This document shows, piece after piece, positions 1 to 64,000 of a stretch of DNA of 64,000 nucleotides. This DNA comes from Thermoplasmata archaeon (GTDB taxonomy: Archaea; Thermoplasmatota; Thermoplasmata; Lutacidiplasmatales; UBA184). The position numbers and the translations under genes are program-made. The notes under the pieces are model-generated. The model had not been told where the DNA came from. It saw only the letters and a program-made list of their open reading frames with translations, and did not search any database. The DNA is taken from the NCBI GenBank assembly GCA_021819135.1, contig JAKASE010000001.1, positions 75,375-139,374 of the forward strand, in the 5' to 3' direction. How positions within the stretch are numbered: the stretch's first letter is position 1; the number at the start of each line of letters is the position of its first letter.

Positions 1-1395
1 ACATGGCCGGCGAAGCTCATCGCCCGTCCGTGGATCTTCGCCTTCGTCCCGATCAACGCCGCGACGGCCGGGTTCGGGGTCGTGCTCCCGCTCCTGATCC
101 TCATCCCCCTCCACGGGACCTGGGCGAACGTCGCGGTCGCTGCGACGATCTTCAACTCCGCCGTGATCCTGCTCTCCGTCCTCTGGGGACACCTGTCGGA
201 CCGGTATCCGCGGCGGCGGCTCTTCCTCGTCATCAACTATGCCGGCTACGCCGGCCTCTACCTCCTATTGAGCCAGGCCAGCTCGATCACCGAACTCTAC
301 CTCATCTACGCGGTCATCGGGGTCCTCGCCCCGGCGGGCGCGAGCGCGTCCAACCTGTTGATCCTCGAGAAGTTCTCGGAGACCGAGCGGGCGACCGCGT
401 TCGCGTCGTTCCAGGAGATGAGCATGGTCGGGTCGATCCTCGGCCTGCTCGTCGGCTACTTCTGGACGCTCGCGAACGACGCGCTCCTCGAGCTCCTGTA
501 CCTGCTCGGCGTGCTCGCGGCGGTGAGCGCGGTCGCGATCTGGTTCGGCGTACAGGACCCGACGAGGACCTTTACGACCGAGCAGGTCGCCCGGCACCCC
601 GAGAGCCTGGTCTCCCGCCTGCGCACCGTGATCACGTACCGGCTCCCGATCCCGTTCTTCCCGCGTCGGCCGACCCTGAAACGGAACTCGCTCACGCGGT
701 TCCGCGCCTGGGCGCGCGAGGAGCTCCACCACGAGCTGCCGCTGATCCTGGTCGCCTCGTTCCTGTTCAACCTCGCGGCGAACCTGTACAACATCTCCTA
801 CATCCCGTTCCTGTACTCCCTCGGGTTCACCGCCTCGGCGATCTTCCTCGTCAACCTCTCGAACAACTTCGCTCAGACGCTGCTCTTCCCGTTCACCGGC
901 GGGCTCTCGAACCGGGTCGGGGTGGACCGGCTCGTCCAGCGCGCGACCTACCTGCGGAGCATCGGATACCTCGCGACCGCCGGGTTCACCTTCGCGATGA
1001 TCGGGGACCCGGCCGCGTTCGAGGCCAACGTCGCGATCTACGCCGTCCTCGGCGGCGCGATCGCGGTGTACTCGACCGCGAGCTCGCTCATGCTCTTCCG
1101 GGGACTCGTCGGGCGGGATGCGGGCAGCATCCTGGGCGTCAACAGCGCGCTCGGCGGGGTCGCCGCGGTCCTCGGCGCGGCGCTCTCGGGGATCCTCTCG
1201 GTCTACGGGAGCTACCGTCTCGTCTTCCTGGTCGCCGGGGGCTCGCTCCTCGTGTCGCTTCCGCTGTGGACCGCCGCCTCGGTGGCGTACGCCCGACGTC
1301 GGTTCGATCGGCCGGCGGAGGCGACGCGCGTGCCCGCCGCCTCCGTCTCGTCGCGCGCGCCGGAGCCGCCGGCGACGCCCGCAAAAACTCCATAA
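1..1395 (+). CDS. MFS transporter, 5' partial (frame open to window start; first in-window start codon GTG at 82)
   Basis: 12-TM-like hydrophobic profile; MFS motif LSDRYPRRR after TM2; frame 1 has no stop from position 1. Confidence 0.75.
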   Translation, partial: TWPAKLIARPWIFAFVPINAATAGFGVVLPLLILIPLHGTWANVAVAATIFNSAVILLSVLWGHLSDRYPRRRLFLVINYAGYAGLYLLLSQASSITELYLIYAVIGVLAPAGASASNLLILEKFSETERATAFASFQEMSMVGSILGLLVGYFWTLANDALLELLYLLGVLAAVSAVAIWFGVQDPTRTFTTEQVARHPESLVSRLRTVITYRLPIPFFPRRPTLKRNSLTRFRAWAREELHHELPLILVASFLFNLAANLYNISYIPFLYSLGFTASAIFLVNLSNNFAQTLLFPFTGGLSNRVGVDRLVQRATYLRSIGYLATAGFTFAMIGDPAAFEANVAIYAVLGGAIAVYSTASSLMLFRGLVGRDAGSILGVNSALGGVAAVLGAALSGILSVYGSYRLVFLVAGGSLLVSLPLWTAASVAYARRRFDRPAEATRVPAASVSSRAPEPPATPAKTP

Positions 1396-1422
1396 CCCGG
1401 GCCCGGCTCGGGCGCACACCGG

Positions 1423-2562
1423 GTGCGCTCCATGGCAGGGTCGGGCAACGTACAGCGGGGTCTCGAGGACGTGATCGCGCTCGAGTCGCAGATCTGCTTC
1501 ATCGACGGCAAGCAGGGCCGTCTGATCTACCGCGGATACGATATTCGGGACCTCGCGGCCCGATCCACGTTCGAGGAGGTCGCCTATCTCCTCTGGTATG
1601 GCCACCTTCCGAGCCCGGCGGAGCTCACGGAGCTCCGGGCGCGCCTCGCGACCCTGCGGAGGGTGCCGGAGGCCCTTGGCGAGACGATCGACCGGATGCC
1701 GAAGACGGCCCATCCGATGGACGTCCTGCGGACCGCGGTGAGCGCCCTCGGGATCTCCGAGCCGGAGGAGGCGGGACCCGGGGCGAGCGCGATCGGGGGC
1801 GCGCAGCGGCTCACCGCCCTCATCCCCGCCATCCTAGGCCGGTTCCATCGACGCCGGACCGGAGGGAAGCCGCTCTCGCCCCGGCCGGAGCTTTCGCACG
1901 CCGCGTACCTCGTCGAGGCCCTGGTGGGCCGCGCGCCGACCGAGCTCGAGGCCCGGGCGATCGACGTCGCGCTCATCCTCCATGCCGACCACGAGCTCAA
2001 CGCCTCCGCGTTCGCCGCTCGGGTCACGGCCTCGACCCTCTCCGACCTCTATAGCGCCGTGACCAGCGCGGTGGGGACCCTCAAGGGACCTCTCCACGGC
2101 GGGGCGAACGAGCGGGTGATGGAGCTCCTCGACGAGATCCGCACCGTCGACCGGGTCGAGGAAGTGGTCCGGGCGAAGCTCGCCCGCCGTGAGCGCGTGA
2201 TGGGGTTCGGGCACCGCGTCTACAAGGTCGAGGACCCGCGGGCGACGATCCTGCGGGACTGGTCCCGGCGCGTCGGGGAGGAGAAACGCGACCTCCACTA
2301 CTTCGACCTTCTCCGACGGCTCGAGGAGGTCGTCCACCGCGAGAAGGGGCTCTACCCGAACGTCGACCTCTATTCGGGCGCGGTCTACTCCCTCCTCGGG
2401 ATCCCGCACGACCTGTTCACCCCGATCTTCGCGGCGAGCCGCATCGCGGGCTGGACCGCCCACGTGCTCGAGGAGTACCAGGACCTTCGCCTGATCCGGC
2501 CCACGGCCCGATACGTGGGACCGGTCGACCTCGTCTACGGATCGCCCGCCGTCCGCGGGTGA
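1423..2562 (+). CDS. gltA: citrate synthase
   Basis: 379 aa; conserved GFGHRVYK and HGGANE motifs; typical archaeal/short citrate synthase length. Confidence 0.9.
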   Translation: MRSMAGSGNVQRGLEDVIALESQICFIDGKQGRLIYRGYDIRDLAARSTFEEVAYLLWYGHLPSPAELTELRARLATLRRVPEALGETIDRMPKTAHPMDVLRTAVSALGISEPEEAGPGASAIGGAQRLTALIPAILGRFHRRRTGGKPLSPRPELSHAAYLVEALVGRAPTELEARAIDVALILHADHELNASAFAARVTASTLSDLYSAVTSAVGTLKGPLHGGANERVMELLDEIRTVDRVEEVVRAKLARRERVMGFGHRVYKVEDPRATILRDWSRRVGEEKRDLHYFDLLRRLEEVVHREKGLYPNVDLYSGAVYSLLGIPHDLFTPIFAASRIAGWTAHVLEEYQDLRLIRPTARYVGPVDLVYGSPAVRG

Positions 2563-2969
2563 GCCGTCCTCGGACGACGGCGGGCCCGGGCCGCCACGAC
2601 CCGGTCCACGCTCATCAGCGGATAGCGGAGGTCGGGGCGGGGCTCGAGGCGCGCCTCGACCGTGATCGGACCGTCGACGAGCCGCACGCGGACCTCGAGC
2701 ATCTCGGCCGTGAGGTAGCGGTAGGCGAAGCGCCCCTGGCCGACCGGTCCCCCCCGCCCCGGCCGGATGCGGACCCGGACCCGGCGCACGAACGGTTGCA
2801 GCCCGACGGCCCGTTCAATCGTCCGGCCGAGCCCGAGAGCGGTCGACGCCGAGACCGGCGTTCCGAGGTACTGATGGAAGACGCCTCCCAGTTTCACCCC
2901 CGCCTCGAACAGGAGCGCCTCGCGCGGCGTGAGCGGTGCGCGGTGGGTCGGTCGTGTCCGCTCGCTCAT
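2535..2969 (-). CDS. conserved hypothetical protein (144 aa), last gene of rps10-psd-pssA operon
   Basis: ATG at 2969 overlaps pssA stop (ATGA); high GC3 codon usage; sequence FEAGVKLGGVFHQYLGTPVS looks like a conserved small archaeal protein; function not recognised. Confidence 0.5.
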   Translation of the reverse strand: MSERTRPTHRAPLTPREALLFEAGVKLGGVFHQYLGTPVSASTALGLGRTIERAVGLQPFVRRVRVRIRPGRGGPVGQGRFAYRYLTAEMLEVRVRLVDGPITVEARLEPRPDLRYPLMSVDRVVAARARRRPRTAHPRTAGDP

Positions 2970-3724
2970 GGTCTCGCCGGTCCCGAAGCGCTCGGGGACC
3001 GGGGTACGGTGAACGGGCCGGCGAGATAGTAGCTCGCCACGCCGACCAGGAACGCGTAGGCGCCGACCTCGGAAAGGAGGTAGAGCGGGGAGCCGGGCGC
3101 CGGGAAGAACTGGAGCGGCACGAGCGCCACGGTGGCGAAGGCCGCGGTGAGCGCCATCGGGAGGCGGAGAACGCTCCCGCGCCGCACCTTCGGGTACGGT
3201 ACGGGGACGACCATCATCACCGACAGGACCACCACCCCGACCAGGACCCCGGCCGGCGAGACGCTTTCGAAGCCCGGGGTGGAGTGGAAGAGGAGGGCGA
3301 CGATCAGCGCGAGCGCGCTCTCGGGCGTCGGGACGCCGAGGAAGTACGGGTGCTGGAAGGCGTGCGTCGTGAAGTAGGTGAGTCGGGCGATCGCGGCCGC
3401 GAAGTAGACGCCCGCGAGGACGAGGGCCACCGTCGTCCACGGTGACCAGGCCGCCACGCCCCCGTGGAACCCGATCAGGAACGCCGGCGCGAGACCGAAC
3501 GTGAGGCCGTCCGCGACCGAATCGGCGATCCGACCGAACGCGCTCGGTCCCTTCGCGCTGCGTCGCGAGAAGATCCCGTCGAGCCCGTCGAACCCGATCG
3601 CGATCGCGATCAGGAGCATCGCCCAGCGCGGATTGCCGGCGAGCGTGTAGAGGATCGCGCCGACGCCGAGGACCGCGTTCGCGAGCGTGGCCAGGTTGGC
3701 GTAGACCCGCCAGCGGTCGGTCAC
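2966..3724 (-). CDS. pssA: CDP-alcohol phosphatidyltransferase (archaetidylserine synthase-like)
   Basis: Motif DGLDGIFSRR...GRIADSVAD matches DG-x2-AR-x8-G-x3-D-x3-D; polytopic membrane protein; GTG start overlapping psd stop (GTGA). Confidence 0.8.
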   Translation of the reverse strand: MTDRWRVYANLATLANAVLGVGAILYTLAGNPRWAMLLIAIAIGFDGLDGIFSRRSAKGPSAFGRIADSVADGLTFGLAPAFLIGFHGGVAAWSPWTTVALVLAGVYFAAAIARLTYFTTHAFQHPYFLGVPTPESALALIVALLFHSTPGFESVSPAGVLVGVVVLSVMMVVPVPYPKVRRGSVLRLPMALTAAFATVALVPLQFFPAPGSPLYLLSEVGAYAFLVGVASYYLAGPFTVPRSPSASGPARP

Positions 3725-4350
3725 GGCGACCGCTCCCGGGCGATCGGGGTGGCACCGGCGCGGACCCGGGCGCCGACCGTGACGACGGGGGTGACGCGCG
3801 CCGACGGCAGGAGCACGTCGACCCTCGAGCCGAGGACGATCATGCCGAGCCGGTCCCCCTTGCGGGCCCGGTCCCCGGCCGCCACGAACGAGACCAGGCG
3901 TCGGGCGAGGATGCCGGTCATCTGGACGACCTCCACCTCCCCGAGGGGCGAGGAGAGCCGGTAGGCGCGCCGGACGTTGTGGTGGGCGTCGGGTCGGTAC
4001 GCGGGCCGATGCCCGGTCCCGGAGGACTCGACCGATTCGACGGTCGCGTCGACGGGGAACCGGTTGACGTGGACGTTGCCGACGTTCATGAAGACGGAGA
4101 TCCGGAGCCGGTCCCCCTCGACCTCCACCGCGCGCACCCGTCCGTCCGCGGCGCTGACTATCCCGTCGGCCGGGACGCGCTCCGGGTCCCGGAAGAACAC
4201 CGCGAAGAACCCGGCGAGGGCGAGCAGGAACGCGAGGAGCGGTGCGCCGGCGACCATCGGCAGGAACGACGTGAGCCCGAGGAGGAGCGCGACCGCGATG
4301 GCGGCCGCGAGGACCGGGCCGAGGAACCGGCCGGCGCCGGGCGCGAACAC
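3721..4350 (-). CDS. psd: phosphatidylserine decarboxylase-related protein (archaeal short PSD type)
   Basis: N-terminal TM helices followed by FFRDPER motif; ~200 aa; adjacent to pssA. Confidence 0.75.
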   Translation of the reverse strand: MFAPGAGRFLGPVLAAAIAVALLLGLTSFLPMVAGAPLLAFLLALAGFFAVFFRDPERVPADGIVSAADGRVRAVEVEGDRLRISVFMNVGNVHVNRFPVDATVESVESSGTGHRPAYRPDAHHNVRRAYRLSSPLGEVEVVQMTGILARRLVSFVAAGDRARKGDRLGMIVLGSRVDVLLPSARVTPVVTVGARVRAGATPIARERSP

Positions 4351-4354
4351 GCGC

Positions 4355-4666
4355 CTACCCGGTGAGGACGATCTCGATGTTGACGCCGTCCGGGACCTGG
4401 ATGCGCATCACCTGGCGGAGGGCGCGCTCGTCGGCGTCGATGTCGATCAGTCGCTTGTGGATCCGCATCTCCCAGTGGTCGATCGTGCTCGTCCCGCCGC
4501 CGTCGGGTCCCTTGCGGACGGGGACGCGGAGCTTCTTCGTCGGGAGAGGGATCGGTCCGGCGATCGCGACCCCGGTCTTCTGCGAGATCTCGCGGATCTG
4601 CTTGCAGATCGTGTCGACCTTGCGGGAGTCGGTGCCGCTCAGGGAAATCCGGGCCTTCTGAACCAT
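4355..4666 (-). CDS. rps10: 30S ribosomal protein S10
   Basis: 103 aa, unmistakable S10 sequence (ARISLSGTD...[15 protein letters not shown]); follows tuf as in archaeal str operon. Confidence 0.95.
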
Positions 4667-4709
4667 CGATAGCCCCTCCCCGCGACCGAACCCGGACCCG
4701 GCCCCGTGC

Positions 4710-5987
4710 CTACTCGCGCTTCTTGACGTCGACGACGACGCCGGCGGCGACGGTCTGGCCCATGTCGCGCACCGCGAACCGGCCCATCTGGGGGAACTCC
4801 TTGTACTTCTCGATCGCGAGCGGCCGCTTCGGGGTGATCTTCACGACCGCGGCATCGCCGGTCTTGAGCGTCTGGGGGTTCTCCTCCGCGACCTGGCCGG
4901 TCTTCGGGTCGAGCCGCTTCTGGAGCTCGGTGAACTCGCAGGCGACCTGGGCGGTGTGGCAGTGGAAGACGGGCGTGTACCCGACGGTGATCACGCTCGG
5001 GTGGTTCAGGACCTGGATGTTCGCGATGAAGCTCTCGACGACCGTGGGCGGGTTCGACACCGGGCCCGCGACGTCGCCGCGCCGGATGTCGTTCTTGTCG
5101 ATCCCGCGGACGTTGAAGCCGATGTTGTCGCCCGGGATCGCCTCGGTGACCGCCTCGTGATGCATCTCGATCGACTTCACTTCGCCCGACTTGCCGCTGG
5201 GGAGGAAGATGATCTTGTCGCCGACCTTGACCTTGCCCGTCTCGACGCGCCCCACCGGCACCGTGCCGATACCCGTGATCGTGTAGACGTCCTGGACCGG
5301 CAGCCGGAGCGGCTTGTCGGTCGGCTTCTCGGGGACCTTCAGGTTGTCGAGCGCCTGGAGGAGGGTCGGGCCCTTGAACCAGGCCATGTTGGGGCTCGCC
5401 TTGTTGATGTTGTCGTCCTTGAACGCCGAGATCGGGACGAAGACCACCTGGGTGTCGATCTTGAAGCCCACGTTCTTGAGGAGCTTCGTGAGGTCCTCCT
5501 TGACCTCGTTGTACTTCGCCTCGGCGTAGTTGACCTCCTGCCGGTCCATCTTGTTGATCGCGCAGATCAGCTGCGTGACCCCGAGCGTCCGCGAGAGGAA
5601 GATGTGCTCGCGCGTCTGCTCCTGGACCCCTTCGGCCGCGGAACAGACGAGGACCGCGGCGTCGGCCTGGCTCGTCCCCGTGATCATGTTCTTGACGAAG
5701 TCACGGTGGCCGGGCGCGTCGATGATGGTGAAGTAGTACTTCTGGGTGTCAAAGCGCCGGTGCGCGATGTCGATCGTGACGCCGCGCTCGCGCTCCTCCT
5801 TGAGGTCGTCCATGACCCAGGCGAACTCGAACGTCGCCTTGCCCTTCGCCTCGGCCTCGGCCCGGTACTTATCGATCTCTTCCTGGCGGATGTACCCGGT
5901 GTCGAGCAACAGTCGGCCGACCGTGGTCGACTTGCCGTGGTCCACGTGCCCAATGAACACGATGTTGAGGTGGGGCTTCTGCGCCAT
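4710..5987 (-). CDS. tuf: translation elongation factor 1-alpha
   Basis: 425 aa; [10 protein letters not shown]-loop, full EF-1alpha/EF-Tu sequence. Confidence 0.97.
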
Positions 5988-6020
5988 GTATGGGGGACTC
6001 CGGGCGCGGCCAAAAGGTAC

Positions 6021-6030
6021 CCATATATAG
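6021..6030 (-). promoter_or_regulatory. candidate TATA box (CCATATATAG) for tuf operon
   Basis: AT-rich TATA-like element ~35-40 nt upstream of tuf ATG at 5987 in otherwise GC-rich DNA. Confidence 0.4.
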
Positions 6031-6244
6031 GACTATCTTCGGCGCAGGTCGGAGAATCGCGCGCATCGGCGAACGACGCGCCGTCGCCCTCGATCCGAAG
6101 GGGTTCCGAGGAGCGTGCGCCGACGCCGCACGTTGCGGCCGCTCCGGTGTGACCGGGAGCCGCCGCCGTCGGACGCGGAGGACCCTTCCGCCGGCCGCTC
6201 GACGAGCGTTCGGTCGCGCCCTCGCGCGAGGATGGGGTGCGGAC

Positions 6245-6604
6245 CTAGGCCTCGGGCATCAGGGTGTGCTCGTTGCCGTCCGGGTCCCGGACCTGGGCGT
6301 AGGTCCCCCATGACTCGGTCGTCGGCTCGACGGAGAACTCGACCCCGCGGGACTTGAGCTCCTCGCAGGCCGCCGCGAAATCCCCGCCGGGGAGATGCAA
6401 CAGGATCCCGGAGTTGCCGGGCTCCATCCCCTGATTCGGTCCGGCTTCGTCAACCTTGCACAAGTGGAGTTTCCCCGGGCGGCCCTTTCGCCCGACGGTG
6501 ATCCAGTGGCCCTCGTGGTCGATCACGTCGAGCCCCAGCTTCTCGGTGTACCACTTCAAGGACCGTTCCGGATCCGATACCACGACCGCGACACTGGTGA
6601 ACAT
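6245..6604 (-). CDS. VOC/glyoxalase-bleomycin resistance family protein
   Basis: ~119 aa from ATG 6604; glyoxalase-like core (HLCKVDEAG...GILLHLPGGDFAAACEELKSRGVEF). Confidence 0.65.
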   Translation of the reverse strand: MFTSVAVVVSDPERSLKWYTEKLGLDVIDHEGHWITVGRKGRPGKLHLCKVDEAGPNQGMEPGNSGILLHLPGGDFAAACEELKSRGVEFSVEPTTESWGTYAQVRDPDGNEHTLMPEA

Positions 6605-6761
6605 CGGTCCCTTCGGCGCGCGCGTGCTCGGCGACCTGGGCGGCGATTTCGGCATAGGACTCCCCGGGGAGGTCAAGACGGGATGGCTCTTCAACTCGGC
6701 ACGGAGGGGTCCTGAAACACCGGAAGGGCGGCACGCGAAAGATCTGGGTGACCCGTAGTCC

Positions 6762-6796
6762 TTATATCGAAAAAGCGATATCGTTATTCCGATATG
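6762..6796 (+). promoter_or_regulatory. padR promoter/operator: TATA-like TTATAT plus inverted repeat ATATCG-N6-CGATAT and a third CGATAT half-site at the ATG
   Basis: Perfect 6-bp inverted repeats at 6764-6769/6776-6781 and 6790-6795 overlapping TATA (6762-6767) and the leaderless start 6794. Confidence 0.45.
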
Positions 6797-7255
6797 TGGG
6801 CGTACGGATGGGAATCACGCAAGCACCGGGGGCTGCGGGTCTGGGTCCTCCATCTGCTCGAACGGAGCCCATTGACGGGGGCCGAGATCATGGAGCAGAT
6901 GGACCGCATGACGATGGGGTGGTGGCGCCCGTCCCCGGGTTCGATCTATCCGCTCCTCGAGCAGCTCGAGAAGGACAAGCTCGTCGAGAAGGGATCGGAC
7001 AACCGCTATCGTCTCACGGAGCAGGCGCGCAATGGTCCGGAGTGGATGCACGGCCGGCGGTTCCCCGGAAACGCCGGTCCTCGGGACCCGGCGGACGCCA
7101 CCGGCGAGCTCGAGTCGTACGTCCGGTACCTGGAGGATGTGGTCGCGAGCGATCCGGCGAAGCTCGGCCCGGTGCGGGAACGGATCGAGGGGGTCGCGCG
7201 TCGCCTCGACCGCCTCGTCTCGACCGGAGACCCTTCCGCCCGCGGAGGGCGGTAG
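6794..7255 (+). CDS. PadR family transcriptional regulator
   Basis: 153 aa; LTGAEIMEQM...SPGSIYPLLEQLEKDKLVE winged-helix typical of PadR. Confidence 0.8.
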   Translation: MWAYGWESRKHRGLRVWVLHLLERSPLTGAEIMEQMDRMTMGWWRPSPGSIYPLLEQLEKDKLVEKGSDNRYRLTEQARNGPEWMHGRRFPGNAGPRDPADATGELESYVRYLEDVVASDPAKLGPVRERIEGVARRLDRLVSTGDPSARGGR

Positions 7256-7262
7256 CCCGAGG

Positions 7263-7559
7263 ATGGGAGACCCGATGCTCGAGGACTGGAGAGCGGAGAA
7301 GTGGCTCGGGACCCGCCCGCTGTTCCGGGGATGGAGGCGGCGGCTCTTCGCGAGCCTCACGGTGCTCCTCGCGGGGTTCGCCTGGGCGGTGGTGTATGTC
7401 GCCGTTCTCGCGGACCGTCTGCCATGGTACTGGAACCTCGGGGTGGGCCTCGCCACCGTCGCGGCGGTCCCGGCGGCGCTGCTCGCGATCTGGCTCTCCT
7501 GGGTGCTCGGCGTCCGGCGGCGGGTCCGCGAGTGGGTTTACGCCCCGTTCGACCCGTGA
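7263..7559 (+). CDS. small membrane protein (98 aa) downstream of padR
   Basis: ATG 7263 8 nt after padR stop; 3 predicted TM helices; typical PadR-associated membrane partner. Confidence 0.45.
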   Translation: MGDPMLEDWRAEKWLGTRPLFRGWRRRLFASLTVLLAGFAWAVVYVAVLADRLPWYWNLGVGLATVAAVPAALLAIWLSWVLGVRRRVREWVYAPFDP

Positions 7560-8191
7560 CGGTACCGAGTCCCTCCGGCGGCGAGACCGCCGGCTCCGGC
7601 ACCGGGTCGTCCGGTCTTCCGACTCCGCCCGTCGCGGTCGCTCCCCGGCGGTGGCCGTGGACCGTCCGTCGCCGTCGCTCTCTCCTCGATGCCCTCCGGG
7701 CCGGGATCGGTCCGGCACCCGGGATCGCCCTGCTCGACCTCGGTGGCGGAACGGGCGCTGCGGGGGCGTACCTCGGAGTGGGTGCGTCGGAGGTCGTCGT
7801 GCTCGACCCCGATCCGCGCCGGGTCGCCCGGGGTCGGGCCGAACATCCCGACCTCCGTTTCGTGGAGGCCGAGGCGGAGTCGCTCCCCTTCGGACCCGAA
7901 CGATTCCAGCGGCTGGTCTCGCTCTACTCCTTCCACCACTTCCGTGACCCGATGCGGGTCTTTGCGGAGGCCCACCGCGTGCTGGTTCCCGGAGGGACGT
8001 TCACGATCTGTGACGTCATCGGGCGCTCCTGGCACGCCCGTATCTTCCAGCTCCTCCATCGGATCTCGGGTCATGCCGCGTTCCCCTTCCGGGACCCCGA
8101 GGAGCTCGCACGCGGGCTCCGGGACGCCGGGTTCGCTCGGGTGGACCGGGGGACGATCGGCGCGCATTACCGGGTCACGGCGATCCGGTGA
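7424..8191 (+). CDS. class I SAM-dependent methyltransferase (start uncertain)
   Basis: LLDLGGGTGAAGAY glycine-rich SAM motif, Methyltransf_11-like core 7700-8191; no ATG/GTG/TTG in frame between 7559 and the motif, so start must overlap the upstream ORF or is non-canonical. Confidence 0.55.
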   Translation: MVLEPRGGPRHRRGGPGGAARDLALLGARRPAAGPRVGLRPVRPVTVPSPSGGETAGSGTGSSGLPTPPVAVAPRRWPWTVRRRRSLLDALRAGIGPAPGIALLDLGGGTGAAGAYLGVGASEVVVLDPDPRRVARGRAEHPDLRFVEAEAESLPFGPERFQRLVSLYSFHHFRDPMRVFAEAHRVLVPGGTFTICDVIGRSWHARIFQLLHRISGHAAFPFRDPEELARGLRDAGFARVDRGTIGAHYRVTAIR

Positions 8192-8299
8192 CGGGCCGCT
8201 TCGACCGGACCGGGACCCGCCTCCCGGACGGCGGTGGCCGCGCCGGGCGACGGAAATCGCTTTACGGGGCGAGCGGTCGAGGGACCGAGTTCTTCTCCG

Positions 8300-8791
8300 A
8301 TGACCGTTCCTGAACCCGCCCCGGGGACCGTGCGGGAGAGCGAGGCCGCGGTCGTCCGGCTGATGCTGCCGACCGACGCGAACTTCATGGGGAACGTCTT
8401 CGGCGGCCAGATCCTGAGCGAGGTCGACAAGGTCGCCTACATCGCCGCGACGCGCCATGCGAAGTCGAACTGCGTCACCGCCTCGTTCGACCGGGTCGAC
8501 TTCCTGCGACCCGTCCACGTCGGCGAGGTCGTCAACTTCTCCGCCCAGCTCACGTACGTGGGCCGCTGCTCGATGGAGGTCTGGGTAACGGTGCGGGCGG
8601 AGGCGCTTGCCGGAGGGACGCCACGGACCGTGGGGGAGGCGTTCGTCACGATGGTCGCCGTCGATTCGGGCGGCCGTCCCATCCCGGTGCCGCGGCTCGC
8701 GATGGAGTCCGACGAGGAGCGACGCCGGTTCGAGCAGGGGCGCCTCCGGACGGAGGAACGCCGGCGTACCCGTCGCCACGAGGAGAACTAA
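8300..8791 (+). CDS. acyl-CoA thioesterase (hotdog fold, YciA-like)
   Basis: 163 aa from ATG 8300; LMLPTDANFMGNVFGG...FLRPVHVGE typical of 4HBT/YciA thioesterases. Confidence 0.75.
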   Translation: MTVPEPAPGTVRESEAAVVRLMLPTDANFMGNVFGGQILSEVDKVAYIAATRHAKSNCVTASFDRVDFLRPVHVGEVVNFSAQLTYVGRCSMEVWVTVRAEALAGGTPRTVGEAFVTMVAVDSGGRPIPVPRLAMESDEERRRFEQGRLRTEERRRTRRHEEN

Positions 8792-8804
8792 CGGAGGAGG
8801 ACCG

Positions 8805-9257
8805 ATGCTCTGCGAAATGTGCGGGAAGGAGACGGCGCTGAGCGCCCGGGTGAGGATCGAAGCGACCGTGCTCAACCTCTGCCCCGATTGCGCGAAGTTC
8901 GGCGAACGGCTCGACCCCCCGCCGGTGCCGGCGGCCGCCGCGGCCGGTGCCCGTCCTCGATCCACCGCTCCGATCGTCCGGCCTCCCTCGGGCCGGCGCA
9001 GTCTCGAGGAACGGGACCTCTACAAGGACATCGGCGAGCTCGAGCTCGTGCCGGATTGGGGCAAGAGGGTGCGGCTCGCCCGGGAGGCGCGGGTGTGGAC
9101 CCCCGAAGAGCTCGGCAAGCGTCTCAACGAGAAGAAGTCCGTCGTGCTCAAGATCGAGTCCGGGAACTTCCACCCGCCCGACGAGCTCGTCCGCAAGCTC
9201 GAGCGGCTGCTCCAGGTCCGTCTGCGCGCCCCGCCCGACCCGTCCTCCGCCCCCTAG
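8805..9257 (+). CDS. archaeal multiprotein bridging factor 1 (aMBF1): N-terminal zinc ribbon + C-terminal HTH
   Basis: MLCEMCGKE...CPDC zinc ribbon; C-terminal XRE-type HTH (ARVWTPEELGKRLNEKKSVVLKIESG); GGAGGAGG RBS 4 nt upstream of ATG. Confidence 0.8.
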   Translation: MLCEMCGKETALSARVRIEATVLNLCPDCAKFGERLDPPPVPAAAAAGARPRSTAPIVRPPSGRRSLEERDLYKDIGELELVPDWGKRVRLAREARVWTPEELGKRLNEKKSVVLKIESGNFHPPDELVRKLERLLQVRLRAPPDPSSAP

Positions 9258-9272
9258 GGAACGGCCGACCGA

Positions 9273-9665
9273 TCACTCCTTCTCGGAGCCCGGGCCGACG
9301 GCGTCCTCGGGTCCCTCGTCGGGGGCTCCCGCGCGAGGCCCGCGGGAGTGGGGGCTTCGCCGGCTCGGCCCGCCGACGGGCCGTTCGAGCCCGATCCGGC
9401 TCGCGGCCTCGAACCGCCCAAAGTCCCCGGGAGGGCCCCCCTCGCGGAAGCTTCTCAGGTCGCGCGCGTAGCCGATCAGGAGCCGCTGGCCCCACGCGAC
9501 CGCAACGAGCCCGGCGAGGACGAGGCCGAGCAGCGCCGAGAGGCCGACCCACGGTTCCGGGGCCAGGATCGCGACCAGCGAGAGCCCAAGGATTCCGCCC
9601 GCGAGGAGCCCGAGACCCCGCTCGATCTCGCGGTGGGCGCGGCGGTCCCGGTGGGAGAACGCCAT
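9273..9665 (-). CDS. hypothetical small membrane protein (130 aa)
   Basis: ATG start, two hydrophobic helices, coding-like GC3; no recognisable family. Confidence 0.35.
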   Translation of the reverse strand: MAFSHRDRRAHREIERGLGLLAGGILGLSLVAILAPEPWVGLSALLGLVLAGLVAVAWGQRLLIGYARDLRSFREGGPPGDFGRFEAASRIGLERPVGGPSRRSPHSRGPRAGAPDEGPEDAVGPGSEKE

Positions 9666-9695
9666 GCCTCCGAGACCGTTCCCCCGCGTGCCGCC

Positions 9696-10658
9696 TCAGC
9701 GACGACGAGGGCGGGGGCGCGGGCGGGCGACCGCCCACTCGAGGATCGCCTTCTGGGCGTGCAGCCGGTTCTCCGCCTGGTCCCAGACGGCCGCGCGCGG
9801 CCCGTCGAGGACCGCGTCCGTGATCTCCTGGCCCCGGTGGGCCGGGAGGTCGTGGAGAACGAACGCTGTGGGCCGGGCGAGCCCGACCAGCTCGTCGTTC
9901 ACCTGATAGCCCCGGAACGCGGCCTCCCGCGCCGCCGCCTCCGCCTCGTCGCCCATCGAGACCCAGACATCGGTGTAGATGGCATCGGCATCCCGGACCG
10001 CCTCGCGCGGGTCCCGCCCGAGCACGATCGTTGCGCGCGTTCGTTGGGCGAGCGCCCGCGCGGCCTCGAGGACCTCGGGATGGGGATCGTACCCTGCCGG
10101 GACCGCCGCGGCCAGGTCGAGACCGACCGCGGCGGCGCCGAGGAGGAGCGAGTGGAAGACGTTGTTGCCGTCCCCGACCCACGCGAGCCGGCGACCCCGG
10201 AAGCGGCCCCGCCAGCGCTCGTGCATCGTGAGCAGGTCGGCCGCGATCTGGCAGGGGTGCTCGAGGTCATCGAGCGCGTTGATCACGGGGACGGTCGACC
10301 ACTTCGCGAGCTCCGCCATGTCGACGTGACGGTAGGCCCGGTACGTGATCGCATCCACGAATCGGGAGAGGACGCGGGCGGTGTCGGCGATCGTCTCCCC
10401 GCGCCCGAGCTGGAGGTCCTTCGTGGAGAGGTAGAGCGACTGCCCGCCGAGATCGTTCATCGCGACCTCGAACGACGTGCGCGTCCGCGTCGAGGGCTTC
10501 TCGAAGATCATGGCGAGGTTCTTCCCGCGCAGGGTCGGGCGGAGGATCCCCCGGCGACGTTCCGACTTCAGGCGGGCGGCGCGCGCGAGGAGGTCCGGCA
10601 GCTCGGGGGCGATGTCCCGGATCGAGAGGACGTCCCGCTTCGGAGGGGGGCCGGTCAT
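9696..10658 (-). CDS. argF: ornithine carbamoyltransferase
   Basis: STRTRTSFE carbamoyl-phosphate motif, HPCQ and HDLPAHRGQE (HCLP-like) motifs; 320 aa. Confidence 0.9.
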   Translation of the reverse strand: MTGPPPKRDVLSIRDIAPELPDLLARAARLKSERRRGILRPTLRGKNLAMIFEKPSTRTRTSFEVAMNDLGGQSLYLSTKDLQLGRGETIADTARVLSRFVDAITYRAYRHVDMAELAKWSTVPVINALDDLEHPCQIAADLLTMHERWRGRFRGRRLAWVGDGNNVFHSLLLGAAAVGLDLAAAVPAGYDPHPEVLEAARALAQRTRATIVLGRDPREAVRDADAIYTDVWVSMGDEAEAAAREAAFRGYQVNDELVGLARPTAFVLHDLPAHRGQEITDAVLDGPRAAVWDQAENRLHAQKAILEWAVARPRPRPRRR

Positions 10659-10862
10659 GGGCTCGGAACAGAGCCGTGCGGCAAAACGGTTCCTCCGCCC
10701 GCGCCGGACCGGTCGGCTCCGCGGAGAGCGTTATGAACGGGTCCCGGTTGGGGCGCCCGAGGGATCCTTGTGCCGGCCCGTCGAACTCGTCGCAGTGCGC
10801 CTCGCAAGACCGCCCGTCCCACCCGTGCGCCGACCCCGACCTCCCGCGGACGACGCGTGTAC

Positions 10863-12197
10863 ATGGTCGCCGGTGGCGTGACCAAGTTCGCGAAGGCCCA
10901 CCCGGCGATGGACTTCCGGCTGATGGTGAAGCGCGCGTACGACTACGCGCTCAAGGACGTGCCCAACCTCACGAGCGACCGGATCGACGGGAGCCGGATC
11001 TCCTACTTCTCCGACCACTTCACGCGGCAGCTCAAGGCCGCGAGCATGGTCCAGGACTACCTCGGCCTCAACCCGAAGGGCTCGGTCCGCATCGAATGGG
11101 GGGGCGCGACCGGCGGGGAGTGCTTCCAGGCGGCCTACGAGGCCGTCGCGAGCGGGAGGATGGACGTCTGCCTCGCCGCCGGGTTCGAGACGATGAGCCG
11201 GGTGGCGACGTGGAAGGGGAACGAGTTCATCGCGCTCGCCTCCGACACGAACTTCGACTTTCCGCTCGGGGGCTTCTACACCGGCTACTACGCCCTGATG
11301 GTGGTCCGGCACATCTACGAGTACCTCCGGCTGCGGAAGTTCGCCGACGTCAAGGACGAGCGGGAGGCCCAGCGCCTCGCGATCGCCGAGGGCTCCCGCA
11401 TCATGGCGAAGGTGTCCGTCAAGAACCACCTCAACGCGCTCCACAACCCGTACGCCCAGTACCCGAAGCGGCTCACGGTCGACGACGTCCTCCATTCCGA
11501 GATGATCAGCTACCCGCTGACGCGCGAGCAGATCTGCACGATGAGCGACGGGGCGGCCGTCGCGGTCCTGTGCACCGAGGAGCGGGCCAAGGAGCTCACC
11601 GATCGGCCGGTGCGGATCACCGGCGTCGGCTGCGGGACCGACACGATGCGTCTCGCGGACCGGCCGTTCGGTTCCGTCCCGCTTCTCCCGCACGAGCGGG
11701 CGCGGGACTACGAGGACCTTCCGTACCCGGGCATCCACTCGTTCCGCGCCGGGCGTTCGGCCGGCATCGAGGCCTATCGCATGGCCGGCATCACGAAGCC
11801 GGCCGAGGAGCTCGACTTCATCGAGCTCCACGACGCCTACGCGTCGAGCGAGATCCAGACGTACGAGGACCTCGGCCTCTGCAAGTACGGCGAGGGCTAC
11901 GACTTCGTCGAGCGGGGCGACCCGTTCCTCAAGGAGATCGACTACGGCTTCCCGACGCCCAAGGCGGGAGCGATACCGGTCAACCCCTCGGGGGGGCTGA
12001 TCGCCTGCGGCCACCCGGTCGGGGCGACCGGGCTCATGCAGGGGGTCTTCGCGTTCTGGCAGCTCCAGGGGACGATCCCGAAGCACTTCCGGGACCCCGC
12101 CCTGCAGCTCGACCGCCCCCGCCGCGGGGCGATCCACAGCCACGCGGGGACCGGCTCGAGCGTGACCGTGTCGGTCCTCGAACGGGGGTTCCGATGA
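10863..12197 (+). CDS. archaeal thiolase (acetyl-CoA C-acetyltransferase, SCP-x-type)
   Basis: 444 aa from ATG 10863; MVAGGVTKF N-terminus and thiolase fold sequence with GHPVGATG near C-terminus. Confidence 0.85.
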   Translation: MVAGGVTKFAKAHPAMDFRLMVKRAYDYALKDVPNLTSDRIDGSRISYFSDHFTRQLKAASMVQDYLGLNPKGSVRIEWGGATGGECFQAAYEAVASGRMDVCLAAGFETMSRVATWKGNEFIALASDTNFDFPLGGFYTGYYALMVVRHIYEYLRLRKFADVKDEREAQRLAIAEGSRIMAKVSVKNHLNALHNPYAQYPKRLTVDDVLHSEMISYPLTREQICTMSDGAAVAVLCTEERAKELTDRPVRITGVGCGTDTMRLADRPFGSVPLLPHERARDYEDLPYPGIHSFRAGRSAGIEAYRMAGITKPAEELDFIELHDAYASSEIQTYEDLGLCKYGEGYDFVERGDPFLKEIDYGFPTPKAGAIPVNPSGGLIACGHPVGATGLMQGVFAFWQLQGTIPKHFRDPALQLDRPRRGAIHSHAGTGSSVTVSVLERGFR

Positions 12198-12730
12198 GCG
12201 TCCGTCCCCCGACCTTCGTGAAGTTCCGTGACGTCCAGGCGGAGCTCGAACGGAGCGGCGCCGCGATCTTCCGCGACGCGGACGGGGTCGAGAGCCTGGT
12301 GATCCGGAACCCGTACGCGATCTCGTACATCCACAGCTACGCGGAGGACACCCCGTTCTTCCTCGGGCTCACCGAAGGCCGGCTGCGAGGCTCGAAGTGC
12401 CGGAAGCCGAAGTGCGGGTTCGTCTACGCCACCCCCCGGAGCCACTGCATGGTCTGCGGGGCACCGACCGAGTGGATCGACCTGCCGACCCGGGGGCGCG
12501 TCCACTCCTTCACGACCTGCCATTTCGGCAGCGAGGCGTTCCTGAAGGAGACACCGTACAACCTCGCGATGGTGGAGTTCGACGGGGTGGGGAGCCTGCT
12601 CCTCGTGCGTCTCAAGGACTGCGTCGAGTCCGACCTCTACGTCGGGATGCCGGTCGAGGCCCGCTTCGATCCGAACCCGAAGTACTCGATCACCGACGTC
12701 TGGTTCGTCCCCGCCCGCCCGAGCCACTAG
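12194..12730 (+). CDS. DUF35 OB-fold/zinc-ribbon protein (thiolase-HMGCS complex scaffold)
   Basis: ATG overlaps thiolase stop (ATGA); CRKPKCGF...CMVCG zinc ribbon followed by OB-fold region; classic thiolase-DUF35 pairing. Confidence 0.8.
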   Translation: MSVRPPTFVKFRDVQAELERSGAAIFRDADGVESLVIRNPYAISYIHSYAEDTPFFLGLTEGRLRGSKCRKPKCGFVYATPRSHCMVCGAPTEWIDLPTRGRVHSFTTCHFGSEAFLKETPYNLAMVEFDGVGSLLLVRLKDCVESDLYVGMPVEARFDPNPKYSITDVWFVPARPSH

Positions 12731-13310
12731 GGGCGGCCGCGGGGGCGGCGCCGGGAGGCGTCGTTCCGACCGTCAGCCCCACCAGCCCGAGGACGTCGGC
12801 CTGCCCGCGGAGGACCTCCTCCGGACGGAGCCGGTCGAGGTCGAGGAACGAGAGCGCCGTCCAAGGGCCCCCGGTGGGAGGGTCGGAGGTGGGCCACCGG
12901 ACCTCGGTCACGAAGTGGAGGTCCCAGTGCGGGTCGCCGCTCGTCTCCCCCGACCGGCGGTACGCCTCCGAGTGGGCCGAGCTGCGCTCGGGCGCGGGAA
13001 GCTCGGCGCCGAGCTGTTCCCGCGCGATCCTCCGGGCGGCGTCCTGGGGAGACTCGAACAGGAGGAGGTGGCTCGAGGGGAGCATCCAGCCGTCCCCGAA
13101 CCGCGCGACCCGGCCCGGATCGAGAGCGCCGACGCGGGCCCAGGGGCCGGCCGGATTCGGGCGACCGAACAGCACGGTGCGCTCGCGTCCCGGAGGCCGG
13201 ACGACGAGGAACGCCGACAGGCACATCCCCTCGTCGGGAACGACCGAGACCCCCTCTCCCTCGGGAACGGAACCGCGGCGCAGGCGGGCAAACCGTCGCT
13301 CTTCGGGCAT
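12690..13310 (-). CDS. NUDIX hydrolase family protein (putative)
   Basis: 206 aa from ATG 13310; Nudix-box-like ESPQDAARRIAREQLG; convergent 41-nt overlap with DUF35 gene end. Confidence 0.5.
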   Translation of the reverse strand: MPEERRFARLRRGSVPEGEGVSVVPDEGMCLSAFLVVRPPGRERTVLFGRPNPAGPWARVGALDPGRVARFGDGWMLPSSHLLLFESPQDAARRIAREQLGAELPAPERSSAHSEAYRRSGETSGDPHWDLHFVTEVRWPTSDPPTGGPWTALSFLDLDRLRPEEVLRGQADVLGLVGLTVGTTPPGAAPAAAPSGSGGRGRTRRR

Positions 13311-13429
13311 GACCGGGGAAAGAGGATGCCCCCCCGATGAACCTTCGCCCCGGAGCCCGCCTCTCCTCGAGGGGTGGATTGGATTCCACCAAAGGAATAA
13401 CACCCCCTTTTTTTGAAGCGGAAGCCGGT

Positions 13430-13972
13430 ATGCGGGATTCGGAATGGTTCGGCGGCGTGGCGATCATCGCCGCCGTCGTGGTGGTTCTTGTGGGCGGGTT
13501 CGCGATCGCGAGCGAGACGAGCGGCGGCTCGTCAGCGCCGTCCTCGGTCGCGGTGAGCTACCTCAACCTCACGATCCAGATCAACCAGACGACCGGTTGG
13601 CCCCAGTACTCCCCCGCCAACTTCTCCGTCCCGTCGGGCGAGGTTCACGTGAAGATCGTCGACCAGGACATCCCGGCCTCTTGGCCCGGGTGCGCGTGCA
13701 ACGTCACCGGAACCCAGGGGAACGTGGAGTCGATCAACGGGAGCGCTCCGGTCTCGCAGGTGAGCTGGACCGCCGTGGCCCACACCTTCACGGTCGCGCG
13801 CCTGGGGATCAACGTGCTGAGCCCGGCGCAGTCGACGGTCACGTTCACGATCTGGCTCAACCAGACCGGCTCCTACGCCTGGCAGTGTGTCGACCCGTGC
13901 GGCGCCGACGGATTCACCGGGGCACCGATGGGCGTGCCCGGGTTCATGGCCGGCACGATGACGGTGTTCTGA
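13430..13972 (+). CDS. membrane-anchored, sequon-rich cupredoxin-domain protein (COX2/CuA-like, second His ligand replaced)
   Basis: N-terminal TM anchor; HTF..LGINV...PAQS..F.....GSYAWQCVDPCGADGF..M parallels CuA pattern H..C.E.CG..H..M; 6 N-x-S/T sequons. Confidence 0.5.
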   Translation: MRDSEWFGGVAIIAAVVVVLVGGFAIASETSGGSSAPSSVAVSYLNLTIQINQTTGWPQYSPANFSVPSGEVHVKIVDQDIPASWPGCACNVTGTQGNVESINGSAPVSQVSWTAVAHTFTVARLGINVLSPAQSTVTFTIWLNQTGSYAWQCVDPCGADGFTGAPMGVPGFMAGTMTVF

Positions 13973-14035
13973 CGGTCCGAGTCGGCCGAAGGGACCGATC
14001 GGAGGTCACCGCCCCCCGAACGGGGGTGGGAGGGA

Positions 14036-14109
14036 TGCCGCGGGCCGGGCTTGAACCGGCGGCTTCAAGATCTTCAGTCTTGCACTCTCCCAAACTGAGT
14101 TACCGCGGC
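14036..14109 (-). tRNA. tRNA-Phe (GAA)
   Basis: 74-nt cloverleaf: acceptor GCCGCGG/CCGCGGC, D-arm, anticodon loop CUGAAGA, T-arm GGTTCAAGCCC; no encoded CCA. Confidence 0.85.
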
Positions 14110-14136
14110 GTCGGGGGACCCCGACCCGAGTCGCAC

Positions 14137-14143
14137 TATAAAG
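14137..14143 (-). promoter_or_regulatory. TATA box (TTTATAG on minus strand) for tRNA-Phe
   Basis: Centred ~31 nt upstream of tRNA 5' end. Confidence 0.45.
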
Positions 14144-14279
14144 GGTGGCTGGGGAGCGGGGAACCGGCCCGAACGGGGCCCCACCGGGGCCGGGGTCGGG
14201 AACCACGGCCCCCGGTCCCTCCCATCGAACGCGCGCGCTCGCGTTCGGGGCGATCTCCCTCAGCCGGCGGGCCCCGCTC

Positions 14280-14287
14280 TTTATCTA
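14280..14287 (+). promoter_or_regulatory. TATA box TTTATCTA for leaderless topA transcript
   Basis: ~30 nt upstream of the GTG (14313) that begins the conserved topo I N-terminus. Confidence 0.45.
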
Positions 14288-14312
14288 CCGACGCCCGCCT
14301 GCTTACGGCGCT

Positions 14313-16787
14313 GTGAGCCGGACCCTCGTCATCACGGAGAAGTTCAACACCGCGCTGCGCATCGCGATCGTCCTCTCGGACGGGCGCATGAAGCGCACCC
14401 GGATCGAAGGGACCCCGGTCTTCGAGTTCGAGCGACCGGACGGTCCGTACTCGGTCGTCGGACTCCGCGGGCACATCGTCGAGCTCGACTACCCGAAGGA
14501 GCTGGCGGAGTGGGCCCTCGAGACGCTCCCGAAGCTGCTCGAGACCCCGCCGCACAAGCGCGTGACCGAGCGCGGGATCGTCGGGGCCCTCCAGCACATC
14601 GTGCGGCAGTTCGACCGGGTGATCATCGCGACCGACTTCGACCGCGAGGGGGAGCTGATCGGCCTCGAGTGCCTCGAGCTCCTCCAGAAGGTCCACCCGA
14701 CGATCGAGGTCGCCCGCGCCCGCTACAGCGCGCTCACGCGCGACGCGATCGAGGAGAGCTTCGCCCACCTCGATCGGCTCGACCGGGCGCTCGCCGAGGC
14801 GGCGGAGGCCCGGCAGGAGATCGACCTCGTCTGGGGGGCGCTCCTGACCCGATACCTCTCCCTGACCGCCGGCCAGCGCGGCCGGAGCTTCCTCTCCGCC
14901 GGTCGGGTCCAGACCCCGACGCTCGCGCTCCTGGTCGAGCGCGACCAGGCGATCAAGGAGTTCGTCCCGACCCCGTTCTACGAGATCTTCGCCACCGCGG
15001 CCCAGGGTTCGGAGGAGTTCCGCCTCTCCCACGCGCACGGGATCTGGGAGAAGAAGGAGGACGCGGAGCGCGTCTTCCACCGGGTCGACCATGCGACCGA
15101 GGGGGTGGTCCGCGAGTTCTCCGAGGAGGAGACCCGGCGGAGGCCGCCGGTCCCGTTCTCCACGACGCTCTTCGTCGCCGAGTCGACGCGGCTCGGCCTG
15201 GGCGCCGCGATGGTGATGCGGATCGCCGAGGACCTCTACACCCAGGGGCTGATCAGCTACCCGCGGACCGACAACACGGTCTACCCCCGCGGTCTCGGGA
15301 TCCGCACCCTCGTCGAGAAGTTCCGGGAAGGACCGTTCGCCGAGGCCGCCGAGTTCGTCCTCGCGCAGCCCTCGTTCCGACCGACCCGGGGCCGGACCGA
15401 GACGACCGACCACCCGCCGATCTACCCCACGGCCGCGGTCGACCCGAAGAAGCTGCGGCCTGACCATGCGAGGGTCTACGAGCTGGTCGTGCGCCGGTTC
15501 CTCGCGACCGTCGCCCCGGACGCGATCGGGTGGGCCCGACGGGCCGCGGTCGAGATCCGGGGCGAACCGTTCGAGGGTCGGGGCCACCGGGTCACCGATC
15601 CCGGCTGGTACCGGGTCTATCCGTACTCGCAGCCGGAGGACGTCCCGATGCCGGTCCTCACGGTCGGAGGGACGGTGGCGATACGGGAGGTCCGACTGGT
15701 CGAGGACCAGACGAAGCCGCCGCGGCGGTACAGCCAGGGGTCGCTCATCCAGGAGATGGAGCGCCTCGGGCTCGGCACGAAGAGCACCCGGCACGACGTC
15801 CTCCAGAAGCTGTTCGACCGGCGATACGTGAGCCAGCGCCTGCTCGAGCCGACGTCGACGGGCATCGCGGTCACGGAGGCCCTCCGGGCCCATGCCCCGG
15901 TGATCACGCGACCCGAAATGACCCACCGGCTCGAGGAGGAGATGGAGCTCGTGGCCGAGTCGAAGAAGGCGAAGGCCGAGGTCCTCGCCGAGTCCCGCGA
16001 CATGCTGCGCGAGGCCCACCAGCTCCTCTCCTCCAACGCCGCGGGGGTCAAGGAGACCCTCACTGGCGCTCTCGACCGCCAGCACTTCGTCGGGCCGTGC
16101 GTGAAATGCGGGGGCGCGCTCCGTCTTGCCCGGAGCCCGCGCGGGGCCCGGTGGGTACAGTGCGTGAACAACCCGGCGTCGTGCACGGCGACCTACGCCC
16201 TGCCGTCGGCGGGGTTCATCGAGCCCGCGCCCGAGTTCCTCTGCGCGACCTGCAAGGTGCCGCGCGTGAAGATCATTTTCCGGGGCCAGCGCCCCGATCT
16301 CTACTGCATCAATCCGGACTGTGCCGAGCACCACAAGGCGTTCCGTATCGGCGTCTGTCCGAACTGCGGCAGCCCTCTCCATATCCGCTACTCGTTCGCC
16401 GGGAAGCGGTTCGTGGGCTGCTCGGGCTACCCGAACTGCCGCGTGACCTACCCGCTCCCGCAGCGCGGGAAGCTCGACAAGGACCACCCGCCCTGCCCGA
16501 TCTGCCGGGCCCCCGTCGTGACGGCGATCGAGGCCGGTCGGCCGCCCTGGACCCTGTGCATCAACCCCGAATGTCCGTCCCGGGCCAAGGGCGAGGCCTC
16601 CGAGGCGGGCGCCGGGAAACCCAAGGCCCGCCGTAAGACGGCCCGCAAGACGCGGAAGGCTCCGGCGGCCGGAACCCGCGCCCCAGCGGGCCGACGCGGC
16701 CGCCCCCGTGCCGGCGCGGACGACGGGAAGGTCCCCTCCGAACGGGACGGCGCCCCGTCTTCGGGAACGGCCTCGAGCTCGCCGTAG
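14313..16787 (+). CDS. topA: DNA topoisomerase I (archaeal type IA) with C-terminal zinc ribbons
   Basis: Toprim N-terminus (TLVITEKFNTALRIA), catalytic Tyr region (GLISYPRTDN), four C-terminal CxxC zinc ribbons; track start 14145 (GTG) replaced by GTG 14313 next to conserved N-terminus. Confidence 0.9.
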   Translation: MSRTLVITEKFNTALRIAIVLSDGRMKRTRIEGTPVFEFERPDGPYSVVGLRGHIVELDYPKELAEWALETLPKLLETPPHKRVTERGIVGALQHIVRQFDRVIIATDFDREGELIGLECLELLQKVHPTIEVARARYSALTRDAIEESFAHLDRLDRALAEAAEARQEIDLVWGALLTRYLSLTAGQRGRSFLSAGRVQTPTLALLVERDQAIKEFVPTPFYEIFATAAQGSEEFRLSHAHGIWEKKEDAERVFHRVDHATEGVVREFSEEETRRRPPVPFSTTLFVAESTRLGLGAAMVMRIAEDLYTQGLISYPRTDNTVYPRGLGIRTLVEKFREGPFAEAAEFVLAQPSFRPTRGRTETTDHPPIYPTAAVDPKKLRPDHARVYELVVRRFLATVAPDAIGWARRAAVEIRGEPFEGRGHRVTDPGWYRVYPYSQPEDVPMPVLTVGGTVAIREVRLVEDQTKPPRRYSQGSLIQEMERLGLGTKSTRHDVLQKLFDRRYVSQRLLEPTSTGIAVTEALRAHAPVITRPEMTHRLEEEMELVAESKKAKAEVLAESRDMLREAHQLLSSNAAGVKETLTGALDRQHFVGPCVKCGGALRLARSPRGARWVQCVNNPASCTATYALPSAGFIEPAPEFLCATCKVPRVKIIFRGQRPDLYCINPDCAEHHKAFRIGVCPNCGSPLHIRYSFAGKRFVGCSGYPNCRVTYPLPQRGKLDKDHPPCPICRAPVVTAIEAGRPPWTLCINPECPSRAKGEASEAGAGKPKARRKTARKTRKAPAAGTRAPAGRRGRPRAGADDGKVPSERDGAPSSGTASSSP

Positions 16788-17140
16788 CGCCGGCGGACCG
16801 CGGAGCCGTCTGGCACGCGCCATCGTGCTAAGAGCTCGCTCCCCCGCCCGGGAACGGAGAACCGTTTCCCGGCCTCTCGCCCCGCGTTAAATACCCGCGA
16901 CCAGTCTTTCGCCCCGATGCTTCCGCGCTCCTGCCGCGCCCCCGAGCCCCACGCCCGAGCGTCCGGGCGACGGCGGGCCTTCGGTCCCGGTCACCGCCGG
17001 CTCTCCCCCCGTTCCTCGAGCCCGGGGTCCGGTCCGACCCGACGCGCGGGCCCCGCCCTCGGAGAGCCAGCCCGAGCCGATCGTGCCGGGGACCCGACCG
17101 AGACCCCGAACCCCCGCCGGCCGGCCTAGATCGGGGTCCC

Positions 17141-19983
<2,843 letters not shown>

Positions 19984-19987
<4 letters not shown>

Positions 19988-21717
19988 CGCGAGAGCCCCC
20001 GCCGCCCACCCTCCCGTCGTTCGTCCCCGCGAGCCAGCTCGCGGCGGCGACGCGCGAGGGGTTCCGACCCGGACCCGACGTCCCCGGCGTCTACCTGTTC
20101 CGCTCGGCGACGGGAGAGGTCGTCTATGTCGGCAAGGCCCGGAGCCTGCGCCGCCGGGTCCTCGACCACCTGCGGGCCCGGATCGAGAAGGACGGGACGA
20201 TCCTCGCCCAGAGCGCGAGCGTCGAGTTCGTCCCGACCCAGAGCGAGCGGGAGGCGCTCCTCCTCGAGGCGAGCCTGGTCAAGCAGTACCAGCCGCCGTA
20301 CAACGTCCTCCTGAAGGACGACAAGAGCTACCCGTACCTCGCGGTCAGCATCGGCGAGGCGGCCCCGCGGGTCTACCTCGTGCGGCGCCCCCGGCGTCGG
20401 GCGGGGGTCCTTCTGTTCGGGCCGTACACGAGCGCGCGCGAGGCCCGCGGGGTCGAGCGGCTCCTCGGCGACCTCTTCCAGCTGCGCCGGTGCGTCCGCC
20501 TCCCGAAGGAGGCGTGCCTGTACTACCACCTCAAGCTGTGCAGCGCGCCGTGCATCGGGGCGATCGGCCCGGACGACTACCGGGCCCGGATCGATCGGGC
20601 GGTCGATCTCTTGCGGGGCAAGACCGCGCTCGTCCGCCCCACGGTCGAGGAGGAGATGCGGAAGGCGGCGGGCCGGGAGGAGTTCGAGCGGGCCGCGCTC
20701 CTCCGCGACGCGCTGGGAGGGCTCGGCGCGCTCCGGGAGCGCCAGTCGGTCGTCGGGCGGGGGAGCGGCCGCGTGGACGTGCTCGCGGTCGCCTTCCCAC
20801 AGGACGCCTCGTCCCTGCGGGTCGCGGTCGGTCTCGTCCGGGTCGAGGACGGGGAGGTCCGGGGGACCGAGCCCCACCTCGTCACGATCCCGCCGGACGA
20901 CGTCCCCGAGCCGGGCGAGGTCCTCCGGCAGTTCCTCTCCCAGTACTACGGCAGCCAGTTCGACCTCCCCGAGCGCATCCTGGTCGCGGGTCCCCGGCCG
21001 GGCGGGCTCGACGCGGCCCTGGACGAGCTCTTCGGCTACCGCGGCATCGACGTCGAGTTCGCTCCGACCGGGCGGTACGCCGGGATCGCCCGGCTCGCCG
21101 AACGCCTCGCCCGGGCGACCGTCGACCAGGTCGTCCCCCGGGCCGCGCCGCGCGAGGTCCTTCTCGCCCTCCAGAGCCTCCTCACCCTCCCGACGATCCC
21201 GAACCGGATCGAGGGGATCGACATCTCGATCTTCCAGGGGGCCGAGGCGGTGGGGTCCCTCGTCGTCTTCGAGCGGGGGACCGCGAAGCGCTCGGAGTAC
21301 CGCCGGTTCCGCATCCGCACGGTGCCGGGGATGAACGACTTCGCCATGGTCGCCGAGGTCGTGCGACGGCGGTACCTCCGGCGGCTGGCCGAAGAGGAGG
21401 TCCTGCCGGACCTGTTGCTCATCGACGGCGGCGCGGGCCAGCTCTCGGCGGCGCTCTCCGCGCTGGCGGCCCTCGGACTCGCCGACCGCGTCCCCGCGAT
21501 CGGGCTCGCGAAGCGGGAGGAGGAGGTCTACGTCGCGGACCGGGCGGAGCCGATGCGTCCGAACCCGAACGCCCCGCCGATGCTCCTCCTGCGCGCGGTC
21601 CGGGACGAGGCGCACCGGTTCGCGGTCACGTACCACCGGACCCGCCGCCGGATGCGGCTGCGCGAGGAGTTCGCGCGGCCGCTCCCGGACCGCGGGGACG
21701 ACGGGGCGTCGGGCTGA
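19984..21717 (+). CDS. uvrC: excinuclease ABC subunit C
   Basis: ATG overlaps uvrA stop (ATGA); GIY-YIG N-terminal domain (GVYLFRSATGEVVYVGKA), UvrBC and RNase H-like/HhH regions. Confidence 0.9.
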
Positions 21718-21744
21718 GCGGCGCGACCGGCGCCTGGCGCGGCC

Positions 21745-22497
21745 TCAGCTCTTCCCGCCGCGGCGCTCCGGGGTCCCGATGAACGGGAGGCCCTGGACAC
21801 GGCGGGCGACCTCGGCGGGGGGCAGACGCCGTAGCTCGGTCTCGGGCTCGAGGATCGCGATGTCGAGGGACTCCGGCGAGAACGGGGTCGGGGAGCCTTC
21901 CGCGACCGCTTGGACCGCCAGCTTGAACGCCGCCTCCTCGCCGAGATGCTCGGGGACCTTCTCCTCGAGGTAATCGGCGACCGCGCGGCGGTTCCTCCCG
22001 ATCGCGTAGGCCTTCCAGCCGATCGTGGCCCCGCTCGGATCGAGCTCGATCAGCCCCGGGGCCCGTCCGGTGAACCCCCCGAGCAGGAGCGAGACCGCGA
22101 ACGGCCGGGTCCCCCCGAACTGGGTGTACTGCTGGAGCAGGGTCCCGAGGGAGTGGCCGAGGAGGGTGTACGGCGCCGCCTCGCCGAAGGTCAGGCGGTG
22201 TCGCTGGGCCTCGACCCTGAGGAACTCGACCAGGACGCGGGAGTCGGCGATCAGCCCGGCCGTCACGCACCCGAGCCCGGCGTCGATCGCGAAGCTCTTC
22301 TCGATCGAGCCGGCGTCCGCGAGCGAGCTCACGGGCAGGTTGCGGTAGGCGACGAACACGATGCCGGCGTCGTACGTCACCGCGACCGCGGTCCCGCCCA
22401 TCTGGATCGCCTGCAGCGCGTACTCCACCTGGAAGAGCCGCCCGTCCGGTGAGAAGACGGTGCTCGCCCGGTCGTAGGCCATCTGCCCCGGTTGCAT
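21745..22497 (-). CDS. psmA: proteasome subunit alpha
   Basis: Start set at MQPGQMAYDRASTVFSPDGRLFQVEYA (alternative ATG 6 nt upstream at 22503); near-identical N-terminus to Thermoplasma PsmA. Confidence 0.9.
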   Translation of the reverse strand: MQPGQMAYDRASTVFSPDGRLFQVEYALQAIQMGGTAVAVTYDAGIVFVAYRNLPVSSLADAGSIEKSFAIDAGLGCVTAGLIADSRVLVEFLRVEAQRHRLTFGEAAPYTLLGHSLGTLLQQYTQFGGTRPFAVSLLLGGFTGRAPGLIELDPSGATIGWKAYAIGRNRRAVADYLEEKVPEHLGEEAAFKLAVQAVAEGSPTPFSPESLDIAILEPETELRRLPPAEVARRVQGLPFIGTPERRGGKS

Positions 22498-22643
22498 CTC
22501 CATCGCCGTCGCTCCTCCGAAATCGGCGCCGCCGAACCGGGAGGGGGATTTGAGCCTGCTCCTCTTCCGGCCGCGAACTCCACCTAGTGGCATCCGGCCA
22601 CCACGGGAGCTGGCGGCCGCCTGCCCCGGGGGGCCCGGGAAAC

Positions 22644-22650
22644 CCTATTA
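22644..22650 (+). promoter_or_regulatory. TATA-like CCTATTA for leaderless radical-SAM gene
   Basis: 30-33 nt upstream of ATG 22680. Confidence 0.35.
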
Positions 22651-22679
22651 CCGAGCCTGGGCGCTCTGTGTTCCCACCG

Positions 22680-23819
22680 ATGGTCGCTCACGGTCTCGTC
22701 CTCCTGCCTATGGCGTCGAGCCATCGGGGCGAGCTCTCTCCCGCCTGCGTCCAGTGCCAGGAGGGCCGGAAGATGGTCCTCTTCGTCACGGGGGTCTGCC
22801 GGTTCCGGTGCTTCTACTGCCCGGTCTCGCCGAACCGGAACCAGAAGGACGTCGTCTACGCGAACGAGCGTCGGGTCCTCACCGACGCGGACATCCTCGA
22901 GGAGGCCCGGGCGATCGGGGCGGCCGGTACCGGCATCACCGGCGGCGATCCCCTCGGCGTCGTCGACCGGGTCGAACACTATGTCCGCCTGCTCAAGGGG
23001 GAGTTCGGTCCGTCGCACCACATCCACCTCTACACCCATGAGCCGAACCCCGAGAAGCTCGAGCGCCTGGCCCGCGCGGGCCTCGACGAGTTCCGCCTCC
23101 ACATCCCTCCCTACCTCTGGGGGAGCCTCTCGGGCCCGGGGAGCGCGTACCGCCGCGTGCTCGAGAGCGCCCCGGCGTGGGGGATCCGGCGGGGGGTCGA
23201 GGTCCCGGTCCTCCCGGAGAAGGAGGGCGAGCTTCGGCGCCTCCTGCGCGCCCTCGACGCGATCGGCGTCGACGTCGTGAACCTGAACGAGCTCGAGTTC
23301 TCCGAGACCAACGAGACGGCTCTTGCCGCTCGGGGCTACCGGACCGACCCCGAGAACGGCTGGGGCGTGCGCGGCAGCCGGGCCGTCGCGGAGCGCATCG
23401 TCCGTGAGATGCGCCTCGGCGTCCCCGTGCACTACTGCTCGTCCCGGTTCAAGGACAGCGTCCAGTTGCGAGAGCGCCTGCGGCGCCGGGCCGACCGGAC
23501 GGCGCCACCGTTCGCGGCCCGGACGCCGGACGGTACGATCGTGCTGGGCGTGGTCGAGGCCGGGCCCGAGAACGACCTCGCACGTTGGGCCACGCGTATC
23601 GCCCGACGGCTCGGGATCGGACCGGACGACTATCGCCTCGACATCGGCCGGCGCCGGGTCGAGCTGGCCGCCGAGCCGTTGCGGGAGGTAGCCGGGCGCC
23701 TCCCCTGGCCCGCGTTCGAGGTGGAGGTCTACCCGACGGCCGACGCGCTCGAGGTCGAGCGGGACCCTCTCAATCCGCCCGCGCGGGCCCGCTTGGGCGT
23801 CGTGGGCGGGGGCACGTAG
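22680..23819 (+). CDS. radical SAM domain protein
   Basis: CRFRCFYCP CxxxCxxC cluster after N-terminal CxxC; 379 aa from ATG 22680. Confidence 0.75.
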   Translation: MVAHGLVLLPMASSHRGELSPACVQCQEGRKMVLFVTGVCRFRCFYCPVSPNRNQKDVVYANERRVLTDADILEEARAIGAAGTGITGGDPLGVVDRVEHYVRLLKGEFGPSHHIHLYTHEPNPEKLERLARAGLDEFRLHIPPYLWGSLSGPGSAYRRVLESAPAWGIRRGVEVPVLPEKEGELRRLLRALDAIGVDVVNLNELEFSETNETALAARGYRTDPENGWGVRGSRAVAERIVREMRLGVPVHYCSSRFKDSVQLRERLRRRADRTAPPFAARTPDGTIVLGVVEAGPENDLARWATRIARRLGIGPDDYRLDIGRRRVELAAEPLREVAGRLPWPAFEVEVYPTADALEVERDPLNPPARARLGVVGGGT

Positions 23820-23989
23820 CCCTCGTCACAGGCGTGGCCTCCGTACGTGAGGTACCGCTGGTCGCCCCGGCGGTTCTTGATCGAGCAGGGCCCCCACCCC
23901 TCGTCCTCGGCGCCGTACCACATCGGACAGCGGAGGCAACGCAGCGGCTCCCCGGCTGCCGGAAGGGCGTCCTTCCGTGCCGACGTCAC
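23729..23989 (-). CDS. possible small zinc-ribbon protein translationally coupled to folD
   Basis: ATG 23989 overlaps folD stop (ATGA); four Cys (CLRC...C...C); C-terminus overlaps radical-SAM gene end, so true extent uncertain. Confidence 0.3.
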   Translation of the reverse strand: MTSARKDALPAAGEPLRCLRCPMWYGAEDEGWGPCSIKNRRGDQRYLTYGGHACDEGYVPPPTTPKRARAGGLRGSRSTSSASAVG

Positions 23990-24906
23990 CCCGAGCCCTC
24001 CGGGTGCGTCAGCCGACGCCAGGCGTCGACGCTGTTCGCCATCAGCTGGGCCACCGTGACGGGTCCGACCCCTCCCGGCACCGGGGTGAGCGACGCCGCC
24101 CAGCCCTCGAGCGACCCGGCGTCGGCGTCCCCCACGGCGATCGAGGCGCCCGGTCGCGTCGGATCCGGCACGCTCGAGATCCCGACGTCGACGATATGGA
24201 CCCCCTCGGGGACGGTGGCGCGGTTGAGGAGACCGGGCCGGCCCACGCAGGAGAAGATCGTACGGGCGCTCGCGAGGACCTTCGGGAGGTCCCGGCTCTT
24301 CGAGTGGGCCAGCGTGACGGTCGCGTGGATCCCTTCCGCCTTGCCGCCGAGCAGCAGCGCGAGCGGAAGGCCGACCGTCTCCGACCGGCCGAGGACGACG
24401 ACCGGTTCCCCCTCGAGCGGAAGGTGGTAGAACTGGGCGATCCGCACGGCCCCGCGGGCGACGGCGGGCACCTGCACGGGCCGCTGGGCGACCAGGCGGC
24501 CGAGGTTCTCCGGCCCGACCCCGTCGACATCCTTCTCGGGTCGGAGCGTTCCCACCGCCCGGTAGAAATCGAACGGCGGAGGCAGGGGATGTTCCAGGAG
24601 CACCGCGTGGACGGTGGGGTCACGGTCGAGCGCCCGCAGGCGCTCCTCGAGGTCCCCCGGTCCGGCCGAAGCGGCCAGCGCCTCGTCCCGGAACCGGACC
24701 CCGACCTCCGCGGCCGCCTTGGCCTGGCGCTTGAGGTAGAAGCGGAACGGGCTGTCGACGCCCCGGTGGACGCTGATGAGCGACGGGGGCGGAAGCCCGG
24801 GGACCGCGATGATCGCAGCCCGGCTCGCGGCGTTCAGGGCGTCGGCGATCGGCTTGCCGAGGAGACGGTCGGTCACGAGGGGATCCCGCCCGACCGAGCC
24901 GCGCAC
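23986..24906 (-). CDS. folD: bifunctional methylene-THF dehydrogenase/methenyl-THF cyclohydrolase
   Basis: 306 aa; FolD catalytic and NAD(P) Rossmann regions ([15 protein letters not shown]); GTG start. Confidence 0.85.
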
Positions 24907-25012
24907 GGTAGATAAGCGGGTCCCGCTTCGCGCGAAGAGGCGGCGGGACCTTTCCCCTGCCGTCCGCCCGGTGACGCCGGCGACGCAAGGTGAACTCCGG
25001 CCTCCCGAAGGG

Positions 25013-25020
25013 ATTTATAC
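25013..25020 (+). promoter_or_regulatory. TATA box ATTTATAC upstream of lon
   Basis: AT-rich element in GC-rich intergenic region between divergent folD and lon; in-frame GTG at 25040 is an alternative leaderless start. Confidence 0.4.
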
Positions 25021-25081
25021 CGAGGTCCGCTTCATTTACGTGGCGCAACGATCCCGGCGGCTCCGGGCGAGAAACGCCATC

Positions 25082-27103
25082 ATGACAGAAGGAGCGGTCC
25101 GACCCTCCGCGGGGTCCGAAGAGCCGGCGTCGCAGAGCGAGCTCGAACAGTGGACGAGCGCGCTTCCGTACACCTCGACCGCCCAGGTCGAGGTCCCTCC
25201 GCGCCTCCTGGACCAGGTGATCGGGCAGGACGAGGCGGTCGAGGTCGCCCGGAAGGCGGCGACGCAGAAGCGCCACATGATCCTGATCGGCGAGCCGGGC
25301 ACGGGCAAGAGCATGCTGGCCCGCGCGATGGTCGACTTCCTTCCGAAGGAGCAGCTCCAGGACATCCTCGCCTACCCGAACAACGAGGACCCGAACGAGC
25401 CCAAGATCCGCGTCGTTCCGTCGGGCAAGGGAAAGGAGATCGTCGCGGCCCAGAAGCTCGAGGCGGCCCAGAAGAAGGAGCAGCGGACGATCCTGTTCGT
25501 CGTCCTGGCGCTGGCCATCTTCGCCTTCACGCTCTACATCGTGCTCACGACGCACGACCTGACCGCGCTCCTCGTCGGCCTGCTGATCGTCTTCATCGTC
25601 TACGCGCTTGTCCGGTTCTCGGGCGGACGGAACGACTCGGGCACGGGCGTCGCGAAGCTGTTGGTCCCGCACACCCCCGACGACAAACCCCCGTTCATCG
25701 ACGCTACCGGGGCCCATGCCGGAGCGCTGCTCGGGGACGTCAAGCACGACCCGTTCCAGTCGGGCGGGCTCGAGACCCCTCCGCATGAGCGGGTGGAGGT
25801 CGGTGCGATCCACAAGGCGAACGGCGGGGTCCTGTTCATCGACGAGATCAACCTCCTCAAGATCGAGAGCCAGCACTCCCTGCTGACCGCGCTCCAGGAG
25901 CGGAAGTTCCCGATCGTCGGGCAGTCCGAGCGTTCGGCCGGCGCCATGGTGAAGACCGAACCGGTTCCCGCCGACTTCGTGCTCGTCGCCGCGGGCAACG
26001 TCGACAGCGTGCAGAACATGCACCCGGCGCTCCGCTCCCGGATCCGCGGCTACGGCTACGAGCTCTACGTGAAGACGACGATGCCCGACACCGTGGAGAA
26101 CCGGATGAAGATCGTTCGGTTCATCGCCCAGGAGGTCACGAAGGACAAGAAGATCCCCCACTTCGACACCGGGGCGATCGCGGAGGTCATCCGCGAGGCG
26201 CAGCGCCGCTCGGGCCGGTCGGGTCAGCTCACCCTGCGGCTCCGGGAGCTGGGCGGACTCGTCCGGGTCGCCGGGGACATCGCCCTTTCCGAGGGCCTCC
26301 CGATCGTCAAGGCCGACCAGGTCGTGAAGGCGAAACGCGCCAGCCGCTCGCTCGAGCAGCAGATCGCCGACCGCTACATCGAGCGCCGCAAGGAATACCG
26401 GATGTTCTCCACCGAAGGGGCGGCCGTCGGGGTCGTGAACGGTCTCGCCGCGATCAACGCCCAGACCGGCATGGCCGAGTTCTCCGGCATCGTGCTCCCG
26501 ATCGTCGCCGAGGTCACGCCGGCCCAGACACGGGACGGAGGCGTCGTGGTCGCGACGGGGAAGCTCGGGGAGATCGCTCGCGAGGCGGTCCAGAACGTGA
26601 GCGCCCTCATCAAGAAGTACACGGGGGAGGACATCTCCCGCTACGACATCCACATCCAGTTCGTGGGGACGTCGGACGGCGTCGAGGGCGACAGCGCCTC
26701 GGTGTCGATCGCCACGGCCGTCATCAGCGCCCTCGAGGGGGTCCCGGTGGACCAGTCGGTCGCAATGACCGGTTCGCTCTCCGTGCGTGGCCAGGTCCTC
26801 CCCGTCGGCGGCGTCACGGCGAAGGTCGAGGCCGCGGCCGACTCCGGCATCAAGCGGGTCCTCGTCCCCGAGGACAATCTGGACGACCTCGTCCTCGAAT
26901 CCCGGTACCGGGGCATGATCGAAGTGATCCCGGTGCGCACCCTGCGGGACGTCCTCAAGTACGCGCTCGTCGGCCAGGGTTCCCAGAAGGAGTCCCTCCT
27001 CGAGCGGCTCAGCGCGATGGTCCGCGCGACCAGTCGCACGTCCGAAGAGGTCCCGGCTACCGGCGCGGTGCCTCCGGCTCCCGCTCGGCCGGCCGGTTCG
27101 TGA
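25082..27103 (+). CDS. lon: archaeal membrane-bound Lon protease (LonB)
   Basis: AAA+ Walker A GEPGTGKS, inserted two-TM segment ([18 protein letters not shown]...), C-terminal Ser-Lys protease domain ([13 protein letters not shown]...K). Confidence 0.9.
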
Positions 27104-27336
27104 GAGGCAGTTTCCGCATCCCGGTCCATCCGCCGATCGCGACGCGCACCGGCCCGTCGCCGGATCTCGGCGAGGACGAGGACCGGTTCGTCGACCGGCC
27201 CTGCTACGAGTTCAACGCGCTGCTTCGGCCGTCGTGGGACGACCGTCACTGCTCGCACTGCCGCCATTACCTCACCGCCCGGTGCCCCCACATCGACGAG
27301 TTCCTCGACGACGTGGACGATTTGTCCCCGGAGTGA
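27100..27336 (+). CDS. hypothetical small Cys/His-rich protein (78 aa)
   Basis: GTG overlaps lon stop (GTGA); high GC3; C-x17-CSHC-x9-CPH pattern; acidic C-terminus. Confidence 0.35.
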
Positions 27337-27348
27337 GTCGGGGCGGCC

Positions 27349-27888
27349 GTGCGCGGTCTCCTGATCGGGCGGTTCCAGCCGTTCCACCGGGGTCACCTCG
27401 CGGTCGTACGGGAGATCCGCGAGCGTCGGCCGGAGGCGCCGCTCCTGATCGGCATCGGGAGCGCCGAGGAGTCGTACACCTGGAAGAACCCGTTCACCGC
27501 CGGCGAACGGTTCGAGATGATCTCTCGCGCTATCGACGAGGCGGGGCTCTCGCGGGTCGAGGTGGTCCCGATCGCCGACATCCGGCGTCACGCGCTCTGG
27601 GTCCGGTACCTCGAGGGCCTCTTGCCCGGGTTCGACCGGGTCTACACGAACAATCCGCTCACCCGGCTATTGTTCGAGCGGTCGGGCTACGAGGTCGAGC
27701 GCCCGACGCTCGTGGACCGTCGTCGGTTCGAAGGGATCGGCGTCCGGGAGCGGATCGCCTCCGGACGGGGCTGGAAAGAGCTCCTTCCCCCGTCGGTTGC
27801 TCGGTACCTCGCCGAGATCGGCGCTCCGGCGAGACTTCGCCTGCTGAAGGCGGGCGAGGGTCGGTCGTCGGGGGGTCGTCGCCGGTGA
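27349..27888 (+). CDS. nadM: nicotinamide-nucleotide adenylyltransferase (archaeal NMNAT)
   Basis: GTG-start MRGLLIGRFQPFHRGH matches archaeal NMNAT signature; 179 aa. Confidence 0.85.
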   Translation: MRGLLIGRFQPFHRGHLAVVREIRERRPEAPLLIGIGSAEESYTWKNPFTAGERFEMISRAIDEAGLSRVEVVPIADIRRHALWVRYLEGLLPGFDRVYTNNPLTRLLFERSGYEVERPTLVDRRRFEGIGVRERIASGRGWKELLPPSVARYLAEIGAPARLRLLKAGEGRSSGGRRR

Positions 27889-29126
27889 GCGATCCGCCCT
27901 CCTCCGATCCCGGTTCGGAGGGCCCGAAGCGCCGGTCGCGCTTCGAACCCTTGCCGCCCTGGGTCGGCCCGTCCACCGCGGTCGTCCATGGCGGCCGTCG
28001 GCCCGACTACAACGCGGGGTCGGTCGTCCCGCCGATCTACCAGACCTCGACGTTCCACTGGCCGGCCGACCGCTCCGAGTCGTCGGACCGGGCCGAGGCC
28101 TACCTCTACAGCCGGGTGCGGAACCCGACGGTCGAAGTGCCGACCGAGGTCATCCGGGCCCTCGAGGGCGGGGAGGACGCCCGCCTCTTCGGCTCCGGCA
28201 TGGGCGCGATCACCGCGTCCGTCCTCTCGCTCCTTCGTTCGGGCGACTCGGTGGTGGCGCTCGCGGGGCTGTACGGGGGGACGACCGACTTCCTCACCGA
28301 CCACCTCCCCCGCTTCGGCGTGACGGTCCGAGAGGTCTCGGACGACGCGGCGCGCGACCCGGTCGCGTCGGTCCCCCCGGGAACCGCGCTCGTGATCGTC
28401 GAGAGCCCGACCAATCCGCTCCTCCGGGTGCACGACCTCGCCCAGTGGGCCGAGGCGGCGCACCGCGCGGGCGCCCTCCTGCTCGTCGACAACACCTTCG
28501 CGACCCCGATCAACCAGAACCCGCTCGCGCTCGGCGCCGATCTGGTGGTGCACAGCGCGACCAAGTACCTCGGAGGGCACTCCGACCTCATCGCCGGGGC
28601 GGTGGTCGGGTCGGCGTCGTTGATCCAACGGATCGACGCGAAGAGCTACCTCGGCGCGCCGCTCGACCCGTTCGCCGCCTTCCTCTTGGCCCGCGGGCTG
28701 AAGACGCTCGCGCTCCGGGTCGCCCGTCAGAACGAGAACGGCCGACGGGTCGCGGGCGCGGTACGGGCCCATCCCGCGGTCGCGCGCGTCCACTACCCGG
28801 GTTGGGGATCGGGGGAGGAGGAGGCGGTCGCGGCGCGGCAGATGCGGGGGCGCGGCGGCATGCTCTCGATCTCCCTGAACGGGGGGGCGCCGGCCGCCGA
28901 GCGGTTGCTTTCCTCCCTGCGCCTGGTGCACCCGGCGGCGAGCCTCGGCGGGGTGGAGAGCCTCGCCAGCGTGCCCCGGAAGACCTCGCACCGGCACTTC
29001 ACCTCAGAGCAGCTCGGGGAGCGCGGGATCGACGAGGGTCTCGTCCGGTTCTCCCTCGGCATCGAGGAGCCGGAGGACCTGGTCCGGGACTTCACCGAGG
29101 CGCTCGATCGCGTGACGAGCCCGTAG
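27885..29126 (+). CDS. PLP-dependent Cys/Met metabolism enzyme (cystathionine gamma-synthase/lyase or O-acetylhomoserine sulfhydrylase family)
   Basis: GTG overlaps nadM stop (GTGA); SATKYLGGHSD lysine-PLP motif; 413 aa. Confidence 0.8.
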   Translation: MSDPPSSDPGSEGPKRRSRFEPLPPWVGPSTAVVHGGRRPDYNAGSVVPPIYQTSTFHWPADRSESSDRAEAYLYSRVRNPTVEVPTEVIRALEGGEDARLFGSGMGAITASVLSLLRSGDSVVALAGLYGGTTDFLTDHLPRFGVTVREVSDDAARDPVASVPPGTALVIVESPTNPLLRVHDLAQWAEAAHRAGALLLVDNTFATPINQNPLALGADLVVHSATKYLGGHSDLIAGAVVGSASLIQRIDAKSYLGAPLDPFAAFLLARGLKTLALRVARQNENGRRVAGAVRAHPAVARVHYPGWGSGEEEAVAARQMRGRGGMLSISLNGGAPAAERLLSSLRLVHPAASLGGVESLASVPRKTSHRHFTSEQLGERGIDEGLVRFSLGIEEPEDLVRDFTEALDRVTSP

Positions 29127-29763
29127 AGGGCTCGACGGCGCTCACCAGCAGCCGGCGCCGGGCGTGCCGGGGCGACTCGAGCTCGTCGGCGACCGCCACC
29201 GCGAGATCGGCCAGCGAGAGGGTCCGCGCGGGCGGACCTCCCCCGTGCGGGTCGATGCCCGTGTGGTAGCCGCCGGTACGCTTTCCGTCCGCCACGGGTC
29301 CCTCCGGACAGACGTAGGTCCAATCGACCTCCTGCTCCTCCCGAAGGAGATCGAACGTCGACCGGGCGGGGGCGCCCGGGGCCTCGGCGGCGCGCTCCGG
29401 GACGGCCTCGCCCCCCGTGCTCCGCTTCGCCGGGGCCCAGCCCCTCTCCTCGACCACGAGCACGCGGGGCCCGCGGGCCTCGCGCAACCCCTCGAGGAGC
29501 GTGGAGGTCGCCGCATTGAGGTCCGTACCTCGCCCCCGTCCGGGTCGGCCGATCGCCGAAACGGCCGCGTCGTGCCCCGGCAGGACCGCGGAGACGGTCG
29601 CCCGATCCCGTAGGTCGCCGCGGACGAACCGGACCGGTGAGCCCGGAGGGGCGGCGGAGACCGGGCGGCGGACGACCCCGGTCACCCGGTGACCCCGACG
29701 TACCAGCTCCTCGGTCACTCGGGCTCCGACCCGGCTCCCGGCGTCAAAGACGATGACCCTCAT
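29092..29763 (-). CDS. NAD(P)-binding NmrA/SDR-like oxidoreductase
   Basis: MRVIVFDAGSRVG Rossmann N-terminus; 223 aa from ATG 29763. Confidence 0.6.
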   Translation of the reverse strand: MRVIVFDAGSRVGARVTEELVRRGHRVTGVVRRPVSAAPPGSPVRFVRGDLRDRATVSAVLPGHDAAVSAIGRPGRGRGTDLNAATSTLLEGLREARGPRVLVVEERGWAPAKRSTGGEAVPERAAEAPGAPARSTFDLLREEQEVDWTYVCPEGPVADGKRTGGYHTGIDPHGGGPPARTLSLADLAVAVADELESPRHARRRLLVSAVEPSTGSSRDRAPR

Positions 29764-29891
29764 CGTGCCGAACTGGCCAGTTCCGGTACGCCCGCCTGGC
29801 ATATGAACCCAAAGTCGGGGCGCCGCCGCCGCGGGCGGCGAGGCGCGGCGAAACCGAACCGGGACGCGGTCGGAGGGGGAAGCGCGCTACG

Positions 29892-30563
29892 GTGCGCCCC
29901 CGAGGGGCCGCGGGTGCTCCGTGCCCGTCAATTCGCCTCGACCTTGGGTTCATCGTGCCCGTACGCGTCGGCGGAACCGGTTTCGACCGACCGAGGAGGA
30001 CCGGGTGCCAGGGGGCGTCGAGCACGACAGGCACAAGACGCCACTACCGAAGCAAGGTCGAGGTCCTGCGTGACCTCCTCGAGGCGTCCCGGGTGGACCA
30101 CGGTAAGACCCACATCATCGGTCGGGCCTTCCTCAACGAGGACCTCTTCGAGCGGTACGCTTCCTTGGCCCTCTCCGAGGGTCTCCTAGAGGCCGTCGAG
30201 GGGGGATACCGGGTCACTCCTTCCGGTATCACGTGGCTGGAGGCAGTCCGCCGCGTGCTCGAGAAGCGTACCGCGCTCGCTTCCGCGCTCAGTGAGCTGG
30301 CCCGGATCTCGGACCGTTCACCGGCCCCGAGGACGTGGGACGCCCCGCCGGTGGAGCGCAGCGCGTCAAGCCTCTCCGCCGAAGAACACCCGCCGGCGCT
30401 CGATTCGGTGATCGAGGAGCTCGGCCTCCCCGGCACCCGTTCCCCGCCCTCCCCTCGGGGCGAGGGCGCCGGCGGAGCGTCGGCATCCTCCCGGGTCCGA
30501 GTCGATCTCGCGCGAGGCGTGTCGCCCCGGCGCCGGCCGCCGAGGCGAAGGAGCCGTCCGTGA
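29892..30563 (+). CDS. HTH_45-type winged-helix protein with disordered C-terminal tail (start uncertain: ATG 29892 or GTG 29955)
   Basis: RHYRSKVEVLRDLLEASRVDHGKTHIIGRAFLNEDLFERYASLALSEGLLE matches archaeal HTH_45 (RSKIEIL.DIL...); translationally coupled (GTGA) to downstream membrane/peptidase gene. Confidence 0.55.
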   Translation: MRPRGAAGAPCPSIRLDLGFIVPVRVGGTGFDRPRRTGCQGASSTTGTRRHYRSKVEVLRDLLEASRVDHGKTHIIGRAFLNEDLFERYASLALSEGLLEAVEGGYRVTPSGITWLEAVRRVLEKRTALASALSELARISDRSPAPRTWDAPPVERSASSLSAEEHPPALDSVIEELGLPGTRSPPSPRGEGAGGASASSRVRVDLARGVSPRRRPPRRRSRP

Positions 30564-31894
30564 TCTCACCTACGGGAGTCCGCGGCGTACGTCCCTGGCT
30601 TCTCTTCGCTGCCGTGCTCGCGGTCGGGCAGTCGGTCTACTTCGCGACCCCCACGCTCACTCCCGAGGTCGCCCGAGCGGTCAGTCTCGCCGTCCCGCTC
30701 AGCGCGCTCGCGCTCTTCTTCCTGTTCGTCCGGTGGGACGGGAGTACGCCGCGCGACCACGGGCTCTTCCTGCCCCCCGACCCGGCCCGGGCCCTCGGCG
30801 TCGCCGCGCTGCTGGTCGGGGTCTACCTCATCGCCGTCCTCGAACCCGGGTTCGGCTTCGGGTTCCTGGCGGGGGCCGAGGACACCGTGGACAGCGTCCT
30901 CTACTGGATCGCGTACGCTCCGCTCACCGCCCTGGCCGGCGAGGCGGTCTTCCGAGGGTATCTGCTCGATCGCTGGCTCAAGCCGGGCACCCTACCGGCG
31001 TCGCTCGGGGTCTCCTCGGTGCTCTTCGCGGTCGCCGGGACGAACGTGGTCGTCCTCGAAGGGCTCGAGCCGGTCTCGTTGGGACGACTGCTGCTCAGCC
31101 GCGTTGCCCCGCTCGTCGTCCTCGGCGTCGTGCTCGGCTTCTACTACCTCTGCGCCGCGAGGAACCTGCTCGGGCCGTTCGTCCTCCGTACCGGGATCCT
31201 CCTCTTCGTGGGACTCTCGCCGCTCCTCGCCGGCTCGCCCGGCTGGCAGCTCTCCCTGCTCCTCGAGCTGTTCGCCTACGGTCTCGTCCTCGCGCTCCTG
31301 CTCGTCCTGTACCGACCGTCGCGCTTCCTCGCCCGCGCCTATCTCGGGGAGAGGTTCGGTCCCCGCCGGGGACGGTTCCGGGAGATCCGGGAGCGTCGGA
31401 GAGAGCGTCGGTCCCTGGTCGTCGCGAGCGTGGCCGTCGCGCTCGTGCTGTCGGGGACGTTCGTCACCCTCGTGACGACCCTCGGGACCAATCCCCCGTT
31501 CCTCGCCATCTCGAGCGATAGCATGAGCCCGACGATCCACCGGGGGGACATCGTTCTCGTCCGGCAGGCCGACGCCGCGTCGATCGGCGTCGGAACGGTG
31601 ATCGCCTACTCCTCCTCCTGCATGCCCTCCCCGGTAGTACATCGTGTCGTGGCCGAGAGCCCGGGAACCGGCGGCCCAGTGTACACGACGAGGGGGGATG
31701 CGAACGGGGTGAACGATCCGTGTCCCGTGCCGATCGGCGCCGTCATCGGGCAGATCGTTCTGGTCGTTCCCCTCCTCGGTTTCTTCGCCCTCTCGCCGGC
31801 GTTGTCGGTCGGAACGGTGGTGATCGCGGTCGTCGCCGTCGCCCTGCTCCGGCCCTCGTCGTCGTCGTTCTCCCATCGGAGGTGGCATCGATGA
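30560..31894 (+). CDS. fusion protein: polytopic membrane domain (degenerate CPBP/Abi-like EAVFRG motif) + C-terminal type I signal peptidase (SipW/Sec11, S26B type)
   Basis: ~8 TM helices then TM anchor and SDSMSPTIHRGD (Ser box), VVHRVV (His box), TRGDANGVND (GDNN box). Confidence 0.75.
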   Translation: MISPTGVRGVRPWLLFAAVLAVGQSVYFATPTLTPEVARAVSLAVPLSALALFFLFVRWDGSTPRDHGLFLPPDPARALGVAALLVGVYLIAVLEPGFGFGFLAGAEDTVDSVLYWIAYAPLTALAGEAVFRGYLLDRWLKPGTLPASLGVSSVLFAVAGTNVVVLEGLEPVSLGRLLLSRVAPLVVLGVVLGFYYLCAARNLLGPFVLRTGILLFVGLSPLLAGSPGWQLSLLLELFAYGLVLALLLVLYRPSRFLARAYLGERFGPRRGRFREIRERRRERRSLVVASVAVALVLSGTFVTLVTTLGTNPPFLAISSDSMSPTIHRGDIVLVRQADAASIGVGTVIAYSSSCMPSPVVHRVVAESPGTGGPVYTTRGDANGVNDPCPVPIGAVIGQIVLVVPLLGFFALSPALSVGTVVIAVVAVALLRPSSSSFSHRRWHR

Positions 31895-33189
31895 AAGGTC
31901 CGATCGCAGGGGTGGCGGTGCTGATCGTGCTGGCCGCGTGCGCCGGGTACTGGATCGCGTACGACGAGTCCCACGCCTCCCAGACCCCGGTCTCCACCAC
32001 GTTCCAGTACGAGGAGACGGGGGTCTACTCGTACGTGGCCGAGCTGAAGAACAACTCGCTCTACGGACCGGTCAACCTGACGAACCCCAACGCGACCCTC
32101 TTCTACGGGATCACCTCGTGGCTTCACGTCACGTACGTCTACCACATCACGCTCGACCGGGTCGTGAACACGACCGTGAACGCCGAGGTGCCGGTGGTCC
32201 TGGAGAGCTCGGTCTGGTCGAAACCGCTCGGGGCACAGAACGCGACGTTCGCGGCGACCGGCGCGAGAGGGGCGACCCTCGCGGTCACCTACGACCTCAA
32301 CGTGACGTCGGTCGTCTCCTTGGTCTCGTCGATCGTGAACGACACCGGCTACCAGCCGGATGCCTTCGCCGTCCGGTTCAGCCCGACGGTGACGACCTCC
32401 GTGGACACGGGGGGCACGGTGGCTCCGGTAGAGTTCGCCTCCACGCTCGCGTTGAACTTCACCTCCCAGCAGATCGTGCCGAGCGCGCTCCTTTCCTCCG
32501 CTCGGGGGGCCCACACGATCCTTGGAAGCCCGACCGGCGGAGTGCCGGGGATCTGGGGGAACGCCTACCTTCCGATCGGGATCCTGGTCGCGAGCCTCGG
32601 GGCCGCCGGCTATCTCGGGCTCCGTCCGTCCGGCGGATCCGATCGCCACCCCCGATCCCGTCTCGAAGCCGACCTGCGGGCCTACCGGGACGAGATCGCG
32701 GAAACCGATACTCCCCCGCCGCGCCAGCCGTCGGTCGAGGTCCGGTCGTGGGCCGACCTGGTGAAAGTGGCCGACACCCTCGGGCGGCCGATCCTACGGC
32801 TGGCCGACGCGACCGGCGGGGCACGGGAGGGATCGGTCTTCTACGTCCTCGCGGATTCCGTGGCCTACGTCTACCGGATCGAGGAAGCGGACCGGCCCGG
32901 GGAACCGACCGGACTCCGGGGCCCATCTCGCGACGCCCCCGGTCCGGCGGGATCCGTCGACATCCGGGCCGCCGTCGGCGAAGGGGACCGATCGCTCGGA
33001 CGGTTCGTTCGGGAAGTGAGCGACGTCAGCGAACGCCTGCGGACGAGCGGGGTCGGGGGCGAGCCTCGGAGAGAGGTGGACGCGCTCCTCCTTCGCGCGA
33101 TCGCTCGGGCCCGGCAAGGGCATCTGGACAGCGCGGAGCGGCTCCTTCGCGAAGCGGCCGAGCGAGCGGGTCGGACCGACCTCCGATAG
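31891..33189 (+). CDS. membrane-anchored N-glycosylated protein with SipW-cognate-like signal peptide (TapA-like accessory/fibre subunit candidate)
   Basis: ATG overlaps upstream stop (ATGA); N-terminal GVAVLIVLAACAGYWIAYDE resembles GGTWAAFND-type SipW-cognate signal; >10 sequons; second TM near residue 250 and cytoplasmic tail. Confidence 0.6.
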   Translation: MKGPIAGVAVLIVLAACAGYWIAYDESHASQTPVSTTFQYEETGVYSYVAELKNNSLYGPVNLTNPNATLFYGITSWLHVTYVYHITLDRVVNTTVNAEVPVVLESSVWSKPLGAQNATFAATGARGATLAVTYDLNVTSVVSLVSSIVNDTGYQPDAFAVRFSPTVTTSVDTGGTVAPVEFASTLALNFTSQQIVPSALLSSARGAHTILGSPTGGVPGIWGNAYLPIGILVASLGAAGYLGLRPSGGSDRHPRSRLEADLRAYRDEIAETDTPPPRQPSVEVRSWADLVKVADTLGRPILRLADATGGAREGSVFYVLADSVAYVYRIEEADRPGEPTGLRGPSRDAPGPAGSVDIRAAVGEGDRSLGRFVREVSDVSERLRTSGVGGEPRREVDALLLRAIARARQGHLDSAERLLREAAERAGRTDLR

Positions 33190-33336
33190 CTCCGGGGCGG
33201 AGCCCGGGGCCCCGACGCGGTGCCCGGATCATAGGATTCCCGGGTTTGCTCTGGAGCAGTGGGCTCGGACCTTCGCAGTCGGCTTGCCATCGCCCGCCCA
33301 TGCCCGGTACGAGGTGAAAGGCCTCAGGCTGAGAAA

Positions 33337-33876
33337 ATGTCGGGCAAGTGGGTTGTGGGACTGGTCGGAGTGTTCGTCGTGCTGGGCGTCGCGGGGGTCG
33401 GATTCGCGGCCTTCACGGACCCGTTGACCATCAATGGGAGCGCCACGGCAGGTACCTTGGACGTGCATATCGTGGACTACAGCAACAACGTCGCCTACCC
33501 GGGACACACGTACCTCACGCATCTCAGCGGTGACAAGAAGTCGATCGACCTCTATGCGTGGAACCTGGTTCCGGGCCAGTACCCGAACGAGCAGGTGAAG
33601 CTGAAGAACGTCGGCACGCTCCCGGCGCACATCGCCGTCACGCTCGTCAACAGCGACGGGAACCTCGTGGCCATGGGCGGCGCCGATGCCTTCGATGTCC
33701 AGACCACCTCGGGGCTCACCGCGGTGGGAGGTGTCTGGAGCGTCACACACTGGGTGACCCTCTACCCGGGCCACTCGATCTGGGACACGATCTACGTCGG
33801 GATCCCGGCGGGATCGACGTCCGCACCGGCGAGCACGACCTTCACGATCGTGTACACCGCGACCGCGGGCACCTGA
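33337..33876 (+). CDS. TasA/camelysin-like (peptidase M73 fold) secreted protein with SipW-cognate class signal peptide
   Basis: Signal VVGLVGVFVVLGVAGVGFAAFTD (G-x-G-F-A-A-F-T-D); GTLDVHIV...NLVPGQYPNEQVKLKNVGTLPAHIAVTLV parallels TasA GTLDL...NLKPGD...F.NNGSL. Confidence 0.7.
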   Translation: MSGKWVVGLVGVFVVLGVAGVGFAAFTDPLTINGSATAGTLDVHIVDYSNNVAYPGHTYLTHLSGDKKSIDLYAWNLVPGQYPNEQVKLKNVGTLPAHIAVTLVNSDGNLVAMGGADAFDVQTTSGLTAVGGVWSVTHWVTLYPGHSIWDTIYVGIPAGSTSAPASTTFTIVYTATAGT

Positions 33877-34208
33877 GCACCGAGAGACGCCTGCGAGTCG
33901 CAGCGCCGGTCGAAACCCTTTCCGGGCGGGCCGGTGGGGACCCCCACTCCCACCGACCCGCCTCCCGTATCCTTCGCGGTCTCTCCGAAGGGCAGGACTT
34001 TTCCCCCGAGACCCCACCGGATCGTGCGCTCCTGGAGCGCCGCCGGACCTCCGTACCGGTCGGCGGCCGAAGGGCCCGGGGGGTAGCGGCGGATCCCGAC
34101 CCGCTCCGCGGAAGATCCAGGACCGGGCTCTCGACACATGCCTCCGGAGGCCGACCCACTTCTCCGTACGCTCCGAGCCCGTTCGGGCCGTCCGGACGTC
34201 GAAGCGAC

Positions 34209-35018
34209 CTAGGCCGGCAGCCCGCCGTCGATCGGTACCCCGGTCCCGAACATCCCGATCGCCGATCCGAGGGCGACGAGCCAGGACAGCGGCGGGAGAT
34301 GGAGGCTACCGGGCCAGACCTCGGGGAACCGCTTCCGCTTGTCGCCCGAGCGTCCGACCGGTGCCCGCGCCGCCCCCGCATCATGGGACAATGGCCGGTG
34401 AGCAGAGCGCGAGAGGGACCCGGCAGCGAATGTCGGTGCCGACGCGTAGGCGGAGCCCGACGGAATGCTCGGGATCGGCGCCCGTGACGCGGTAGGAGGA
34501 AGACGGACCCTTGCGCCCTCGACCAAGGCGCCCGCGGGTTCTGGCGGGGCCTTCAAAGCGACGACCCACCGATGCCACCGCCCTTCCGCGGACCGGCCTT
34601 CGGCATCCCGGACGGAGAGCGCGGTCAGATCCTCCACGGCGGTGGCGAGCTCCGTTCGACGCTGGATCACGAGGTTCGCCGCGTTGAGCCAATCCTTGCC
34701 CCGGTCCGTAGCGCGGAACCCTATCGCGGTCCGCCGGAGCAGGCCCTGTTGCAGGGCCACTCCGGAGTAGCGAGAGAACGAGTCTTCGTTGAGGTTGGCC
34801 CGCCCGATGAGGCGGCCTTTCCGCATCTCCGACACCGCGGCGGCCACGAGGTCTCGGAGAACCTCGACCTTCGTTCGATACCGCCGACTACCGGTGCTCG
34901 TGGTCGTCCCCCCTCGGCCCGGGGCAAGCGTTCTCCCGGCGCCGGTGAAGGGCGCACGCGCTCCGATAAACGCATAGTGGCACGGAATTGACCTACCGGC
35001 CCGGTTCGCGCGCCTCAC
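34209..35018 (-). CDS. HTH_45-type winged-helix protein paralogue with C-terminal extension ending in a hydrophobic segment (start uncertain: GTG 35018 or ATG 35210)
   Basis: RRYRTKVEVLRDLVAAAVSEMRKGRLIGRANLNEDSFSRYSGVALQQGLL paralogous to 29892-30563 including the conserved TT.TG.RR.YR pre-helix segment. Confidence 0.5.
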   Translation of the reverse strand: MRRANRAGRSIPCHYAFIGARAPFTGAGRTLAPGRGGTTTSTGSRRYRTKVEVLRDLVAAAVSEMRKGRLIGRANLNEDSFSRYSGVALQQGLLRRTAIGFRATDRGKDWLNAANLVIQRRTELATAVEDLTALSVRDAEGRSAEGRWHRWVVALKAPPEPAGALVEGARVRLPPTASRAPIPSIPSGSAYASAPTFAAGSLSRSAHRPLSHDAGAARAPVGRSGDKRKRFPEVWPGSLHLPPLSWLVALGSAIGMFGTGVPIDGGLPA

Positions 35019-35382
35019 GACCGGCGGCGAAGGGTTGGGGCTCGCAAACCCCGTTCGACATGTAGGTCCCGCGCTCTTCCCACTCCCGAGCTCGAGCCGA
35101 TAAGGGCGACCGGGTCGGTCCTCTCTCGGGCGCGCAGAGGGACTTCCTCTGGCGACCGGCTCGGTGGTGTGCCCCTTGACCCGCGAGTTCCAGCAAGGGT
35201 CGGAGGCCATTCCACCGGGACCAAGGCCGGACTCGGGGCTCGGCAGGGCATTCGTCTGAGTTGGCTCGAACGAGGCGTGGGATCACCCTCTCGACCGGCG
35301 GGTCCGAAGAGGGAGCTGCGGCCGTCCTCGAGTGGGCGGGTAGCCCAAACTTATGAAGAACGGGGCATCCGCCCAGACGGTT

Positions 35383-35455
35383 GCCACTGTAGCTCAGTCG
35401 GCAGAGCGGCTGATTCGTAATCAGCAGGTCGGGGGTTCAAGTCCCTCCAGTGGCT
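35383..35455 (+). tRNA. tRNA-Thr (CGU)
   Basis: 73-nt cloverleaf: acceptor GCCACTG/CAGTGGC, D-arm GCTCAGTCGGCAGAGC, anticodon loop TTCGTAA, T-arm GGGGGTTCAAGTCCCTC; TATA-like CTTATGA ~30 nt upstream. Confidence 0.85.
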
Positions 35456-35499
35456 TTGGTCCAAGGGTTCATATCCGTTGACAGCCCTCCCTCGAAGCG

Positions 35500-36742
35500 A
35501 TGGGTCAATCCCCGGTCGAACCGGCCGCCGACAATCGCCGGTTCGACATCCACGACACGCACGCCCAGATCGCCCACGCGGAGGCCCGACTGCGCTCAGG
35601 GGACTCGGGGGTCCCACCCGAGACCGCTCAGGCGATCCTCGAGTTCGTTGAGGCTCGTAGAGAAGCCGTCTCCGCGCAGAGGACGGTGACCTACCTTCGC
35701 GAATCTCCAGGCGGCCTCGAAGAGACTCGGCCGGGACCTTCTGGAACCGAACCGGGAGACGCCCGCGAAGTTCCTGCGGGCCTACCGCGAGAAGGAGGTC
35801 TGGACCAAGCTCACTGTGCGCTCCGTCCTCTACTCATTCTGGAAGTGGCGGTTCAATCGTGATGGGAAGGACTTCCCCCGCTGGCTCAAGATACCGCTCT
35901 CTGCGCGAGGGGCGAGCCGGAAAGACCACAACGATGTGTTGACCCCGGAGGAGGTCGCACGCATCGCCGATCACACAGTCAACCTCCGCGACAAGGCTCT
36001 GATCTGGGTCCTCTACGAGAGCGGAGGACGGATCGGCGAGGTGCTGACCCTGCGAATCGGCGACGTGGAGAGAACCGAATACGGGGCGGTCCGCCTCTAC
36101 TTTCCGACGGGAAAGACCGGTCGACGAACTGTCCCCCTCTTTGAAGCCGCGGTGCCGAACCTTCTCCTCTGGCTCAAGAACCATCCCCGAGCCAGCGACA
36201 GGGACGCTCCCCTCTGGGTCCAGATCGAGCAGGCGAACCCGAGCGGAAGTGGAATCGGCTACCGCTACGTCGTCAAGTTGCTCGAGCGAGCGGCGGCCCG
36301 CGCCGGCGTGGCGAAGCCGGTGAATCCGCACAGCTTCCGGCATTCCCGAGCCACGGCTGTGGCACAGAATCCCCAAGTCTCGACCTCGGTGCTCGAGAAG
36401 TTCTTCGGTTGGCAGCCGGGTTCGTCGATGGCGAAGACGTACGTTCACCTGTCGGGCAAGGAAGTCGAGGACGCCCTTGCCCGAGCCCACGGGATCGACC
36501 TCGGCAGATCGGAAACTCCGATGTCGAAGCTCCCGCGTGTGTGCGCCCGCTGCTCTACCTCAAACGACCCTGACGGGAAGTTCTGCGTCCAGTGCGGTGG
36601 TCCGCTCAGTCTTGAAGGCGTGGAGGAGCGGGCGAAGTGGAAGGCCGAGGAAGATGCGCTTGCCAACCTTCTTGACGACCCGAAGGTCCGCTCATTCATC
36701 GCGCGCCGGCTGAGGGTACATCTCGGCCGTGCAGAGGCGTAA
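35500..36742 (+). CDS. tyrosine recombinase/integrase, apparent +1 frameshift near 35690-35700 (N-terminal domain in frame of 35500, catalytic domain in frame of 35816)
   Basis: Catalytic boxes GGRIGEV (Arg), HSFRHSRAT (His-x-x-Arg), KTYVHL (Tyr); C-terminal zinc ribbon CARC...CVQCG; frame-2 reading open from 35690 encodes genuine-looking FLRAYREKEVWTKL segment lacking any start codon. Confidence 0.75.
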
Positions 36743-36912
36743 CGGTCTGCTCCCCCGGACGGGTCGCGATCTTGGGTCCGTTCCCATTCGAGCCGCAAGG
36801 GTTGCAATCAGTCTCGGAAGGGGGCATTAGGAAACCCTGCTCTCCGCAAAGGATCCGGCAGCGCTCTAGGGTGGGGGGGTTCTACAAGGTGCCCCTTTTG
36901 TGAGCATCGCCT

Positions 36913-37515
36913 GTGGCCCTAGTTCTTGCGATGAGTCGAGGAACACAAGGTGGAGGCTCGAAGACGGCGCCTTCGAGTGTGAGACTACTCGATTGGCTCG
37001 AAGGGTTCGGACCGGAGCAGGCGCGTGTGGTCGACGTACGACGGATTCTCGGCATCCTGTCAGGGGAGGATTTCACGTCTGATTGGCGTATACTCCCTTC
37101 GCTCTACCGCACAGACCGGAAGAAGTATCTCTTTCACAAGCGCAGGATTGACAGATTGCTTCGGGGCTCGCCCTCATCGGTCAACGCGAAGCGACCCTGG
37201 ACGCCTCGAAGGGCCGTACTTGGCGGTCCAGTGAACAGACTCCCGGAGTTCACCGAGGTCAACGGCTTCTTCTGGAACGACAACGACGGAAATCACCGAG
37301 TCGTCGTGGCAAAACGGAAGTGCTACCTCAGGATGAAGGGACTAGTTACTCGCGGCCGGTTCAAGCCCGAAACTCCCCCTCCGCTTCTCCAATGGGTAGC
37401 GAGTATCGAAGCTCAGGCAGAGGCACCGAGAGCGTCGAGTCGTGCGCGGTGGCCAGCTCCGCACATCGCTCCTCTATTGCCGCGTCGGTATCGTCTGCGC
37501 AAGACGACCCCTTAA
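36913..37515 (+). CDS. hypothetical protein (island cargo)
   Basis: 200-aa ORF in lower-GC island with A/T-ending codons atypical of host; no family recognised. Confidence 0.35.
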   Translation: MALVLAMSRGTQGGGSKTAPSSVRLLDWLEGFGPEQARVVDVRRILGILSGEDFTSDWRILPSLYRTDRKKYLFHKRRIDRLLRGSPSSVNAKRPWTPRRAVLGGPVNRLPEFTEVNGFFWNDNDGNHRVVVAKRKCYLRMKGLVTRGRFKPETPPPLLQWVASIEAQAEAPRASSRARWPAPHIAPLLPRRYRLRKTTP

Positions 37516-37594
37516 TCGCGACGGCCCCCACGTCACCCCCGCGTGCACAAATCTCACTCTTCGACTGGCGACCGCCTCCGTGGGCCAAAGTATC

Positions 37595-37942
37595 ATGGCT
37601 CATTTCGGAGTCCACCAGCTGATGCGAGCGCGAGTCGTCGCGGTGGGTGTTCTGATGATGATCGTCGGGGCACTTCTCTCTCTTCTCGCATTCCTGCTCG
37701 CATCCAATCGAAGCTCCTTGGATGGACTGCTACCCGATACAATGATTGCGTATGGTGGCGTCATAGGACTGATTGGATTCGTCCTCTTGATCGTCGGTTT
37801 AGTGGCGAAACGGAAGTCGGGCCAGGCCGTCCCCTCTGCGACGCCTGCGTCCTCGCGGTCTTGCCCTTCACGCGGCGTTGGCAACGCTAGCGCCGCTCTC
37901 TTCTGTCAGAAGTGCGGAAGGCCTCTGCCGCCACCCGCGTGA
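37595..37942 (+). CDS. small membrane protein with C-terminal zinc ribbon (island cargo)
   Basis: ATG 37595; two TM helices then CPSRG...CQKCG. Confidence 0.4.
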   Translation: MAHFGVHQLMRARVVAVGVLMMIVGALLSLLAFLLASNRSSLDGLLPDTMIAYGGVIGLIGFVLLIVGLVAKRKSGQAVPSATPASSRSCPSRGVGNASAALFCQKCGRPLPPPA

Positions 37943-38120
37943 GCATCAGTAGTACAGGCGACCCAGATCGGGATTTGAAAACGGACCGTTACGCCCAACC
38001 CATAGTCGAGGTCGGGTCACTCAATCAGAAGCCTTCAGATTGGTACCTAAGTCACTCAGCCCTCGCCAGCCCGAGGAGGAGCCTATAAACGACCATTGCG
38101 AGTCCACGAACCTTCGACCG

Positions 38121-38759
38121 ATGGCATCGTATGCCCTGCCGGTACCGAGGTTTTGGGTCATCGTACTGGTTCTCCTGCTTCTGGTCATCGTGCCCTCGAT
38201 CACCGGAGGGGTGACCATCGCAGAAGGTTACACGGCCGGCGGCGCCATTCTGGTCTTATTGGCGATAGCAATGCTCATCGGTGCAGTGTGGTGGGTGGAC
38301 TCTTCACACCGCAACGAGTTGGAAGCAGAGAAGGCCGCACACGCTCGAGTCCTCGAAGTCCAAGCAGCCGAAGCTCCGCGAAGATCGGAGCAGGAACAAC
38401 GACGATTAAGGCGTGAAGAGCTGCTCCGGCTCTCTCGACAGGACTTTCAGGATGCCGTCATCGGAATGTTGGGAGGAGTATCGAATCCGATCAAGGCTCG
38501 TGACTTTGGAGTTGACGGTCACCTATCCGATGGAACTCCGATCCAAGTGACGCAGAGCCCGAATGTACCGCGAAACAAGGTCGACCTGTTTCTTGCTGCC
38601 GTTCTCCGCGAGAAGCGGACTGCGGGGACTATGGTGGCGCTCTCATATTCCCAAGGTTCCTTGGACGAGGCGGAGCGGTTAGCGAGGGAACAAGGAGTGA
38701 ACCTGACTCTCCGTACGCTCGACGAGATTCTCGGGCTCTCTTCCCGTGACGTCTGCTGA
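38121..38759 (+). CDS. membrane-anchored PD-(D/E)XK restriction-endonuclease-like (Mrr_cat) domain protein
   Basis: Two N-terminal TM helices, coiled-coil linker, C-terminal FQDAVIGML...DFGVDGH...IQVTQS...NKVD resembling Mrr catalytic domain. Confidence 0.55.
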   Translation: MASYALPVPRFWVIVLVLLLLVIVPSITGGVTIAEGYTAGGAILVLLAIAMLIGAVWWVDSSHRNELEAEKAAHARVLEVQAAEAPRRSEQEQRRLRREELLRLSRQDFQDAVIGMLGGVSNPIKARDFGVDGHLSDGTPIQVTQSPNVPRNKVDLFLAAVLREKRTAGTMVALSYSQGSLDEAERLAREQGVNLTLRTLDEILGLSSRDVC

Positions 38760-38854
38760 GGGGACGCGGATCCAACGACCCCCGTCATCCGTAACCCACC
38801 CCTTAATCACCCAACGTCCCATCCACCCATGCCGCAGAGTGATGGGCAGGCTAT

Positions 38855-39172
38855 ATGCCAACGAGAAAGGACACTGAGAGAGAACCCCCGAGCGAGAAGG
38901 AATACGTGCTCATCCCAAGACATGCAGGGGTGAGGCTCCGGATGACCCAGCTACCCGGCGAGCCCGAGCCGAGCCCTCAGGTGTTTACATGCCCGACGTG
39001 CCCTGCTGACCAACGATTGGTCATGGTGTCCCTTGAAACGGTGAACCTGCGGAACAAGCTTCGACTCCGAAAGCAGGGCAAGAAGGTCGAAGAACTCCAT
39101 CTTATCCTCTCCCTGAATCGAAGACAGGCAGAACAACTCCTCGCGGGGTTTCGTGAAACCGCGCAGCCCTAG
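38855..39172 (+). CDS. hypothetical protein (island cargo)
   Basis: 105-aa ORF, CPTCP motif; low-GC codon usage. Confidence 0.3.
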   Translation: MPTRKDTEREPPSEKEYVLIPRHAGVRLRMTQLPGEPEPSPQVFTCPTCPADQRLVMVSLETVNLRNKLRLRKQGKKVEELHLILSLNRRQAEQLLAGFRETAQP

Positions 39173-39251
39173 AACCGGTCCGAGCTGAAGCTATTCAACT
39201 TGGAGGTTCGGCTGAGGGAATACAGAGGCGCAGAGTCATGGAGGAATCAGC

Positions 39252-39695
39252 TTGCCATTCACATACGGAAGCAAGACGGAGAACAATCTGATTAGTCAAG
39301 CCTTCGACGGCCGTCGGGGGTTTAAAGCTGAGGACAGCGATTCGGATTCGATCATGGAGGACCACGGAGGAACCTGTCCCGAATGCGCGCGCCTTTTCGG
39401 AGAGGATGCCGCCTTCGTGCCCCTGTCTGTCGCCAGGTGGGTCAAACGACACTGCCTTGAGATGAACTTCGTTCACGACGACCGTGAACTCGATGTGCTG
39501 GCGCAGTTGGAGTGGGACGAGGATCTGCAGCGGCAGATGCCCGCGCGTACTCGGCGCGAATTCAGAGCGTGGCGAGAGAAACGCAGTCAAGGGACACACC
39601 CACCTATCGAGCTCGGAAAGGGGATTTTGACGGCTCCCCACCGGACACCTCCGTGCCGTTTCCACGGACGTTCTTTCCGGGTTGGCGGCGTCTAG
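39252..39695 (+). CDS. hypothetical protein (island cargo)
   Basis: 147-aa ORF with CPEC...HC motif; no family recognised. Confidence 0.3.
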   Translation: MPFTYGSKTENNLISQAFDGRRGFKAEDSDSDSIMEDHGGTCPECARLFGEDAAFVPLSVARWVKRHCLEMNFVHDDRELDVLAQLEWDEDLQRQMPARTRREFRAWREKRSQGTHPPIELGKGILTAPHRTPPCRFHGRSFRVGGV

Positions 39696-39705
39696 TTAGC
39701 TCCCC

Positions 39706-40440
39706 ATGCTGAAGGAGAATATGTTCACACCCATGCCGAATCGACGGTGGGGAGATGTCCTGAGGGACAAGTGGTTGGAGGCTATGCGGAACGAAGCGAA
39801 CAGTCGCGGTTGGGCTTTCACGGAAGAGGGGCCGGTAAACAACCGTAAGGACAACACGGCGTTCACCTTGAACACCGCCCCCGCCGCTGACTCAGACCCG
39901 TCCTCGGTAGAAACACCGAACGGTGTCTCTCACATCGTGTGCGGGGTTCTCCACGCCACTTACTCATTGGACCGTTGGGCGGTCTCCCGGAAGATTCTGG
40001 CAGACTTGGACAGCCACTCCAAACTAACCGGGGACAGGTACGTCGCCGTCCTTCTCTATAAGGCTCACGACGTTGGCTGTGTCCTATACCCCAAGGACAT
40101 CCAATCTCGGACTCAAGGGACGCCGATCGAGGGGACGATGGATATTGTGAGAGATGACCTCGATGGTCTGACTTGGTTTGATACGATGCCGTACTGCGCG
40201 GACTGCCTTGTACTCTCAACACCACCACCGGGTTCGTTGACCCTTTCGGGTCTGGATATAGAAGTTCCTCCCTCCCGCCCAATAGACCGTCGTCTCGCCA
40301 AGGAACAGGTGAGGCACGACCAGTTCTGTCCTCATGGCCAAGTGCTCCTTCTCAAGTCACGGGAGAAGGGGGTGAAGGCTGCAGGTGATGGTTGCTGGGT
40401 CGGCGGAGAGCACCCGGACGCTGGAGGTAATACACAGTGA
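39706..40440 (+). CDS. hypothetical protein (island cargo)
   Basis: 244-aa ORF; no family recognised. Confidence 0.35.
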   Translation: MLKENMFTPMPNRRWGDVLRDKWLEAMRNEANSRGWAFTEEGPVNNRKDNTAFTLNTAPAADSDPSSVETPNGVSHIVCGVLHATYSLDRWAVSRKILADLDSHSKLTGDRYVAVLLYKAHDVGCVLYPKDIQSRTQGTPIEGTMDIVRDDLDGLTWFDTMPYCADCLVLSTPPPGSLTLSGLDIEVPPSRPIDRRLAKEQVRHDQFCPHGQVLLLKSREKGVKAAGDGCWVGGEHPDAGGNTQ

Positions 40441-40865
40441 CAGGCTCGGACTCGTTACGAGAGTCCACGGCGGGATTCTATGGACGCGTTGGGAGCGAAG
40501 TCCCCCTATCGGAAGCGTCGCGTGACCGCCGTCTTCAACCCTGGAGTCGTGAACGAAAGGCTGAGACCCGGCTCGGCATGAATCCGAAGCTCCGGCTCGC
40601 TTCTGGCGATTTCTGGTTCTCCGCAGCTAAGTTTAAGATGCACCCGTTGACTGCGCGTTTGGATGACAGGGTCGCGTCGATTTCTCGCCATCGAGCGCGC
40701 GTTCCTGTCGTGTGTGACCGATTGGGCGACCCCGGGTTCGCCATCGGCCGCGGTCCACCGGAGCAGGCATGGACCCAAACGAGAACCCGGAGCCTTCGGA
40801 CAGCCGAGGTAGCGACCGTCCACGTGTGTGCTTCCGCCCACCGGGCGGCCCCGTGGGTAGATTGA
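40437..40865 (+). CDS. hypothetical protein (island cargo)
   Basis: ATGA overlap with upstream ORF; 142 aa. Confidence 0.25.
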   Translation: MTGSDSLRESTAGFYGRVGSEVPLSEASRDRRLQPWSRERKAETRLGMNPKLRLASGDFWFSAAKFKMHPLTARLDDRVASISRHRARVPVVCDRLGDPGFAIGRGPPEQAWTQTRTRSLRTAEVATVHVCASAHRAAPWVD

Positions 40866-41005
40866 ATGACGACCGGAGACTGGGAGGGGCAGATCGTTCT
40901 TGCCCTTCCAGTACGTCGAGCTCCTCCGTCCAGATCCGGGCTACGAGGCCGTCGGTAGGCGGTGTGGGGCTCCGACGGTCTCCCTCGATCGGGCGCCGCC
41001 GGCGC

Positions 41006-41251
41006 ATGCGGTGGTTTACGGTTTCGGTGTCCGTAGTTGCCGTTCTCATCCTCCTATCCTCATCGATCGGATTGATTCGCGCCGCTGGGAGCGGGGGCGC
41101 CTTCCCCGCCGGGATCGTGGGTTCCGCCACTCCGTACTATCCGTTGCTGGTCCCTCCGTCGATGTGGCCGTCACCGGACACTGCCGTGCCGTCCACGTCC
41201 GGGGTCAACCTGTCACTTCCGCAACTAGTGGGCGTTTCCAGAAGTTCCTAG
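41006..41251 (+). CDS. possible small secreted/membrane peptide (81 aa)
   Basis: MRWFTVSVSVVAVLILLSSSIGLIRA signal-like N-terminus. Confidence 0.25.
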   Translation: MRWFTVSVSVVAVLILLSSSIGLIRAAGSGGAFPAGIVGSATPYYPLLVPPSMWPSPDTAVPSTSGVNLSLPQLVGVSRSS

Positions 41252-41268
41252 CCTAGCACGCGGGCCTG

Positions 41269-42032
41269 CTACCACCCGTCTACTTCGGGATCGTAGTCAT
41301 CGAGGCGCTCGAACCCTTTCACTCCGAGGATCGACAGCGCCGAGGGGGAGTCGAGGACCATTTGCCGTATGGTTCCGAGCAGATCCTTCTTCTCCCGTTT
41401 CTCGAGATCCTTCAGCACCTTGTCCAGATCCACGAACGACCGTGGCTTACGCTTGTACGTCTCGAGGAGCGCCGCCACATGCTTGCAGGGGTAGTATTCG
41501 GACGGACACGTGCACTGGGCCTCCTTCTTCCGTCCGGCCGAGGCTTGGGTCCGGTACACGCCGGAGTTCCCTTGGATTCGGCAGACCAAGGTCGACCCGA
41601 CCTTCATCCGTTCCCGCATCCGTGGGGAGTCCACATACTCGTCCACCCGGTCCTCCCACGAACGCCCCATTGCCGGGCTCACTGGAGGTAGGCGAGGCCC
41701 GCGCAATCGAAGCACTCCTCCGGAGTGCCTCCCATCGACCCGCTCGGAAGATACGAGCGCTCGTAGCGCTCCGTGCTGTACTTGTAGAACGCGAAACCCC
41801 ACACGTCCGGCCGCCCGGCATACTCGAGCCGACAGAGGTGGGTCGGAACACTCTCCACCTTCCCCGGCGAATCCTCGTCATAGCAGTAGGCATCCACCTG
41901 GGCGTACCGCCCTCGGAAGCGAACCTCCACCCGAGCGCATCGCTCCCTCCATCGCTGCTGGGCGCGAGCCCGAAGCCGCCCGGTCAACTCCCGCCGCAGC
42001 TTCGGAGGGATTCCCTCCGTCGACCTCTTCAT
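41269..42032 (-). pseudogene. SWIM zinc-finger protein, apparently frameshifted (frames 42032->41679 and 41802->41269)
   Basis: CTCPSEYYPCKHVAALL SWIM signature (CxCx(n)CxH) in downstream frame; upstream frame starts ATG 42032 overlapping IS630 transposase stop (ATGA). Confidence 0.5.
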
Positions 42033-43171
42033 CCCTTCTCCTCGCGATGCAGGGGTTCCGGGTTCTTGGACTCTTCCTCGGACCATCGCTTCAGGTCCGC
42101 TCGAAGGTCCTCCCGCGTGTACGTCCATCGGAAGGGCCGTGGATGTCGATTCCATCGAGCGAGGAACCCACGGATCCTCGCCTCCGCTTCCTCCCGATTC
42201 CGGAAATCTCTCGGTGTCAGTGCCTTCTTCGTCAGGATCGCCAAGAACAGCTCCTCCTGGTCGACCCAGCTCGCGTGCACCGGGGTGTGCACGGCCTGCG
42301 CTTGGGGGAACGCCCCTTTCAGCCATGGCCCGAAGCTCTTCGGATGATGGGCGCTCCCGTTGTCGATCACCCAGAACACCCGAGAGGCCGTGGCGTAGGG
42401 TTCCTTCTCCATCACCTCAGTGACGAAGGCACGAAACGACTCCGCGGTGTTTCGAGGGGGGAGCCCCCCGAACACATCCCCGTGTCGAACGTCGAGCGCT
42501 CCCTGGAAGCAGAGGGTTCCCTTGCGCGTGTATTCGAACTCCACCTTGCCGCGTTCCTTCGGCCGAGGGGCGCGGGTGGCCACCTTCCGCTGAAGGATCT
42601 GGACCCCGGTCTTCTCATCGGCACAGATCACTTGGTCCTGGGGCCCCAACGGCCGACCGTTCCACTGGCCTTCGTAGAGATCGAGGATCGGACCGGCTCT
42701 TTCGAGGAAGTCCGGAGCCCTCTTGTGGATCCACGTGCGATAGAACCACGGTCGAATCCCATCCTGGTGAAGGACCCGCCACAGGGTGGTCCGGCTGGGA
42801 AGCGGCCGGAGCCGTTCCTTCCGAAGGACGGAATGGATCTCGGAGAGGGAGAAGCGGCTGAGCGGTAGGCCCCGCTCGGCGGGCAACTCGCAGGCGATCG
42901 CCTTGAGGGTCGCCAAGGTGCGGGCCGGGAACTGACGAGGTCGGCCGGAGCGAGGTCGGTCCGCCAAGGCCGCCAGTCGGTCACGGACGAAGCGCTTCCG
43001 CCAAGTCTTGACGGTCTGGAGAGCGCAGCCCAGAGTTCGGGCGATCTCGTGGTTCGAAGTGCCCTCCGCGGCCAGAAGGGCGATCCGCGCACGCAAGACC
43101 TCGCGAAACGGAGCAGAGGTCCGACGAAGGCTGGCCTCGAGCCTTGAGCGCTCGCTTTCCGAGAGCACCAC
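42029..43171 (-). CDS. IS630 family (Tc1/mariner-like) DDE transposase
   Basis: 380 aa; N-terminal HTH, DDE region (ICADEKTG..., VIDNGSAHH...) typical of IS630; GTG start. Confidence 0.85.
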   Translation of the reverse strand: MVLSESERSRLEASLRRTSAPFREVLRARIALLAAEGTSNHEIARTLGCALQTVKTWRKRFVRDRLAALADRPRSGRPRQFPARTLATLKAIACELPAERGLPLSRFSLSEIHSVLRKERLRPLPSRTTLWRVLHQDGIRPWFYRTWIHKRAPDFLERAGPILDLYEGQWNGRPLGPQDQVICADEKTGVQILQRKVATRAPRPKERGKVEFEYTRKGTLCFQGALDVRHGDVFGGLPPRNTAESFRAFVTEVMEKEPYATASRVFWVIDNGSAHHPKSFGPWLKGAFPQAQAVHTPVHASWVDQEELFLAILTKKALTPRDFRNREEAEARIRGFLARWNRHPRPFRWTYTREDLRADLKRWSEEESKNPEPLHREEKG

Positions 43172-43440
43172 GGCGTAGCTGGGTGCGAGCAGTAGCCCAC
43201 CTCGATAGAGGTAGGCAACACTAGGCTAAGGACTTATGGAATGTTCCACTAGCGGCGACCGGGATCGGAACCGATCCGACCTTCTTCCTCGTCTACGCGG
43301 CGACCTACCTCGTCCAGGGGTCGAACGGCACCCGGTCGCTCCAGACGGACTTTGACATCCGGGTCGGGGTCTACGCGTCTTGGCTGGCCACCGACATTGC
43401 CACCAATACGACCTCGCGGACACTGCCGCTCAATTGGTCC

Positions 43441-45171
43441 GTGGCTCATACCATCTACACGGCATCCGGGAACTGTTCTTCGACGGCCATCGCCGCCGCT
43501 CCGGACGGTTCGTCGGTTGTGGCCGGGATCACGTGCGGCTCCACGTCCCGGGTGTTTCGTTCCACCCCGACGAATGCACTGACGTCATGGACTGCCCTTG
43601 GGACCCTTTCAGGAACCGGGCTCGAGCTCACCATCGACCCGGCGGGTTACGCTGCGGCCACGACGATCTCGGGTGGAGACGCCGTGCAGAGCGTGTTGCC
43701 GTTCCCGACCGGGCCCGTGACGTCGACCACCCTGGGACCGGCGAGCGCGGCCCGCCCGGTGATCCTTCGTACCGCCGAAGGAGCGGTTCAGGGAGCGGTC
43801 ACCGTTGACCCCGGAAGCTGGACCACGTTCTGGGCCACAACGGAGACCGGGCTCTCACCTATCGCCTACGGGATCTTCCGATTGCCTCAGAGCAACGCGT
43901 CCCCGGTGTTCAACGCGATCGGGTCGACCCAGCTCAGTGAACCCGGGGGGTATGCCAACCAGCTGTCGGTGGCGGTCGTGGGCGACACTCTCGTCGTCCT
44001 GACCACGGTCCAGGAGAACGGGACCATGGAAGCCGCGATCTCGGCCTCGGGAACCCAGGGGGAGACGTGGAACAGCCCGATCATCCTCCCGCTGACGATG
44101 GGCTCGATCATCGACCCCGAGATCTACGGCGGTCAAGATGGGAACATCTATGCCACCTGGTTGGCGAGCGACGGCGGCAATCTCTCCGCGATCGAGCAAG
44201 CCGTCCTCGCGCCGGACGGTCGGCTGCTCTCCGACCCGACCGTCATCCCCGGAGGGATTGGCCCGTGGCCGGTGAGTAACGTCGAAGTTGTGGGTTCAGC
44301 CCTCGATTCGTTCGAGCGTCCCCTGCTGGTGTGGGCAACGCCGGTCGGATCGAACGGGAACGCCCTGATCGAGACGGGCGCGTTCCCGTCTCCATCGAAC
44401 ATCGTCGGTCTCGAGCGAGACGCCCTGTGGAATCTCACCAGCGCGGACCTCGTCGGCTCGGGGAACGTGGCGACCTATGTGAGCGGCATGTCCGGGATCC
44501 TCACGAGCATCGCGAGCGATGCCGGGCGAGCAGGTTCGGGAGGATACTTCAACCTGGCCCGGAATCTCACCGCAGACCTATACCAGAACGACAGTCTCTC
44601 TTCCCTGGGCTACTTCGGCGAGCAGTCCTCGGGCAGCGGGAGTGGCAAGAAGTACACTCTCGCCGGAGGGGCGGACCTGACTCCCGCGGTAGAGACGGGT
44701 CCGGGATACTCCCCACCCGAGACGTATGGTGCCCTCGTTCCTTCGGTCGGCTTCGGTTCCGCCGCCACGTACTTGAGTGTCGAGACGGATTGGTTGCTGG
44801 CCTCCGAAGGTGTGGTCCCGGTGGCGGCTTCGAATCCGCTGAACAACGTCAGTCTGCCCCAAAGCCTGTCTTCATTGCCCGGATACGGGACGCCCGCCTA
44901 TCCGCACAACACGGTGGATGGGAAGCTCAGCTCCGCCACGGTCACCCCGAGTGTCATCAATCCGACCACGGCCGAGCTCGGGATCACCGGGTCCTTCCCC
45001 ACCTATCAGTACCAAACGACCACCGGCACGACGACCTGCGGGAGCACCCACTACCCCCTCCGAACCGATTCCTACACCGACACGCCATCGACCTTCTCGG
45101 ACACGGCCTTCGTCAACAACATGGTCACCGCGCTGGGAACCATTAGCAACCTGAACGGCGCAGCCTCATAG
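43441..45171 (+). CDS. Ser/Thr/Gly-rich sequon-dense surface protein (576 aa) with Asp-box-like motif, no signal peptide in-frame
   Basis: SGTQGETWNS Asp-box-like; many N-x-S/T; GTG start right after IS630; upstream in-frame sequence contains hydrophobic FFLVYAATYLV but no start codon. Confidence 0.5.
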   Translation: MAHTIYTASGNCSSTAIAAAPDGSSVVAGITCGSTSRVFRSTPTNALTSWTALGTLSGTGLELTIDPAGYAAATTISGGDAVQSVLPFPTGPVTSTTLGPASAARPVILRTAEGAVQGAVTVDPGSWTTFWATTETGLSPIAYGIFRLPQSNASPVFNAIGSTQLSEPGGYANQLSVAVVGDTLVVLTTVQENGTMEAAISASGTQGETWNSPIILPLTMGSIIDPEIYGGQDGNIYATWLASDGGNLSAIEQAVLAPDGRLLSDPTVIPGGIGPWPVSNVEVVGSALDSFERPLLVWATPVGSNGNALIETGAFPSPSNIVGLERDALWNLTSADLVGSGNVATYVSGMSGILTSIASDAGRAGSGGYFNLARNLTADLYQNDSLSSLGYFGEQSSGSGSGKKYTLAGGADLTPAVETGPGYSPPETYGALVPSVGFGSAATYLSVETDWLLASEGVVPVAASNPLNNVSLPQSLSSLPGYGTPAYPHNTVDGKLSSATVTPSVINPTTAELGITGSFPTYQYQTTTGTTTCGSTHYPLRTDSYTDTPSTFSDTAFVNNMVTALGTISNLNGAAS

Positions 45172-45174
45172 TAC

Positions 45175-46997
45175 CTACATCTGGCTGACCGCCGCCTTGC
45201 TCGCGCTCTCCAACCGGCTTACCGGCGAGGGAAACCTCGCCGGTAGCCTCCCCTGGACCGATCCGGCTAAATAGGTGTGGGTCTTACGTATGACCCACAT
45301 GGCGGTCAAGCACAACCGCGGCTCGGGCCGCTGTTACCTCTCCCAGTGGCGCACCTACCGCCGAGACGGCAAAGTCGTCAGCGAGTACGTCCGCTACCTC
45401 GGCCTCTGCCCCGAGCACAATGCCGGTCCCTCCACCTCCGTCCTCGACCGCACGGTCCACGGCTCTTCCTATCGGGCGGGAGCGGTCCGACTGCTCTGGA
45501 GCCTCGCCGACGATTTGCAGTTCCGGGCCTCCATCGACCGGATCTGCGGCCGAGATTCCGACCCTTCCGAGCCCTCTCCGGGCCAAACCCTGACGGCCTG
45601 GGCCATCAACCGGGTCCTCGATCCCGCCAGCGCCACCCGCCTCGAACTGTGGACGCCCACCACCGACCTACCTCTCCTCGCTGGGGTCTCGGCGGACGCC
45701 TGGGCGAAGGACACCTTCTTGCGCGCCCTCGACCGGATCTGCTACGACGACCCGGCGCTCGCCCAGGTGGTCGACCACACCGCCGAACTCGAGGAGACGC
45801 TGAGCGCCGGGTGGCGGGAGCGCCACCCGCTCCTGAAGGGGACGAAGGAGGTGATGGCCTACGACCTGACGAACGTGCTGTTCTTCGGCGTCACCTGCCC
45901 GATCGCCACTCCGGGTAGGAACCCCGATCACCAGAATCGGCTCCAAGTGAACGTCGGCGCCGTGGTGAGCCGTCACGACCGGATGCTCTGGCGGCACTTC
46001 GTCTACCGGGGGAACCGGCACGGCGTGGGAACGATGCGGAACCTCTTGGTGGAGCTCCAGCGGGCCCAAGTGGCCCCCGGATTGCTCATCGTGGACCGAG
46101 GCCTCGTGGGCCGGGAGATCGTCGAGGAGGTTCGGGCGGTCGGCTGGCAGCTGCTTGGGGGGCTCTCGCGGAGTTCGAAGGAGGTTCGGGAGATCCTCGA
46201 CACGGCGAAGCTGCGAGAGAACCCCTCGACGTTCGTTCAGAAGACCCGAACGGGGGCGATCTACGCCGCGAAGGTCCGGGCGAGGCTCTGGAAGTCGGAG
46301 CAGGAGGTGGTGCTCTACACGAACGCGGAGCACGCGATGGACGATCGGGTGGAACGGGACCGTGCGCTCTCGATGATCGGGAAGGTGCTCGACACGCTCT
46401 CGGAGAAGGGGAAGGACTGGTCGGAAGGGAAGCTCCACGAGGCGATCGAGGGCGTGCTCGGGGAATCGGCGGAGTTCGTGAACGTCCGGGTGCGTCGGGG
46501 CGGGGCCACGCCGAGAGTGGCGTGGTCCTTTCGGGATCGGGCGGTGAAGGCGGCGGCCCGGCGGGACGGGAAGTACGTGCTGCTCTGCACGGACCCGGGG
46601 CTGTCGGCGGCGGAGGTGGTGGAGCAGTATCTGGGGAAGGACTTCGTGGAGAAGGCGTTCCGGACGTTCAAGTCGGGGATCGAGGTGGAGCCGGTGCGGC
46701 ACCGTCGGGAGCGGCGGGTACGGGCCTACCTGTTCGTGTGTGGGCTCGCGTATCGACTGGAGATGGCGCTTCGGTGGAAGCTCCTGGAGGGCGGTGTGAA
46801 GCCGGAGGACGTAGCGGAGTACCAGGAGCGGCTGCTGGAGGAGCTCGGACGCGTGGAACGAACCGAGGTCCGGCTGGGAGCTCAGGCCCGAACGTGGTAT
46901 CTGAATGTCACGGACCGCGTCCGGGAGGGGTTGAGGCGCCTCAAGCAGACCGGGTTGCTCCAAGAAGGGCCCGTCGCGACCGCGGTACCGGCGTAGG
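45175..46997 (+). mobile_element. IS1634-family insertion sequence with 9-bp target-site duplication TCATAGTAC
   Basis: Direct repeats at 45166-45174 and 46998-47006 flank a 1.8-kb segment carrying a single transposase gene. Confidence 0.65.
45290..46996 (+). CDS. IS1634 family (IS4 superfamily) DDE transposase
   Basis: MAVKHNRGSGRCYLSQWRTYRRDGKVVSEYVRYLG N-terminus and C-terminal YLGKDFVEKAFRTFKSGIEV (Y-x2-R-x3-E-x6-K) signature. Confidence 0.85.
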   Translation: MTHMAVKHNRGSGRCYLSQWRTYRRDGKVVSEYVRYLGLCPEHNAGPSTSVLDRTVHGSSYRAGAVRLLWSLADDLQFRASIDRICGRDSDPSEPSPGQTLTAWAINRVLDPASATRLELWTPTTDLPLLAGVSADAWAKDTFLRALDRICYDDPALAQVVDHTAELEETLSAGWRERHPLLKGTKEVMAYDLTNVLFFGVTCPIATPGRNPDHQNRLQVNVGAVVSRHDRMLWRHFVYRGNRHGVGTMRNLLVELQRAQVAPGLLIVDRGLVGREIVEEVRAVGWQLLGGLSRSSKEVREILDTAKLRENPSTFVQKTRTGAIYAAKVRARLWKSEQEVVLYTNAEHAMDDRVERDRALSMIGKVLDTLSEKGKDWSEGKLHEAIEGVLGESAEFVNVRVRRGGATPRVAWSFRDRAVKAAARRDGKYVLLCTDPGLSAAEVVEQYLGKDFVEKAFRTFKSGIEVEPVRHRRERRVRAYLFVCGLAYRLEMALRWKLLEGGVKPEDVAEYQERLLEELGRVERTEVRLGAQARTWYLNVTDRVREGLRRLKQTGLLQEGPVATAVPA

Positions 46998-47008
46998 TCA
47001 TAGTACGA

Positions 47009-50000
47009 GTGCGCTGTTCAGGTAGCAAGTCGTCTTTCATTCCCAACCTCTATCTCCAGAACCTCTCCGCCGACCGGCTGTTCACCTGGTACGTTACCCT
47101 GAAGGCGACCTACGACGAGACCGATTACTGGATCATCCACAACGCGTGCACGACCCGGGAGGGTGTGACAAACCTGGGGAACAACGTCGTCCAGGGTCCC
47201 GCGTCGGTCTCGATGAGCGGGGGATCCGAGGACTCGACGACCTTGACCACTTCGGCCCAGGTGATCGAGAAGGGTACCAGCGATGTCGAGCTTCAGTGGA
47301 ATAACTCCATGATGGCGGATGGCCAAGGGGTCATCAGCCCGTCCATGGGCGGTAGTGGCCTCTCCGGGTTCGTCTACCAGGCGTCCTGGAACGACACTCA
47401 CACGTTCAGCAGTGGTGTGGCCTACGAAGCCGCCGTGAACACTTCGAGCTATCCGGGAGGTTGGAACAGCTCCTGGAAGCCGTCGATGTCCGCCGCCGAG
47501 CAGACCTCGTCACCGGTGCAGGCCACGAACTCCGTGTGTCAGTTCGTGTATCAGACCAACACGCTCAGCCTCCATGGACTCGTGGGGGTCGGAGGACCGA
47601 ACGACACCGCGACGGTGACTTGGTGGGCGAACGGCTTCGGGGTGGGCGTGCTCGAATACTCGGAGGTCGGCACGTCGTGGAGCCAGACCGTGACGTCGGT
47701 CGTAACGACCGATTCCAATGGGACTGACAAGTACACGGCGACCGTCCACGGCCTGCCCGGTACCGCGTTCTACTCCCTAACGGCCACGACGACGGTGGCC
47801 GCCGGGGGATGCCTCAGTCTCTCGAACGCGATCTCGTCCACGGCGTTCTTCGGACAAGGGTTCACGCTGACGCCGTTCGCGTACGCCTACGATTCGATCA
47901 CGCAGCAAGGTGGCGGTGAGGGGATCTACGCATACCTGTCGCCCCAGTTGTATACCCTCTACACGCAAAGCACGGTAAGTTCGACCGGAGGCTACCTGGA
48001 CTACGGACCGGCCAACGACGCGGGGCCGAACATCACCATCCCCATCTCGTCGCTATCTTCCATCACCTGTGGAGGGAACTGCTTCCTGGTGAACATCACG
48101 CCTACGAGTCCGAACCTGAACTATGTGGTCCAGGAGACGCTCAACTTCTCATGGGACGGCGGATCGTACTCCATGCACAGTGCTCCGACGACCTTCAACT
48201 ACCTCTGGGACACATCGGGGGATGGCCTGACGGATGCGGAGAAGGTCCGCGGCTGGAACGTGACCTACCAGGACCTTGCGGGCACCTACCACACCCGCCA
48301 CGTCACGGCCGAACCCAGCGCCTTTGCGACCAATGGACTCGTGGGAGACTACGTGGAGAAGGAGTTCGGGCTCGACCCGGGCACGGTCGACACGGCAGGC
48401 AGCCACATGCTCGATACATGGAACCTAACGTTCAATCTCCAGCCGGCAGGCGGGAGTCTACCTACCGGCTCGGACCTCCGAGTCTGGTACGAGAACTCGA
48501 CCTACGAGCCGTTCGCGGCAGGTCTTCAGTATTCCCACGGGCTCTATGAGACGGGCAATCCACCGGCCAGCGAGCGGAACGCGACCAACATCTCCGCCAC
48601 GGGAGGCGTCAACATCGGGGACGGGAGCCCATGGGCATCGACTGCGCTCTTCAGCTACCCCGCGCTCGAGACATTCGTCGGTCTGTCCGGTGTCCAGAAC
48701 GCGGGCTGGCTGCGGGCCGTCGAGGGGAGCTGGCAGGGGATCCCGACCCTCACGGTCGAAGGGAAGCTCTCTTGGGGGGCGGATCCCCTGGCCGCATCCA
48801 CCCCGAACGACGGGGTTTCGGACGGGGCGCGGGTCAACCCGCTCTACGATGTCGGTCTCGAGTTCCATTCCGTCTATGCGAACCTGACCGGGCTCGGGTC
48901 GGGCAACGATGGCAATGGCTACGCGGTCGAGATGGTCGAGGGCTACACCGATGATGGCGGGAACTGGCGATACATCAACAACTACTCCACGCCAGCGGTA
49001 TACGGCAACAGCAGCTCCCACCATGGAGACGTCACCGACTACACCACCACGTTGCCGGTGGGTCAAACCCAGCCGACCCAGACGATCTCGCTCGAGGTGG
49101 CGGAGAACATCACTCCGGGCCAGGGGCCCCAGCCGGCCTATATCAACGGGAGCGGTACCGGAATCTCCGAAACGTACGACCTCGTCCGAGGAGGCAATTT
49201 AGTCGTGAATGTCGTCGGCTGGTCCGGGCACGGCGGCTACTCCACGCTCTACGGGGTGTTCACGGAGGTGCCGATGGGAACCAAGGCGCCGACGTGGCTC
49301 TGGGTCCCCACGGACAACTCGACCGTCAACGGTCTCCCGATCGGCCTCCAGCGATACACCGGCGAGCAGTCGTTCGACCTCGTGGTCGTGAACGTCTCCT
49401 CCTCGGCCCTCTCCTCCGACCCGATCCCGCTCCCGTGGGGCGGGACGACACCGACCGGGATCCCGCTCTCGGCCGGCCTGAACGACTTCCTGGTCCCGCG
49501 GGAGCAGTTCCTCTACTCTCCCTTCGGCCAGGCGATCTTCCTCGGGAAGAGCACGAGCTTCAATGCCTCCCAAGCCCTGCCGTTCAACGGCTCGATCGAG
49601 TGGGGCGACATATCGGGGTTCGGCAGTCCGAACCCGATGGTCGACCTCGGCGCCTACTGGCAGAACCGGGCCATCGCCTCCGGACCGGGGAACATCACCG
49701 GGTATAACGAGACCGGTACCGCCGCGGGCACCACGGATGCCATCTCGGTGATGGTCGGTCCGTCCGCCACCACTGCCAACACCGGCGGCCTCCCCTCGAA
49801 CCCGAGCCTCTACTCGACCGTCGGCGATCCCTCGGCCCTGCAGTCCATCGTCACCCTCAACATCACCAGCCCGGACACGCTGGACCTCCTCCTCGCCGCC
49901 CTGCTCGATAACACCACGGGCGGATCCAACGCGGTGAACGGTACCCTCGAGTCCGTCACCTACCAGATCGGGTTCCTCGGACTGAACCCGACCGTACTCA

Positions 50001-51064
50001 ACGCGATCCCGAACGGGACAGAGCCGAACGACGGGCTCTACGGACAACCGAGCAGCACCTGGCCGCCGAACCCGCCGAGCAGCCTCTGGGGCTCCTTCTG
50101 GAACGCGGTCACGAGCTTTGTGGTCAACCCGCTCGGCACGGTCCTGTCGCTCGTCAACACCGTGTGGGACGCCGCTACGGCCGCGTTCACGTACCTGAAC
50201 CACCTCGCGCACGAAGCGGTCGCGATCGGGGCGGAGGTCGTGGCGCGGACCGCAGCCGCGATCGTGCAGGCGGGGAGGGAGATCGCGAACGCGTTCGAGG
50301 TGTTCTTGAACTGGCTCTACACGCTCGTCAAGGACGCACTTGCGGTGGTTATCGACCCGATACTTAACGCGGCCCAGAGTTTCGACAGCACTCTAGCGAC
50401 TCGGGCCAACGTGACTGTGAGCGACCAAGGCTCACTCGGTTACGTGACCCCCGCTGATGGGCTAACTTGGGCACGGGCATTCGACCCAGTAGCCTACCTT
50501 GGGTTTGCATTCGCAGTCGGTATCACCATCGTAATCGGGATTGTTACAGCCGTCACTCTAGGAGCAGGGTTCGTTGTCGGGGTGATCTTGTCCCTCATTC
50601 CCACGCTCGCGCAAGAGCTAATCCATGGACTGGCGACAGTGACGTCACTCACTTCGAGCGCGGTGACAACTCTCGAAGATAGCTTCTCCAACTCGGTCTC
50701 GCAGACTGACTGGGAAGCTTTGGCAGGTGCCGTATCGATCGGGGCGTCGAGCTTCGACTTCTTCTTTGCGTTGGCGACAGCGGCGATGAAGGGACTCACC
50801 AACACCATCGCAGGTACCCTCGCCCTCTCCATCATCGTTGACCTCGTCGTCTTTGTGGTGAGCATCGTGAACTGGGCGAGTCATCTCGCAGACATCGCCA
50901 TCGCCGCCCTCTTGCTGGCGGGCGCCGGAACGTATGTCGCGTTCAGAGCACTGGGTGCGAGCGCGAGCATTCCGGAATTGAAGACTTACGCCACCGTCTC
51001 CGTCATCTTGGCTGGAGTGGGACTTGCTGCTGCCGGGGCCGATGTCCATCTGGCGGAGTCGTGA
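47009..51064 (+). CDS. giant (1351 aa) N-glycosylation-sequon-rich surface protein with C-terminal multi-TM domain; no recognisable signal peptide
   Basis: >70 N-x-S/T sequons, S/T/G-rich beta-like sequence, 6-8 hydrophobic helices in last 300 aa; GTG start 12 nt after IS1634 end. Confidence 0.6.
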   Translation: MRCSGSKSSFIPNLYLQNLSADRLFTWYVTLKATYDETDYWIIHNACTTREGVTNLGNNVVQGPASVSMSGGSEDSTTLTTSAQVIEKGTSDVELQWNNSMMADGQGVISPSMGGSGLSGFVYQASWNDTHTFSSGVAYEAAVNTSSYPGGWNSSWKPSMSAAEQTSSPVQATNSVCQFVYQTNTLSLHGLVGVGGPNDTATVTWWANGFGVGVLEYSEVGTSWSQTVTSVVTTDSNGTDKYTATVHGLPGTAFYSLTATTTVAAGGCLSLSNAISSTAFFGQGFTLTPFAYAYDSITQQGGGEGIYAYLSPQLYTLYTQSTVSSTGGYLDYGPANDAGPNITIPISSLSSITCGGNCFLVNITPTSPNLNYVVQETLNFSWDGGSYSMHSAPTTFNYLWDTSGDGLTDAEKVRGWNVTYQDLAGTYHTRHVTAEPSAFATNGLVGDYVEKEFGLDPGTVDTAGSHMLDTWNLTFNLQPAGGSLPTGSDLRVWYENSTYEPFAAGLQYSHGLYETGNPPASERNATNISATGGVNIGDGSPWASTALFSYPALETFVGLSGVQNAGWLRAVEGSWQGIPTLTVEGKLSWGADPLAASTPNDGVSDGARVNPLYDVGLEFHSVYANLTGLGSGNDGNGYAVEMVEGYTDDGGNWRYINNYSTPAVYGNSSSHHGDVTDYTTTLPVGQTQPTQTISLEVAENITPGQGPQPAYINGSGTGISETYDLVRGGNLVVNVVGWSGHGGYSTLYGVFTEVPMGTKAPTWLWVPTDNSTVNGLPIGLQRYTGEQSFDLVVVNVSSSALSSDPIPLPWGGTTPTGIPLSAGLNDFLVPREQFLYSPFGQAIFLGKSTSFNASQALPFNGSIEWGDISGFGSPNPMVDLGAYWQNRAIASGPGNITGYNETGTAAGTTDAISVMVGPSATTANTGGLPSNPSLYSTVGDPSALQSIVTLNITSPDTLDLLLAALLDNTTGGSNAVNGTLESVTYQIGFLGLNPTVLNAIPNGTEPNDGLYGQPSSTWPPNPPSSLWGSFWNAVTSFVVNPLGTVLSLVNTVWDAATAAFTYLNHLAHEAVAIGAEVVARTAAAIVQAGREIANAFEVFLNWLYTLVKDALAVVIDPILNAAQSFDSTLATRANVTVSDQGSLGYVTPADGLTWARAFDPVAYLGFAFAVGITIVIGIVTAVTLGAGFVVGVILSLIPTLAQELIHGLATVTSLTSSAVTTLEDSFSNSVSQTDWEALAGAVSIGASSFDFFFALATAAMKGLTNTIAGTLALSIIVDLVVFVVSIVNWASHLADIAIAALLLAGAGTYVAFRALGASASIPELKTYATVSVILAGVGLAAAGADVHLAES

Positions 51065-51067
51065 CAG

Positions 51068-51697
51068 ATGGGGCCGACGGAGGATTCGGATGCTCGGGAG
51101 TTTGATGTCGGCACTTTGAATGAGCAATCAAACAGGGCAAAGAAGGCCAAGCTCAAGGTGCTCGTGGGAGGAGCGGTGTTCATTGTCGCGTTCGGGCTAT
51201 TCTTCCTAGCAACTGATTGGACTTCTGCGATTGGTGGTACTCTTTCAACCGTGAGGCTCGCCACGCTTCTCATAGTCTTCATAATCGTTGGATTAGTCCT
51301 TTCGGCGATCATCCCGGGGATCGCGTTGACCCGGGGTGGTGCAAACCATGTTCGGATCGACGATGCCGGGGTGGAGTTCAACACCCTTTCTGGTAGAGAC
51401 ATGCAGATTACTTGGTCCGACCCGCGCTTATCAATGAAACTACTCGACTTCAGCCAAATTCCCCATAGGAGTGAGCTGACCGGCATTCGGCATGTGATTC
51501 GTATCGGCCGAGTCGAGACTCCTCTTTCGCCCGAGGCTTTCGACGAATTGCTTAAGCGCGCAAAACGCCACGGACTCGCGATAAGGAGTTCTCGTGCGAG
51601 CCGCTGGATATACCCTTCGGCGGTTGCCCCCATCGTGTACCGAGTGAGCGGCCGCTCAGGCTTTACCGTCCATTGGCACCAAGGAGGTGGGACCTGA
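51068..51697 (+). CDS. hypothetical membrane protein (lower-GC cargo)
   Basis: ATG 4 nt after giant ORF stop; two TM helices; GC ~52%. Confidence 0.4.
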   Translation: MGPTEDSDAREFDVGTLNEQSNRAKKAKLKVLVGGAVFIVAFGLFFLATDWTSAIGGTLSTVRLATLLIVFIIVGLVLSAIIPGIALTRGGANHVRIDDAGVEFNTLSGRDMQITWSDPRLSMKLLDFSQIPHRSELTGIRHVIRIGRVETPLSPEAFDELLKRAKRHGLAIRSSRASRWIYPSAVAPIVYRVSGRSGFTVHWHQGGGT

Positions 51698-51807
51698 TTC
51701 AGCCTTTCGAGCGCACCCCGACGGGCTTTGCCGTCGCGCGATTTGTGGAACGTGAGGGCCCGGTTTGGTCACGGGGCTCACGCGTAATGGTACGCGCGCT
51801 CACGTTC

Positions 51808-52802
51808 CTATGGAAGACTATCGAGCGTTGTACCGATAAGTCTGAGTCCTGCCTCTCCCTCGAAATCCCGAAACTTGGGTCGCGGCCGTATTCCGGTCGT
51901 CGAGGGGTTGGCCAGTCGAATCGATCGCTTCCCGACGTTTTTTCCCGACTTGTTTCGATGCGCCCACTCGTCGAGCTTGAGTGAGGGGAGCGCCCACCAG
52001 GTTCCCGCGGCTTCCGAGTAGAACATGAAGAGGTAGTTGGGACGAGGATTGCGCAACTCGAAAGCACTGAAGAAGGCTGCATCGCGCGGGGCCACGTCCT
52101 TTGAGCGCGCCTTGACCTGCACGTCCAGATACTTTGGGTGACCGCTGGGGTCCTCCCGTCTTATCACGCAATCAATCCCCTGGTCGTCCACCAATGTCAG
52201 ATAGACGTCGAAGCCGCGCCTTAGAAGCTCGGAAATCGCGACGAACTCCTGGCGCTTGCCGAACGAACCGGAACTTCGGAAAGTCCCTCTCACTTTCGAG
52301 CTATCGTCACGGTCGTCATAAGGAGCCCTCTGGCAACACCCCACATACCACCGAATCGCTGCGTCTGGGACTGGTGCGGCGGCCCTGGAGCACGCATCGC
52401 GAAACGGGTTCGCATGGGAATGTGAGCTCTCCCTTAGCCCGTCGTCTTCTTGGTGGGGTTCCCGAGTATGTTCAACATGTAGAGCCACCACTCCGATTGT
52501 GTGTTCTCCTCGAGTCGCTTGGCGGCCCAGACTGTATCGGTCGAGTGAATCGAGTAGAAGATGTTGAATCCGTTGTCCCTCAGATTCTCGAGAGCTTTCC
52601 AGGTGTTCGCTTCCCCTCGTCCATGGGAGTAGAGCCGGTACCGCACGTCTCCGGTGTGACCCACGTAGAGGGTGTGTTTATCACCTCGTCCCCTCGAGGC
52701 CGCGATGACGTAAGCGGCGGGTCCCTCGAACGGAATCTGACTTGGCTTTAGAGGCGAGCCGTCCGAATTGTACAGGGGTGCCCAATCTGACCAACGCCCC
52801 AT
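51808..52802 (-). pseudogene. GIY-YIG nuclease domain (52802->52434) followed, with a frame change, by Hjc-like PD-(D/E)XK nuclease domain (52491->51808)
   Basis: GIY-YIG: AAYVIAA...LYVGHTGDVRYRLYSH; PD-(D/E)XK: GKRQEFVAISELLRRGFDV...DDQGIDCVIR...YLDVQVKA; 58-nt out-of-frame overlap. Confidence 0.5.
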
Positions 52803-52920
52803 GATGCCCGGGACTGCCCCTCAGTATGAAAGTCTGACTCGGACCCAAGTTCGACAAGGGTACGCGCGCCGCCACCGCCGACCGGTCGGGGTGAGGGCAC
52901 CCCCTGATTGTTATCCTATA

Positions 52921-54654
52921 CTCCGTCAGTCCAGCCCTCGAGGACCCGCGTCGAACAGTAACCCCGCCACGCCGATGGCTCCGAGGAGGGACCGCTGTTC
53001 CTTCGTCATCTCCGTCACGAGCCGGCGACGCCAGCCCGTCTTGGCGAGCTCGACCTCGTTCAGCATGATGGTGCGGAACTGGTCCAGGGCCTTCGCTCCC
53101 GTGAGCTCGTAATCGCGCATTCGGACGTGCAGTTCGACCACCCGCTCGAGGAGATAGGCGAGCACGCAGAGGAAGAGGTGGGCTTCGATCCGTCGCTCGA
53201 GGCGGTGGCGGATTGGGCGGACCTCCAGTCCGCTCTTCAGCTCCCGCCATCCCTGTTCGATGATCGAGAGCCCCATGTAGAGACGGGCGACCTCCTCGGG
53301 GGGAAGATCGGTGTCGGTGGTCAGTACCCACCAACCGGCCAGCCTCCGATCGCGTCGACGGCCTTCCTTGAGCTTCGCCGTCAATCCACGGACCGTCGCC
53401 TCGTCCCACTCGATCTCGAACAGGTCGGAGAGACCCTTTGCCGCCAGAGCGGCGTGGGCCTGTCGAAGGATCGTGTGATGGTGCCGAGGCCGCTTCGCCC
53501 AGGCACGGCGAAGCTGGTAGAGGATCGCCTCGCCCTGGGCGATCCTACGCCCGAGGTTCTCGAGCTCGGTCTTCCGTCGCTCCTCGTTCAAGAGGACGAT
53601 GAACCGTCGTCCCTCTCGGTCGATGACCTCACGGACCTGGTTCTGCTCGCTGACGGCCACTGGCGGGAGTTTCTGGGCCTGGAGGATGATCTCCTCCACG
53701 TTCCGATTGACCTCGGCGAGCACGTAGTGGAATCCGTGGGCGTGGAGGTCCGCGAGGACCTCCTCGCTCTTCATTCCCCGGTCGCCGACATAGGTCCCTT
53801 CCTTCAGTCCGAAGAGCCGGGTCAACCGGTCGACCATCCCGATGACCGTCGTGTTGTCGGTGGTGTTACCCGGATAGACCTGGAGGGTGATGGGGAGGCC
53901 CTCGGGCGTGACGACCATGCCCCAGCTGACCTGAGGCCGATCCGCTCGACGGTCTCTCGAGTAGCCGAACTGGGCGAGGGGACCTCCCTCGCCCTCGAAG
54001 TAGCTGGACGTGAGGTCGTGATAGAGCACTCCCGAGGATTGGCTCATTGGGCGCACGACCCGTTCGAACAGCTTCGGTTCGAACCGGTCCTTCGCTCGCC
54101 AGAAGGCATCCATCGCTCGGTAGAACAGGTTGTCGTGCAACCGCTCGGGGTCGAGGTGGAGGAAGAATGGAACGGCGGTGGTGGGCAACCACTCGAGGAG
54201 ACCATACTTCGAGGTCGGATCGTCGAGGCGGTTCAGCACGATCGCCTCGAGGAGCGCCGCGACCCGTCCCTTGTGCGGCACTCCATTAAGCGTTTCGAGG
54301 GCGAGTTGGTGGAGTCCAAGCTTCCGCCAGAGGAAGTGACCGATGGCCACTTTGCCGTAGCTCCACGACTGACGGACACTGAGCTCCGAGAGATCGGCGA
54401 TGTCCCGCGGTCGAGGAGCCAGGGGGAACCGCGGGTCGGTGGCCAGCCATCGACGGAGGTTCTCGATCTGCTCTGGAGTAACCCGACCGAAGTTGACCAG
54501 GACCTCGGTCCGGACCTTGGTTCCTTCCCGGATCCCTCGGGCCAACTGAGCGTAGGTCTGCCCCCGAGGACGAACGACCTTGATGTAGAGGCCTCGGGGC
54601 ACGCAGGGTAGAGAACTGACGAATAGATAGAAGTATCCAACGTATTCGATATGC
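52921..54654 (-). mobile_element. second IS1634-family element (different from the first); possible 11-bp imperfect direct repeat GTTATCCTA(T/C)A
   Basis: Repeat copies at 52910-52920 and 54655-54665; AT-rich 54620-54680 terminus; no clear terminal IRs found. Confidence 0.4.
52926..54602 (-). CDS. IS1634 family DDE transposase (558 aa)
   Basis: C-terminal LYMGLSIIEQGWRELKSGLEVRPIRH signature; family-typical length; GTG start. Confidence 0.85.
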   Translation of the reverse strand: MPRGLYIKVVRPRGQTYAQLARGIREGTKVRTEVLVNFGRVTPEQIENLRRWLATDPRFPLAPRPRDIADLSELSVRQSWSYGKVAIGHFLWRKLGLHQLALETLNGVPHKGRVAALLEAIVLNRLDDPTSKYGLLEWLPTTAVPFFLHLDPERLHDNLFYRAMDAFWRAKDRFEPKLFERVVRPMSQSSGVLYHDLTSSYFEGEGGPLAQFGYSRDRRADRPQVSWGMVVTPEGLPITLQVYPGNTTDNTTVIGMVDRLTRLFGLKEGTYVGDRGMKSEEVLADLHAHGFHYVLAEVNRNVEEIILQAQKLPPVAVSEQNQVREVIDREGRRFIVLLNEERRKTELENLGRRIAQGEAILYQLRRAWAKRPRHHHTILRQAHAALAAKGLSDLFEIEWDEATVRGLTAKLKEGRRRDRRLAGWWVLTTDTDLPPEEVARLYMGLSIIEQGWRELKSGLEVRPIRHRLERRIEAHLFLCVLAYLLERVVELHVRMRDYELTGAKALDQFRTIMLNEVELAKTGWRRRLVTEMTKEQRSLLGAIGVAGLLFDAGPRGLD

Positions 54655-54768
54655 GTTATCCTACAAAATCCAAGTCCTCAGTCGAGAACCCGATCAGTTT
54701 GTCGAAGGTGGGCTCGGAGCGATCGCCCTCGACTTGACCCTGCCTTTCGCGGATACTGTGGGTTGCTC

Positions 54769-56049
54769 TCAAGCAGGTATCGGCCGAAGGGCGCGCATGG
54801 CCGCCCGCACCCAGTCTGCAGGCGTGAACCGGATTCCGGTGGTCCGTCCGAGAAACCCTCTCTCGCGCTGGTAGGTGAGACGGGCGACGCACTCATACGG
54901 GTTGCCGTCGACATCGGAGACGAGGGCGGTCACGGTGAACTGCTCCTGATCCTCGAAACCCCCCACGTCGCCCAGATCAAACGACCGGGGAGTGTTGGCC
55001 CGGATCCCCGGTTCGGCGAACTCCGACATGGTGCCTCGCCCCGTCGTGACCCGCACACGTAGGCCCACGGCGTCCATTCCAGCGTTGAACACGTCGACGT
55101 AGAGATGGTGGAACAGGACGCCCTGCCCCCTCATCTGAATCCGGATGTCGGGCCGCACTCGTTCGATGCGGTCGAGGGCCGCTCGCCGCTCCGCTGCGAC
55201 CCGGGCGGTTTCCCGATCAGCTGCCTGCTGGAGGGCTTGCCTCTGCAGCTCGGCAGCCTGCTCCGCAGCAGCCCGGGCTTCGCTCGCGATTCGGGCTTGG
55301 GTCTGGATAGCGTCGGCGACGTTCTGCAGCTTGACCGCGATCCCGGCCAGGCCCTCCGACATTGCGAGGCTCTGCGCCTCGATCTTCGCCACGAGCCTGT
55401 CGGTCTGGGATGCGAAGGTCCCGACGAGTCTCTCCGTCTCAGCGAGTCTCGCGGCGGTCCCGATTCTCGAGGTCTCCTCGAGACGGTCGATGAGCCGATC
55501 GCCGTCGGTGCGGAAAGTCATTGAGTTGTACCGCGCGAATACGGCGAGCAGAGCGAGCGTGAGCACGAGGACCGCCAGTTCGACGAAGGGCACGTCGGCC
55601 TGTGGGACGACGGAGGCGAGCCCGGCCCAGAGGAAGCCCAACAGACCCGTCGCGGCGATTCCAATCGCTAAGAGCCCCCACGCAATCGTTCGGGCCCTCC
55701 AGAACTCGTGTCTAGCCACGTGGTCGAAAGTGCGGCCATCCGGCCGCAAGGCGTCCTTCTCGGACTGGCTCCGCAGAACCGCAACGGCCCAGAGGACCAG
55801 GGCAATCGAGCCGCCAAGGAGCGACGCGACTACCTCGTTGGTTCCGAAGCCCTCTGGATCGAACTCCCGGCCTAGGGCCAGCGCGACAGCGAGTCCGGAC
55901 CACCATACCACAGGAGGTAGGACGAACCACAGGTCGGTTGATCGCCCGATCGAGCCCGGCCTGAGCAGGTAGGTCCGCTTGGTCGCCACCGGCGGTGACC
56001 GGGGCGGCCCAACGGGCTCGGCGCCCTGGGATGAGTCGCTCGGAGTCAC
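54769..56049 (-). CDS. hypothetical membrane protein: 4 TM helices + long coiled coil + C-terminal beta-rich domain
   Basis: 426 aa, GTG start; Q/A/E-rich heptad region (AQSLAMSEGLAGIAVKLQNVADAIQTQARIASEARAAAEQAAELQRQALQQAAD). Confidence 0.5.
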   Translation of the reverse strand: MTPSDSSQGAEPVGPPRSPPVATKRTYLLRPGSIGRSTDLWFVLPPVVWWSGLAVALALGREFDPEGFGTNEVVASLLGGSIALVLWAVAVLRSQSEKDALRPDGRTFDHVARHEFWRARTIAWGLLAIGIAATGLLGFLWAGLASVVPQADVPFVELAVLVLTLALLAVFARYNSMTFRTDGDRLIDRLEETSRIGTAARLAETERLVGTFASQTDRLVAKIEAQSLAMSEGLAGIAVKLQNVADAIQTQARIASEARAAAEQAAELQRQALQQAADRETARVAAERRAALDRIERVRPDIRIQMRGQGVLFHHLYVDVFNAGMDAVGLRVRVTTGRGTMSEFAEPGIRANTPRSFDLGDVGGFEDQEQFTVTALVSDVDGNPYECVARLTYQRERGFLGRTTGIRFTPADWVRAAMRALRPIPA

Positions 56050-56245
56050 CGGCCCCCCGGCCCTGTCACGACCGGGTGAGGCCTCCGGCGATTAAACTTG
56101 GCCGCCACGTGCGAGCATAGCGAGACCCAGAACGCGTCACCCTGACGACGGACGCACCTCTTGTACGGCAGTCCTTGCCCATTCCGGAGCAGCTGGCGGC
56201 TTTCTGGCTCGTTTCGAGGAACGGGTTCGCATGTGTTCCAGCCGG

Positions 56246-56632
56246 TTACCTTCGCTGCGGGTTCTTGGCAAGGTGGGCGTGGACCAGCGTCCCGTCGTCC
56301 TTGCGATAGGTCTCGACCCGATGCTCGGTCCCACGGTCTCGGCGCACGTCCTCTTCCCCGCGGTCCTCGACCTCCCATCGGCGGAGCCAGTCCAGATCGT
56401 CACCAGCGGTCCGGTGCAGGCCGGGGTTGTGCTCGCGCCCCGCTACGTTCTGCATGAACAGAAGGCGGTCGACCGTCGTCTTCCAACCGTCCTCCCGCAC
56501 GGACCGCTCGAGCGCACGGTGCCGCGCCTCGGCGCTCTCGTGTTCCTTCCAACCCAGTCGCTCCAAGGCACCGCGATGGAGCTCGACGTCCCTCGCCCAC
56601 TTCCTTTCGCTGCTTTCAGCCATACTGTTCAC
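56246..56632 (-). CDS. hypothetical cytoplasmic protein coupled to PrsW-like protease (first ATG at 56623)
   Basis: GTG 56632 abuts PrsW stop; charged 125-aa protein, no family recognised. Confidence 0.4.
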   Translation of the reverse strand: MNSMAESSERKWARDVELHRGALERLGWKEHESAEARHRALERSVREDGWKTTVDRLLFMQNVAGREHNPGLHRTAGDDLDWLRRWEVEDRGEEDVRRDRGTEHRVETYRKDDGTLVHAHLAKNPQRR

Positions 56633-57295
56633 CTATCCCAGGCTTACTCTCCCCGTCCAGGCGTGCAGCCAGGTCGCGTTGTCCAGATCGTCTCGCACGA
56701 CCGGACTGCGCCGGAGCAGGAGCATGATCCCGAGGACAGCCAGGCCCGCGGCGGCCAGCAACAGCAGCCCGGCCAGCGGGTCCACGAGGACATAAACCAG
56801 GGTCGCGAAGTTCCACGACATGTGGAGGGCCAGCCCGGCCGGGAAGCCCCACGGCCTGCCCCGCCAGGTCAGCGTGGTCAGGGTCGTGGCCGTCGAGTGC
56901 AGCAGGGGGTCGGTGGCCGCCCGGATCGCGATGAGCAACGCCAGCTCCCCAAGTGGGCCGCCCCAGGCCGACCAGAAGTAGAGGGCATTCTCGGTCGCAG
57001 CGAAGCCGATCCCGACGCCGGCGGCGGACGCGAAGTTCGCCCCCAGGGAGCCGCTGGCGAGGAACTTCAGGACCTCCTCGGTCAGTGGCCCGATGAGCAC
57101 CAGGGTCACGGTGGCCGCGATCAACGGGGAGACCGCGTCCTCGGCCAGCAGTTCGATGAAGAGGGCGGCGATCGCGACGGCCGTCGCCCCGAGAGCGATC
57201 CCCCAGTAGTTCGGCCGCAGCCACGCGACGAACGGCGCGACCAGGACGTACGCCGTCAAGAAGGCGTAAACCCAAGGCGTCAACTCCGAGAGCAT
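56633..57295 (-). CDS. PrsW-family intramembrane metalloprotease
   Basis: EExxK (LTEEVLKF), FxxxEN (FAATENALY), HxxxN (LHMSWN) motifs in polytopic membrane protein; ATG 57295. Confidence 0.7.
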   Translation of the reverse strand: MLSELTPWVYAFLTAYVLVAPFVAWLRPNYWGIALGATAVAIAALFIELLAEDAVSPLIAATVTLVLIGPLTEEVLKFLASGSLGANFASAAGVGIGFAATENALYFWSAWGGPLGELALLIAIRAATDPLLHSTATTLTTLTWRGRPWGFPAGLALHMSWNFATLVYVLVDPLAGLLLLAAAGLAVLGIMLLLRRSPVVRDDLDNATWLHAWTGRVSLG

Positions 57296-57449
57296 CACGG
57301 ACTCCCCACCAGGGGGCGTGGGCCCACCCGGATTCCGTGCGAGAACGGCCCCAGACCGTGCGTCGGGGCCGCTTTCGGGGCAGTGGATGGGCACCTACTA
57401 CCGCGATACAGTCCCACTTGGGTGGGGAATGGGTCAGGCGATGGTCCGG

Positions 57450-57809
57450 TCATGCCGTCGACCCGGGGTCGACCCCGGCCCCTTCCCCCTCGCGCGCATG
57501 TAGTGCTCGCGCGCCGGAAGCGTCAAGCGTCAAGCGCTCGGCGGTTTGGAGCCTCTTTCGGATGGATGCGATCAGGTTGGTCGTCACCCCGCGCTTGGCC
57601 TGGATCTGCCTGTAGGTCAGGCCTGCGAGCACGTCGGATTCGACCGCCTCTTGAACGGCGAGCTCCGCGGCGTCCGTCTCGGTCCGAAGCTCTCGAAGCC
57701 GCTCCCGGGCCGGTTTCCCGCGGGCCAAATACGCGAGCGTAGCCTTTGCCACGGCCTCGACGTCCCCCGCAAACTCCGGTCCCGTGAATTGCGCTTCCAT
57801 GTCCTGCAC
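57450..57809 (-). CDS. small HTH protein (sigma-70 region-4-like / LuxR-type helix-turn-helix)
   Basis: LAGLTYRQIQAKRGVTTNLIASIRKRLQ resembles LT.REIA..LG.S..TV; GTG start 57809 or ATG 57800. Confidence 0.5.
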   Translation of the reverse strand: MQDMEAQFTGPEFAGDVEAVAKATLAYLARGKPARERLRELRTETDAAELAVQEAVESDVLAGLTYRQIQAKRGVTTNLIASIRKRLQTAERLTLDASGARALHAREGEGAGVDPGSTA

Positions 57810-57917
57810 GTCGACCTCGATCTTGGACCCCGAAGTCCGAGCGTGAGGTACGGTAGGTCGGTCTCGGGAAGGGGGCCCAGGGCCCCGCGGCGATTGCCTT
57901 TTGGAGCCATCAGGTCT

Positions 57918-59600
57918 GAGTCTCCGACGGGGGAGTGATCCGCGTCTCCTCAGGCGCGCGGGAGGGTACCGCCCGGAGTTGCTCGTTGCTGGTAGCGACG
58001 AGCGAGGAGCCTCCCCTCGGATCGCAATCTGCTTCTTCTCCGACGGGGGAGGTACCGCCCTGAGGAACGAACAGCCGGCAGCGCCGGTTCACGCGACTCT
58101 GGACGTAAGATGATGTGCCGTTACGAAGCCAGACACGTTCCCGTGCGCGCGGAGCTCGCGTCCCAATGGCGGTGGCGTGAGCGTGTACGCCGATTCCTTC
58201 GCGCTCATGCTCGCGCCGTTCACGGACCCCGAACCCTAGCTGTGTCGCGCACGTGACGACTGGGGGAACCACGGTTACCGGACACCCGGACACTGGGTCT
58301 CTTCCGGTCGAGCGACCTCTCCTTGGGTGCGCCTTCGGGGCCGGGATCTCACCCTGCACCATGCACCCTTACACCGGGTCCCTTTCCCCCGAGCGAGCTC
58401 TCCGCGCTTGCGCGTTCGAGCCGGCACATCTTTCGGGATGCTGTCGGATCGATAGACGCTACCCGTTACTTGCTGCTGGCGCGCGCGTACCACACACACG
58501 CGAGGGAGGAACGGGTAGCTCGTCCGGACGAGCGGGACGAGAAGGGCGAGACGAGTCATTCCCTCGCGAGCACTTGCTCACACCGAGCACCGCTTGAGGT
58601 GTCGGCTCAGGTGGTCGAGGGGGAGAACGCTCCCTCGACCGTGGGGCACGGACACGGTCTGAACCCGACGGGGACCCTTGTCAGTTGACGGTTGAGGGTT
58701 CCGGCGCGCACGAACCACGCGCGGGTGAGGGGTACACGGTGGGCACTCGTCCGGGCGAGCCGGTGGGGACGCATGAGCGTCCCTTTGGAGGGGAGCGGGC
58801 CGATCGCGAATCTTGCCCCTTGCCCTGGGTCGGCTTCCTCCGAGCGAGCTCTCCACGCGACGCGCGTTCCGAGTTGACGTCCGCCGGACGCCAGGAGGAG
58901 GCGCGACGTTCGCAGTCACCGCAAGCGCGGGGAGGAGGGAGCGAACCATGCCCCCGCAAGCCCCTCGGAGCCCATGGATCGATGGTCAAAGTTCAACGTC
59001 GAGCGCGCGAGCACTACGCGCACGGGAGAAGAAGACCCGGGCGAGCCGGACGAGGACGAGTCACTCGGCCGGACGGGCAGCGAGTCTGATGCTGGCGTCC
59101 ACAAGGTCACAAGGGGGTCTCCATCCCCCGAGCGAGCTCTCCGCGCGACGCGAGTCCGGAGCGCCCTCGTCGGCCTCTTGGTTCGATGGGTGCCGCACGT
59201 CGGGAGGCGGCCCAATACGAGCGAGTACCCCGACTACGCGAGGAAGGCTCCTCCGAAAGACGTGAGAACATCCCTTGAGGACGAGTGGTTCCCAATTCCC
59301 ACATCCCGAGCCCCGGCGCGCGAGCACCACGCGCGGGGAAGGAGAAGGCGGATGGCACCGGGTCGGACGGGTTACTCGTCCGGACGAGTCGGCCGCTCGG
59401 ACGGGCTCACCGATCCCGCGCATCGTTTGACGTGGCGGGAGAGGTTGTCCCGGCGGACCAGGGTCCTGCATCCCCGGGGGCAGAGGATGCGATCCGAGCC
59501 GGACCAGTTCCCCAAGTGCTTGACGTTTGACGCTTCCGGAGCGTGCGAACTACGCGCGGGTGAGGGAGTAGGGGGGTTGACCGTTGACGGTTCCGGTATT
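57918..59600. repeat. GC-rich non-coding repeat cluster: 3 copies of CCGAGCGAGCTCTCC(G/A)CGCG..CGCG.GTTCGAG, 2 copies of ~50-nt TTGACG(G/T)TTGA(G/C)G(G/C)TTCCGG..GCG(C/T)GCGAAC(C/T)ACGCGCGGGTGAGG, several ACGCGCGGG/ACGCGCACGGG variants, and perfect 14-16-nt palindromes CTCGTCCGGACGAG
   Basis: Motif A at 58386-58420, 58837-58873, 59125-59160 (+ inverted partial 58143-58160); motif B at 58685-58733 and 59520-59570; palindromes 58518-58533 and 59384-59399; direct repeats TCTCCGACGGGGGAG at 57921-57935 and 58037-58051. Confidence 0.6.
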
Positions 59601-60091
59601 CGTTGCGACTTAGAGACCGACGTGCCGGAACCATCCTCGAAGTGGTGGCCGGTTCCCGGTTCCCCGGGCGGTACCTCCCCGCGCGCGGGGGACGAGACCG
59701 GGGTGGTATCGCTCCCGGACGAGCCGGACGAGTGGGACGAGCGGGACGAGCGCGGTTCGACGGGTGGCACGTTCGGCTCCTCGTGCGGATAGAGTTCGAG
59801 TGGGCCGGACCTTGGACTTGGACCCTCCGGCTCCGTGAACGCCTCCCCGCCCGGGACTTCGAGATAGACCGGACCGACGGACGACACGTGCCCCGGACTC
59901 TCTCGGTGGGTCAGGATGACCTCGGACCACAGAGGACCCCCGGTTTCCCAACCGGGATCGCGACGATGATCCTGGCCACAAAGGGCACATCGGGAGGCGG
60001 GAGCTCGGCCGATCACCTGGTCTCGGCAGTTGGAACAGACGAGTGGATCGCTGCCGCGGACACGCGGTCCGTCGTGGGTACAGGCCGTCAC
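59372..60091 (-). CDS. possible zinc-finger protein: N-terminal zinc ribbon (CSNC...CALCG), S/P-rich low-complexity middle, C-terminal C2HC finger (CPRGC...H...C)
   Basis: 239-aa ORF with ATG; mixed codon usage; 3' half overlaps repeat region so may be partly spurious. Confidence 0.3.
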   Translation of the reverse strand: MTACTHDGPRVRGSDPLVCSNCRDQVIGRAPASRCALCGQDHRRDPGWETGGPLWSEVILTHRESPGHVSSVGPVYLEVPGGEAFTEPEGPSPRSGPLELYPHEEPNVPPVEPRSSRSSHSSGSSGSDTTPVSSPARGEVPPGEPGTGHHFEDGSGTSVSKSQRIPEPSTVNPPTPSPARSSHAPEASNVKHLGNWSGSDRILCPRGCRTLVRRDNLSRHVKRCAGSVSPSERPTRPDE

Positions 60092-60275
60092 GGCTCAACT
60101 CGAACGGCGCAATCCCGGTGTTCGGACGATTGGGGCTCTCCACTCGGGGGGAATGGTGGTACCACTTTGCCGAAGCGCCGACGGGCGGCCTCTACCGGGT
60201 TGCTCCGGATAGGCCGTTTGTTCCGACTGCGGATCCTGCGGTAATCCACAGCCCGAACGAAGCCCGGCGACCCGT

Positions 60276-60737
60276 TCATGCGGTCTCACCCCCGAATGAA
60301 CGCGTTACCGGCCCTCGGGCGGTCCCGGACGGGTCGGAAGGGGTCTCGGGGGCGGTACGTGTCCGGACGCTGGAGTCCGGGCCGCTTCTCGCGTGATTTC
60401 GGCGCCGACGCAGGAGCCGCGCCTTCGCCTCCTCGCTCATGGGCCGCCCGGGGCGGTACTGCGGGTTCTCGAAGGCGAAGTAGGTGTCGAACTCGGGCTC
60501 GGCATGGCGGACCAGGTACGCCTCGTCCCAGGACTTGGTCCGACAGGAGAAGAACCACCCGGTACCGCCATCGGAGCAACCCGCCCCGCGGTGATCGATG
60601 AACTCGTACCGACGGACCCCGTGCCGGCCGGTCTCATGTGCCAGGGTCGCCGCCGGGATGTCCTCGGTCCGGCGGCTCTCCTTTCGGTCGGCTTTTCCGC
60701 TCTCGCCCGGGCGCGGGTGGTAGGCGAGGGCGGTCAT
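60276..60737 (-). CDS. hypothetical protein (153 aa), coupled to upstream ORF
   Basis: ATG 60737 overlaps upstream stop (ATGA); conserved-looking core WFFSCRTKSWDEAYLVRHAEPEFDTYFAFE. Confidence 0.4.
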   Translation of the reverse strand: MTALAYHPRPGESGKADRKESRRTEDIPAATLAHETGRHGVRRYEFIDHRGAGCSDGGTGWFFSCRTKSWDEAYLVRHAEPEFDTYFAFENPQYRPGRPMSEEAKARLLRRRRNHARSGPDSSVRTRTAPETPSDPSGTARGPVTRSFGGETA

Positions 60738-61075
60738 GGTTCCGCCTCCTTGAGCCGGACCCAATCGCTCCCCCGGACGACCGAGCCCTCGCCGTAGAGC
60801 CGACCGAGGACGCTGTCGATCTCGGCGGGCGAATACGCCATCGATACCAGCCGGTCCCGGAGGGTCTGTTCTCCGTAGCCCGCTGAGTTGCCGGCGAGTT
60901 CGCGTTGGAGAGCTGAGACCCCCTCCGCAATCCGTCGGTCGTGTTCGGAGTCTCCCGCTCTCGGCTCGGGCGGATCCGGGCCGTGGCCTGGGGTCGGTCC
61001 GGAGATGTGCCGCCACCTACCGCGCTCGTCAGAGGATGGGGTGTCGGCGGCATGTGGGTCTGACAACTGGCCCAT
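60734..61075 (-). CDS. hypothetical protein (113 aa)
   Basis: ATG 61075; lies between intron 5' end and downstream coupled ORF. Confidence 0.4.
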   Translation of the reverse strand: MGQLSDPHAADTPSSDERGRWRHISGPTPGHGPDPPEPRAGDSEHDRRIAEGVSALQRELAGNSAGYGEQTLRDRLVSMAYSPAEIDSVLGRLYGEGSVVRGSDWVRLKEAEP

Positions 61076-61171
61076 CGCGCGTACACCCGCCTGCGCGGAC
61101 GCGGTAGGCGGTACACCGTTCGTGGGAGGTTGTGAGAGCGACGTGTCCACGTCCCCCTTTTTCCCGTCAGA

Positions 61172-63036
61172 GTGCGCCGAGCAACCATGGAGACCAGCAA
61201 CGACCCAAGCTACACGGTAAGTCGTAGCGGAAGGCAGGGTGTCGGGGGAAACCCCGAATCTGAAGGGCCTGACCCGCAAGCTCGTGGGCCGAAGGAAGAC
61301 GAACCGACAACCAGCCTCCTCGCGGAAGGACGACCCTGTTCTGACGGGGGGAAGTCGTGTGTGGCGTACGGCGAGGAGGTGTGTGAGGTCGGCACGCGGG
61401 TATCGGGCCTCCATGGTGACCTCGGGATGCCCTCGGTCCTCCCGGCCGTGGCAAGGAAGGAAGCCTCGGGGTTGGGACCCCGATGGCGAATGGCCCGAGC
61501 TACGGGAAGGGTAGACCTCGTGGCAACACGAGGACGAAGGGACCAGGGTGGCAGAGGGAGCCGTAGTAGTCGTGACGGCCGGGGAAACCCGGAACGAGCG
61601 AAGGGCTCCCGGTCGGCCAAGGGTGGCGCGGAAAAGACCGGCGGAGTGACTTCCCGAGGGCGGGCACGGAATGGTGGGACGACCCATCCCATCCTCTACG
61701 GAGAGCCGCCAAGGGAGGGGAAGGGCGCGGAGCGCCCTCCGAGTCGGTCGAGTGCCATCGGGGAGAACCACCCATGAAGCCGCTTCCGAAGTGGACGGGG
61801 CAGAAGCATTCCTCGCTGATGCCCCTGCTGTTTCGGAAGAAGACCCTCCAGGCGGCATGGGAGCAGGTGAGGAGGAATGGAGGAGCCCCGGGGATAGACG
61901 GCGAGACGGTGGAGGAGTTCGGAGAACATGCGAAGGAACGGCTGTGGGAACTGTCGGAGGAACTCCGACTGCACACGTGGCAGCCGAAGCCGTTGCGTCG
62001 AGTCTGGATACCGAAGCCGGACGGCCGGAAGCGAGGACTGGCCATCCCGAGCGTGGAGGACCGGGTGGTGCACGCCGCCATCGCCATCGTGCTCTATCCG
62101 ATGTTCGAGGACGTGTTCGGGGAGGCGTGCTTCGCGTATGTCCCGGGGAAGAACGCCCAGCAAGCAGTAGCGCGAGTAGCGGAGAAGGGACGAGCGGGGA
62201 AGGAATGGGTCGTGGAGACCGATGTGGCCTCGTTCTTCGACACGGTGGATCGGCGGCGACTGGTGGGGAAGCTCGCGGCGAGGATCGCGGACGGGAGCTT
62301 CCTTCGACTGGTGGGCCAAGTCGTTCGGTCCGGCGTGCTGGGAGAGCGGACCACAGAGGAGAGTGCCGAGGGAATCCCGCAAGGGAGTCCCCTGTCGCCC
62401 CTCCTGGCGAACATCTATCTCGCGGAGTTTGACCGAGAGGTAGGGAAGCGCTGGGAGTTGACGCGGTATGCCGACGACCTCGTGGTGCAGTGCGCCACGA
62501 GGGAGGAAGCGGAAGCGGCCCAGGAGGAGGTGGAGTCCGCCCTCGGGAACGAAGGGCTGACCATGAAGCCGGAAAAGACGCGTGTGGTGTCGTTGCGAGA
62601 GGGGGTGGACTTTCTGGGGTATCGCATCACCCTCGGGGGCGTCTGGCCCTCGGAGAAGTCGGTGAAGCGGCTTCAGGAGAAGGTACGCTCCCTGACGCTG
62701 CGGCACGAGACGCGTCCGCTGAAGGAAGTGGTGCAACGGGTGATGCCCGTGATTCGCGGGTGGACGAACTACTTCTCGATGACCGAGCCATCTCGGCTCT
62801 GGAACCTGGGGATGTGGATTCTGGACCGAATTCGCCTGTGCGCCGTGAAGCACTGGTGGCGAGTGAAGTGGCAGAAAGAAGCGTCCTCCGCACGGCTGTA
62901 CGGGCTGGGATTGAGGCTACCGTATGTCCTCCTCAAGTGGGGCGCCCGATGAGGCCGAGAAAGCCGTGTGCGCTAAACGCGCCCGCACGGTTTGGGGTGG
63001 CGGACGGCGGGGAGTAACCTCCGCCTCCGACCCTAT
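61172..63036 (+). mobile_element. group II intron (~1.86 kb): 5' GUGCG, domain I-IV with IEP ORF, domain V (62961-62993), domain VI with bulged A, 3' end ~63036
   Basis: GTGCG at 61172-61176; RT/maturase ORF in domain IV; DV AAGCCGUGUGCGC-UAAA-CGCGCCCGCACGGUUU with AGC triad and 2-nt bulge; DVI GGCGGGGAG-UA-A-CCUCCGCC. Confidence 0.75.
61774..62952 (+). CDS. group II intron-encoded reverse transcriptase/maturase (RT + X domains, no endonuclease domain)
   Basis: RT blocks: RVWIPKPDGRKRGLAIP (RT1-2), FAYVPGKNAQQAV, SFFDTVDRRRL, IPQGSPLSPLLANIYL (RT5), YADDLVVQC (RT5 YADD); maturase X tail. Confidence 0.9.
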   Translation: MKPLPKWTGQKHSSLMPLLFRKKTLQAAWEQVRRNGGAPGIDGETVEEFGEHAKERLWELSEELRLHTWQPKPLRRVWIPKPDGRKRGLAIPSVEDRVVHAAIAIVLYPMFEDVFGEACFAYVPGKNAQQAVARVAEKGRAGKEWVVETDVASFFDTVDRRRLVGKLAARIADGSFLRLVGQVVRSGVLGERTTEESAEGIPQGSPLSPLLANIYLAEFDREVGKRWELTRYADDLVVQCATREEAEAAQEEVESALGNEGLTMKPEKTRVVSLREGVDFLGYRITLGGVWPSEKSVKRLQEKVRSLTLRHETRPLKEVVQRVMPVIRGWTNYFSMTEPSRLWNLGMWILDRIRLCAVKHWWRVKWQKEASSARLYGLGLRLPYVLLKWGAR

Positions 63037-64000
63037 AGAAGGGGGTGGCGGCACATCTCCGGGAGGTTTCGGCGGATCCCCCTTCCTTCCCGCGCCTTCG
63101 TGGGTCGGCTCGGGCGGTGGGGTGACCCGAGCCTTGACCCCTCGAAGGAACGTTCTCTTCTCCTTCCCGCGGCGCTCGGAGCTGACGCGGGGGTGAGCCC
63201 GGCGGATCGCGGCCGCGACCTCCCGGGGGCTGGGCGGCTCCTCGACGTTTTCCTCCTCCGCCACCTCGTCCACTCGCTTCACCACGTCGTCCAGGGCGAC
63301 TTCCCCCTCGGGATCGTCTACGAGTTCGTGCTCAGCGACCCACAGAGCCGGGTCGGACGACCGCACCCACTTGTCCGCGATGTCGACCGGGAGCGCGGTG
63401 AAGCGCCCCTGTTTCAGCAACCGACGCGAGGCGTCGAAGAACGTGCGGAAGATCCCCGCCCTCTCCTCGAGGAGCTCGGCGGCGAAATCGGGGCGCTCGT
63501 CCTTCGGTTCCACCTTGACTTCCCAGGCGACGAGAAGGATCCGGACCCAGAACGCCGGGGTGGCCCCGGGGACCCTCGGAAGGCGGTTGCAGGAGAAGAC
63601 GAGCTTCGCCGACGGGCGGAACTTGAACGGGTGCTGATACTTCCGCTGAGCCGAGATCTCGTCCCGACCGCCCGTGAGCTCCTGGACCAGACCGACGTTG
63701 CGGATCAACTTCCACGGAATGTCGCTGCGGACGTTCGCGATTTTGTCGGCGATCTCCGCGGCGAGGAACTTGTCGTCCGCGAGACCCGAGAGGTCGATCG
63801 CGGCGATGTTGTCGGTTCCGTAGACCCCGTTGAGGACGGCCGTGAAGGTCGACTTGCCCGTGGTCGATGGCCCCCACAGGACCAGCATCTTCCGCAGCGA
63901 GTTCCAGGGCCAGAGCAGATAGCCGGAGAACTCGAGGATCGCATCTCTCGTCTCGTGGTTCGGGAGGGCCTGCTCGAGGAACTTCTCGAATCGGGGGCAC
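62917..64000 (-). CDS. phage/plasmid P4-family primase C-terminal / D5-like SF3 helicase, 5' partial (continues beyond window end); C-terminal tail read through antisense intron
   Basis: Frame open to position 64000: ...FSGYLLWPWNSLRKMLVLWGPSTTGKSTF (Walker A) ...ELTGGRDEISAQRKYQHPFKFRPSAKLVFSCNRLP; residues after ~aa 284 map inside intron DV/DVI and RT ORF. Confidence 0.7.
   Translation of the reverse strand, partial: CPRFEKFLEQALPNHETRDAILEFSGYLLWPWNSLRKMLVLWGPSTTGKSTFTAVLNGVYGTDNIAAIDLSGLADDKFLAAEIADKIANVRSDIPWKLIRNVGLVQELTGGRDEISAQRKYQHPFKFRPSAKLVFSCNRLPRVPGATPAFWVRILLVAWEVKVEPKDERPDFAAELLEERAGIFRTFFDASRRLLKQGRFTALPVDIADKWVRSSDPALWVAEHELVDDPEGEVALDDVVKRVDEVAEEENVEEPPSPREVAAAIRRAHPRVSSERRGKEKRTFLRGVKARVTPPPEPTHEGAGRKGDPPKPPGDVPPPPSIGSEAEVTPRRPPPQTVRARLAHTAFSASSGAPLEEDIR

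Follow-up and report, generated by a model that had tools for sequence, protein, structure and literature searches.

Two long open reading frames (ORFs) in the window, the whole 64,000-nt stretch of Thermoplasmata DNA analysed here, raise the question of how giant proteins with the composition of surface glycoproteins could lack an export signal. An earlier note had read these ORFs, of 576 and 1351 aa, as two separate surface proteins beside mobile elements, proposing either that an IS630 insertion split off the 5' end and signal peptide or that a non-canonical start is used. Both ORFs exist (43441–45171, with the same frame open from 43225, and 47009–51064), and a signal sequence is absent from the start of either. 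Comparison of their sequences makes it very probable that they are pieces of one 2,051-codon surface glycoprotein gene, cut in three by two transposons.

In-silico deletion of 41228–43251 and 45149–47027 restores a single 6,156-nt ORF whose sole stop lies at its end, joining three plus-strand fragments (41006–41227, 43252–45148 and 47028–51064) as an uninterrupted frame of 2,051 codons. Fragment 1 supplies codons 1–74 (MRWFTVSVSVVAVLILLSSSIGLIRAAG...), fragment 2 codons 75–706 and the first base of codon 707, and fragment 3 the remainder of codon 707 to codon 2051 and the stop. The 576-aa ORF is the GTG-delimited part of fragment 2 plus eight codons of the second transposon, IS-B, and the 1351-aa ORF (ORF2) is fragment 3 plus six IS-B codons, read from a GTG at 47009; the GTG 'starts' of both lie within, or 3–6 codons from, the terminal repeats of insertion sequences (ISs). 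An ORF scan would thus report giant ORFs without signal peptides because fragments 2 and 3 were left without start and signal by the IS insertions.

The suspicion that an IS630 element had separated the 5' end and signal from the rest proved correct: both were found at 41006–41227 (possibly from 40769), across the first transposon, IS-A, and rejoin in frame; the idea of a non-canonical start is not supported. On alignment and hydropathy, the restored N-terminus (MRWFTVSVSVVAVLILLSSSIGLI) is a predicted signal/anchor helix preceded by basic residues; its hydropathy peaks at 2.48 over aa 6–24, and it resembles the N-termini of homologues, aligning with those of P0005, P0009 and P0002. Intact homologues with the same signal-less start would have refuted a separated signal, but 78 of 116 full-length homologues have a strongly hydrophobic 17-mer within the first 136 aa. 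The frame of fragment 1 terminates eight codons inside IS-A and is already open from an ATG at 40769; the extra 79 aa may form a basic cytoplasmic tail, as in several homologues, in which case the restored protein may measure ~2,130 aa rather than ~2,051 aa. The hydrophobic stretch FFLVYAATYLV, which the earlier note had taken for a remnant of the signal, corresponds to restored aa 83–94, a predicted β-strand of a propeller (block-mean pLDDT 93–94).

The first interruption, IS-A (41228–43249, minus strand), is a 2,022-bp element of the IS630 family; its terminal inverted repeats are imperfect and ~29 bp long, the left end (41228–41256, GTGGGCGTTTCCAGAAGTTCCTAGCCTAG) agreeing with the reverse complement of the right (43221–43249, GTGGAACATTCCATAAGTCCTTAGCCTAG) at 22 of 29 positions. 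It is flanked by a duplicated TA, the left copy (41226–41227) within a CTAG at 41225–41228 and the right (43250–43251) within a CTAG at 43249–43252; removing the element and one TA copy restores the frame. An IS630 element does stand where the downstream frame opens, its transposase gene (42029–43171, minus strand) lying immediately upstream, but its end is 43249 and not 43225 as had been supposed, 43225–43249 being terminal repeat read in frame. The transposase, of 380 aa, combines helix-turn-helix domains with DDE_3 (Pfam DDE_3, 2.4e-12, and HTH_32, 9.7e-15) and scores 170.4 bits with NCBIfam transpos_IS630, whose cut-off is 100; an exact-protein look-up returned this locus only. An alternative IS630 junction at 41249 and 43222 (TAGCCTAG/CTAGGCTA) was rejected, as an in-frame TAG remained; read-through or pyrrolysine at that codon was considered and dropped when the true ~29-bp repeats and CTAG target came to light.

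IS630 elements are usually roughly 1.1–1.4 kb long and encode a transposase only. IS-A shares with this family of Tc1/mariner-related DDE transposons its transposase type, CTAG insertion, TA duplication and terminal inverted repeats, but departs from the compact, transposase-only layout in its greater length and in two further minus-strand genes inside the repeats, which accompany the transposase on other contigs as well. One, orf117 (41679–42032), begins with an ATG that overlaps the transposase stop codon (ATGA) and has 29 homologues, chiefly on contigs of 1–4 kb; the other (41269–41670) encodes a 133-aa SWIM zinc-finger protein (Pfam SWIM, 5.8e-09). Related copies of IS-A in two other genomic contexts (L052 and L053) share the same ...CCCAC terminus and link orf117 to the transposase; the three-gene order of transposase, orf117 and SWIM ORF recurs in L052, and the SWIM ORF is missing from the L053 variant. 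IS-A is best called an IS630 variant with passenger or accessory genes, and with its translationally coupled orf117 and optional SWIM gene it may represent a subgroup of IS630, equipped with accessory genes, that is so far undescribed.

The ORF between the two supposed giant genes (45275–46996, 573 aa) is an IS1634 transposase, and the element carrying it interrupts one gene. This element, IS-B (45149–47023, plus strand), is 1,875 bp long and belongs to the IS1634 family; its terminal inverted repeats (ACCTGAACGGCGCA... at the left and ACCTGAACAGCGCA... as the reverse complement of the right end) agree at 13 of the 14 outermost bases (ACCTGAAC[G/A]GCGCA). It is flanked by a duplicated AGCA (45145–45148 and 47024–47027), a 5-bp AGCAA being equally possible, and removing IS-B with one AGCA copy restores the frame. 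The transposase (45290–46996, plus strand; 568 aa from its ATG, 573 aa from the GTG at 45275) matches NCBIfam transpos_IS1634 (192.9 bits, cut-off 100) and Pfam DDE_Tnp_1, is 27% identical to a second IS1634 transposase in the window (52926–54602), and was returned from this locus only by an exact-protein look-up. A 9-bp repeat, TCATAGTAC (45166–45174 and 46998–47006), was rejected as the target duplication: if it is collapsed, a TAG remains in frame and ORF2 falls in another frame, and it sits inside the inverted repeats, the true ends of the element being 45149 and 47023. Target duplications of IS1634 elements are typically 5–6 bp. IS-B resembles this IS4-related family in its DDE transposase of 568–573 aa, its length of ~1.9 kb, its imperfect inverted repeats and its short direct duplication, and differs in the 4 bp (or 5 bp) of that duplication.

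Once restored, the protein aligns end to end with proteins of 1,900–2,350 aa from Thermoplasmata metagenome-assembled genomes (MAGs). Single BLASTP high-scoring pairs (HSPs) span restored aa 105–2048 against P0004 (46% identity), aa 3–2050 against P0002 (42%) and aa 6–2046 against P0003 (39%), so that the nearest full-length intact relative is about 42–46% identical across the whole restored protein. The majority of homologue loci hold one frame of ~2,000 aa, and among the best 150 of the family's 333 cluster representatives every full-length protein (1,800–2,750 aa) has the ORF2-like part at its C-terminus. In a multiple alignment the homologues run continuously through both junctions: P0005 reads ...VTLPQLGATGTGSTPTYFLLY where the restored protein reads ...LSLPQLAATGIGTDPTFFLVY, and TIKSSSFIPALYLQNVSA where it reads TISKSSFIPNLYLQNLSA. 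Single HSPs of ~2,000 aa and the invariant columns of two alignments (A1 and A2) place the restored protein in this family (P0002–P0120), the hallmarks of which are an N-terminal helix, a propeller, a conserved DTSGDG/NGLVxDYVEKE core and a C-terminal helical bundle. The family seems confined to Thermoplasmata; the restored protein has no Pfam, NCBIfam or PDB sequence match, and our literature search found no description of the family. The interrupted gene is probably a pseudogene member of this giant Thermoplasmata membrane protein family.

What the intact protein would have looked like can be drawn from its composition and from structure models. It is rich in G, T, S and A and carries 43 N-x(not P)-S/T sequons, whereas 2,000 shuffles gave 22.3 ± 4.1 and never more than 36; the first ORF accounts for ~8 of the sequons and the second for 31. 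In 40 homologues the median is 54.5 observed against 24.5 expected. Fragment 2 is predicted to open with a β-propeller (restored aa ~75–455; pLDDT 80), followed by a helical region and then a β-sandwich. The propeller, with an Asp-box-like SxxxGxxW motif (S340, G344, W347) that is invariant in the family, bears out an expectation of the earlier note. It resembles BNR/Asp-box propellers in its six or seven predicted blades and in its best PDB matches, PLL lectins and bacterial sialidases, but at only 11–13% identity and Foldseek E-values of ~1e-7; it also differs from the sialidase/BNR type in having one conserved SxxxGxxW motif and not repeated Asp-boxes, and Pfam BNR and sialidase models gave no match to the restored protein. 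In fragment 3, the models place FN3-like β-sandwich domains, a conserved core with the motifs DTSGDGLTDxEK and DGxxDGxRVNPL, a helix of ~90 residues and, at restored aa ~1864–2048, a bundle of membrane helices. The C-terminal membrane domain that had been recognised in the larger ORF shows ~5 strong segments by hydropathy and eight helices in the model. The ORF2 model is of moderate confidence (pLDDT 68.7, pTM 0.48), and its fold matches are generic (FN3, C2, helical bundles). Judged by sequence and model, the intact protein was most likely a glycosylated envelope protein, in keeping with the sequon-dense, membrane-anchored surface-type protein that the earlier note had envisaged.

Four nucleotides past the stop codon of the giant gene begins a second conserved gene (51068–51697, plus strand), encoding a 209-aa protein with two predicted transmembrane helices that is 30–32% identical to its counterparts at two homologue loci (L008 and L010). 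A hidden Markov model of this partner gene finds a same-strand copy immediately 3' of the giant gene in at least 19 homologue loci. The locus lies within a lower-GC stretch that has a tRNA-Thr and an integrase gene at its beginning and three IS elements inside; as a sign of the right border of a possible island, no repeat of at least 12 nt of the tRNA-Thr 3' half was found elsewhere in the window.

The case for two functional surface proteins, using a non-canonical start or export route, appeals to the length and openness of both ORFs, to their GTG starts and to the gene calls of NCBI, ENA and Logan, all of which annotate them as separate genes. Yet the pieces rejoin in frame when each IS is taken out together with one copy of its duplication, the homologues are single proteins of ~2,000 aa unbroken at both junctions and have N-terminal hydrophobic helices when intact, and the GTG codons fall inside or 3–6 codons from IS terminal repeats; we regard two separate proteins as extremely improbable. 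An artefact of metagenome assembly or binning, in which repeated IS sequence was wrongly placed inside an intact gene, would leave no reason for the transposition signatures present at both sites (terminal inverted repeats, the TA duplication within CTAG that is typical of the IS630 family, and the short direct duplication of the IS1634 element) or for the exact in-frame restoration. The same broken arrangement is found in GCA_027377435.1 (an NCBI MAG), ENA ERZ27237336 and Logan SRR13205814/SRR13205817, from samples that may be the same or related, and the junctions are identical across these assemblies from different pipelines. The source is itself a MAG, and the Logan and ENA contigs break off within either the 576-aa ORF or the IS1634 transposase, as repeats often cause; even so, an artefact is very improbable.

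A working system of variation, in which IS insertion and excision or switching between paralogues would turn the envelope protein on and off or vary it, for example under virus pressure, with fragment 3 perhaps expressed from an IS-borne promoter, takes the interruption as real and gives it a function. Some genomes carry several copies of the family (four loci in MFD09222.bin.2.31), IS1634-type transposase genes adjoin homologues at two loci (L013 and L033), the restored ORF has not decayed further, and the lower-GC stretch with its tRNA-Thr, integrase gene and three IS elements would suit such a system. We consider it very unlikely all the same: a search of JGI metagenome contigs with both restored junctions returned 0 matches to an uninterrupted allele or empty site, no evidence of precise excision was found, no paralogue of the restored gene was found within the 64,000-nt window, and any large gene that is not essential offers ISs a big target.

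Under the reading that we prefer, one gene broken twice, the ancestral gene would have encoded a single signal/anchor helix behind a short basic N-terminus, then a sequon-rich ectodomain of ~1,800 aa comprising a β-propeller, a helical linker, FN3/C2-like β-sandwiches and acidic DxxGDG motifs, followed by a long helix and, at the C-terminus, a bundle of membrane helices. The intact product would probably have been an exported, N-glycosylated envelope protein, acting with the small membrane protein encoded downstream. Two independent transpositions would then have disrupted the gene: the IS630 element, carrying its transposase and two extra ORFs, would have entered a CTAG site at codon 74/75 and duplicated TA, and the IS1634 element would have entered codon 707 and duplicated AGCA, leaving fragment 1 with the start and export signal and fragments 2 and 3 with neither. 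Because the restored 6,156 nt hold no further stop or frameshift, the duplications are perfect and the transposase ORFs are intact, we infer that both insertions are recent; the gene as it now stands would be a non-functional pseudogene.

The restored protein shares with the N-glycosylated envelope proteins of archaea (S-layer glycoproteins and the Thermoplasma membrane glycoprotein/glycocalyx) a predicted export signal, an ectodomain of very large size in which sequons are twice as dense as expected, predicted Ig/FN3-like sandwiches, a membrane anchor and a Thermoplasmata host. Characterised S-layer proteins, by contrast, offer no sequence or specific fold match, and their single C-terminal helix or lipid differs from the multi-helix C-terminal bundle, possibly with an N-terminal helix, that would anchor the restored protein; it may have belonged to an S-layer or glycocalyx. 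A non-crystalline 'exterior protein layer' is described on Cuniculiplasma and Oxyplasma (PMC12448462), to which the giant family may, by analogy, be linked. It is conceivable, if rather doubtful, that the family and its ~200-aa partner are the main component of such a layer, replacing the S-layer in Thermoplasmata, heavily N-glycosylated and held in the membrane at both ends, with multi-copy, IS-prone, island-associated loci that would reflect envelope variation under virus pressure.

For public MAG annotation, these results mean that the two 'hypothetical proteins' belong in a single entry, marked as a pseudogene disrupted by ISs. With that, it is no longer a paradox that giant surface proteins should seem to lack a signal peptide. 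The IS630 variant, with its two additional genes, extends the known diversity of insertion sequences a little. The restored sequence defines an uncharacterised family that has 333 cluster representatives and a conserved partner gene but is not covered by any Pfam model, and this family is a reasonable candidate for envelope proteins of uncultured, probably S-layer-less Thermoplasmata.

The two large open reading frames named in the earlier note are present on the forward strand, at 43441-45171 (ORF1, 576 aa, in a frame free of stops from 43225 onwards) and 47009-51064 (ORF2, 1351 aa), where the window's GC content of ~70% dips to 58-65% (36-56 kb). An IS630-family transposase gene lies upstream of ORF1 on the minus strand (42029-43171; 170.4 bits against a cut-off of 100), and a 573-aa IS1634-family transposase is encoded between the two ORFs on the plus strand (45275-46996; NCBIfam, 192.9 bits, cut-off 100). 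Searching with ORF2 yielded 140 relatives, among which Pfam domains are limited to an occasional TIG, PKD or fn3; the full-length ones are nearly all 1,900-2,350 aa, suggesting that ORF1 and ORF2 are pieces of one gene.

Insertion ends were located by reading the junctions in the sequence and then testing them by script. The IS630-family element (IS-A; 41228-43249, 2,022 bp) carries imperfect terminal inverted repeats of ~29 bp, GTGGGCGTTTCCAGAAGTTCCTAGCCTAG at one end and GTGGAACATTCCATAAGTCCTTAGCCTAG as the reverse complement of the other, and occupies a CTAG target whose TA is duplicated (41226-41227 and 43250-43251). The IS1634-family element (IS-B; 45149-47023, 1,875 bp) has terminal repeats beginning ACCTGAACGGCGCA and ACCTGAACAGCGCA and a target duplication of AGCA (45145-45148 and 47024-47027). 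Removal of each element with one copy of its duplication joins 41006-41227, 43252-45148 and 47028-51064 (fragments 1, 2 and 3) into an ORF of 6,156 nt, its sole stop codon terminal, encoding 2,051 aa. Two other candidate junctions, a 9-bp TCATAGTAC repeat for IS-B and TAGCCTAG for IS-A, were rejected: each left an in-frame TAG and lies inside the inverted repeats of its element.

Relatives of the restored protein are continuous where it is broken. Single BLASTP alignments extend over aa 105-2048 of it with P0004 (46% identity), aa 3-2050 with P0002 (42%) and aa 6-2046 with P0003 (39%); in a multiple alignment homologues cross both junctions gap-free, and tblastn against 38 genome loci recovered one continuous frame of ~2,000 aa in most. 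When all of 1.84 billion cluster representatives were searched, 333 proved to be relatives (206 of them with E <= 1e-30), and among the best 150 the ORF2-like region forms the C-terminal part of every full-length protein (1,800-2,750 aa). Homologue N-termini comprise a basic tail and then a hydrophobic helix that aligns with MRWFTVSVSVVAVLILLSSSIGLI of the restored protein; a strongly hydrophobic 17-mer occurs within the first 136 residues of 78 of the 116 full-length homologues (median start, residue 47). P0004, the closest full-length homologue, is called without its signal-bearing first ~100 residues owing to a 1-nt frameshift within a G5 run (locus L010, 7900-7935), only a few codons from the equivalent of the IS630 insertion site; since the surrounding DNA is continuous, the shift is probably a long-read homopolymer error. 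Homologues in five other long-read MAG loci (L028, L014, L042, L043 and L047) are spread over several frames, reflecting either sequencing errors or further pseudogenes.

The in-frame rejoining and the continuous homologues contradict the view that the fragments are separate functional genes, and with it the earlier note's description of two surface proteins. Its proposal that IS630 had split off the 5' end and signal is borne out, the missing piece lying 2 kb upstream, beyond IS-A, and its alternative of a non-canonical start falls. The frame that it described upstream of 43441 is in part the IS-A terminal repeat (43225-43249), and the hydrophobic FFLVYAATYLV, rather than part of a signal, falls at aa 83-94 of the restored protein, where a beta-strand of the propeller is predicted (block-mean pLDDT 93-94).

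That the breaks arose in assembly is unlikely, given the signatures of transposition and the agreement of several assemblies: the identical arrangement occurs in NCBI GCA_027377435.1 (DAIFDS010000079.1), ENA ERZ27237336 and two Logan assemblies. We consider it highly improbable that the insertions belong to a regulated variation system; among JGI metagenome contigs, empty-site sequences for both restored junctions returned zero matches. Disruption of one gene by two insertions is the reading we adopt.

Sequons of the type N-x(not P)-S/T number 43 in the restored protein, whereas shuffled sequences give 22.3 ± 4.1 (maximum 36, n=2,000). All 43 sit in the stretch that separates the N-terminal helix from the C-terminal hydrophobic domain; 40 homologues show the same enrichment, roughly 2.4-fold. 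For fragment 2, AlphaFold2 (48-sequence alignment; pLDDT 80.3) predicts a ~27-strand beta-propeller followed by helices and a beta-sandwich. Its top PDB matches, to PLL lectins, sialidases and kelch domains (E ~1e-7, 11-13% identity), amount to a generic propeller signal; a single Asp-box-like SxxxGxxW motif is invariant across the family. In the model of the last 1,200 residues (pLDDT 68.7, pTM 0.48), beta-sandwiches in tandem accompany a conserved core of mixed alpha/beta structure, a ~90-residue helix and a membrane region of eight helices.

Genome hits of the family are nearly all to Thermoplasmata MAGs (one is labelled 'bacterium', one 'archaeon'), with a maximum of four loci in one genome. 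They include UBA184, listed in PMC9287336 as the one further genome released for the TMEG/Lutacidiplasmatales group, an order whose GC content of ~69% (PMC9287336) agrees with that of the window. Beginning 4 nt past the giant gene's stop codon, a plus-strand partner gene (51068-51697) encodes 209 aa with two predicted TM helices; it is kept directly downstream on the same strand in at least 19 homologue loci, in three tandem copies in L016, and its only NCBIfam match is weak and sub-threshold ('STM3941 family').

Within its inverted repeats, downstream of the transposase, IS-A carries two further minus-strand genes: orf117 (41679-42032), which starts at an ATG that shares bases with the transposase stop codon (ATGA) and has 29 homologues, mainly on 1-4 kb contigs, and a SWIM zinc-finger ORF (41269-41670). 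One copy in another context (L052, 260-1749), 83% identical, shares all three genes and the terminus; a second (L053, 2922-4405), 71% identical, lacks SWIM but retains the terminal repeat, with TA after it. Such elements with accessory genes may represent an undescribed IS630 subgroup.

A third IS, of the IS1634 family (~52844-54712; candidate inverted repeats 52844-52857 and 54699-54712), has a minus-strand transposase (52926-54602, 313 bits) 27% identical to that of IS-B. Between it and the giant gene lie two small minus-strand ORFs with weak, sub-threshold Pfam matches to DUF4365 (a PD-(D/E)XK-like nuclease domain; 51808-52293) and the GIY-YIG nuclease domain (52434-52802). IS1634-type transposase genes also occur near giant-gene homologues in two other Thermoplasmata MAGs, at L013 (5014-6332) and L033 (2822-4481, degraded). 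The lower-GC stretch begins at tRNA-Thr (CGT; 35383-35455) and a plus-strand tyrosine-recombinase gene following it (35816-36742; Pfam Phage_integrase, 1.1e-21), suggesting an integrated island within which the broken gene and all three IS elements may lie; no right-hand repeat of the tRNA-Thr 3' half, at a minimum length of 12 nt, was found elsewhere in the window. At 62959-63036 (+) a group II catalytic intron domain is matched in Rfam, narrowly over the gathering score (41.4 bits against 40).

Judged from its sequence, the intact protein would most likely be exported by its N-terminal helix, expose an N-glycosylated ectodomain of ~1,800 aa and be held in the membrane by its C-terminal bundle, possibly with an uncleaved N-terminal anchor as an additional hold; together these predictions make it most likely a cell-envelope protein. 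Cultured Thermoplasmatales have no S-layer and are enclosed instead by an exterior protein layer, dense, non-crystalline and ~20 nm thick (PMC12448462); the giant-protein family may plausibly be a component of a layer of this kind in related orders. The copy in this genome is most likely inactivated: fragment 1 reads 8 codons into IS-A before ending, and fragments 2 and 3 have neither a start nor an export signal of their own. Perfect duplications, intact transposase ORFs and the lack of further damage point to both insertions being recent. We regard the locus as an ordinary pseudogene, disrupted by IS elements, from an uncharacterised, conventional-looking archaeal surface-protein family.

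Follow-up and report, generated by a model that had tools for sequence, protein, structure and literature searches.

IS1634-family and IS630-family insertions in a probable single giant gene of a Thermoplasmata archaeon

The IS1634 family of insertion sequences (IS) has been described as an emerging family split from IS4, with lengths of 1500-2000 bp, ends starting with C, AT-rich target duplications of 5-6 bp and an incomplete YREK motif from which the arginine is usually missing; the family is common in Euryarchaeota (De Palmenaer, Siguier & Mahillon 2008, PMC2266710). Its founding members, IS1634 from Mycoplasma mycoides and IS1549 from Mycobacterium smegmatis, generate long variable duplications of 8-514 bp (PMC2266710). 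The IS4 family proper (IS10, IS50, IS231), which has a related DDE transposase, is recognized by duplications of approximately 9-12 bp, so that a 9-bp duplication would be typical there, and by a complete YREK motif.

An element located at positions 45150-47022 (plus strand) of the window (the whole 64,000-nt stretch of Thermoplasmata DNA that was analyzed) agrees with the IS1634 family in its length of 1873 bp, ends that begin with C, match to the family model, AT-rich 6-bp duplication in a genome of ~63% GC, arginine-less YREK motif, long distance from the second D to the E, and euryarchaeal-type host. The element differs from the described members in that it belongs to an unnamed lineage of uncultured Thermoplasmata with TNNNNA flanks and contains, 16 nt inside each end, a 9-bp direct repeat that lies outside the family description. 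The two founding members have a transposase of the same family, but their variable long duplications contrast with the fixed 6-bp duplication of this lineage, and neither hallmark of the IS4 family is found, the duplication being 6 bp long and the R of YREK absent. As detailed below, the locus is very probably a single gene of ~2050 codons that is broken twice, once by this 1873-bp element with its 6-bp target site duplication (TSD), rather than a two-gene operon.

The IS1634-family element and its ends

The transposase frame of the element spans 45275/45290-46996, and the predicted ORF encodes 568 aa from ATG 45290 (45290-46996, plus strand); the start codon kept among the relatives is probably ATG 45299. 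A conserved stem-loop, supported by pairing across lineages, covers the transposase start codons (45275-45300, plus strand), with compensatory changes in 4 of its 11 pairs among 8 lineages. The NCBIfam model NF033559 (IS1634 family) matches the transposase with 192.9 bits (cut-off 100, E-value 1.1e-56, model positions 36-479 of 483), and the family identity proposed in the initial annotation is borne out for an intact element. The IS4 models scored 17.1 bits, well short of the cut-off of 115, and the match to DDE_Tnp_1 was also weak. Among the 258 relatives of the transposase, the closest ones come from Thermoplasmata metagenome-assembled genomes (MAGs) and are named IS1634 family transposase; a lookup of other sites encoding identical transposases returned this locus alone. 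The motif residues, assigned by eye from the translation and pairwise alignment, without a structure, are D192, D269 and Y447-x2-K450-x3-E454-x6-K461, that is, the YREK motif is incomplete, with the R replaced by K, and the stretch from the second D to the E measures 185 residues.

The ends of the element were set by homology among 18 related copies with transposases that are 64-91% identical, each copy residing in a different genomic context. In all of them, the similarity begins with CCTGA and stops with TCAGG, and the length range is 1869-1876 bp. The left terminal repeat, IR-L (CCTGAACGGCGCA, 45150-45162), and the right one, IR-R (TGCGCTGTTCAGG, 47010-47022), are complementary at 12 of 13 positions, and an inner module of the repeats consists of CCTAC (45174-45178) and GTAGG (46993-46997). 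Excision and flank comparison identify TAGCAA, at 45144-45149 and 47023-47028, as the true TSD. When the comparison of 6-mers was limited to copies with both flanks trustworthy, identical 6-mers were found to flank copies elsewhere (TCACTA for L005/L016 and TCTTGA for L011) as well as three copies in one long-contig MAG (TCTTAA, TCAAGA and TCTAGA). Two further copies have reciprocally swapped 6-mer flanks. Altogether, a duplication of fixed length, 6 bp, is seen in each of the 6 informative copies of the lineage, and the TNNNNA pattern fits every flank compared. Some of the metagenome contigs that carry related copies have unmatched flanks, which we read as probable assembly joins across the repeated element. 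A search for a second copy of the element within the window found none. Given the intact TSD, the near-perfect IRs and the intact transposase ORF, we infer that the insertion is recent. These three features, together with the several copies with distinct TSDs in one related genome, are indirect signs of transposition activity.

The 9-mer TCATAGTAC is indeed present at 45166-45174 and 46998-47006, where the initial annotation took it for a 9-bp target duplication at the ends of the IS. Both occurrences lie inside the element: the left one, which holds a TAG codon, is separated from the left end by 16 nt, and the right one stops 16 nt before the right end, the homology among the 18 copies extending 16 nt past each of them. 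The 9-mer is missing from 8 related IS lineages, in which the longest repeat of such kind is 4-6 nt, and therefore TCATAGTAC cannot be the target duplication; a repeat at the 9-mer boundaries was sought in the relatives of the element, and none was found. Random placements in the window yielded a direct 9-mer shared by the first 140 and the last 26 nt of a segment as long as this one in 2.6% of the cases, and one at a symmetric offset in 0.1%. A symmetric 9-mer is uncommon by chance at these frequencies (0.1-2.6%). We infer that it is either fortuitous or idiosyncratic to this copy.

A giant gene broken at two places

The gene that contains the insertion can be reconstructed from three fragments. 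Fragment A (41006-41227, plus strand), the 3' end of which is cut by an IS630-family element, opens with ATG 41006 (MRWFTVSVSVVAVLILL...) and a signal/anchor segment that is hydrophobic at aa 3-28; this ATG is the likely start of the gene, with an alternative ATG upstream at 40769. Fragment B (43252-45149, plus strand) corresponds to the 576-aa protein of the initial annotation (ORF 43441-45171) minus the last 7 residues, which are IS-encoded. As had been noted, this ORF ends at the TAG within the left 9-mer (45169-45171); its 5' end is itself cut by the IS630-family element, and the frame is open from 43225, with GTG 43441 as the first start codon. Fragment C (47029-51064, plus strand) is called as a 1351-aa ORF from GTG 47009, inside IR-R of the IS, and hydrophobic segments cluster in its C-terminal part.

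The IS630-family element (41228-43249, minus strand, 2022 bp) was delineated by the match to the NF033545 model, inverted repeats, a TA duplication and excision. Its imperfect 29-nt terminal inverted repeats occupy 41228-41256 and 43221-43249, and the TA target duplication is at 41226-41227 and 43250-43251. The transposase (42029-43171, minus strand; HTH and DDE_3 domains) matches NF033545 with 170.4 bits (cut-off 100). In the transposase model match, the TA duplication and the terminal inverted repeats, the element resembles the IS630/Tc1-mariner superfamily. Typical IS630 members are ~1.1-1.4 kb long and contain a single ORF, whereas this element is larger, at 2022 bp, and encompasses two extra ORFs within the repeats, one at 41679-42032 and the other, encoding a SWIM zinc finger, at 41269-41670 (both on the minus strand).

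In silico deletion of 45150-47028 fuses ORF 43441-45171 with ORF 47009-51064 in frame. Removal of the IS630-family element restores the ORF in the same manner, such that ORF 40769-41227 continues in frame from 43252, with homologues continuous through the join, and the further deletion of 41228-43251 yields 2130 codons without a stop. With both elements removed, the gene encodes a single protein of 2051 aa that has a signal/anchor segment at its N-terminus and a membrane region at its C-terminus. Excision was tested in silico and against five homologues (P0121-P0125) with identities of 30-46%, all of which align unbroken through both joins (for example, GTISKSSFIPNLYLQNLSAD versus TLKSSSWIPNIYLQNLSAD); the best of these, P0121, is 1944 aa long and shows 46% identity at 95% coverage. 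Searches of Pfam and NCBIfam with the gene fragments and the closest homologues detected zero domains; IPT/TIG domains are seen in more distant homologues only. By its sequence features, the giant protein is described as secreted, membrane-anchored and sequon-rich. Judging from the sequence, ORFs 43441-45171 and 47009-51064 are fragments of one disrupted gene, which was presumably inactivated. The locus does encode a large protein of the secreted or surface type, as had been proposed, with the qualification that one gene rather than two is involved and that the insertion falls within it instead of at a gene boundary. The transposase ORF and ORF 47009-51064 do share a frame and are separated by a single TAG (46994-46996), as had been observed; this is a 1-in-3 coincidence.

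In the scenario that we favor, an IS1634-family IS inserted itself within the reading frame of one ~2050-aa gene of a Thermoplasmata-type archaeon and duplicated the 6-bp target TAGCAA. The gene was divided into two ORFs, which gene-calling programs list as distinct proteins: the upstream one extends over 7 codons of the left IS end as far as a TAG that belongs to the IS, and the downstream one is called from a GTG that likewise belongs to the IS and lies in its right inverted repeat. An IS630-family element, with a duplicated TA, had also entered this gene ~630 codons upstream.

Alternative readings of the locus

The initial annotation envisaged an IS at 45175-46997 with TCATAGTAC as its 9-bp duplication, landing between the stop of the 576-aa ORF and the GTG of the 1351-aa ORF. 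The sequence does contain the 9-mers as well as the TAG and the GTG, and a symmetric repeat of this kind rarely arises by chance, but this reading appears very improbable. Its empty site would consist of one TCATAGTAC flanked by GCAGCC and GAGTGCGC, that is, GCAGCCTCATAGTACGAGTGCGC with one 9-mer, a stop and a GTG start, whereas under the 6-bp model the empty site reads GGGAACCATTAGCAAGTCGTCTTTCATTCC. Deletion between the 9-mers does place the GTG 5 nt past the TAG, but both codons lie in IS sequence common to copies inserted elsewhere. The homology among the 18 copies passes 16 nt beyond both 9-mers and sets the termini at 45150 and 47022 instead of 45175 and 46997, and termini mapping elsewhere is the outcome that the initial annotation itself had named as counting against it. 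Furthermore, the repeats of the relatives are 6 bp long and occur beyond the CCTGA...TCAGG ends, with none at the 9-mers, the homologous proteins show no interruption at the site, and the duplications of the IS1634 family are 5-6 bp long (PMC2266710). Still less probable is a host palindrome, namely that the outer repeat CCTGAACGGCGCA...TGCGCTGTTCAGG would be a REP-like hairpin or a device for translational coupling, with its loop targeted by a smaller IS, which would be why the palindrome is common to all copies. The arms resembled a 13-bp stem around the 9-mer before the relatives were compared; however, a motif search of the window found no solo motif, the exact matches being the two IS ends only, in every copy the two arms keep a constant distance to the transposase gene, the 6-bp duplications are outside the arms, and it is excision at the outer rather than the inner boundaries that restores the frame and the match to homologues. 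A hairpin, translational coupling or a -1 frameshift between the ORFs was also considered and dropped: the arms are IS termini in the relatives, and there is no slippery heptamer.

It is similarly improbable that the metagenome assembler misplaced a repeated IS into the gene. Mismatched flanks are seen on several short metagenome contigs that carry related copies, indicating that assemblers do join across this IS. Against such an artefact, the TSD is intact on both sides, the halves of the gene fit in frame, and two deposited assemblies, with a 101-kb contig of an NCBI MAG and a 190-kb ENA contig, agree fully in the sequence of the locus, although reads may be shared between them; the same neighborhood is present on three more contigs. 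A wobble-tolerant pattern of the predicted empty site had no match among the JGI metagenome contigs, and the exact right-flank 27-mer had none in the metagenome and GTDB genome collections. As the occupied allele, too, is missing from both collections, the lack of matches to an empty-site allele of this species at the DNA level bears on neither model. Insertion of the IS1634-family element into one giant gene, with duplication of TAGCAA, is the reading that we retain.

Subterminal repeats and implications

A second IS1634-family element, a distant relative of the first, is located at 52844-54712 (minus strand, 1869 bp) and encodes a transposase (52926-54602, minus strand) that is 27% identical to that of the first element. 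The terminal repeat search was uninformative in this case, and alignment with the relatives alone gave the ends, which are flanked by a 6-bp TSD at 52838-52843 and 54713-54718 (TCCGAG, minus strand). This element contains an internal direct 9-mer repeat, TAGGATAAC, at 54654-54662 and 52909-52917. In each of the four lineages that were compared, the repeat is found at identical positions, with both copies changing together (TAGGATAAC/TAGGATAAC, TGTAGGACAAT/TGTAGGACAAT and GTAGTACAACA/GTAGTACAACA). Both IS1634-family elements of the window carry short subterminal direct repeats. A tentative and rather unlikely generalization is that the elements of this family in these Thermoplasmata carry short direct subterminal repeats near both ends that evolve in concert, with TCATAGTAC as a fresh instance. 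If true, the concerted repeats would point to a functional site, either bound by the transposase or by some regulator or acting as promoter-like elements on the strand of the transposase gene; alternatively, they would point to end-to-end copying during transposition, a step undescribed for the IS1634 family.

Because the stop and the start that seem to delimit them belong to the IS, the 495/576-aa and 1351-aa called ORFs, being fragments of one gene, should not be counted or modeled as separate surface proteins. The locus further illustrates how a short repeat beside a transposase gene can mimic a target duplication. What we observe is a commonplace and apparently recent insertion of an IS into a gene broken at two places, and it leaves the current understanding of transposition unchallenged. 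The exact ends, the 6-bp TNNNNA target and the conserved start-codon hairpin are now available for this IS1634-family lineage, hitherto undescribed, of Thermoplasmata and are useful for the annotation of these MAGs.

The interrupted surface-protein gene

The locus is one giant surface-protein gene, present as three fragments (41006-41227, 43252-45149 and 47029-51064), that is broken by two insertion sequences, an IS630-family element and an IS1634-family element. The initial annotation had placed the latter precisely at the junction of two surface-protein genes, but the stop and start codons that define this junction are IS sequence: the TAG closing the "576-aa protein" occupies IS positions 20-22, where a TAG is found in most related copies, and the GTG that opens the "1351-aa protein" lies within the right terminal inverted repeat (IR-R). 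Once 45150-47028, that is, the IS plus one copy of TAGCAA, is excised, the two ORFs form a single reading frame (...VTALGTIS-K-SSFIPNLYLQNLSADR...). The upstream ORF does not have a start of its own, its frame being open from 43225 with no start codon. When 41228-43249 and one TA are excised as well, the frame extends back to an ATG at 40769; the true start of the gene is likely the ATG at 41006 (MRWFTVSVSVVAVLILL...). Removal of both elements leaves 2130 stop-free codons, with a protein of 2051 aa from MRWF that contains a hydrophobic segment at the N-terminus, a hydrophobic cluster at aa 1858-2011 and 43 N-x-S/T sequons.

A protein search with the restored sequence identified five homologs, namely P0121 (1944 aa, 46% identity, 95% query coverage), P0122 (1249 aa) and P0123-P0125 (2300-2600 aa, with IPT/TIG domains). 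In a multiple alignment, all five are uninterrupted across both joins; the IS1634 site reads TLTASSWVPVIYLQNLSADSRVSW in P0121 and TLKSSSWIPNIYLQNLSADSRVSW in P0122, the IS630 site reads TVSLPELGSTGIGTNPLYFLVYAS in P0122, and on the contig from which it comes P0121 was called as one gene. Because the homologs run unbroken through both joins, this is one gene hit twice rather than two genes. At the DNA level, a same-species empty site was sought in the JGI metagenomes and GTDB genomes, both with its predicted sequence and with a 27-mer from the right flank; neither had a match, the locus itself being absent from these collections. An exact-protein look-up found the locus in an NCBI MAG contig (GCA_027377435.1, DAIFDS010000079.1) and an ENA assembly, which match the window exactly for 13.7 kb and 9 kb, respectively.

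The IS630-family element (41228-43249, 2022 bp) is bounded by imperfect 29-nt inverted repeats with TA on both sides; its transposase (NF033545, 170.4 bits) is encoded directly upstream of the 43441-45171 ORF, on the other strand. The inverted repeats also enclose two non-transposase ORFs, 41679-42032 (117 aa) and 41269-41670 (a SWIM zinc-finger protein), which makes this element an unusually large member of its family.

Ends and target site of the IS1634-family element

The assignment of the transposase to the IS1634 family holds (NCBIfam NF033559, 192.9 bits; cut-off, 100), with a borderline match to Pfam DDE_Tnp_1. The window contains no second copy of this element. A protein search yielded 258 relatives of the transposase, the nearest of which are 64-91% identical and come mainly from Thermoplasmata MAGs. 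We fetched the DNA around 13 related copies and around 8 more from GTDB genomes, including 5 from one MAG with contigs of 0.2-1 Mb.

The 9-mer TCATAGTAC is indeed present at 45166-45174 and 46998-47006, but it marks neither the ends of the element nor a target duplication. Alignment of the flanks of copies in unrelated contexts shows similarity for another 16 nt past the 9-mers on both sides, as far as a terminal inverted repeat that the copies have in common, CCTGAAyrGCGC ... GCGCyrTTCAGG; with CCTGA/TCAGG ends, all copies have lengths of 1869-1876 bp. The element thus spans 45150-47022 (plus strand, 1873 bp), with CCTGAACGGCGCA as the left inverted repeat (IR-L) and TGCGCTGTTCAGG as IR-R, a pair that corresponds to the 24-nt inverted repeat around the 9-mers found earlier by repeat search (I2). 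A repeat at the 9-mer boundaries is absent from all related copies. The setting of the ends 16 nt too far inward on each side made an ordinary intragenic insertion look precisely intergenic. Several observations behind that reading were accurate: the 43441-45171 ORF is closed by the TAG at 45169-71, the GTG would fall 5 nt past this TAG if the stretch between the 9-mers were deleted, and the transposase ORF (GTG 45275 or ATG 45290 to 46996) shares a frame with the 47009-51064 ORF, separated by a single TAG. This shared frame has a one-in-three probability by chance, and nothing supports more than coincidence.

Directly outside the ends, TAGCAA is found at 45144-49 and 47023-28, and this 6-bp sequence is the target-site duplication (TSD). 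Matching 6-nt flanks also surround related copies, namely TCACTA in L005 and L016, TCTTGA in L011 and, in the long-contig MAG, TCTTAA (L018), TCAAGA (L020) and TCTAGA (L021). In the same MAG (CAVOMG01), the flanks of L017 (contig 1) and L019 (contig 2) are reciprocally swapped (TCAAGA/TCGAGA and TCGAGA/TCAAGA), the signature of homologous recombination between IS copies, that is, genome rearrangement, or possibly of an assembly swap. Unmatched flanks on short metagenome contigs are most simply explained by assembler joins across the repeat. TNNNNA fits all 19 six-nucleotide flanks read (window 45144-45149 and L003-L021), suggesting a weak target preference of this IS lineage. The insertion is a standard DDE-transposase event in which a TNNNNA site was cut with a 6-bp stagger, and appears to be fairly recent given the intact TSD, near-perfect inverted repeats and full-length transposase.

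IS1634-family elements are described as 1500-2000 bp long, with ends starting with C, AT-rich 5-6 bp duplications and no complete YREK motif, and as frequent in Euryarchaeota (PMC2266710). The corrected anatomy matches all the described features, including the transposase motif Y447-x2-K-x3-E454-x6-K461; the element is a further member of this known family.

The transposase start codons lie within a conserved stem-loop (45275-45300; GTGTGGGTCTT acgt ATGACCCACAT), with compensatory changes in 4 of its 11 pairs across 8 lineages. This structure probably serves the IS in translational control and, by analogy with other insertion sequences, would limit translation from read-through transcripts, which would be relevant here because the IS and the interrupted gene point in the same direction.

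The second IS1634-family element and subterminal repeats

A third IS, again of the IS1634 family, is located 1.8 kb downstream of the giant gene; its transposase (52926-54602, on the minus strand) shares 27% identity with that of the first IS1634-family element. Between the two, at 51808-52802 (minus strand), are two small ORFs with weak, sub-threshold matches to DUF4365 and GIY-YIG nucleases. Alignment with three related lineages places the ends of this element at 54712 and 52844 (1869 bp); with its 6-bp TSD, TCCGAG, it occupies 52838-54718. Beyond it, imperfect 40-60 nt direct and inverted repeats (families D1, D4, D9 and D11; pairs I1 and I5) cluster at 57400-59800.

Both IS1634-family elements carry subterminal direct repeats. 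In the first, TCATAGTAC lies in direct orientation exactly 16 nt inside each end; any such 9-mer occurs in 2.6% of random placements in the window, and a symmetric one in 0.1%. Among the related copies compared, this pair is unique to the window copy, and in 8 further lineages, direct repeats between the initial 140 nt and the final 26 nt of the IS reach at most 4-6 nt. In the second, the 9-mer TAGGATAAC is found on either side of the transposase gene (54654-62 and 52909-17), some 50 nt and 66 nt inward of the respective ends. This repeat occupies the same positions in four of four lineages (the window, L030, L031 and L033), and both copies change together, a pattern in the aligned sequences that suggests a functional or concertedly evolving repeat.

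Follow-up and report, generated by a model that had tools for sequence, protein, structure and literature searches.

A PrsW-family protease and a small charged partner form a conserved gene pair in mobile elements of Thermoplasmata

PrsW proteins and the closest described systems

PrsW of Bacillus subtilis (YpdC, MEROPS family M82) cleaves the anti-sigma factor RsiW. It is a stress-triggered site-1 protease (PMC4602095, PMC9263693), and three motifs define its family, namely EExxK in TMH3, a conserved His in TMH5 and HxxxD/N in TMH6 (PMC4602095). PrsW domains are also found in polymorphic toxin systems, where they were proposed to act as conduits and releasing peptidases for hypervariable toxin domains fused to their C-terminus and followed by immunity genes (Zhang et al. 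2012, PMC3482391). Literature searches on PrsW in archaea and their viruses, proviruses and prophages returned no paper that connects this protease with an archaeal virus or a provirus. To our knowledge, no function has been established for an archaeal PrsW homologue. Haloferax volcanii HVO_0408 is an archaeal PrsW-like protein listed with function unknown (PMC9263693). It was described in the H. volcanii proteome rather than in a mobile element and with no partner of the type described below, and our comparison with it is by description only.

The window analysed here, a stretch of 64,000 nt of DNA from a Thermoplasmata archaeon, harbours a PrsW-family gene (gene G) followed directly by a gene for a small charged protein (gene H). 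Like B. subtilis PrsW, the G protein belongs to PF13367, has ~220 residues and a multi-pass membrane topology, and carries EExxK, the TMH5 His and HxxxD/N. Unlike it, G is found in an archaeal host without an anti-sigma or sigma partner; its partner is a soluble protein of 125 residues, and G is a core gene of mobile elements. As in the polymorphic toxin systems, a PrsW protease is genetically tied to a soluble polypeptide downstream of it, in a setting of conflict or mobility, but G and H are separate genes, the partner is conserved, and neither a variable C-terminal toxin fusion nor an immunity gene is present.

The intact elements that contain the pair also resemble the Pleolipoviridae, whose conserved block (VP3-VP4-ORF5-ORF6-ORF7-VP8 in HRPV-1) is likewise a same-strand run of genes for membrane or secreted proteins ending with an NTPase of ~320-400 residues. 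The NTPase cores appear to be related at the profile level, and the ATPase of the elements (gene F), with its HTH-like tail, parallels His2 ORF33, whose annotation combines an ATPase and an HTH. However, no other gene shows detectable similarity, PrsW is absent from the pleolipovirus records examined, the host class differs, and the element is known here from genes alone. Lastly, the isolated virus Thermococcus prieurii virus 1 (TPV1) has a small unannotated ORF that matches the core of H (residues ~4-82) with 37-48% identity (E 4e-7 to 1.7e-14), and it is also found just after large surface-protein genes. The acidic linker and the basic hairpin tail are missing from TPV1 and from the other short forms, which are not accompanied by a PrsW gene either.

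The protease gene and its partner

Gene G is found at 56633..57295 on the minus strand. The ORF was originally listed as 56633-57394, beginning at an upstream GTG. As all 49 PrsW homologues of G are about 220 residues long, the true start is the ATG at 57295, which yields a protein of 220 residues. In a Pfam profile search, G scored 29.8 bits against PF13367 (gathering cut-off 23.5; E 5.3e-7), a family already assigned in the precomputed annotation of most of the 49 homologues; none of the NCBIfam models was reached. An alignment of 22 homologues sharing 49-94% identity showed that E73-E74-x-x-K77, F98/E102/N103, H133 and H158-x-x-x-N162 are invariant. Residues E73/E74/K77, H133 and H158/N162 match all three published motifs. 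G also has a conserved cytoplasmic C-terminal tail, LRRSPxVRDxLDxxWRxxPWTG. The preliminary description of this DNA, made from the letters alone, had rightly recognized a PrsW homologue with its full set of motifs. Based on its sequence, G is a member of the PrsW family with intact catalytic motifs and a predicted protease. The dN/dS values of G relative to its closest relatives are 0.16-0.18, and those of the two genes G and H lie between 0.15 and 0.18, which indicates purifying selection on both.

Gene H (56246..56623, minus strand) begins with an ATG at 56623, 9 nt past the TAG stop codon of G, and is preceded by a Shine-Dalgarno-like GGTGA. The protein is highly charged, with 26 Lys and Arg and 27 Asp and Glu making up 42% of its residues. 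It contains no Cys and no hydrophobic segment. Therefore, the cryptic transmembrane segment for which a check had been suggested is ruled out, as is a Cys motif. In H, a four-helix core resembling DUF5771 (residues ~1-88) is followed by an acidic linker and then, at the C-terminus, by a basic beta-hairpin tail with the motif HRVxxYxKDDGxxVxxHLAxNPRRR; the AlphaFold2 model of H has a pLDDT of 77.5. The H protein of the window scores 23.7-23.8 bits against DUF5771 (PF19075), below the curated cut-off of 26.2, and 26 of the 46 members of the H family match this profile (best E 3.1e-8). Foldseek searches of the PDB with H gave no fold assignment (best E 0.22) and no match to a known DNA-binding fold, and a structure search of BFVD with the H core yielded only uncharacterized giant-virus proteins. 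No paper on DUF5771 was found.

G and H are adjacent in all 19 loci that encode a long-form H, without exception. These loci represent at least seven element variants, with G proteins 59-94% identical to that of the window. The called genes are separated by about 6-18 nt, and in every lineage a GGTGA or GGAGG box is present 5-9 nt upstream of the H start, in most lineages overlapping the stop codon of G or directly following it. The adjacency of G and H is thus obligate, with a Shine-Dalgarno-like box between them, and the coupling of the two genes that had been proposed from the window alone holds across the loci. Short-form H proteins, which are devoid of the tail, have no G gene nearby in any of four distinct contexts: the H core is present without PrsW in TPV1 and in virus-like contigs. 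The long and short forms of H together make up at least 152 clusters. The tail was seen only beside PrsW. It is also found on paralogues whose N-terminal domains are unrelated and whose genes follow H immediately in three loci (L004, 10369-10833; L007; and L020, 7471-7932). With H, the conserved pair offers a concrete candidate for a substrate or regulator of an archaeal PrsW, and the restriction of the tail to the vicinity of PrsW makes this candidate a specific one.

The relic in the window and the intact elements

The preliminary description had considered G and H as part of a four-gene signalling module, with a small HTH gene in front and a membrane protein gene behind. The four ORFs are indeed present, all on the minus strand and with the coding pattern GC3 > GC1 > GC2. 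The ORF of 119 residues upstream of G (57450-57809), however, is not an independent HTH gene. It is located within F' (57450..57919, minus strand), the truncated and frameshifted 3' third of the P-loop NTPase gene of the element, and corresponds to residues ~240-375 of the F protein. At every other locus, F precedes the PrsW gene and is intact, coding for a Walker A/B ATPase of 321-382 residues. The full-length proteins harbour the motifs GxGKTN and IIDEFDQ and a variable C-terminal tail, HTH-like or C2H2, with a putative DNA-binding function. In the window, tblastn recovered residues 213/220-375 of full-length proteins of 375-379 residues, split over two frames; the gene breaks off near residue 218 (~57868-57916) and has a frameshift at about 57835. 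A Pfam search of the ORF detected no HTH family. Its single-sequence AlphaFold2 model has a confident three-helix unit, whose best PDB matches are HTH proteins at non-significant E values (>= 0.2), and the HTH assignment of the fragment was not retained. The ORF is a pseudogene fragment of F.

On the other side of the pair, the gene at 54769..56049 (minus strand) encodes a protein of 426 residues with the four hydrophobic segments reported initially, a long Ala/Glu/Gln/Arg-rich helical stretch and a C-terminal beta-rich domain. A gap of 196 nt with a TTTAAT box separates it from H, and it is missing from all other loci, including those of the closest relatives at 93% identity. The family is rare, with 47 representatives in 1.84 billion proteins, and an alignment of its members was too diverse to be used. 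The protein has no significant match to Pfam, NCBIfam or PADLOC families, its best PHROG hit (E 0.081) being insignificant, and pattern scans of JGI metagenomes for the context of its family gave no match. There is thus no link between this gene and the G-H pair, of which it is a mere neighbour. The tblastn searches of all loci with the proteins of the cluster, which address the co-occurrence named in the preliminary description as the condition for refutation, rule out the four-gene module: only G and H belong together, and the proposed signalling module of four genes does not exist.

With F', G and H form a 1.65-kb relic (56223..57868, minus strand), the sole block of the window homologous to the intact elements in blastn searches. 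Positions 8728-10401 of locus L017 align with 57868-56223 of the window at 85.8% identity over 1,678 nt, with no other match, and the relic ends 23 nt past the stop codon of H. As far as the window itself is concerned, the finding is modest, as it contains only this relic.

The relic is found within a low-GC island that borders a tRNA-Thr gene and also contains IS elements and a group II intron. On the left, the edge of this island is formed by tRNA-Thr(CGT), detected by ARAGORN and Rfam, and the tyrosine integrase gene that follows it (35383..36742, plus strand; Phage_integrase, 1.1e-21). Beyond 36 kb, the GC content drops to 0.58-0.65 from a level of about 0.70. An IS transposase gene (52926..54602, minus strand; DDE_Tnp_1, Pfam 4.6e-19) is located just downstream of the gene for the 426-residue protein. 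The intron (61774..63036, plus strand) comprises an ORF for a reverse transcriptase/maturase (RVT_1, 2e-36; GIIM, 7e-14) and a domain V-VI RNA (Rfam RF00029, 41.4 bits), and it abuts the 3' part of a gene of the element for a PrimPol/D5-type replicative helicase (62917..64000, minus strand). The latter gene is about 5 kb upstream of F' and extends past the end of the window. Its product matches DUF5906 (1.6e-13) and is 29% identical to the PrimPol-D5 protein of L028 (E 3.5e-13); the full-length protein, encoded in the near-identical contig L037 (gene 1836-4379), has 847 residues with Prim-Pol, D5_N and DUF5906 domains. No further copy of the tRNA-Thr 3' end that might serve as an att repeat is present in the window, and the island may reach beyond 64 kb. 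Elsewhere, the window encodes EF-1alpha, LonB and archaeal topoisomerase I, and its named homologues are from Thermoplasmata, in line with the archaeal origin initially suggested.

In the intact elements, a conserved same-strand block codes for several membrane or secreted proteins and the F ATPase and is closed by G-H. A second module encodes RecT, a tyrosine integrase, an HNH protein and a PrimPol-D5 helicase. TatC, RecT, Phage_integrase, HNH and Prim-Pol/D5_N genes were found in the elements L026-L029, and L028 contains the last four together. G and H are conserved and universal to the same degree as genes B to F of the block, A being detectable less widely. The genes that flank the block differ from locus to locus, with distinct downstream neighbours at each. 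The elements thus bring along genes of their own for replication and integration and are inserted in variable contexts, as integrative elements are. G-H occurs in a mobile-element context and behaves as a core gene pair of the element, not as a host signalling cassette.

A comparison of profiles suggested a relationship of F to VP8 of pleolipoviruses over about 120 columns (hhalign probability 81.8%, E 1.1e-5), which BLASTP does not detect (E 0.29). The other 63 family pairs gave probabilities of at most 2.7%, and a control, the AAA+ ATPase of TPV1, gave 0.3%. The same comparison revealed no homology of genes A to E to VP3, VP4 and ORF5-7 (<= 2.7% for these pairs). The element was not found in pattern scans of IMG/VR or in phage and plasmid collections; the similarity of H to TPV1 was the sole match in the virus, phage and plasmid collections. 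Searches of 50,697 phage and archaeal-virus records and of PHROGs detected no PrsW-family intramembrane protease. Very few proviruses have been detected so far in the phylum of the Thermoplasmata (PMC13573593), and our analyses outline a family of mobile elements in this class. These elements, known from genes alone, are probably membrane-enveloped proviruses or integrative plasmids.

Possible roles of the pair and non-coding features of the locus

Our leading but still tentative interpretation is that the locus represents the surviving 3' end of an integrated mobile element, and that G-H serves the element's own cycle. Most likely, the pair acts for the element, with G as a protease and H as its dedicated cytoplasmic partner. 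In an intact element, the morphogenesis-like block, with an NTPase that is probably a distant relative of VP8 and bears a putative DNA-binding tail, ends with the bicistronic pair. G would be an active membrane protease that recognizes H through its C-terminal acidic linker and basic beta-hairpin tail, as suggested by the presence of this tail only beside PrsW and on a second N-terminal domain, unrelated to that of H, whose gene comes next in some elements. H might be either a substrate of G or its regulator or adaptor. Placed where the morphogenesis block ends, G-H would most plausibly process envelope or membrane proteins of the element or remodel the host membrane. It would have no role in a host stress-signalling cascade.

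A more specific version of this interpretation, which we regard as unlikely enough to call for caution, is that G-H is the core proteolytic device of previously undescribed, enveloped, pleolipovirus-like integrative elements of Thermoplasmata, in which PrsW would act on soluble proteins addressed by a portable acidic-linker/basic-hairpin tail. If true, PrsW would recognize a substrate or partner in a way that has no known counterpart in the bacterial anti-sigma pathway.

Slightly less probable still is a regulated-proteolysis switch, the idea of the preliminary description confined to the element. Here, PrsW would sense envelope stress and cleave a regulator, either H or a membrane-tethered protein from the block, and thereby govern lysogeny/induction or gene expression of the element. 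The stress-triggered site-1 activity of the founding PrsW (PMC4602095, PMC9263693) is consistent with this idea, as is the position of the pair in L026-L029, with the structural block on one side and a series of small ORFs of early type on the other. The H core is also found among small ORFs of virus-like contigs, F bears a variable putative DNA-binding tail, and some A proteins have an HTH-like insert, with MarR_2 (E 0.086) as the sole Pfam hint. Nevertheless, this insert is absent in several lineages, and H has neither a match to a known DNA-binding fold nor the membrane anchor of a regulatory substrate in a PrsW/RsiW-type cascade. Pfam scans of the locus genes revealed no anti-sigma or sigma families, and M50/site-2 proteases are absent from the Pfam hits listed for genes called within about 10 kb at the loci, although a distant chromosomal site-2 protease could take part.

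The intact state of the pair in the window, where F is truncated and frameshifted and G and H have low dN/dS values, raises the possibility that G-H is a host-beneficial 'moron' and for this reason outlasted the remainder of the element. It might then provide superinfection exclusion or immunity, for instance with a receptor or an incoming membrane protein as the target of cleavage. Relatives in the CPBP/Abi superfamily have been linked to bacteriocin processing (PMC9263693), and the elements are found in defence-rich neighbourhoods. However, the F' fragment also has a dN/dS of 0.19. Its truncation may thus simply be recent, these values do not set G-H apart as selectively retained, and the intact pair fits a recent deletion as well as a benefit to the host. 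Retention of the pair is not general, since only a 45-residue piece of H is left in L006, and the universal core position of G-H is unusual for a moron. The PADLOC defence models, which gave no match for G, H, F or the 426-residue protein, argue against membership of known anti-phage systems. Altogether, we consider such a role rather improbable. By analogy with the polymorphic toxin systems, in which PrsW domains were proposed to be conduits and releasing peptidases (PMC3482391), the two different N-terminal domains that share the tail downstream of PrsW might be small effectors threaded through or processed by the protease, but this is very improbable, as G is a bare 220-residue protease without a toxin fusion, H is conserved (45-93% identity) rather than polymorphic, no immunity-like gene pattern is present, and the constant module is C-terminal here and N-terminal in those systems.

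One observation speaks against our preferred interpretation of a pair serving the element's own cycle. The length of the F-G spacer varies from 37 to 252 nt, so that G-H may be transcribed separately and have a function outside morphogenesis. A small ORF of 48-52 residues called by gene finders in this spacer was discarded, as it is not conserved between lineages and has no coding GC3 bias.

The 3' end of F harbours a conserved DNA motif (57493..57533, minus strand), composed of TTGACGCTTGACGCTTCCGG and a GC-rich imperfect palindrome. In L017 and L018, the 20-nt TTGACGCTTGACGCTTCCGG part is identical and the GC-rich part deviates at a few bases; the GC-rich part alone is also found at the corresponding position of L001, L003 and L007. 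A repeat search of the window identified the repeat families D1-D7. In the stretch at 58366..59600 (plus strand), which has no coding GC3 signal, at least four to five diverged, inverted copies of the motif were found together with two other families of short repeats. Matches to the motif were detected by blastn and regular-expression searches at 58472, 58685, 59000, 59313, 59520 and 59577.

The protease gene and its partner

Positions 54769-57809 are occupied by four ORFs, all on the minus strand, whose codon-position GC pattern is of the coding type (window GC approximately 65-70%). A preliminary description had tentatively joined them into a signalling module made up of a sigma-region-4-like HTH gene, a PrsW-family protease gene, a gene coding for a charged 125-aa protein and one coding for a membrane coiled-coil protein. 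That four-gene module is not real. What stands is a two-gene unit composed of the protease gene (G) and its charged partner (H), within an undescribed Thermoplasmata mobile element of which the window carries only a relic.

The ORF at 56633-57394 passes the Pfam PrsW threshold (PF13367, 29.8 bits vs 23.5). As all 49 database relatives have approximately 220 residues, G in fact begins with the ATG at 57295. Alignment of 22 relatives (49-94% identity) showed that E73-E74-x-x-K77, F98/E102/N103, H133 and H158-x-x-x-N162 are invariant. These residues match the EExxK, TMH5-His and HxxxD/N motifs of PrsW (PMC4602095), and thus the motifs had been correctly recognized. G is a PrsW-family protein with preserved catalytic residues; it has no match to solved structures or to NCBIfam, PHROG or PADLOC models.

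H (56623-56246, minus strand, 125 aa) begins with an ATG 9 nt after the PrsW stop codon, and a GGTGA/GGAGG Shine-Dalgarno-like box is found 5-9 nt before this ATG in every lineage examined. The protein contains 26 Lys and Arg and 27 Asp and Glu residues. It has no hydrophobic segment and no Cys, and hence lacks the cryptic membrane anchor that the preliminary description had suggested looking for; H is soluble. Its family comprises at least 152 clusters, which fall into two size groups: a long form (~120-130 aa) with a C-terminal tail, consisting of an acidic linker and a basic beta-hairpin, and a short form (~81-88 aa) with nothing beyond residue ~88. Of 46 members, 26 match Pfam DUF5771 with their N-terminal core (best E 3e-8), with the window protein slightly below the 26.2-bit cut-off at 23.8 bits; our literature search found no paper on DUF5771. 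In the AlphaFold model of H (pLDDT 77.5), a small beta-hairpin comes after four helices. The model has no significant neighbour in the PDB and superposes on uncharacterized giant-virus proteins (probability 1.0, TM ~0.5, ~75 columns).

We collected long-form H genes from 19 loci including the window, which represent at least seven element variants with PrsW proteins 59-94% identical to that of the window. Wherever sequence was available, PrsW is encoded immediately upstream of H on the same strand (19/19 loci). Equal longest-contig sizes in the two homologue tables suggest that a further 14 PrsW/H protein pairs each lie on one contig. G and H are always adjacent on the same strand, with a Shine-Dalgarno-like box before H; as a pair, they belong to the universal genes of a mobile element. 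In four distinct contexts of short-form H (L023/L024, L025, L033/L034 and the Thermococcus virus TPV1), no PrsW gene was found nearby.

In three lineages, the gene straight after H codes for a protein with an unrelated N-terminal region and the same C-terminal module as H (EDRRR...HRVxGFxRxVxGxRExVRPHLARNPRRR), and the H tail is therefore a separable module. H-type tails were observed only next to PrsW. Together, these two features are the strongest hint as to mechanism that the sequence data provide.

The element and its relic in the window

At intact loci, genes A to F form a block on one strand that has G-H as its last genes. A codes for a membrane protein (302-389 aa), B for a protein that combines a variable ectodomain with a signal peptide and a C-terminal anchor (229-586 aa), C for a protein with two transmembrane segments (96-101 aa), D and E for proteins of 250-314 and 136-152 aa, respectively, and F for a P-loop NTPase. 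Two or three large proteins are encoded ahead of the block. In one element variant, a TatC homologue (PF00902, 2.6e-28; L026 526-1353, L029 596-1423) is at its head. In L026-L029, small ORFs, RecT, a tyrosine integrase, an HNH protein and a Prim-Pol/D5_N/DUF5906 replicative helicase follow on the same strand. We interpret it as an integrative element whose membrane-protein genes make up a 'morphogenesis' block, and it may be an enveloped virus of pleomorphic shape or a plasmid that forms vesicles. It was not found in IMG/VR or in phage or plasmid collections.

The genes beyond the element differ between loci and are often defence genes, ubiquitin-like ones among them, such as Multi_ubiq/Prok-E2/ThiF/TIR (L001 8938-11811), Multi_ubiq/ThiF/BubE with UvrD (L020 13167-15061) and SIR2_2 with Endonuc_Holl (L003 7075-10189). 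Within the ~975-aa ORF that precedes the block, ARAGORN called an antisense 70-nt tRNA-Ala(CGC) at matching positions in L004 (3586-3655) and L007 (3607-3676); these calls are probably spurious. The host is an archaeon: genes for EF-1alpha, LonB and a topoisomerase I of archaeal type lie in the window. Most G and H homologues with a source name are labelled as coming from a Thermoplasmata archaeon. Two contigs of the element were binned in 'Gammaproteobacteria' and 'Acidimicrobiales' MAGs (L005, JBAWFD010000098.1; proteins P0038/P0087); these bacterial labels probably reflect mis-binning of mobile-element contigs.

At all other loci, the gene ahead of PrsW is F, whose 321-382-aa product carries a Walker A (GxGKTN) and a Walker B (IIDEFDQ) motif. 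The C-terminal end of this protein differs between lineages: most have an HTH-like one, and a single lineage has a C2H2 zinc finger. The F profile matched that of pleolipovirus VP8-type NTPases (hhalign probability 81.8%, E 1.1e-5). The remaining 63 family pairs stayed at or below 2.7%, and the control, an AAA+ ATPase from TPV1, reached 0.3%. The supposed HTH gene of the window is a 119-aa ORF that matches only residues ~240-375 of F. Another 28 F residues are matched in a second frame, and homology does not continue upstream of about 57916. This ORF is therefore a frameshifted, truncated remnant of F, and a free-standing sigma-region-4-like regulator gene is unsupported. In its single-sequence model, three helices form a confidently predicted unit; the best PDB matches of this unit are HTH domains of TrpR, LuxR-type and resolvase proteins, though only at E >= 0.2. 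An HTH in the F tail is plausible.

At the other end, homology to intact elements stops 23 nt past the H stop codon. The 426-aa membrane protein gene lies beyond that point, separated from H by a 196-nt spacer with a TTTAAT box. The protein is real, and its gene shows coding bias. It has four hydrophobic segments, a conserved C-terminal domain and, over a long stretch, a helical region rich in Ala, Glu, Gln and Arg. Its family is rare (47 representatives among 1.84 billion proteins), and it has no match in phage, plasmid, IMG/VR or JGI pattern scans. The gene is present at no other G-H locus, even those with a 93% identical H. It is a neighbour of the pair and not a member of the module.

Genes A to E are missing from the window copy, and a DNA-level alignment with the closest intact element (L017) is confined to window positions 57868-56223 (85.8% over 1678 nt). 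A near-identical contig (99.95%) confirmed the window's arrangement. G and H are intact, with dN/dS values of 0.15-0.18 relative to their closest relatives; as the F fragment has a value of 0.19, selective retention of the pair after the deletion cannot be claimed. No coding signal was detected in the ~3.9 kb between the F remnant and a group II intron (RT/maturase and Rfam RF00029; 61774-63036, plus strand). Adjoining or overlapping the intron is the 3' end of the element's PrimPol-D5 helicase gene, which is encoded on the minus strand (62917-64000) and runs past the window end. Between intron and F remnant, at 58366-59600 (plus strand), a ~50-nt motif recurs in at least four to five diverged and inverted copies. 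It is made up of TTGACGnTTGACGnTTCCGG and a GC-rich imperfect palindrome and is otherwise located at the F 3' end (window 57493-57533, minus strand; also L017/L018). The motif could act in recombination or as a kind of origin; alternatively, it could mark what is left of several F 3' ends.

The pair lies within a lower-GC stretch of at least 28 kb that starts with a tRNA-Thr(CGT) (35383-35455) and a tyrosine integrase gene (35816-36742). It contains three IS transposases. Encoded in the part at 35383-52802 are an IS630-like transposase (42029-43171), two DDE_Tnp_1 transposases, a 1351-aa orphan (47009-51064) and SWIM, GIY-YIG and Mrr/DUF4365-like proteins. No att repeat was found within the 64-kb window. 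A second Thermoplasmata MAG (L006 9325-10138) retains of H only a 45-aa piece, next to an integrase fragment and the same tRNA-Thr(CGT), which suggests that this tRNA gene is used repeatedly as an integration site, followed by decay.

Possible roles of the pair

G would be an active intramembrane protease, to which the tail may direct H, and a second protein in some elements, as substrate or regulator. The pair would work in the element's own cycle. Because it ends an equally conserved membrane-protein/NTPase block, we favour processing of the element's envelope proteins or remodelling of the host membrane, a scenario that we propose only tentatively as a whole. That the pair is instead a stress-triggered proteolytic switch regulating the element appears unlikely. 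A host-beneficial exclusion function is somewhat less probable still. It is very improbable that small effectors are released by a PrsW-dependent route, in the way proposed for polymorphic toxins (PMC3482391). The system is outside the RsiW/sigma-W cascade type, as it has neither sigma nor anti-sigma factors nor an anchored substrate, and with neither fusion nor polymorphism G-H is not a polymorphic toxin system of the PrsW type. In our literature search, we found no paper tying PrsW to archaeal viruses or proviruses.

Short-form H in a virus and on virus-like contigs

The H core is also encoded by an isolated virus, Thermococcus virus TPV1 (E 4e-7 in the phage collection; up to 48% identity with other family members), in an unannotated frame directly past large lectin-domain surface proteins. 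In this region (JQ010983, about 18586-18885; L035 5941-6240), the DUF5771-like ORF of ~83 aa is followed by a 67-aa His/Lys-rich ORF, and the annotated CDS AFA44836.1 (182 aa, Pro/Arg/Gln-rich) seems to have been called in the wrong frame. Short-form H also occurs on virus-like contigs (L023/L024 and L025) with long one-strand arrays of at least 40 tiny unannotated ORFs, among which a single weak PHROG match, to a DnaA-like family, was obtained.

Follow-up and report, generated by a model that had tools for sequence, protein, structure and literature searches.

A degenerate tandem array of ~300-bp units beside the replicase operon of an integrated archaeal element: a possible replication or maintenance region

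An array of repeats occupies the largest intergenic gap of a ~31-kb island that has integrated at tRNA-Thr on an archaeal MAG contig; the repeats are noncoding, nucleic-acid-level elements. The motifs are modules of one degenerate ~300-bp tandem unit, not independent families as the preliminary description had them. Coordinates refer to the window, the 64,000-nucleotide stretch of the contig that was analyzed; the gene-free gap spans 57911 to 60275 (2.4 kb). We think it quite possible, though we propose it only tentatively, that the array is a cis-acting, iteron-type replication/maintenance region of the integrated element.

RESULTS

Genomic setting of the array

The host is an uncultured, nonhalophilic, high-GC archaeon. 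Matches to DUF5771, DUF7577, and HTH_45 had prompted the idea of a haloarchaeal host, which we rejected because the core proteins are basic (pI 7.2 to 9.9). The array sits between two operons: directly upstream of it is one for a PrimPol/D5_N/SF3-helicase replicase, and downstream of it is an HTH-PrsW operon. It begins 524 nt past the final gene of the replicase (PrimPol/D5_N/DUF5906) operon. The genes on both sides are without exception on the minus strand, and nearly all motifs have the opposite orientation. The GC content of the gap is 67 to 70% without coding constraint, versus 58 to 65% in other island DNA. The repeats earlier placed at 57918 to 59600 are present, but the repeat-bearing stretch is larger, running from 57479 to ~59752, and the remainder of the gap (59753 to 60275) is repeat free. 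Three transposase genes (IS elements) are found in the island, whose sole integrase is 22 kb from the array, at the tRNA-Thr att site; the att repeat is 14 nt long.

A small HTH-like protein gene (57450 to 57910, minus strand) forms the left border of the array. Its product has 119 aa from a GTG at 57809; in relatives it has 153 aa from an ATG equivalent to 57910, and the window carries a 1-nt indel near 57826. The protein is 90 to 92% identical in the relatives L071 and L072 and gave no match in Pfam or in a PDB sequence search. On the other side, the last gene of the replicase operon (60276 to 60737, minus strand) encodes a 153-aa protein and overlaps the replicase stop codon. Only two homologs of this protein were found, searches of IMG/VR and of PDB sequences returned no match, and its AF2 model (pLDDT 41) is unusable.

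The replicase gene itself is split into an upstream part (63041 to 64000, minus strand), which runs past the window, and a 3′ exon-like remainder (60734 to 61172, minus strand), which encodes the C-terminal domain. Between them, antisense to the gene, lies a group II intron (61173 to 63040, plus strand) with a GTGCG 5′ end, an RT/maturase open reading frame (ORF) at 61774 to 62952, and domain V/VI; it is context, outside the array proper. The 847-aa replicase product matches Pfam Prim-Pol, D5_N, and DUF5906 as well as DNA-primase PHROGs, and it was scored as a relative of the P4-family primases. Its C-terminal 138 aa were modeled from the single sequence with AF2, giving an H-H-H-strand-strand topology and a pLDDT of 74 to 88 for residues 69 to 132; the best Foldseek matches to this model include winged-helix domains, all at E>0.2 and not significant. 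Among the neighbors at 52.9 to 64 kb and in a 6.7-kb extension of the contig, no ParA/ParB-like Pfam matches were found. A PADLOC run on the neighboring proteins gave no match, and a search with the DNA of 57400 to 60400 found no similarity among PLSDB plasmids and INPHARED phages.

Repeat modules and unit architecture

All of the motifs reported in the preliminary description were recovered at the positions given there, well in excess of chance, among them the three copies of a first motif at spacings of about 450 and 290 nt. This motif A (core CCGAGCGAGCTCTCCRCGCG, ~47 nt including flanks) is found at 58376, 58827, and 59115, with spacings of 451 and 288; the three matches compare with 0.11 expected, and three were reached in 0 of 100 shuffles. 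A fourth, degenerate copy lies at ~58295 to 58325. Motif B (GCGCGCGAGCACYACGCGCGGG), with four matches versus 0.00 expected, is present at 58704, 59003, and 59316 on the plus strand and at 57493 to 57514 on the minus strand, with weaker copies at 59539 and 58478. GGAGG-like tracts are seen behind the B boxes. The two ~50-nt copies of a second motif correspond to 58685 to 58731 and 59520 to 59566 (85% identity over 47 nt), and a third copy, inverted, is at 57479 to 57541. The two perfect 14- to 16-nt palindromes are likewise there: CTCGTCCGGACGAG is perfect at 58519 and 59375, the latter copy extending to 16 nt (ACTCGTCCGGACGAGT), and imperfect at 58746 (one mismatch) and 59064 (two mismatches). 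The direct 15-mers (TCTCCGACGGGGGAG) are located at 57921 and 58037.

The 7-mer GGACGAG occurs 11 times on the plus strand of the 2.4 kb (0.6 expected) and three times on the minus strand (1.1 expected), and GGACGAGT is enriched 62-fold. The GGACGAG iterons are arranged in direct arrays in 9-bp phase and in perfect inverted pairs. The orientation of the motifs shows a strong strand bias. An inverted pair of 23-nt repeats, 91% complementary (57954 to 57976 and 59664 to 59686), brackets most of the array.

These motifs follow a fixed order. Each unit has an A box, followed by a single CGCGCG-N7-9-CGCGCG dyad or two of them, with a G-rich tail, and then by the perfect 14- to 16-bp palindrome, in which GGACGAG iterons are the building blocks. 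The edges of the array are occupied by T-B modules and an inverted box pair. Full-length alignment relates unit U2 to U3 (z=13.6) and U1 to U3 (z=11.8), with only 48 to 61% identity between paralogous units.

At the left edge, an inverted long T-B module (57479 to 57541, minus strand; TTGACGnTTGACG, a CGCGCG-N-CGCGCG dyad, and a G-rich tail) overlaps the HTH gene at its 3′ end, a short distance upstream of the PrsW gene, and is 100% identical in L071. It is followed by a patch (57921 to 58065, plus strand) that is nearly identical in L071 and L072 and contains two copies each of TCTCCGACGGGGGAG and GGTACCGCCC and a hairpin-like inverted repeat with a 9-bp stem at 57983 to 58005. The degenerate A box A0 (58295 to 58330, plus strand) is the copy-number break-point relative to L071 and L072, where an intact A box is found. 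The segment at 58376 to 58826 (plus strand) consists of U1, with an A box at 58389, a weak dyad at 58478, the palindrome at 58519, and two GGACGAG copies, and of a subunit, U1b, with a T-B module at 58685 to 58731 and the palindrome at 58746.

U2 (58827 to 59114, plus strand) has its A box at 58840, a B′ dyad at ~58911 to 58942, a B dyad at 59003 to 59024, GGACGAG direct repeats at 59038 to 59060, and a degenerate palindrome at 59064 that is perfect in L072 and L073. U3 (59115 to 59511, plus strand), the best conserved unit (95 to 97% identity in relatives), has its A box at 59128, a B′ dyad at ~59219 to 59248, a B dyad at 59316 to 59337, and the 16-bp perfect palindrome at 59374 to 59389. The right edge is made up of a T-B-T module (59512 to 59600, plus strand; TTGACGTTTGACG, dyad, G-rich tail, and a second TTGACCGTTGACG), which has 0 to 1 substitutions relative to L073, and of a segment at 59657 to 59752 (plus strand), in which an inverted GGGAGGGTACCGCCC box (59664 to 59686), pairing with 57954 to 57976, precedes a 9-bp-periodic run of GGACGAG iterons, four to five in number (59690 to 59750; TRF period 9, 4 copies).

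Variation and conservation among relatives

For comparison we used three close, diverged relatives from public assemblies (L071, L072, and L073), in each of which the array is present; comparative power is low because there are only three. A further sequence (L002) is an identical fragment, and two relatives found via the 153-aa protein (L003 and L004) are on contigs that end before the array. Motif order and spacing are alike in the window, L072, and L073, and CTCGTCCGGACGAG occurs once per unit in all three, the U2 copy of the window being degenerate. The number of units, counted as A boxes, is 2, 3(+1), or 6 depending on the strain, with the break-point inside the A box. The entire segment from 58376 to 58826 (U1 and U1b) is missing from L072, in which an IS66-family transposase has inserted immediately behind position 59579; L073 has a larger array than the window and lacks the HTH gene.

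Conservation is concentrated in islands. Relative to L073, the B, T, P, and C positions are ~4.7% divergent, all motif positions together 6.5%, and nonmotif positions 10.6% (P = 0.012 for all motif versus nonmotif positions); within the array alone, the difference has a P value of 0.058, and relative to L072 no difference between motif and nonmotif divergence was seen. The A boxes diverge at the background rate, and the B and T boxes are nearly free of substitutions. The stretch from 59150 to 59700 is ~95.6% identical to L073, equal to the flanking coding DNA, with other parts at 76 to 82%. The 14-bp palindrome is perfect in nine copies over three strains (10 including one-mismatch copies) despite the 48 to 61% identity of the units, a drift implying that the motif islands have long been under selection.

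These data bear on a less favored reading, in which the array is a nonfunctional, satellite-like tandem duplication, that is, a relic (such as a dead origin or decayed sequence) kept only by recent common ancestry and homogenized by recombination. The island is decaying, as seen from its three transposase genes, the antisense group II intron in the replicase gene, and the frameshifted HTH gene; among relatives, the IS66 insertion, the loss of the HTH gene, and the unstable copy number point the same way, as do the background divergence of the A boxes and the lack of a clear motif effect against L072 and within the array against L073. We nevertheless regard this reading as somewhat unlikely: it does not account for palindromes that stay perfect in degenerate units, for GGACGAG iterons that are both enriched and phased, for B and T boxes almost without substitutions, or for a GC content that persists above that of other island DNA without coding constraint.

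Coding, RNA, and mobile-repeat readings

The repeats had been described as DNA or RNA elements rather than coding repeats, and our analysis agrees. Mechanical ORFs are plentiful in DNA of 68% GC, the GC3 frame plot is flat, and the copies of the motifs occupy different reading frames. ORFs in the gap are not conserved, and none matched a Pfam or PHROG family. Substitutions versus relatives, sorted by codon position (21, 14, and 15 in one comparison and 10, 6, and 7 in another), have no third-position bias, and GC1 to GC3 are flat for the ORFs within the longer L073 array.

A genuine protein-coding gene with low-complexity repeats, for example, the annotated 272-aa ORF at 58974 to 59792, is therefore a reading to which we give almost no weight, given that third positions are not favored by substitutions. 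The NCBI and Logan gene callers do call ORFs in the array, one plus-strand frame has few in-frame stops, and 202 codons are kept in L072 at 93% identity. However, a 7-nt deletion in L073 just past the start codon of the 272-aa ORF leads to loss of the start, leaving an 82-aa fragment to be called, and among 1.84 billion representative proteins homologs were found at the orthologous locus only. A weak 3-base periodicity (GC by codon position, 0.67/0.63/0.74; P = 4e-4) also speaks for a gene, but it arises because of the 9-bp iteron arrays. We also considered that the T-B copies could be remnants of duplicated HTH-gene ends, as they encode similar peptides (LTLDASGA, LTFDASGA, and LTVEGSGA); this idea was rejected because the similarity is confined to the motif and the differences are not synonymous biased.

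It is improbable, in our judgment, that the units give rise to a family of small structured RNAs or to one long noncoding RNA (ncRNA), including B boxes that mimic CRISPR repeats as a hairpin plus purine tail. The array is GC rich, conserved without coding, and rich in possible local hairpins, its motifs are strongly strand biased, and sliding windows in 58400 to 58700 (plus strand) reach fold z scores of −2.2 to −3.5. On the other hand, z scores are near 0 in most windows, and 58470 to 58700 folded as a single piece gives −1.36. A search of 57300 to 61300 against Rfam 15 found nothing at the gathering score and three chance-level matches at E values of 1.6 to 7.9. RNAalifold on eight units returned a covariation term of +0.41, a value whose power is limited by the few sequences. 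Candidate stems break in relatives; the hairpins at 57983 to 58005, where the L073 changes are not compensatory, and at 58590 to 58650 are both broken in L073. TATA boxes are absent from the region, as are runs of ≥4 T or A that could act as archaeal terminators, although the background, too, has few of them, and perfect loopless palindromes are a signature of protein sites, not of RNA. In the repeat-free remainder of the gap, the minus strand of 60130 to 60290 is more stably folded than shuffled sequences (z = −3.1 to −4.25), with no compensatory changes versus L073.

The suggestion of a structured ncRNA family is thus not borne out, with no Rfam match beyond chance even at E≤10 and unremarkable fold z scores. 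Judged by the refuting condition that the preliminary description itself set (motifs confined to this place and no structural covariation), both this reading and the MITE-like one fail. It appears extremely unlikely that the repeats are a cluster of mobile elements, MITE-like or IS derived, even though the 23-nt inverted pair brackets most of the array and IS elements are active in the island and in relatives. No motif copy lies elsewhere in 70.7 kb of contig (the window plus 6.7 kb). Among 185,579 representative genomes, which do not include the source genome, motif A gave 66 single chance matches, all in high-GC bacteria, none multicopy or archaeal, and it is absent from IMG/VR viral contigs. 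In JGI metagenomes, the T-B pattern had 0 matches, and the gapped B-palindrome pattern had 10 loci, all chance matches with no similarity and no array. The units are tandem, head to tail, rather than dispersed; terminal inverted repeats (TIRs) do not surround each unit, and recombination within A boxes explains the structural variants.

Two other repeat systems were considered and set aside. A CRISPR array, already doubted on account of the irregular spacing, does not fit copies that are 60 to 85% identical, spacings of 451/288 and 226/299/313/223, and several interleaved motif types; no association of cas or transposase genes with the units was seen. Like CRISPR arrays and MITE/REP repeats, the array consists of short GC-rich palindromic repeats in noncoding DNA, but it differs from them in its irregular spacing, several motif types per unit, and lack of dispersed copies. 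For an integron cassette array, there is no adjacent IntI, and, on reading the sequence, the A-box unit borders are without RYYYAAC/GTTRRRY cores.

DISCUSSION

Among the earlier suggestions, an array of regulatory or terminator hairpins came closest. The perfectly preserved loopless palindromes and the phased 9-bp iterons, however, resemble protein-binding DNA sites rather than terminators or RNA hairpins. We infer that the motifs are double-stranded DNA binding sites for dimeric or oligomeric proteins encoded by the element; the candidate binders are the replicase, through its winged-helix-like C-terminal domain, and the HTH protein encoded next to the array. Against the HTH protein as the binder, L073 keeps the array without the HTH gene.

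One way to read such sites is as a transcription-regulatory region, in which a repressor of the element, e.g., the HTH protein, would use the dyads and palindromes as operators to control read-through or several promoters (perhaps of an ncRNA) between the replication and HTH-PrsW operons. Operators are typically dyad symmetric, an HTH gene is adjacent with a T-B module at its 3′ end, next to PrsW, the minus-strand genes face motifs of nearly uniform opposite orientation, and GGAGG-like tracts follow the B boxes. Yet there is no gene within 2.4 kb to control, the array region has no TATA/BRE-like elements, unlike host promoters, which do show clear AT-rich TATA boxes, and the array is larger in the strain without the HTH gene; we consider this reading rather unlikely. 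A sigma-70 promoter scan, which has no bearing on an archaeon, found 0 sites.

Under the iteron-type reading that we tentatively prefer, the array would be an origin, possibly combined with copy-control or partition sites: an initiator would bind the repeated sites, oligomerize, and open and prime the DNA, much as at P4 ori/crr or plasmid iteron regions, and unequal recombination between A boxes would change the number of units. Several observations sit uneasily with an origin. Classical iteron origins are far smaller and more uniform than the array. An AT-rich unwinding element is absent, the lowest 40-nt window being 50% GC, and hexamers with ≥5 A/T number just 10 in the 3.1 kb scanned (57300 to 60400). 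The cumulative GC skew has a local, not global, minimum at ~58 kb and is dominated across the island by the IS elements and the intron. In this strain, the array may be a relic, its conservation reflecting recent common ancestry or recombination, because the replicase is interrupted by the antisense group II intron and the island has three IS elements.

A bolder idea, which we rate as a long shot, is that the array is a new kind of archaeal episome origin/maintenance element or a source of repeat-derived small RNAs (e.g., CRISPR-repeat mimics). Such an element could be GC rich and free of AT tracts, with ~300-bp units that carry a perfect palindrome, Z-DNA-prone CGCGCG dyads, and phased GGACGAG iterons; by analogy with F sopC or herpesvirus FR/TR repeats, it could act as a multisite loading/tethering platform for a PrimPol-helicase replicon.

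To our knowledge, hardly any origin or maintenance site of an archaeal plasmid or integrated element has been characterized beyond Sulfolobus pRN1 and a few haloarchaeal replicons, and we know of almost nothing on such origins in uncultured high-GC archaea. Should the array prove to be the cis-acting partner of the PrimPol/SF3-helicase replicase, a family in which a stem-loop is the sole origin mapped so far would also include an iteron-style one, and this origin would do without an AT-rich unwinding element. Binding studies and vector design would then have defined motifs to work with (GGACGAG, CTCGTCCGGACGAG, and CGCGCG-N7-CGCGCG). As a relic, the array would be no more than what a decaying island ordinarily leaves behind.

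Among known systems, phage P4 offers a close parallel. In P4, the sites are copies of an octamer, some direct and some inverted, which in crr lie within longer (~120 bp) direct repeats; in our array, too, longer direct repeats adjoining the replicase gene enclose a 7- to 8-mer iteron in both orientations. Both elements have a multifunctional primase with an SF3-type helicase; the C-terminal domain is a winged helix in P4 and a predicted winged-helix-like fold here. In P4 alpha, the winged-helix domain binds the origin repeats (PMC4234260, citing Ziegelin & Lanka 1995 and Yeo et al. 2002); here, binding is inferred. The array also differs from P4 in having an archaeo-eukaryotic PrimPol instead of Toprim, unrelated sequences, an archaeal host, at least 3 to 6 units of ~300 bp over ~1.8 to 2.8 kb, extra motif types, and high GC without an AT stretch.

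The closest characterized archaeal analog is the pRN1-type replicase, which uses a single stem-loop, not iterons. Its architecture of PrimPol, SF3 helicase, and C-terminal winged helix resembles that of our replicase, in which the winged helix is a prediction. The pRN1 origin, in noncoding DNA just 3′ of the replication operon and downstream of orf904, is one ~100-nt stem-loop with no iteron structure (PMC4234260), whereas here a long repeat array is found, and the only stem-loop-like candidate, at 60130 to 60290, is without comparative support. In pTN2, pP12-1, and pT26-2, origins are predicted in the largest intergenic region beside the replication cassette, and the most AT-rich part of an archaeal plasmid is typically where its predicted origin lies (PMC2926602). 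The position of the array, in the largest intergenic region adjoining the replication cassette, is like that in these plasmids and pRN1; unlike in pTN2, pP12-1, pT26-2, and their integrated relatives, the array is 67 to 70% GC and lies at only a local skew minimum.

Two bacterial systems resemble the array in other respects. The noncoding region (NCR) of the Vibrio cholerae PLE is large and contains four repeat types, only one of which is the ori iteron, needed for replication (PMC7145576). As here, a multikilobase-scale noncoding region with several repeat families resides in an integrated mobile island; the PLE differs in its bacterial host, RepA_N initiator, iterons with an A-tract, and lack of a higher-order ~300-bp unit. 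The second system is the F plasmid centromere. F sopC consists of 12 units of 43 bp, each with an inverted repeat bound by SopB. A unit of our array is seven times the length of a sopC unit and is degenerate apart from its motifs, and ParA/ParB-type genes were not detected nearby, but, as in a sopC-type centromere, tandem units with a strictly conserved palindrome and a variable copy number lie beside maintenance genes.

Genomic context of the repeat array

The GC content of the window is 67.7%, and an exact protein match assigns it to contig DAIFDS010000079.1 of MAG GCA_027377435.1. Archaeal core genes occupy the left half (EF-1alpha, archaeal topoisomerase I, LonB, and archaeal signal peptidase), and their protein products are basic (pI 7.2 to 9.9); we therefore take the host to be an uncultured, non-halophilic, high-GC archaeon. 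Past tRNA-Thr (35383-35455), GC falls to 58-65%, and just beyond it lies a tyrosine integrase gene with a C-terminal zinc ribbon (35816-36742), followed by three transposase genes and a PrimPol/D5_N/DUF5906 primase-helicase gene. The tRNA 3' end recurs as an exact 14-nt repeat 31.3 kb downstream (66733-66746 in the coordinates of the extended contig, L001), which suggests that the two are putative att sites bounding an integrated element of ~31 kb. The three DDE transposase genes (42029-43171, minus strand; 45275-46996, plus; 52926-54602, minus) differ from one another, and the extreme local GC skew of the one at 45.3-47.0 kb dominates the cumulative skew curve of the island. Two large ORFs with coding-like GC3, of 1351 aa (47009-51064, plus) and 426 aa (54769-56049, minus), have no match in Pfam, PHROG, or PADLOC.

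The largest intergenic region of the island is a 2.4-kb gap (57,911-60,275) flanked by two groups of minus-strand genes; it lies immediately 3' of a PrimPol and SF3-helicase replicase operon. On its left are an HTH-like gene (57450-57809/57910) and then PrsW-like and DUF5771-like genes. In two diverged relatives of the locus, L071 (SRR31012007, found via the HTH protein) and L072, the HTH-like gene encodes 153 aa from an ATG equivalent to 57910; a 1-nt indel near 57826 means that, in the window copy (minus strand), either the reading frame is broken or translation begins at GTG 57809. On the right, the operon consists of the replicase gene and then a gene for another 153-aa protein (60276-60737, minus), for which 5.8 billion proteins yielded only two homologues, each directly following a replicase-like gene. 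Conservation is strong in the core of the protein (...FIDHxGxGCSDGxxGWFFSCR..SWDEAY...), and fold prediction gave no fold. Just downstream of its stop, 60130-60290 (minus) folds clearly better than shuffled sequences (z -3.1 to -4.25) and could be a terminator, a 3'-UTR structure, or a pRN1-like stem-loop; compensatory changes were not found against a third relative, L073.

The replicase gene (60734 to 64000, minus) contains a complete group II intron in antisense orientation (61173-63040, plus), with GTGCG at 61173, an RT/maturase ORF (61774-62952), and a domain V/VI Rfam match (62959-63036). Joining 63888..63041 to 61172..60734 restores an in-frame ORF of 1287 nt; hence the intron disrupts the gene and is not spliceable from its mRNA. 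A hairpin followed by T5 (61140-61165) directly precedes the intron on the plus strand. Bacterial class C introns target sites of this type, and the arrangement is noteworthy in an archaeon.

The repeats are modules of one unit

All elements listed in the preliminary description of the gap, a cluster of GC-rich repeats and palindromes, were recovered and are non-random. Motif A has three matches, at 58389, 58840, and 59128 (versus 0.11 expected), and motif B occurs at 58704, 59003, and 59316 and inverted at 57493 (four versus 0), with weaker copies at 59539 and 58478. There are also two ~50-nt copies (58685-58731 and 59520-59566), the palindrome CTCGTCCGGACGAG at 58519 and 59375, and the 15-mer TCTCCGACGGGGGAG at 57921 and 58037; no further copy was found in the rest of the window or the next 6.7 kb of contig. 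By unbiased k-mer count the dominant word is GGACGAG(T): GGACGAG occurs 11 times on the plus strand versus 0.6 expected, with a 62-fold enrichment of the 8-mer. Inverted pairs of this word are the palindromes, and direct runs have a 9-bp phase (e.g., four copies at 59717-59752).

These "families" belong together as modules of a single higher-order unit, repeated on the plus strand as U1 (from 58376), U2 (58827-59114), and U3 (from 59115), with whole-length similarity of z=13.6 for U2 versus U3 and z=11.8 for U1 versus U3. In its canonical order, a unit runs from an A box through 163-188 nt with a B-like dyad (B') to the B dyad (CGCGCG-N7-CGCGCG plus a G-rich tail), the palindrome (59-61 nt from the dyad, start to start), and, 64 nt on, the next A box. 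Longer T-B modules (TTGACGnTTGACG, then the dyad) lie at the array edges (57541-57479, minus; 58685 and 59520, plus), as does an inverted box pair (57954-57976 and 59664-59686).

Comparison with relatives argues against a coding or RNA role

A 272-aa ORF (58974-59792) is annotated in the NCBI record and has weak 3-base periodicity (p=4e-4), which we attribute to the 9-bp iteron runs. A HMMER search with this ORF against 1.84 billion representative proteins returned only two matches (93% and 87% identity), and their contigs are diverged copies of the array locus itself: L072 (ENA ERZ27233565) and L073 (Logan SRR31012000). Substitutions between the ORF and its relatives are spread over codon positions ([21,14,15] and [10,6,7]), a 7-nt deletion immediately follows the start codon in L073, and GC1-3 is flat in the ORFs called within the L073 array, which is the longer one; thus, the 272-aa ORF is not a gene. 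GC3 is likewise flat over 57,900-60,300, with flanking genes reaching 0.78-0.89, and gap ORFs have no Pfam or PHROGs match. That the region is a real gene is extremely improbable, in agreement with the earlier view of the repeats as noncoding.

Unit number differs among strains, as expected from unequal recombination. L072 lacks window 58323-58821, with the junction within an A box, and the L073 array is ~1.15 kb longer, with six A boxes, seven B boxes, and five palindromes; the canonical motif order is common to the window, L072, and L073. An IS66-family transposase gene in L072 (1652-2371) is inserted exactly past the T-B module matching window 59579, and the L072 array is cut off there. Identity is 87-97% between orthologous units and only 48-61% between paralogous ones; the 14-bp palindrome is nevertheless perfect in nine copies from the three strains. 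Divergence from L073 is 6.5% at motif and 10.6% at nonmotif positions (p=0.012), with B and T boxes nearly unchanged and A boxes diverging at the background rate; this contrast was not seen against the closer relative L072. Conservation is patchy, with 76-82% identity in 57920-58338 and 58800-59000 and ~95.6% in 59150-59700, on par with adjacent coding DNA.

Noncoding RNAs, one of the preliminary suggestions, are very unlikely: no Rfam family matched the array at gathering score or at E≤10, RNAalifold found no covariation support, and candidate stems are broken in L073. Fold z-scores are ordinary in sliding windows except at 58400-58700, which as a single piece gives only -1.36. TATA boxes are clear in host promoters; in the gap, by contrast, AT-rich hexamers are almost wholly lacking and T or A runs of ≥4 do not occur, making independent archaeal transcription units unlikely. 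The other suggestion, MITE-like elements, is scarcely credible: motif A gave nothing beyond single chance matches across 185,579 genomes and had no match in IMG/VR, and no true relatives of two motif B patterns were found in JGI metagenomes. Nor has the array DNA any similarity to plasmid or phage records. Imperfect copies, irregular spacing, and mixed motifs bear out the initial exclusion of CRISPR.

A candidate replication or maintenance region

Loopless perfect palindromes, dyads with conserved spacers, and short phased iterons that persist while the rest of the unit drifts form the signature of double-stranded DNA sites for dimeric or oligomeric proteins rather than of RNA. The array is thus probably a noncoding set of protein-binding sites. 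An operator array seems distinctly unlikely; the HTH-like gene is absent from L073 (143 nt in place of 507 nt), which has the longer array. The binding-site signature, the position 3' of the replicase operon, and the P4 and PLE precedents lead us to favor, tentatively, a cis-acting iteron-type replication or maintenance region, in which the array would be the partner of the element's replication module and hold the sites for its dimeric or oligomeric proteins. Against this reading, an AT-rich unwinding element was not found in the array, L073 does not have the HTH-like gene, and GC skew is uninformative on origin position. The antisense intron cutting the replicase of the window strain would fit a relic of a once-active origin, which we consider unlikely.

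As an iteron-type region, the array would be a lineage-restricted, architecturally unusual form of the repeat-rich cis-acting region of a mobile-element replication module; it matters chiefly because origins of archaeal integrated elements are so poorly characterized. Its intergenic position resembles that of the pRN1 origin, mapped directly 3' of the replication operon (PMC4234260), and of the pTN2, pP12-1, and pT26-2 origins, predicted from intergenic DNA rich in repeats (PMC2926602). The pRN1-type replicase, however, works with a stem-loop rather than iterons (PMC4234260). P4 alpha, the archetype of the helicase family, binds origin repeats via a C-terminal winged-helix domain (PMC4234260); the last 70 residues of the replicase are predicted to form helix-helix-helix-strand-strand (pLDDT 74-88), and Foldseek returned no significant match to this model. 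The precedent for a region of several repeat types is the large noncoding region of the Vibrio PLE, in which only one type is the ori iteron (PMC7145576).
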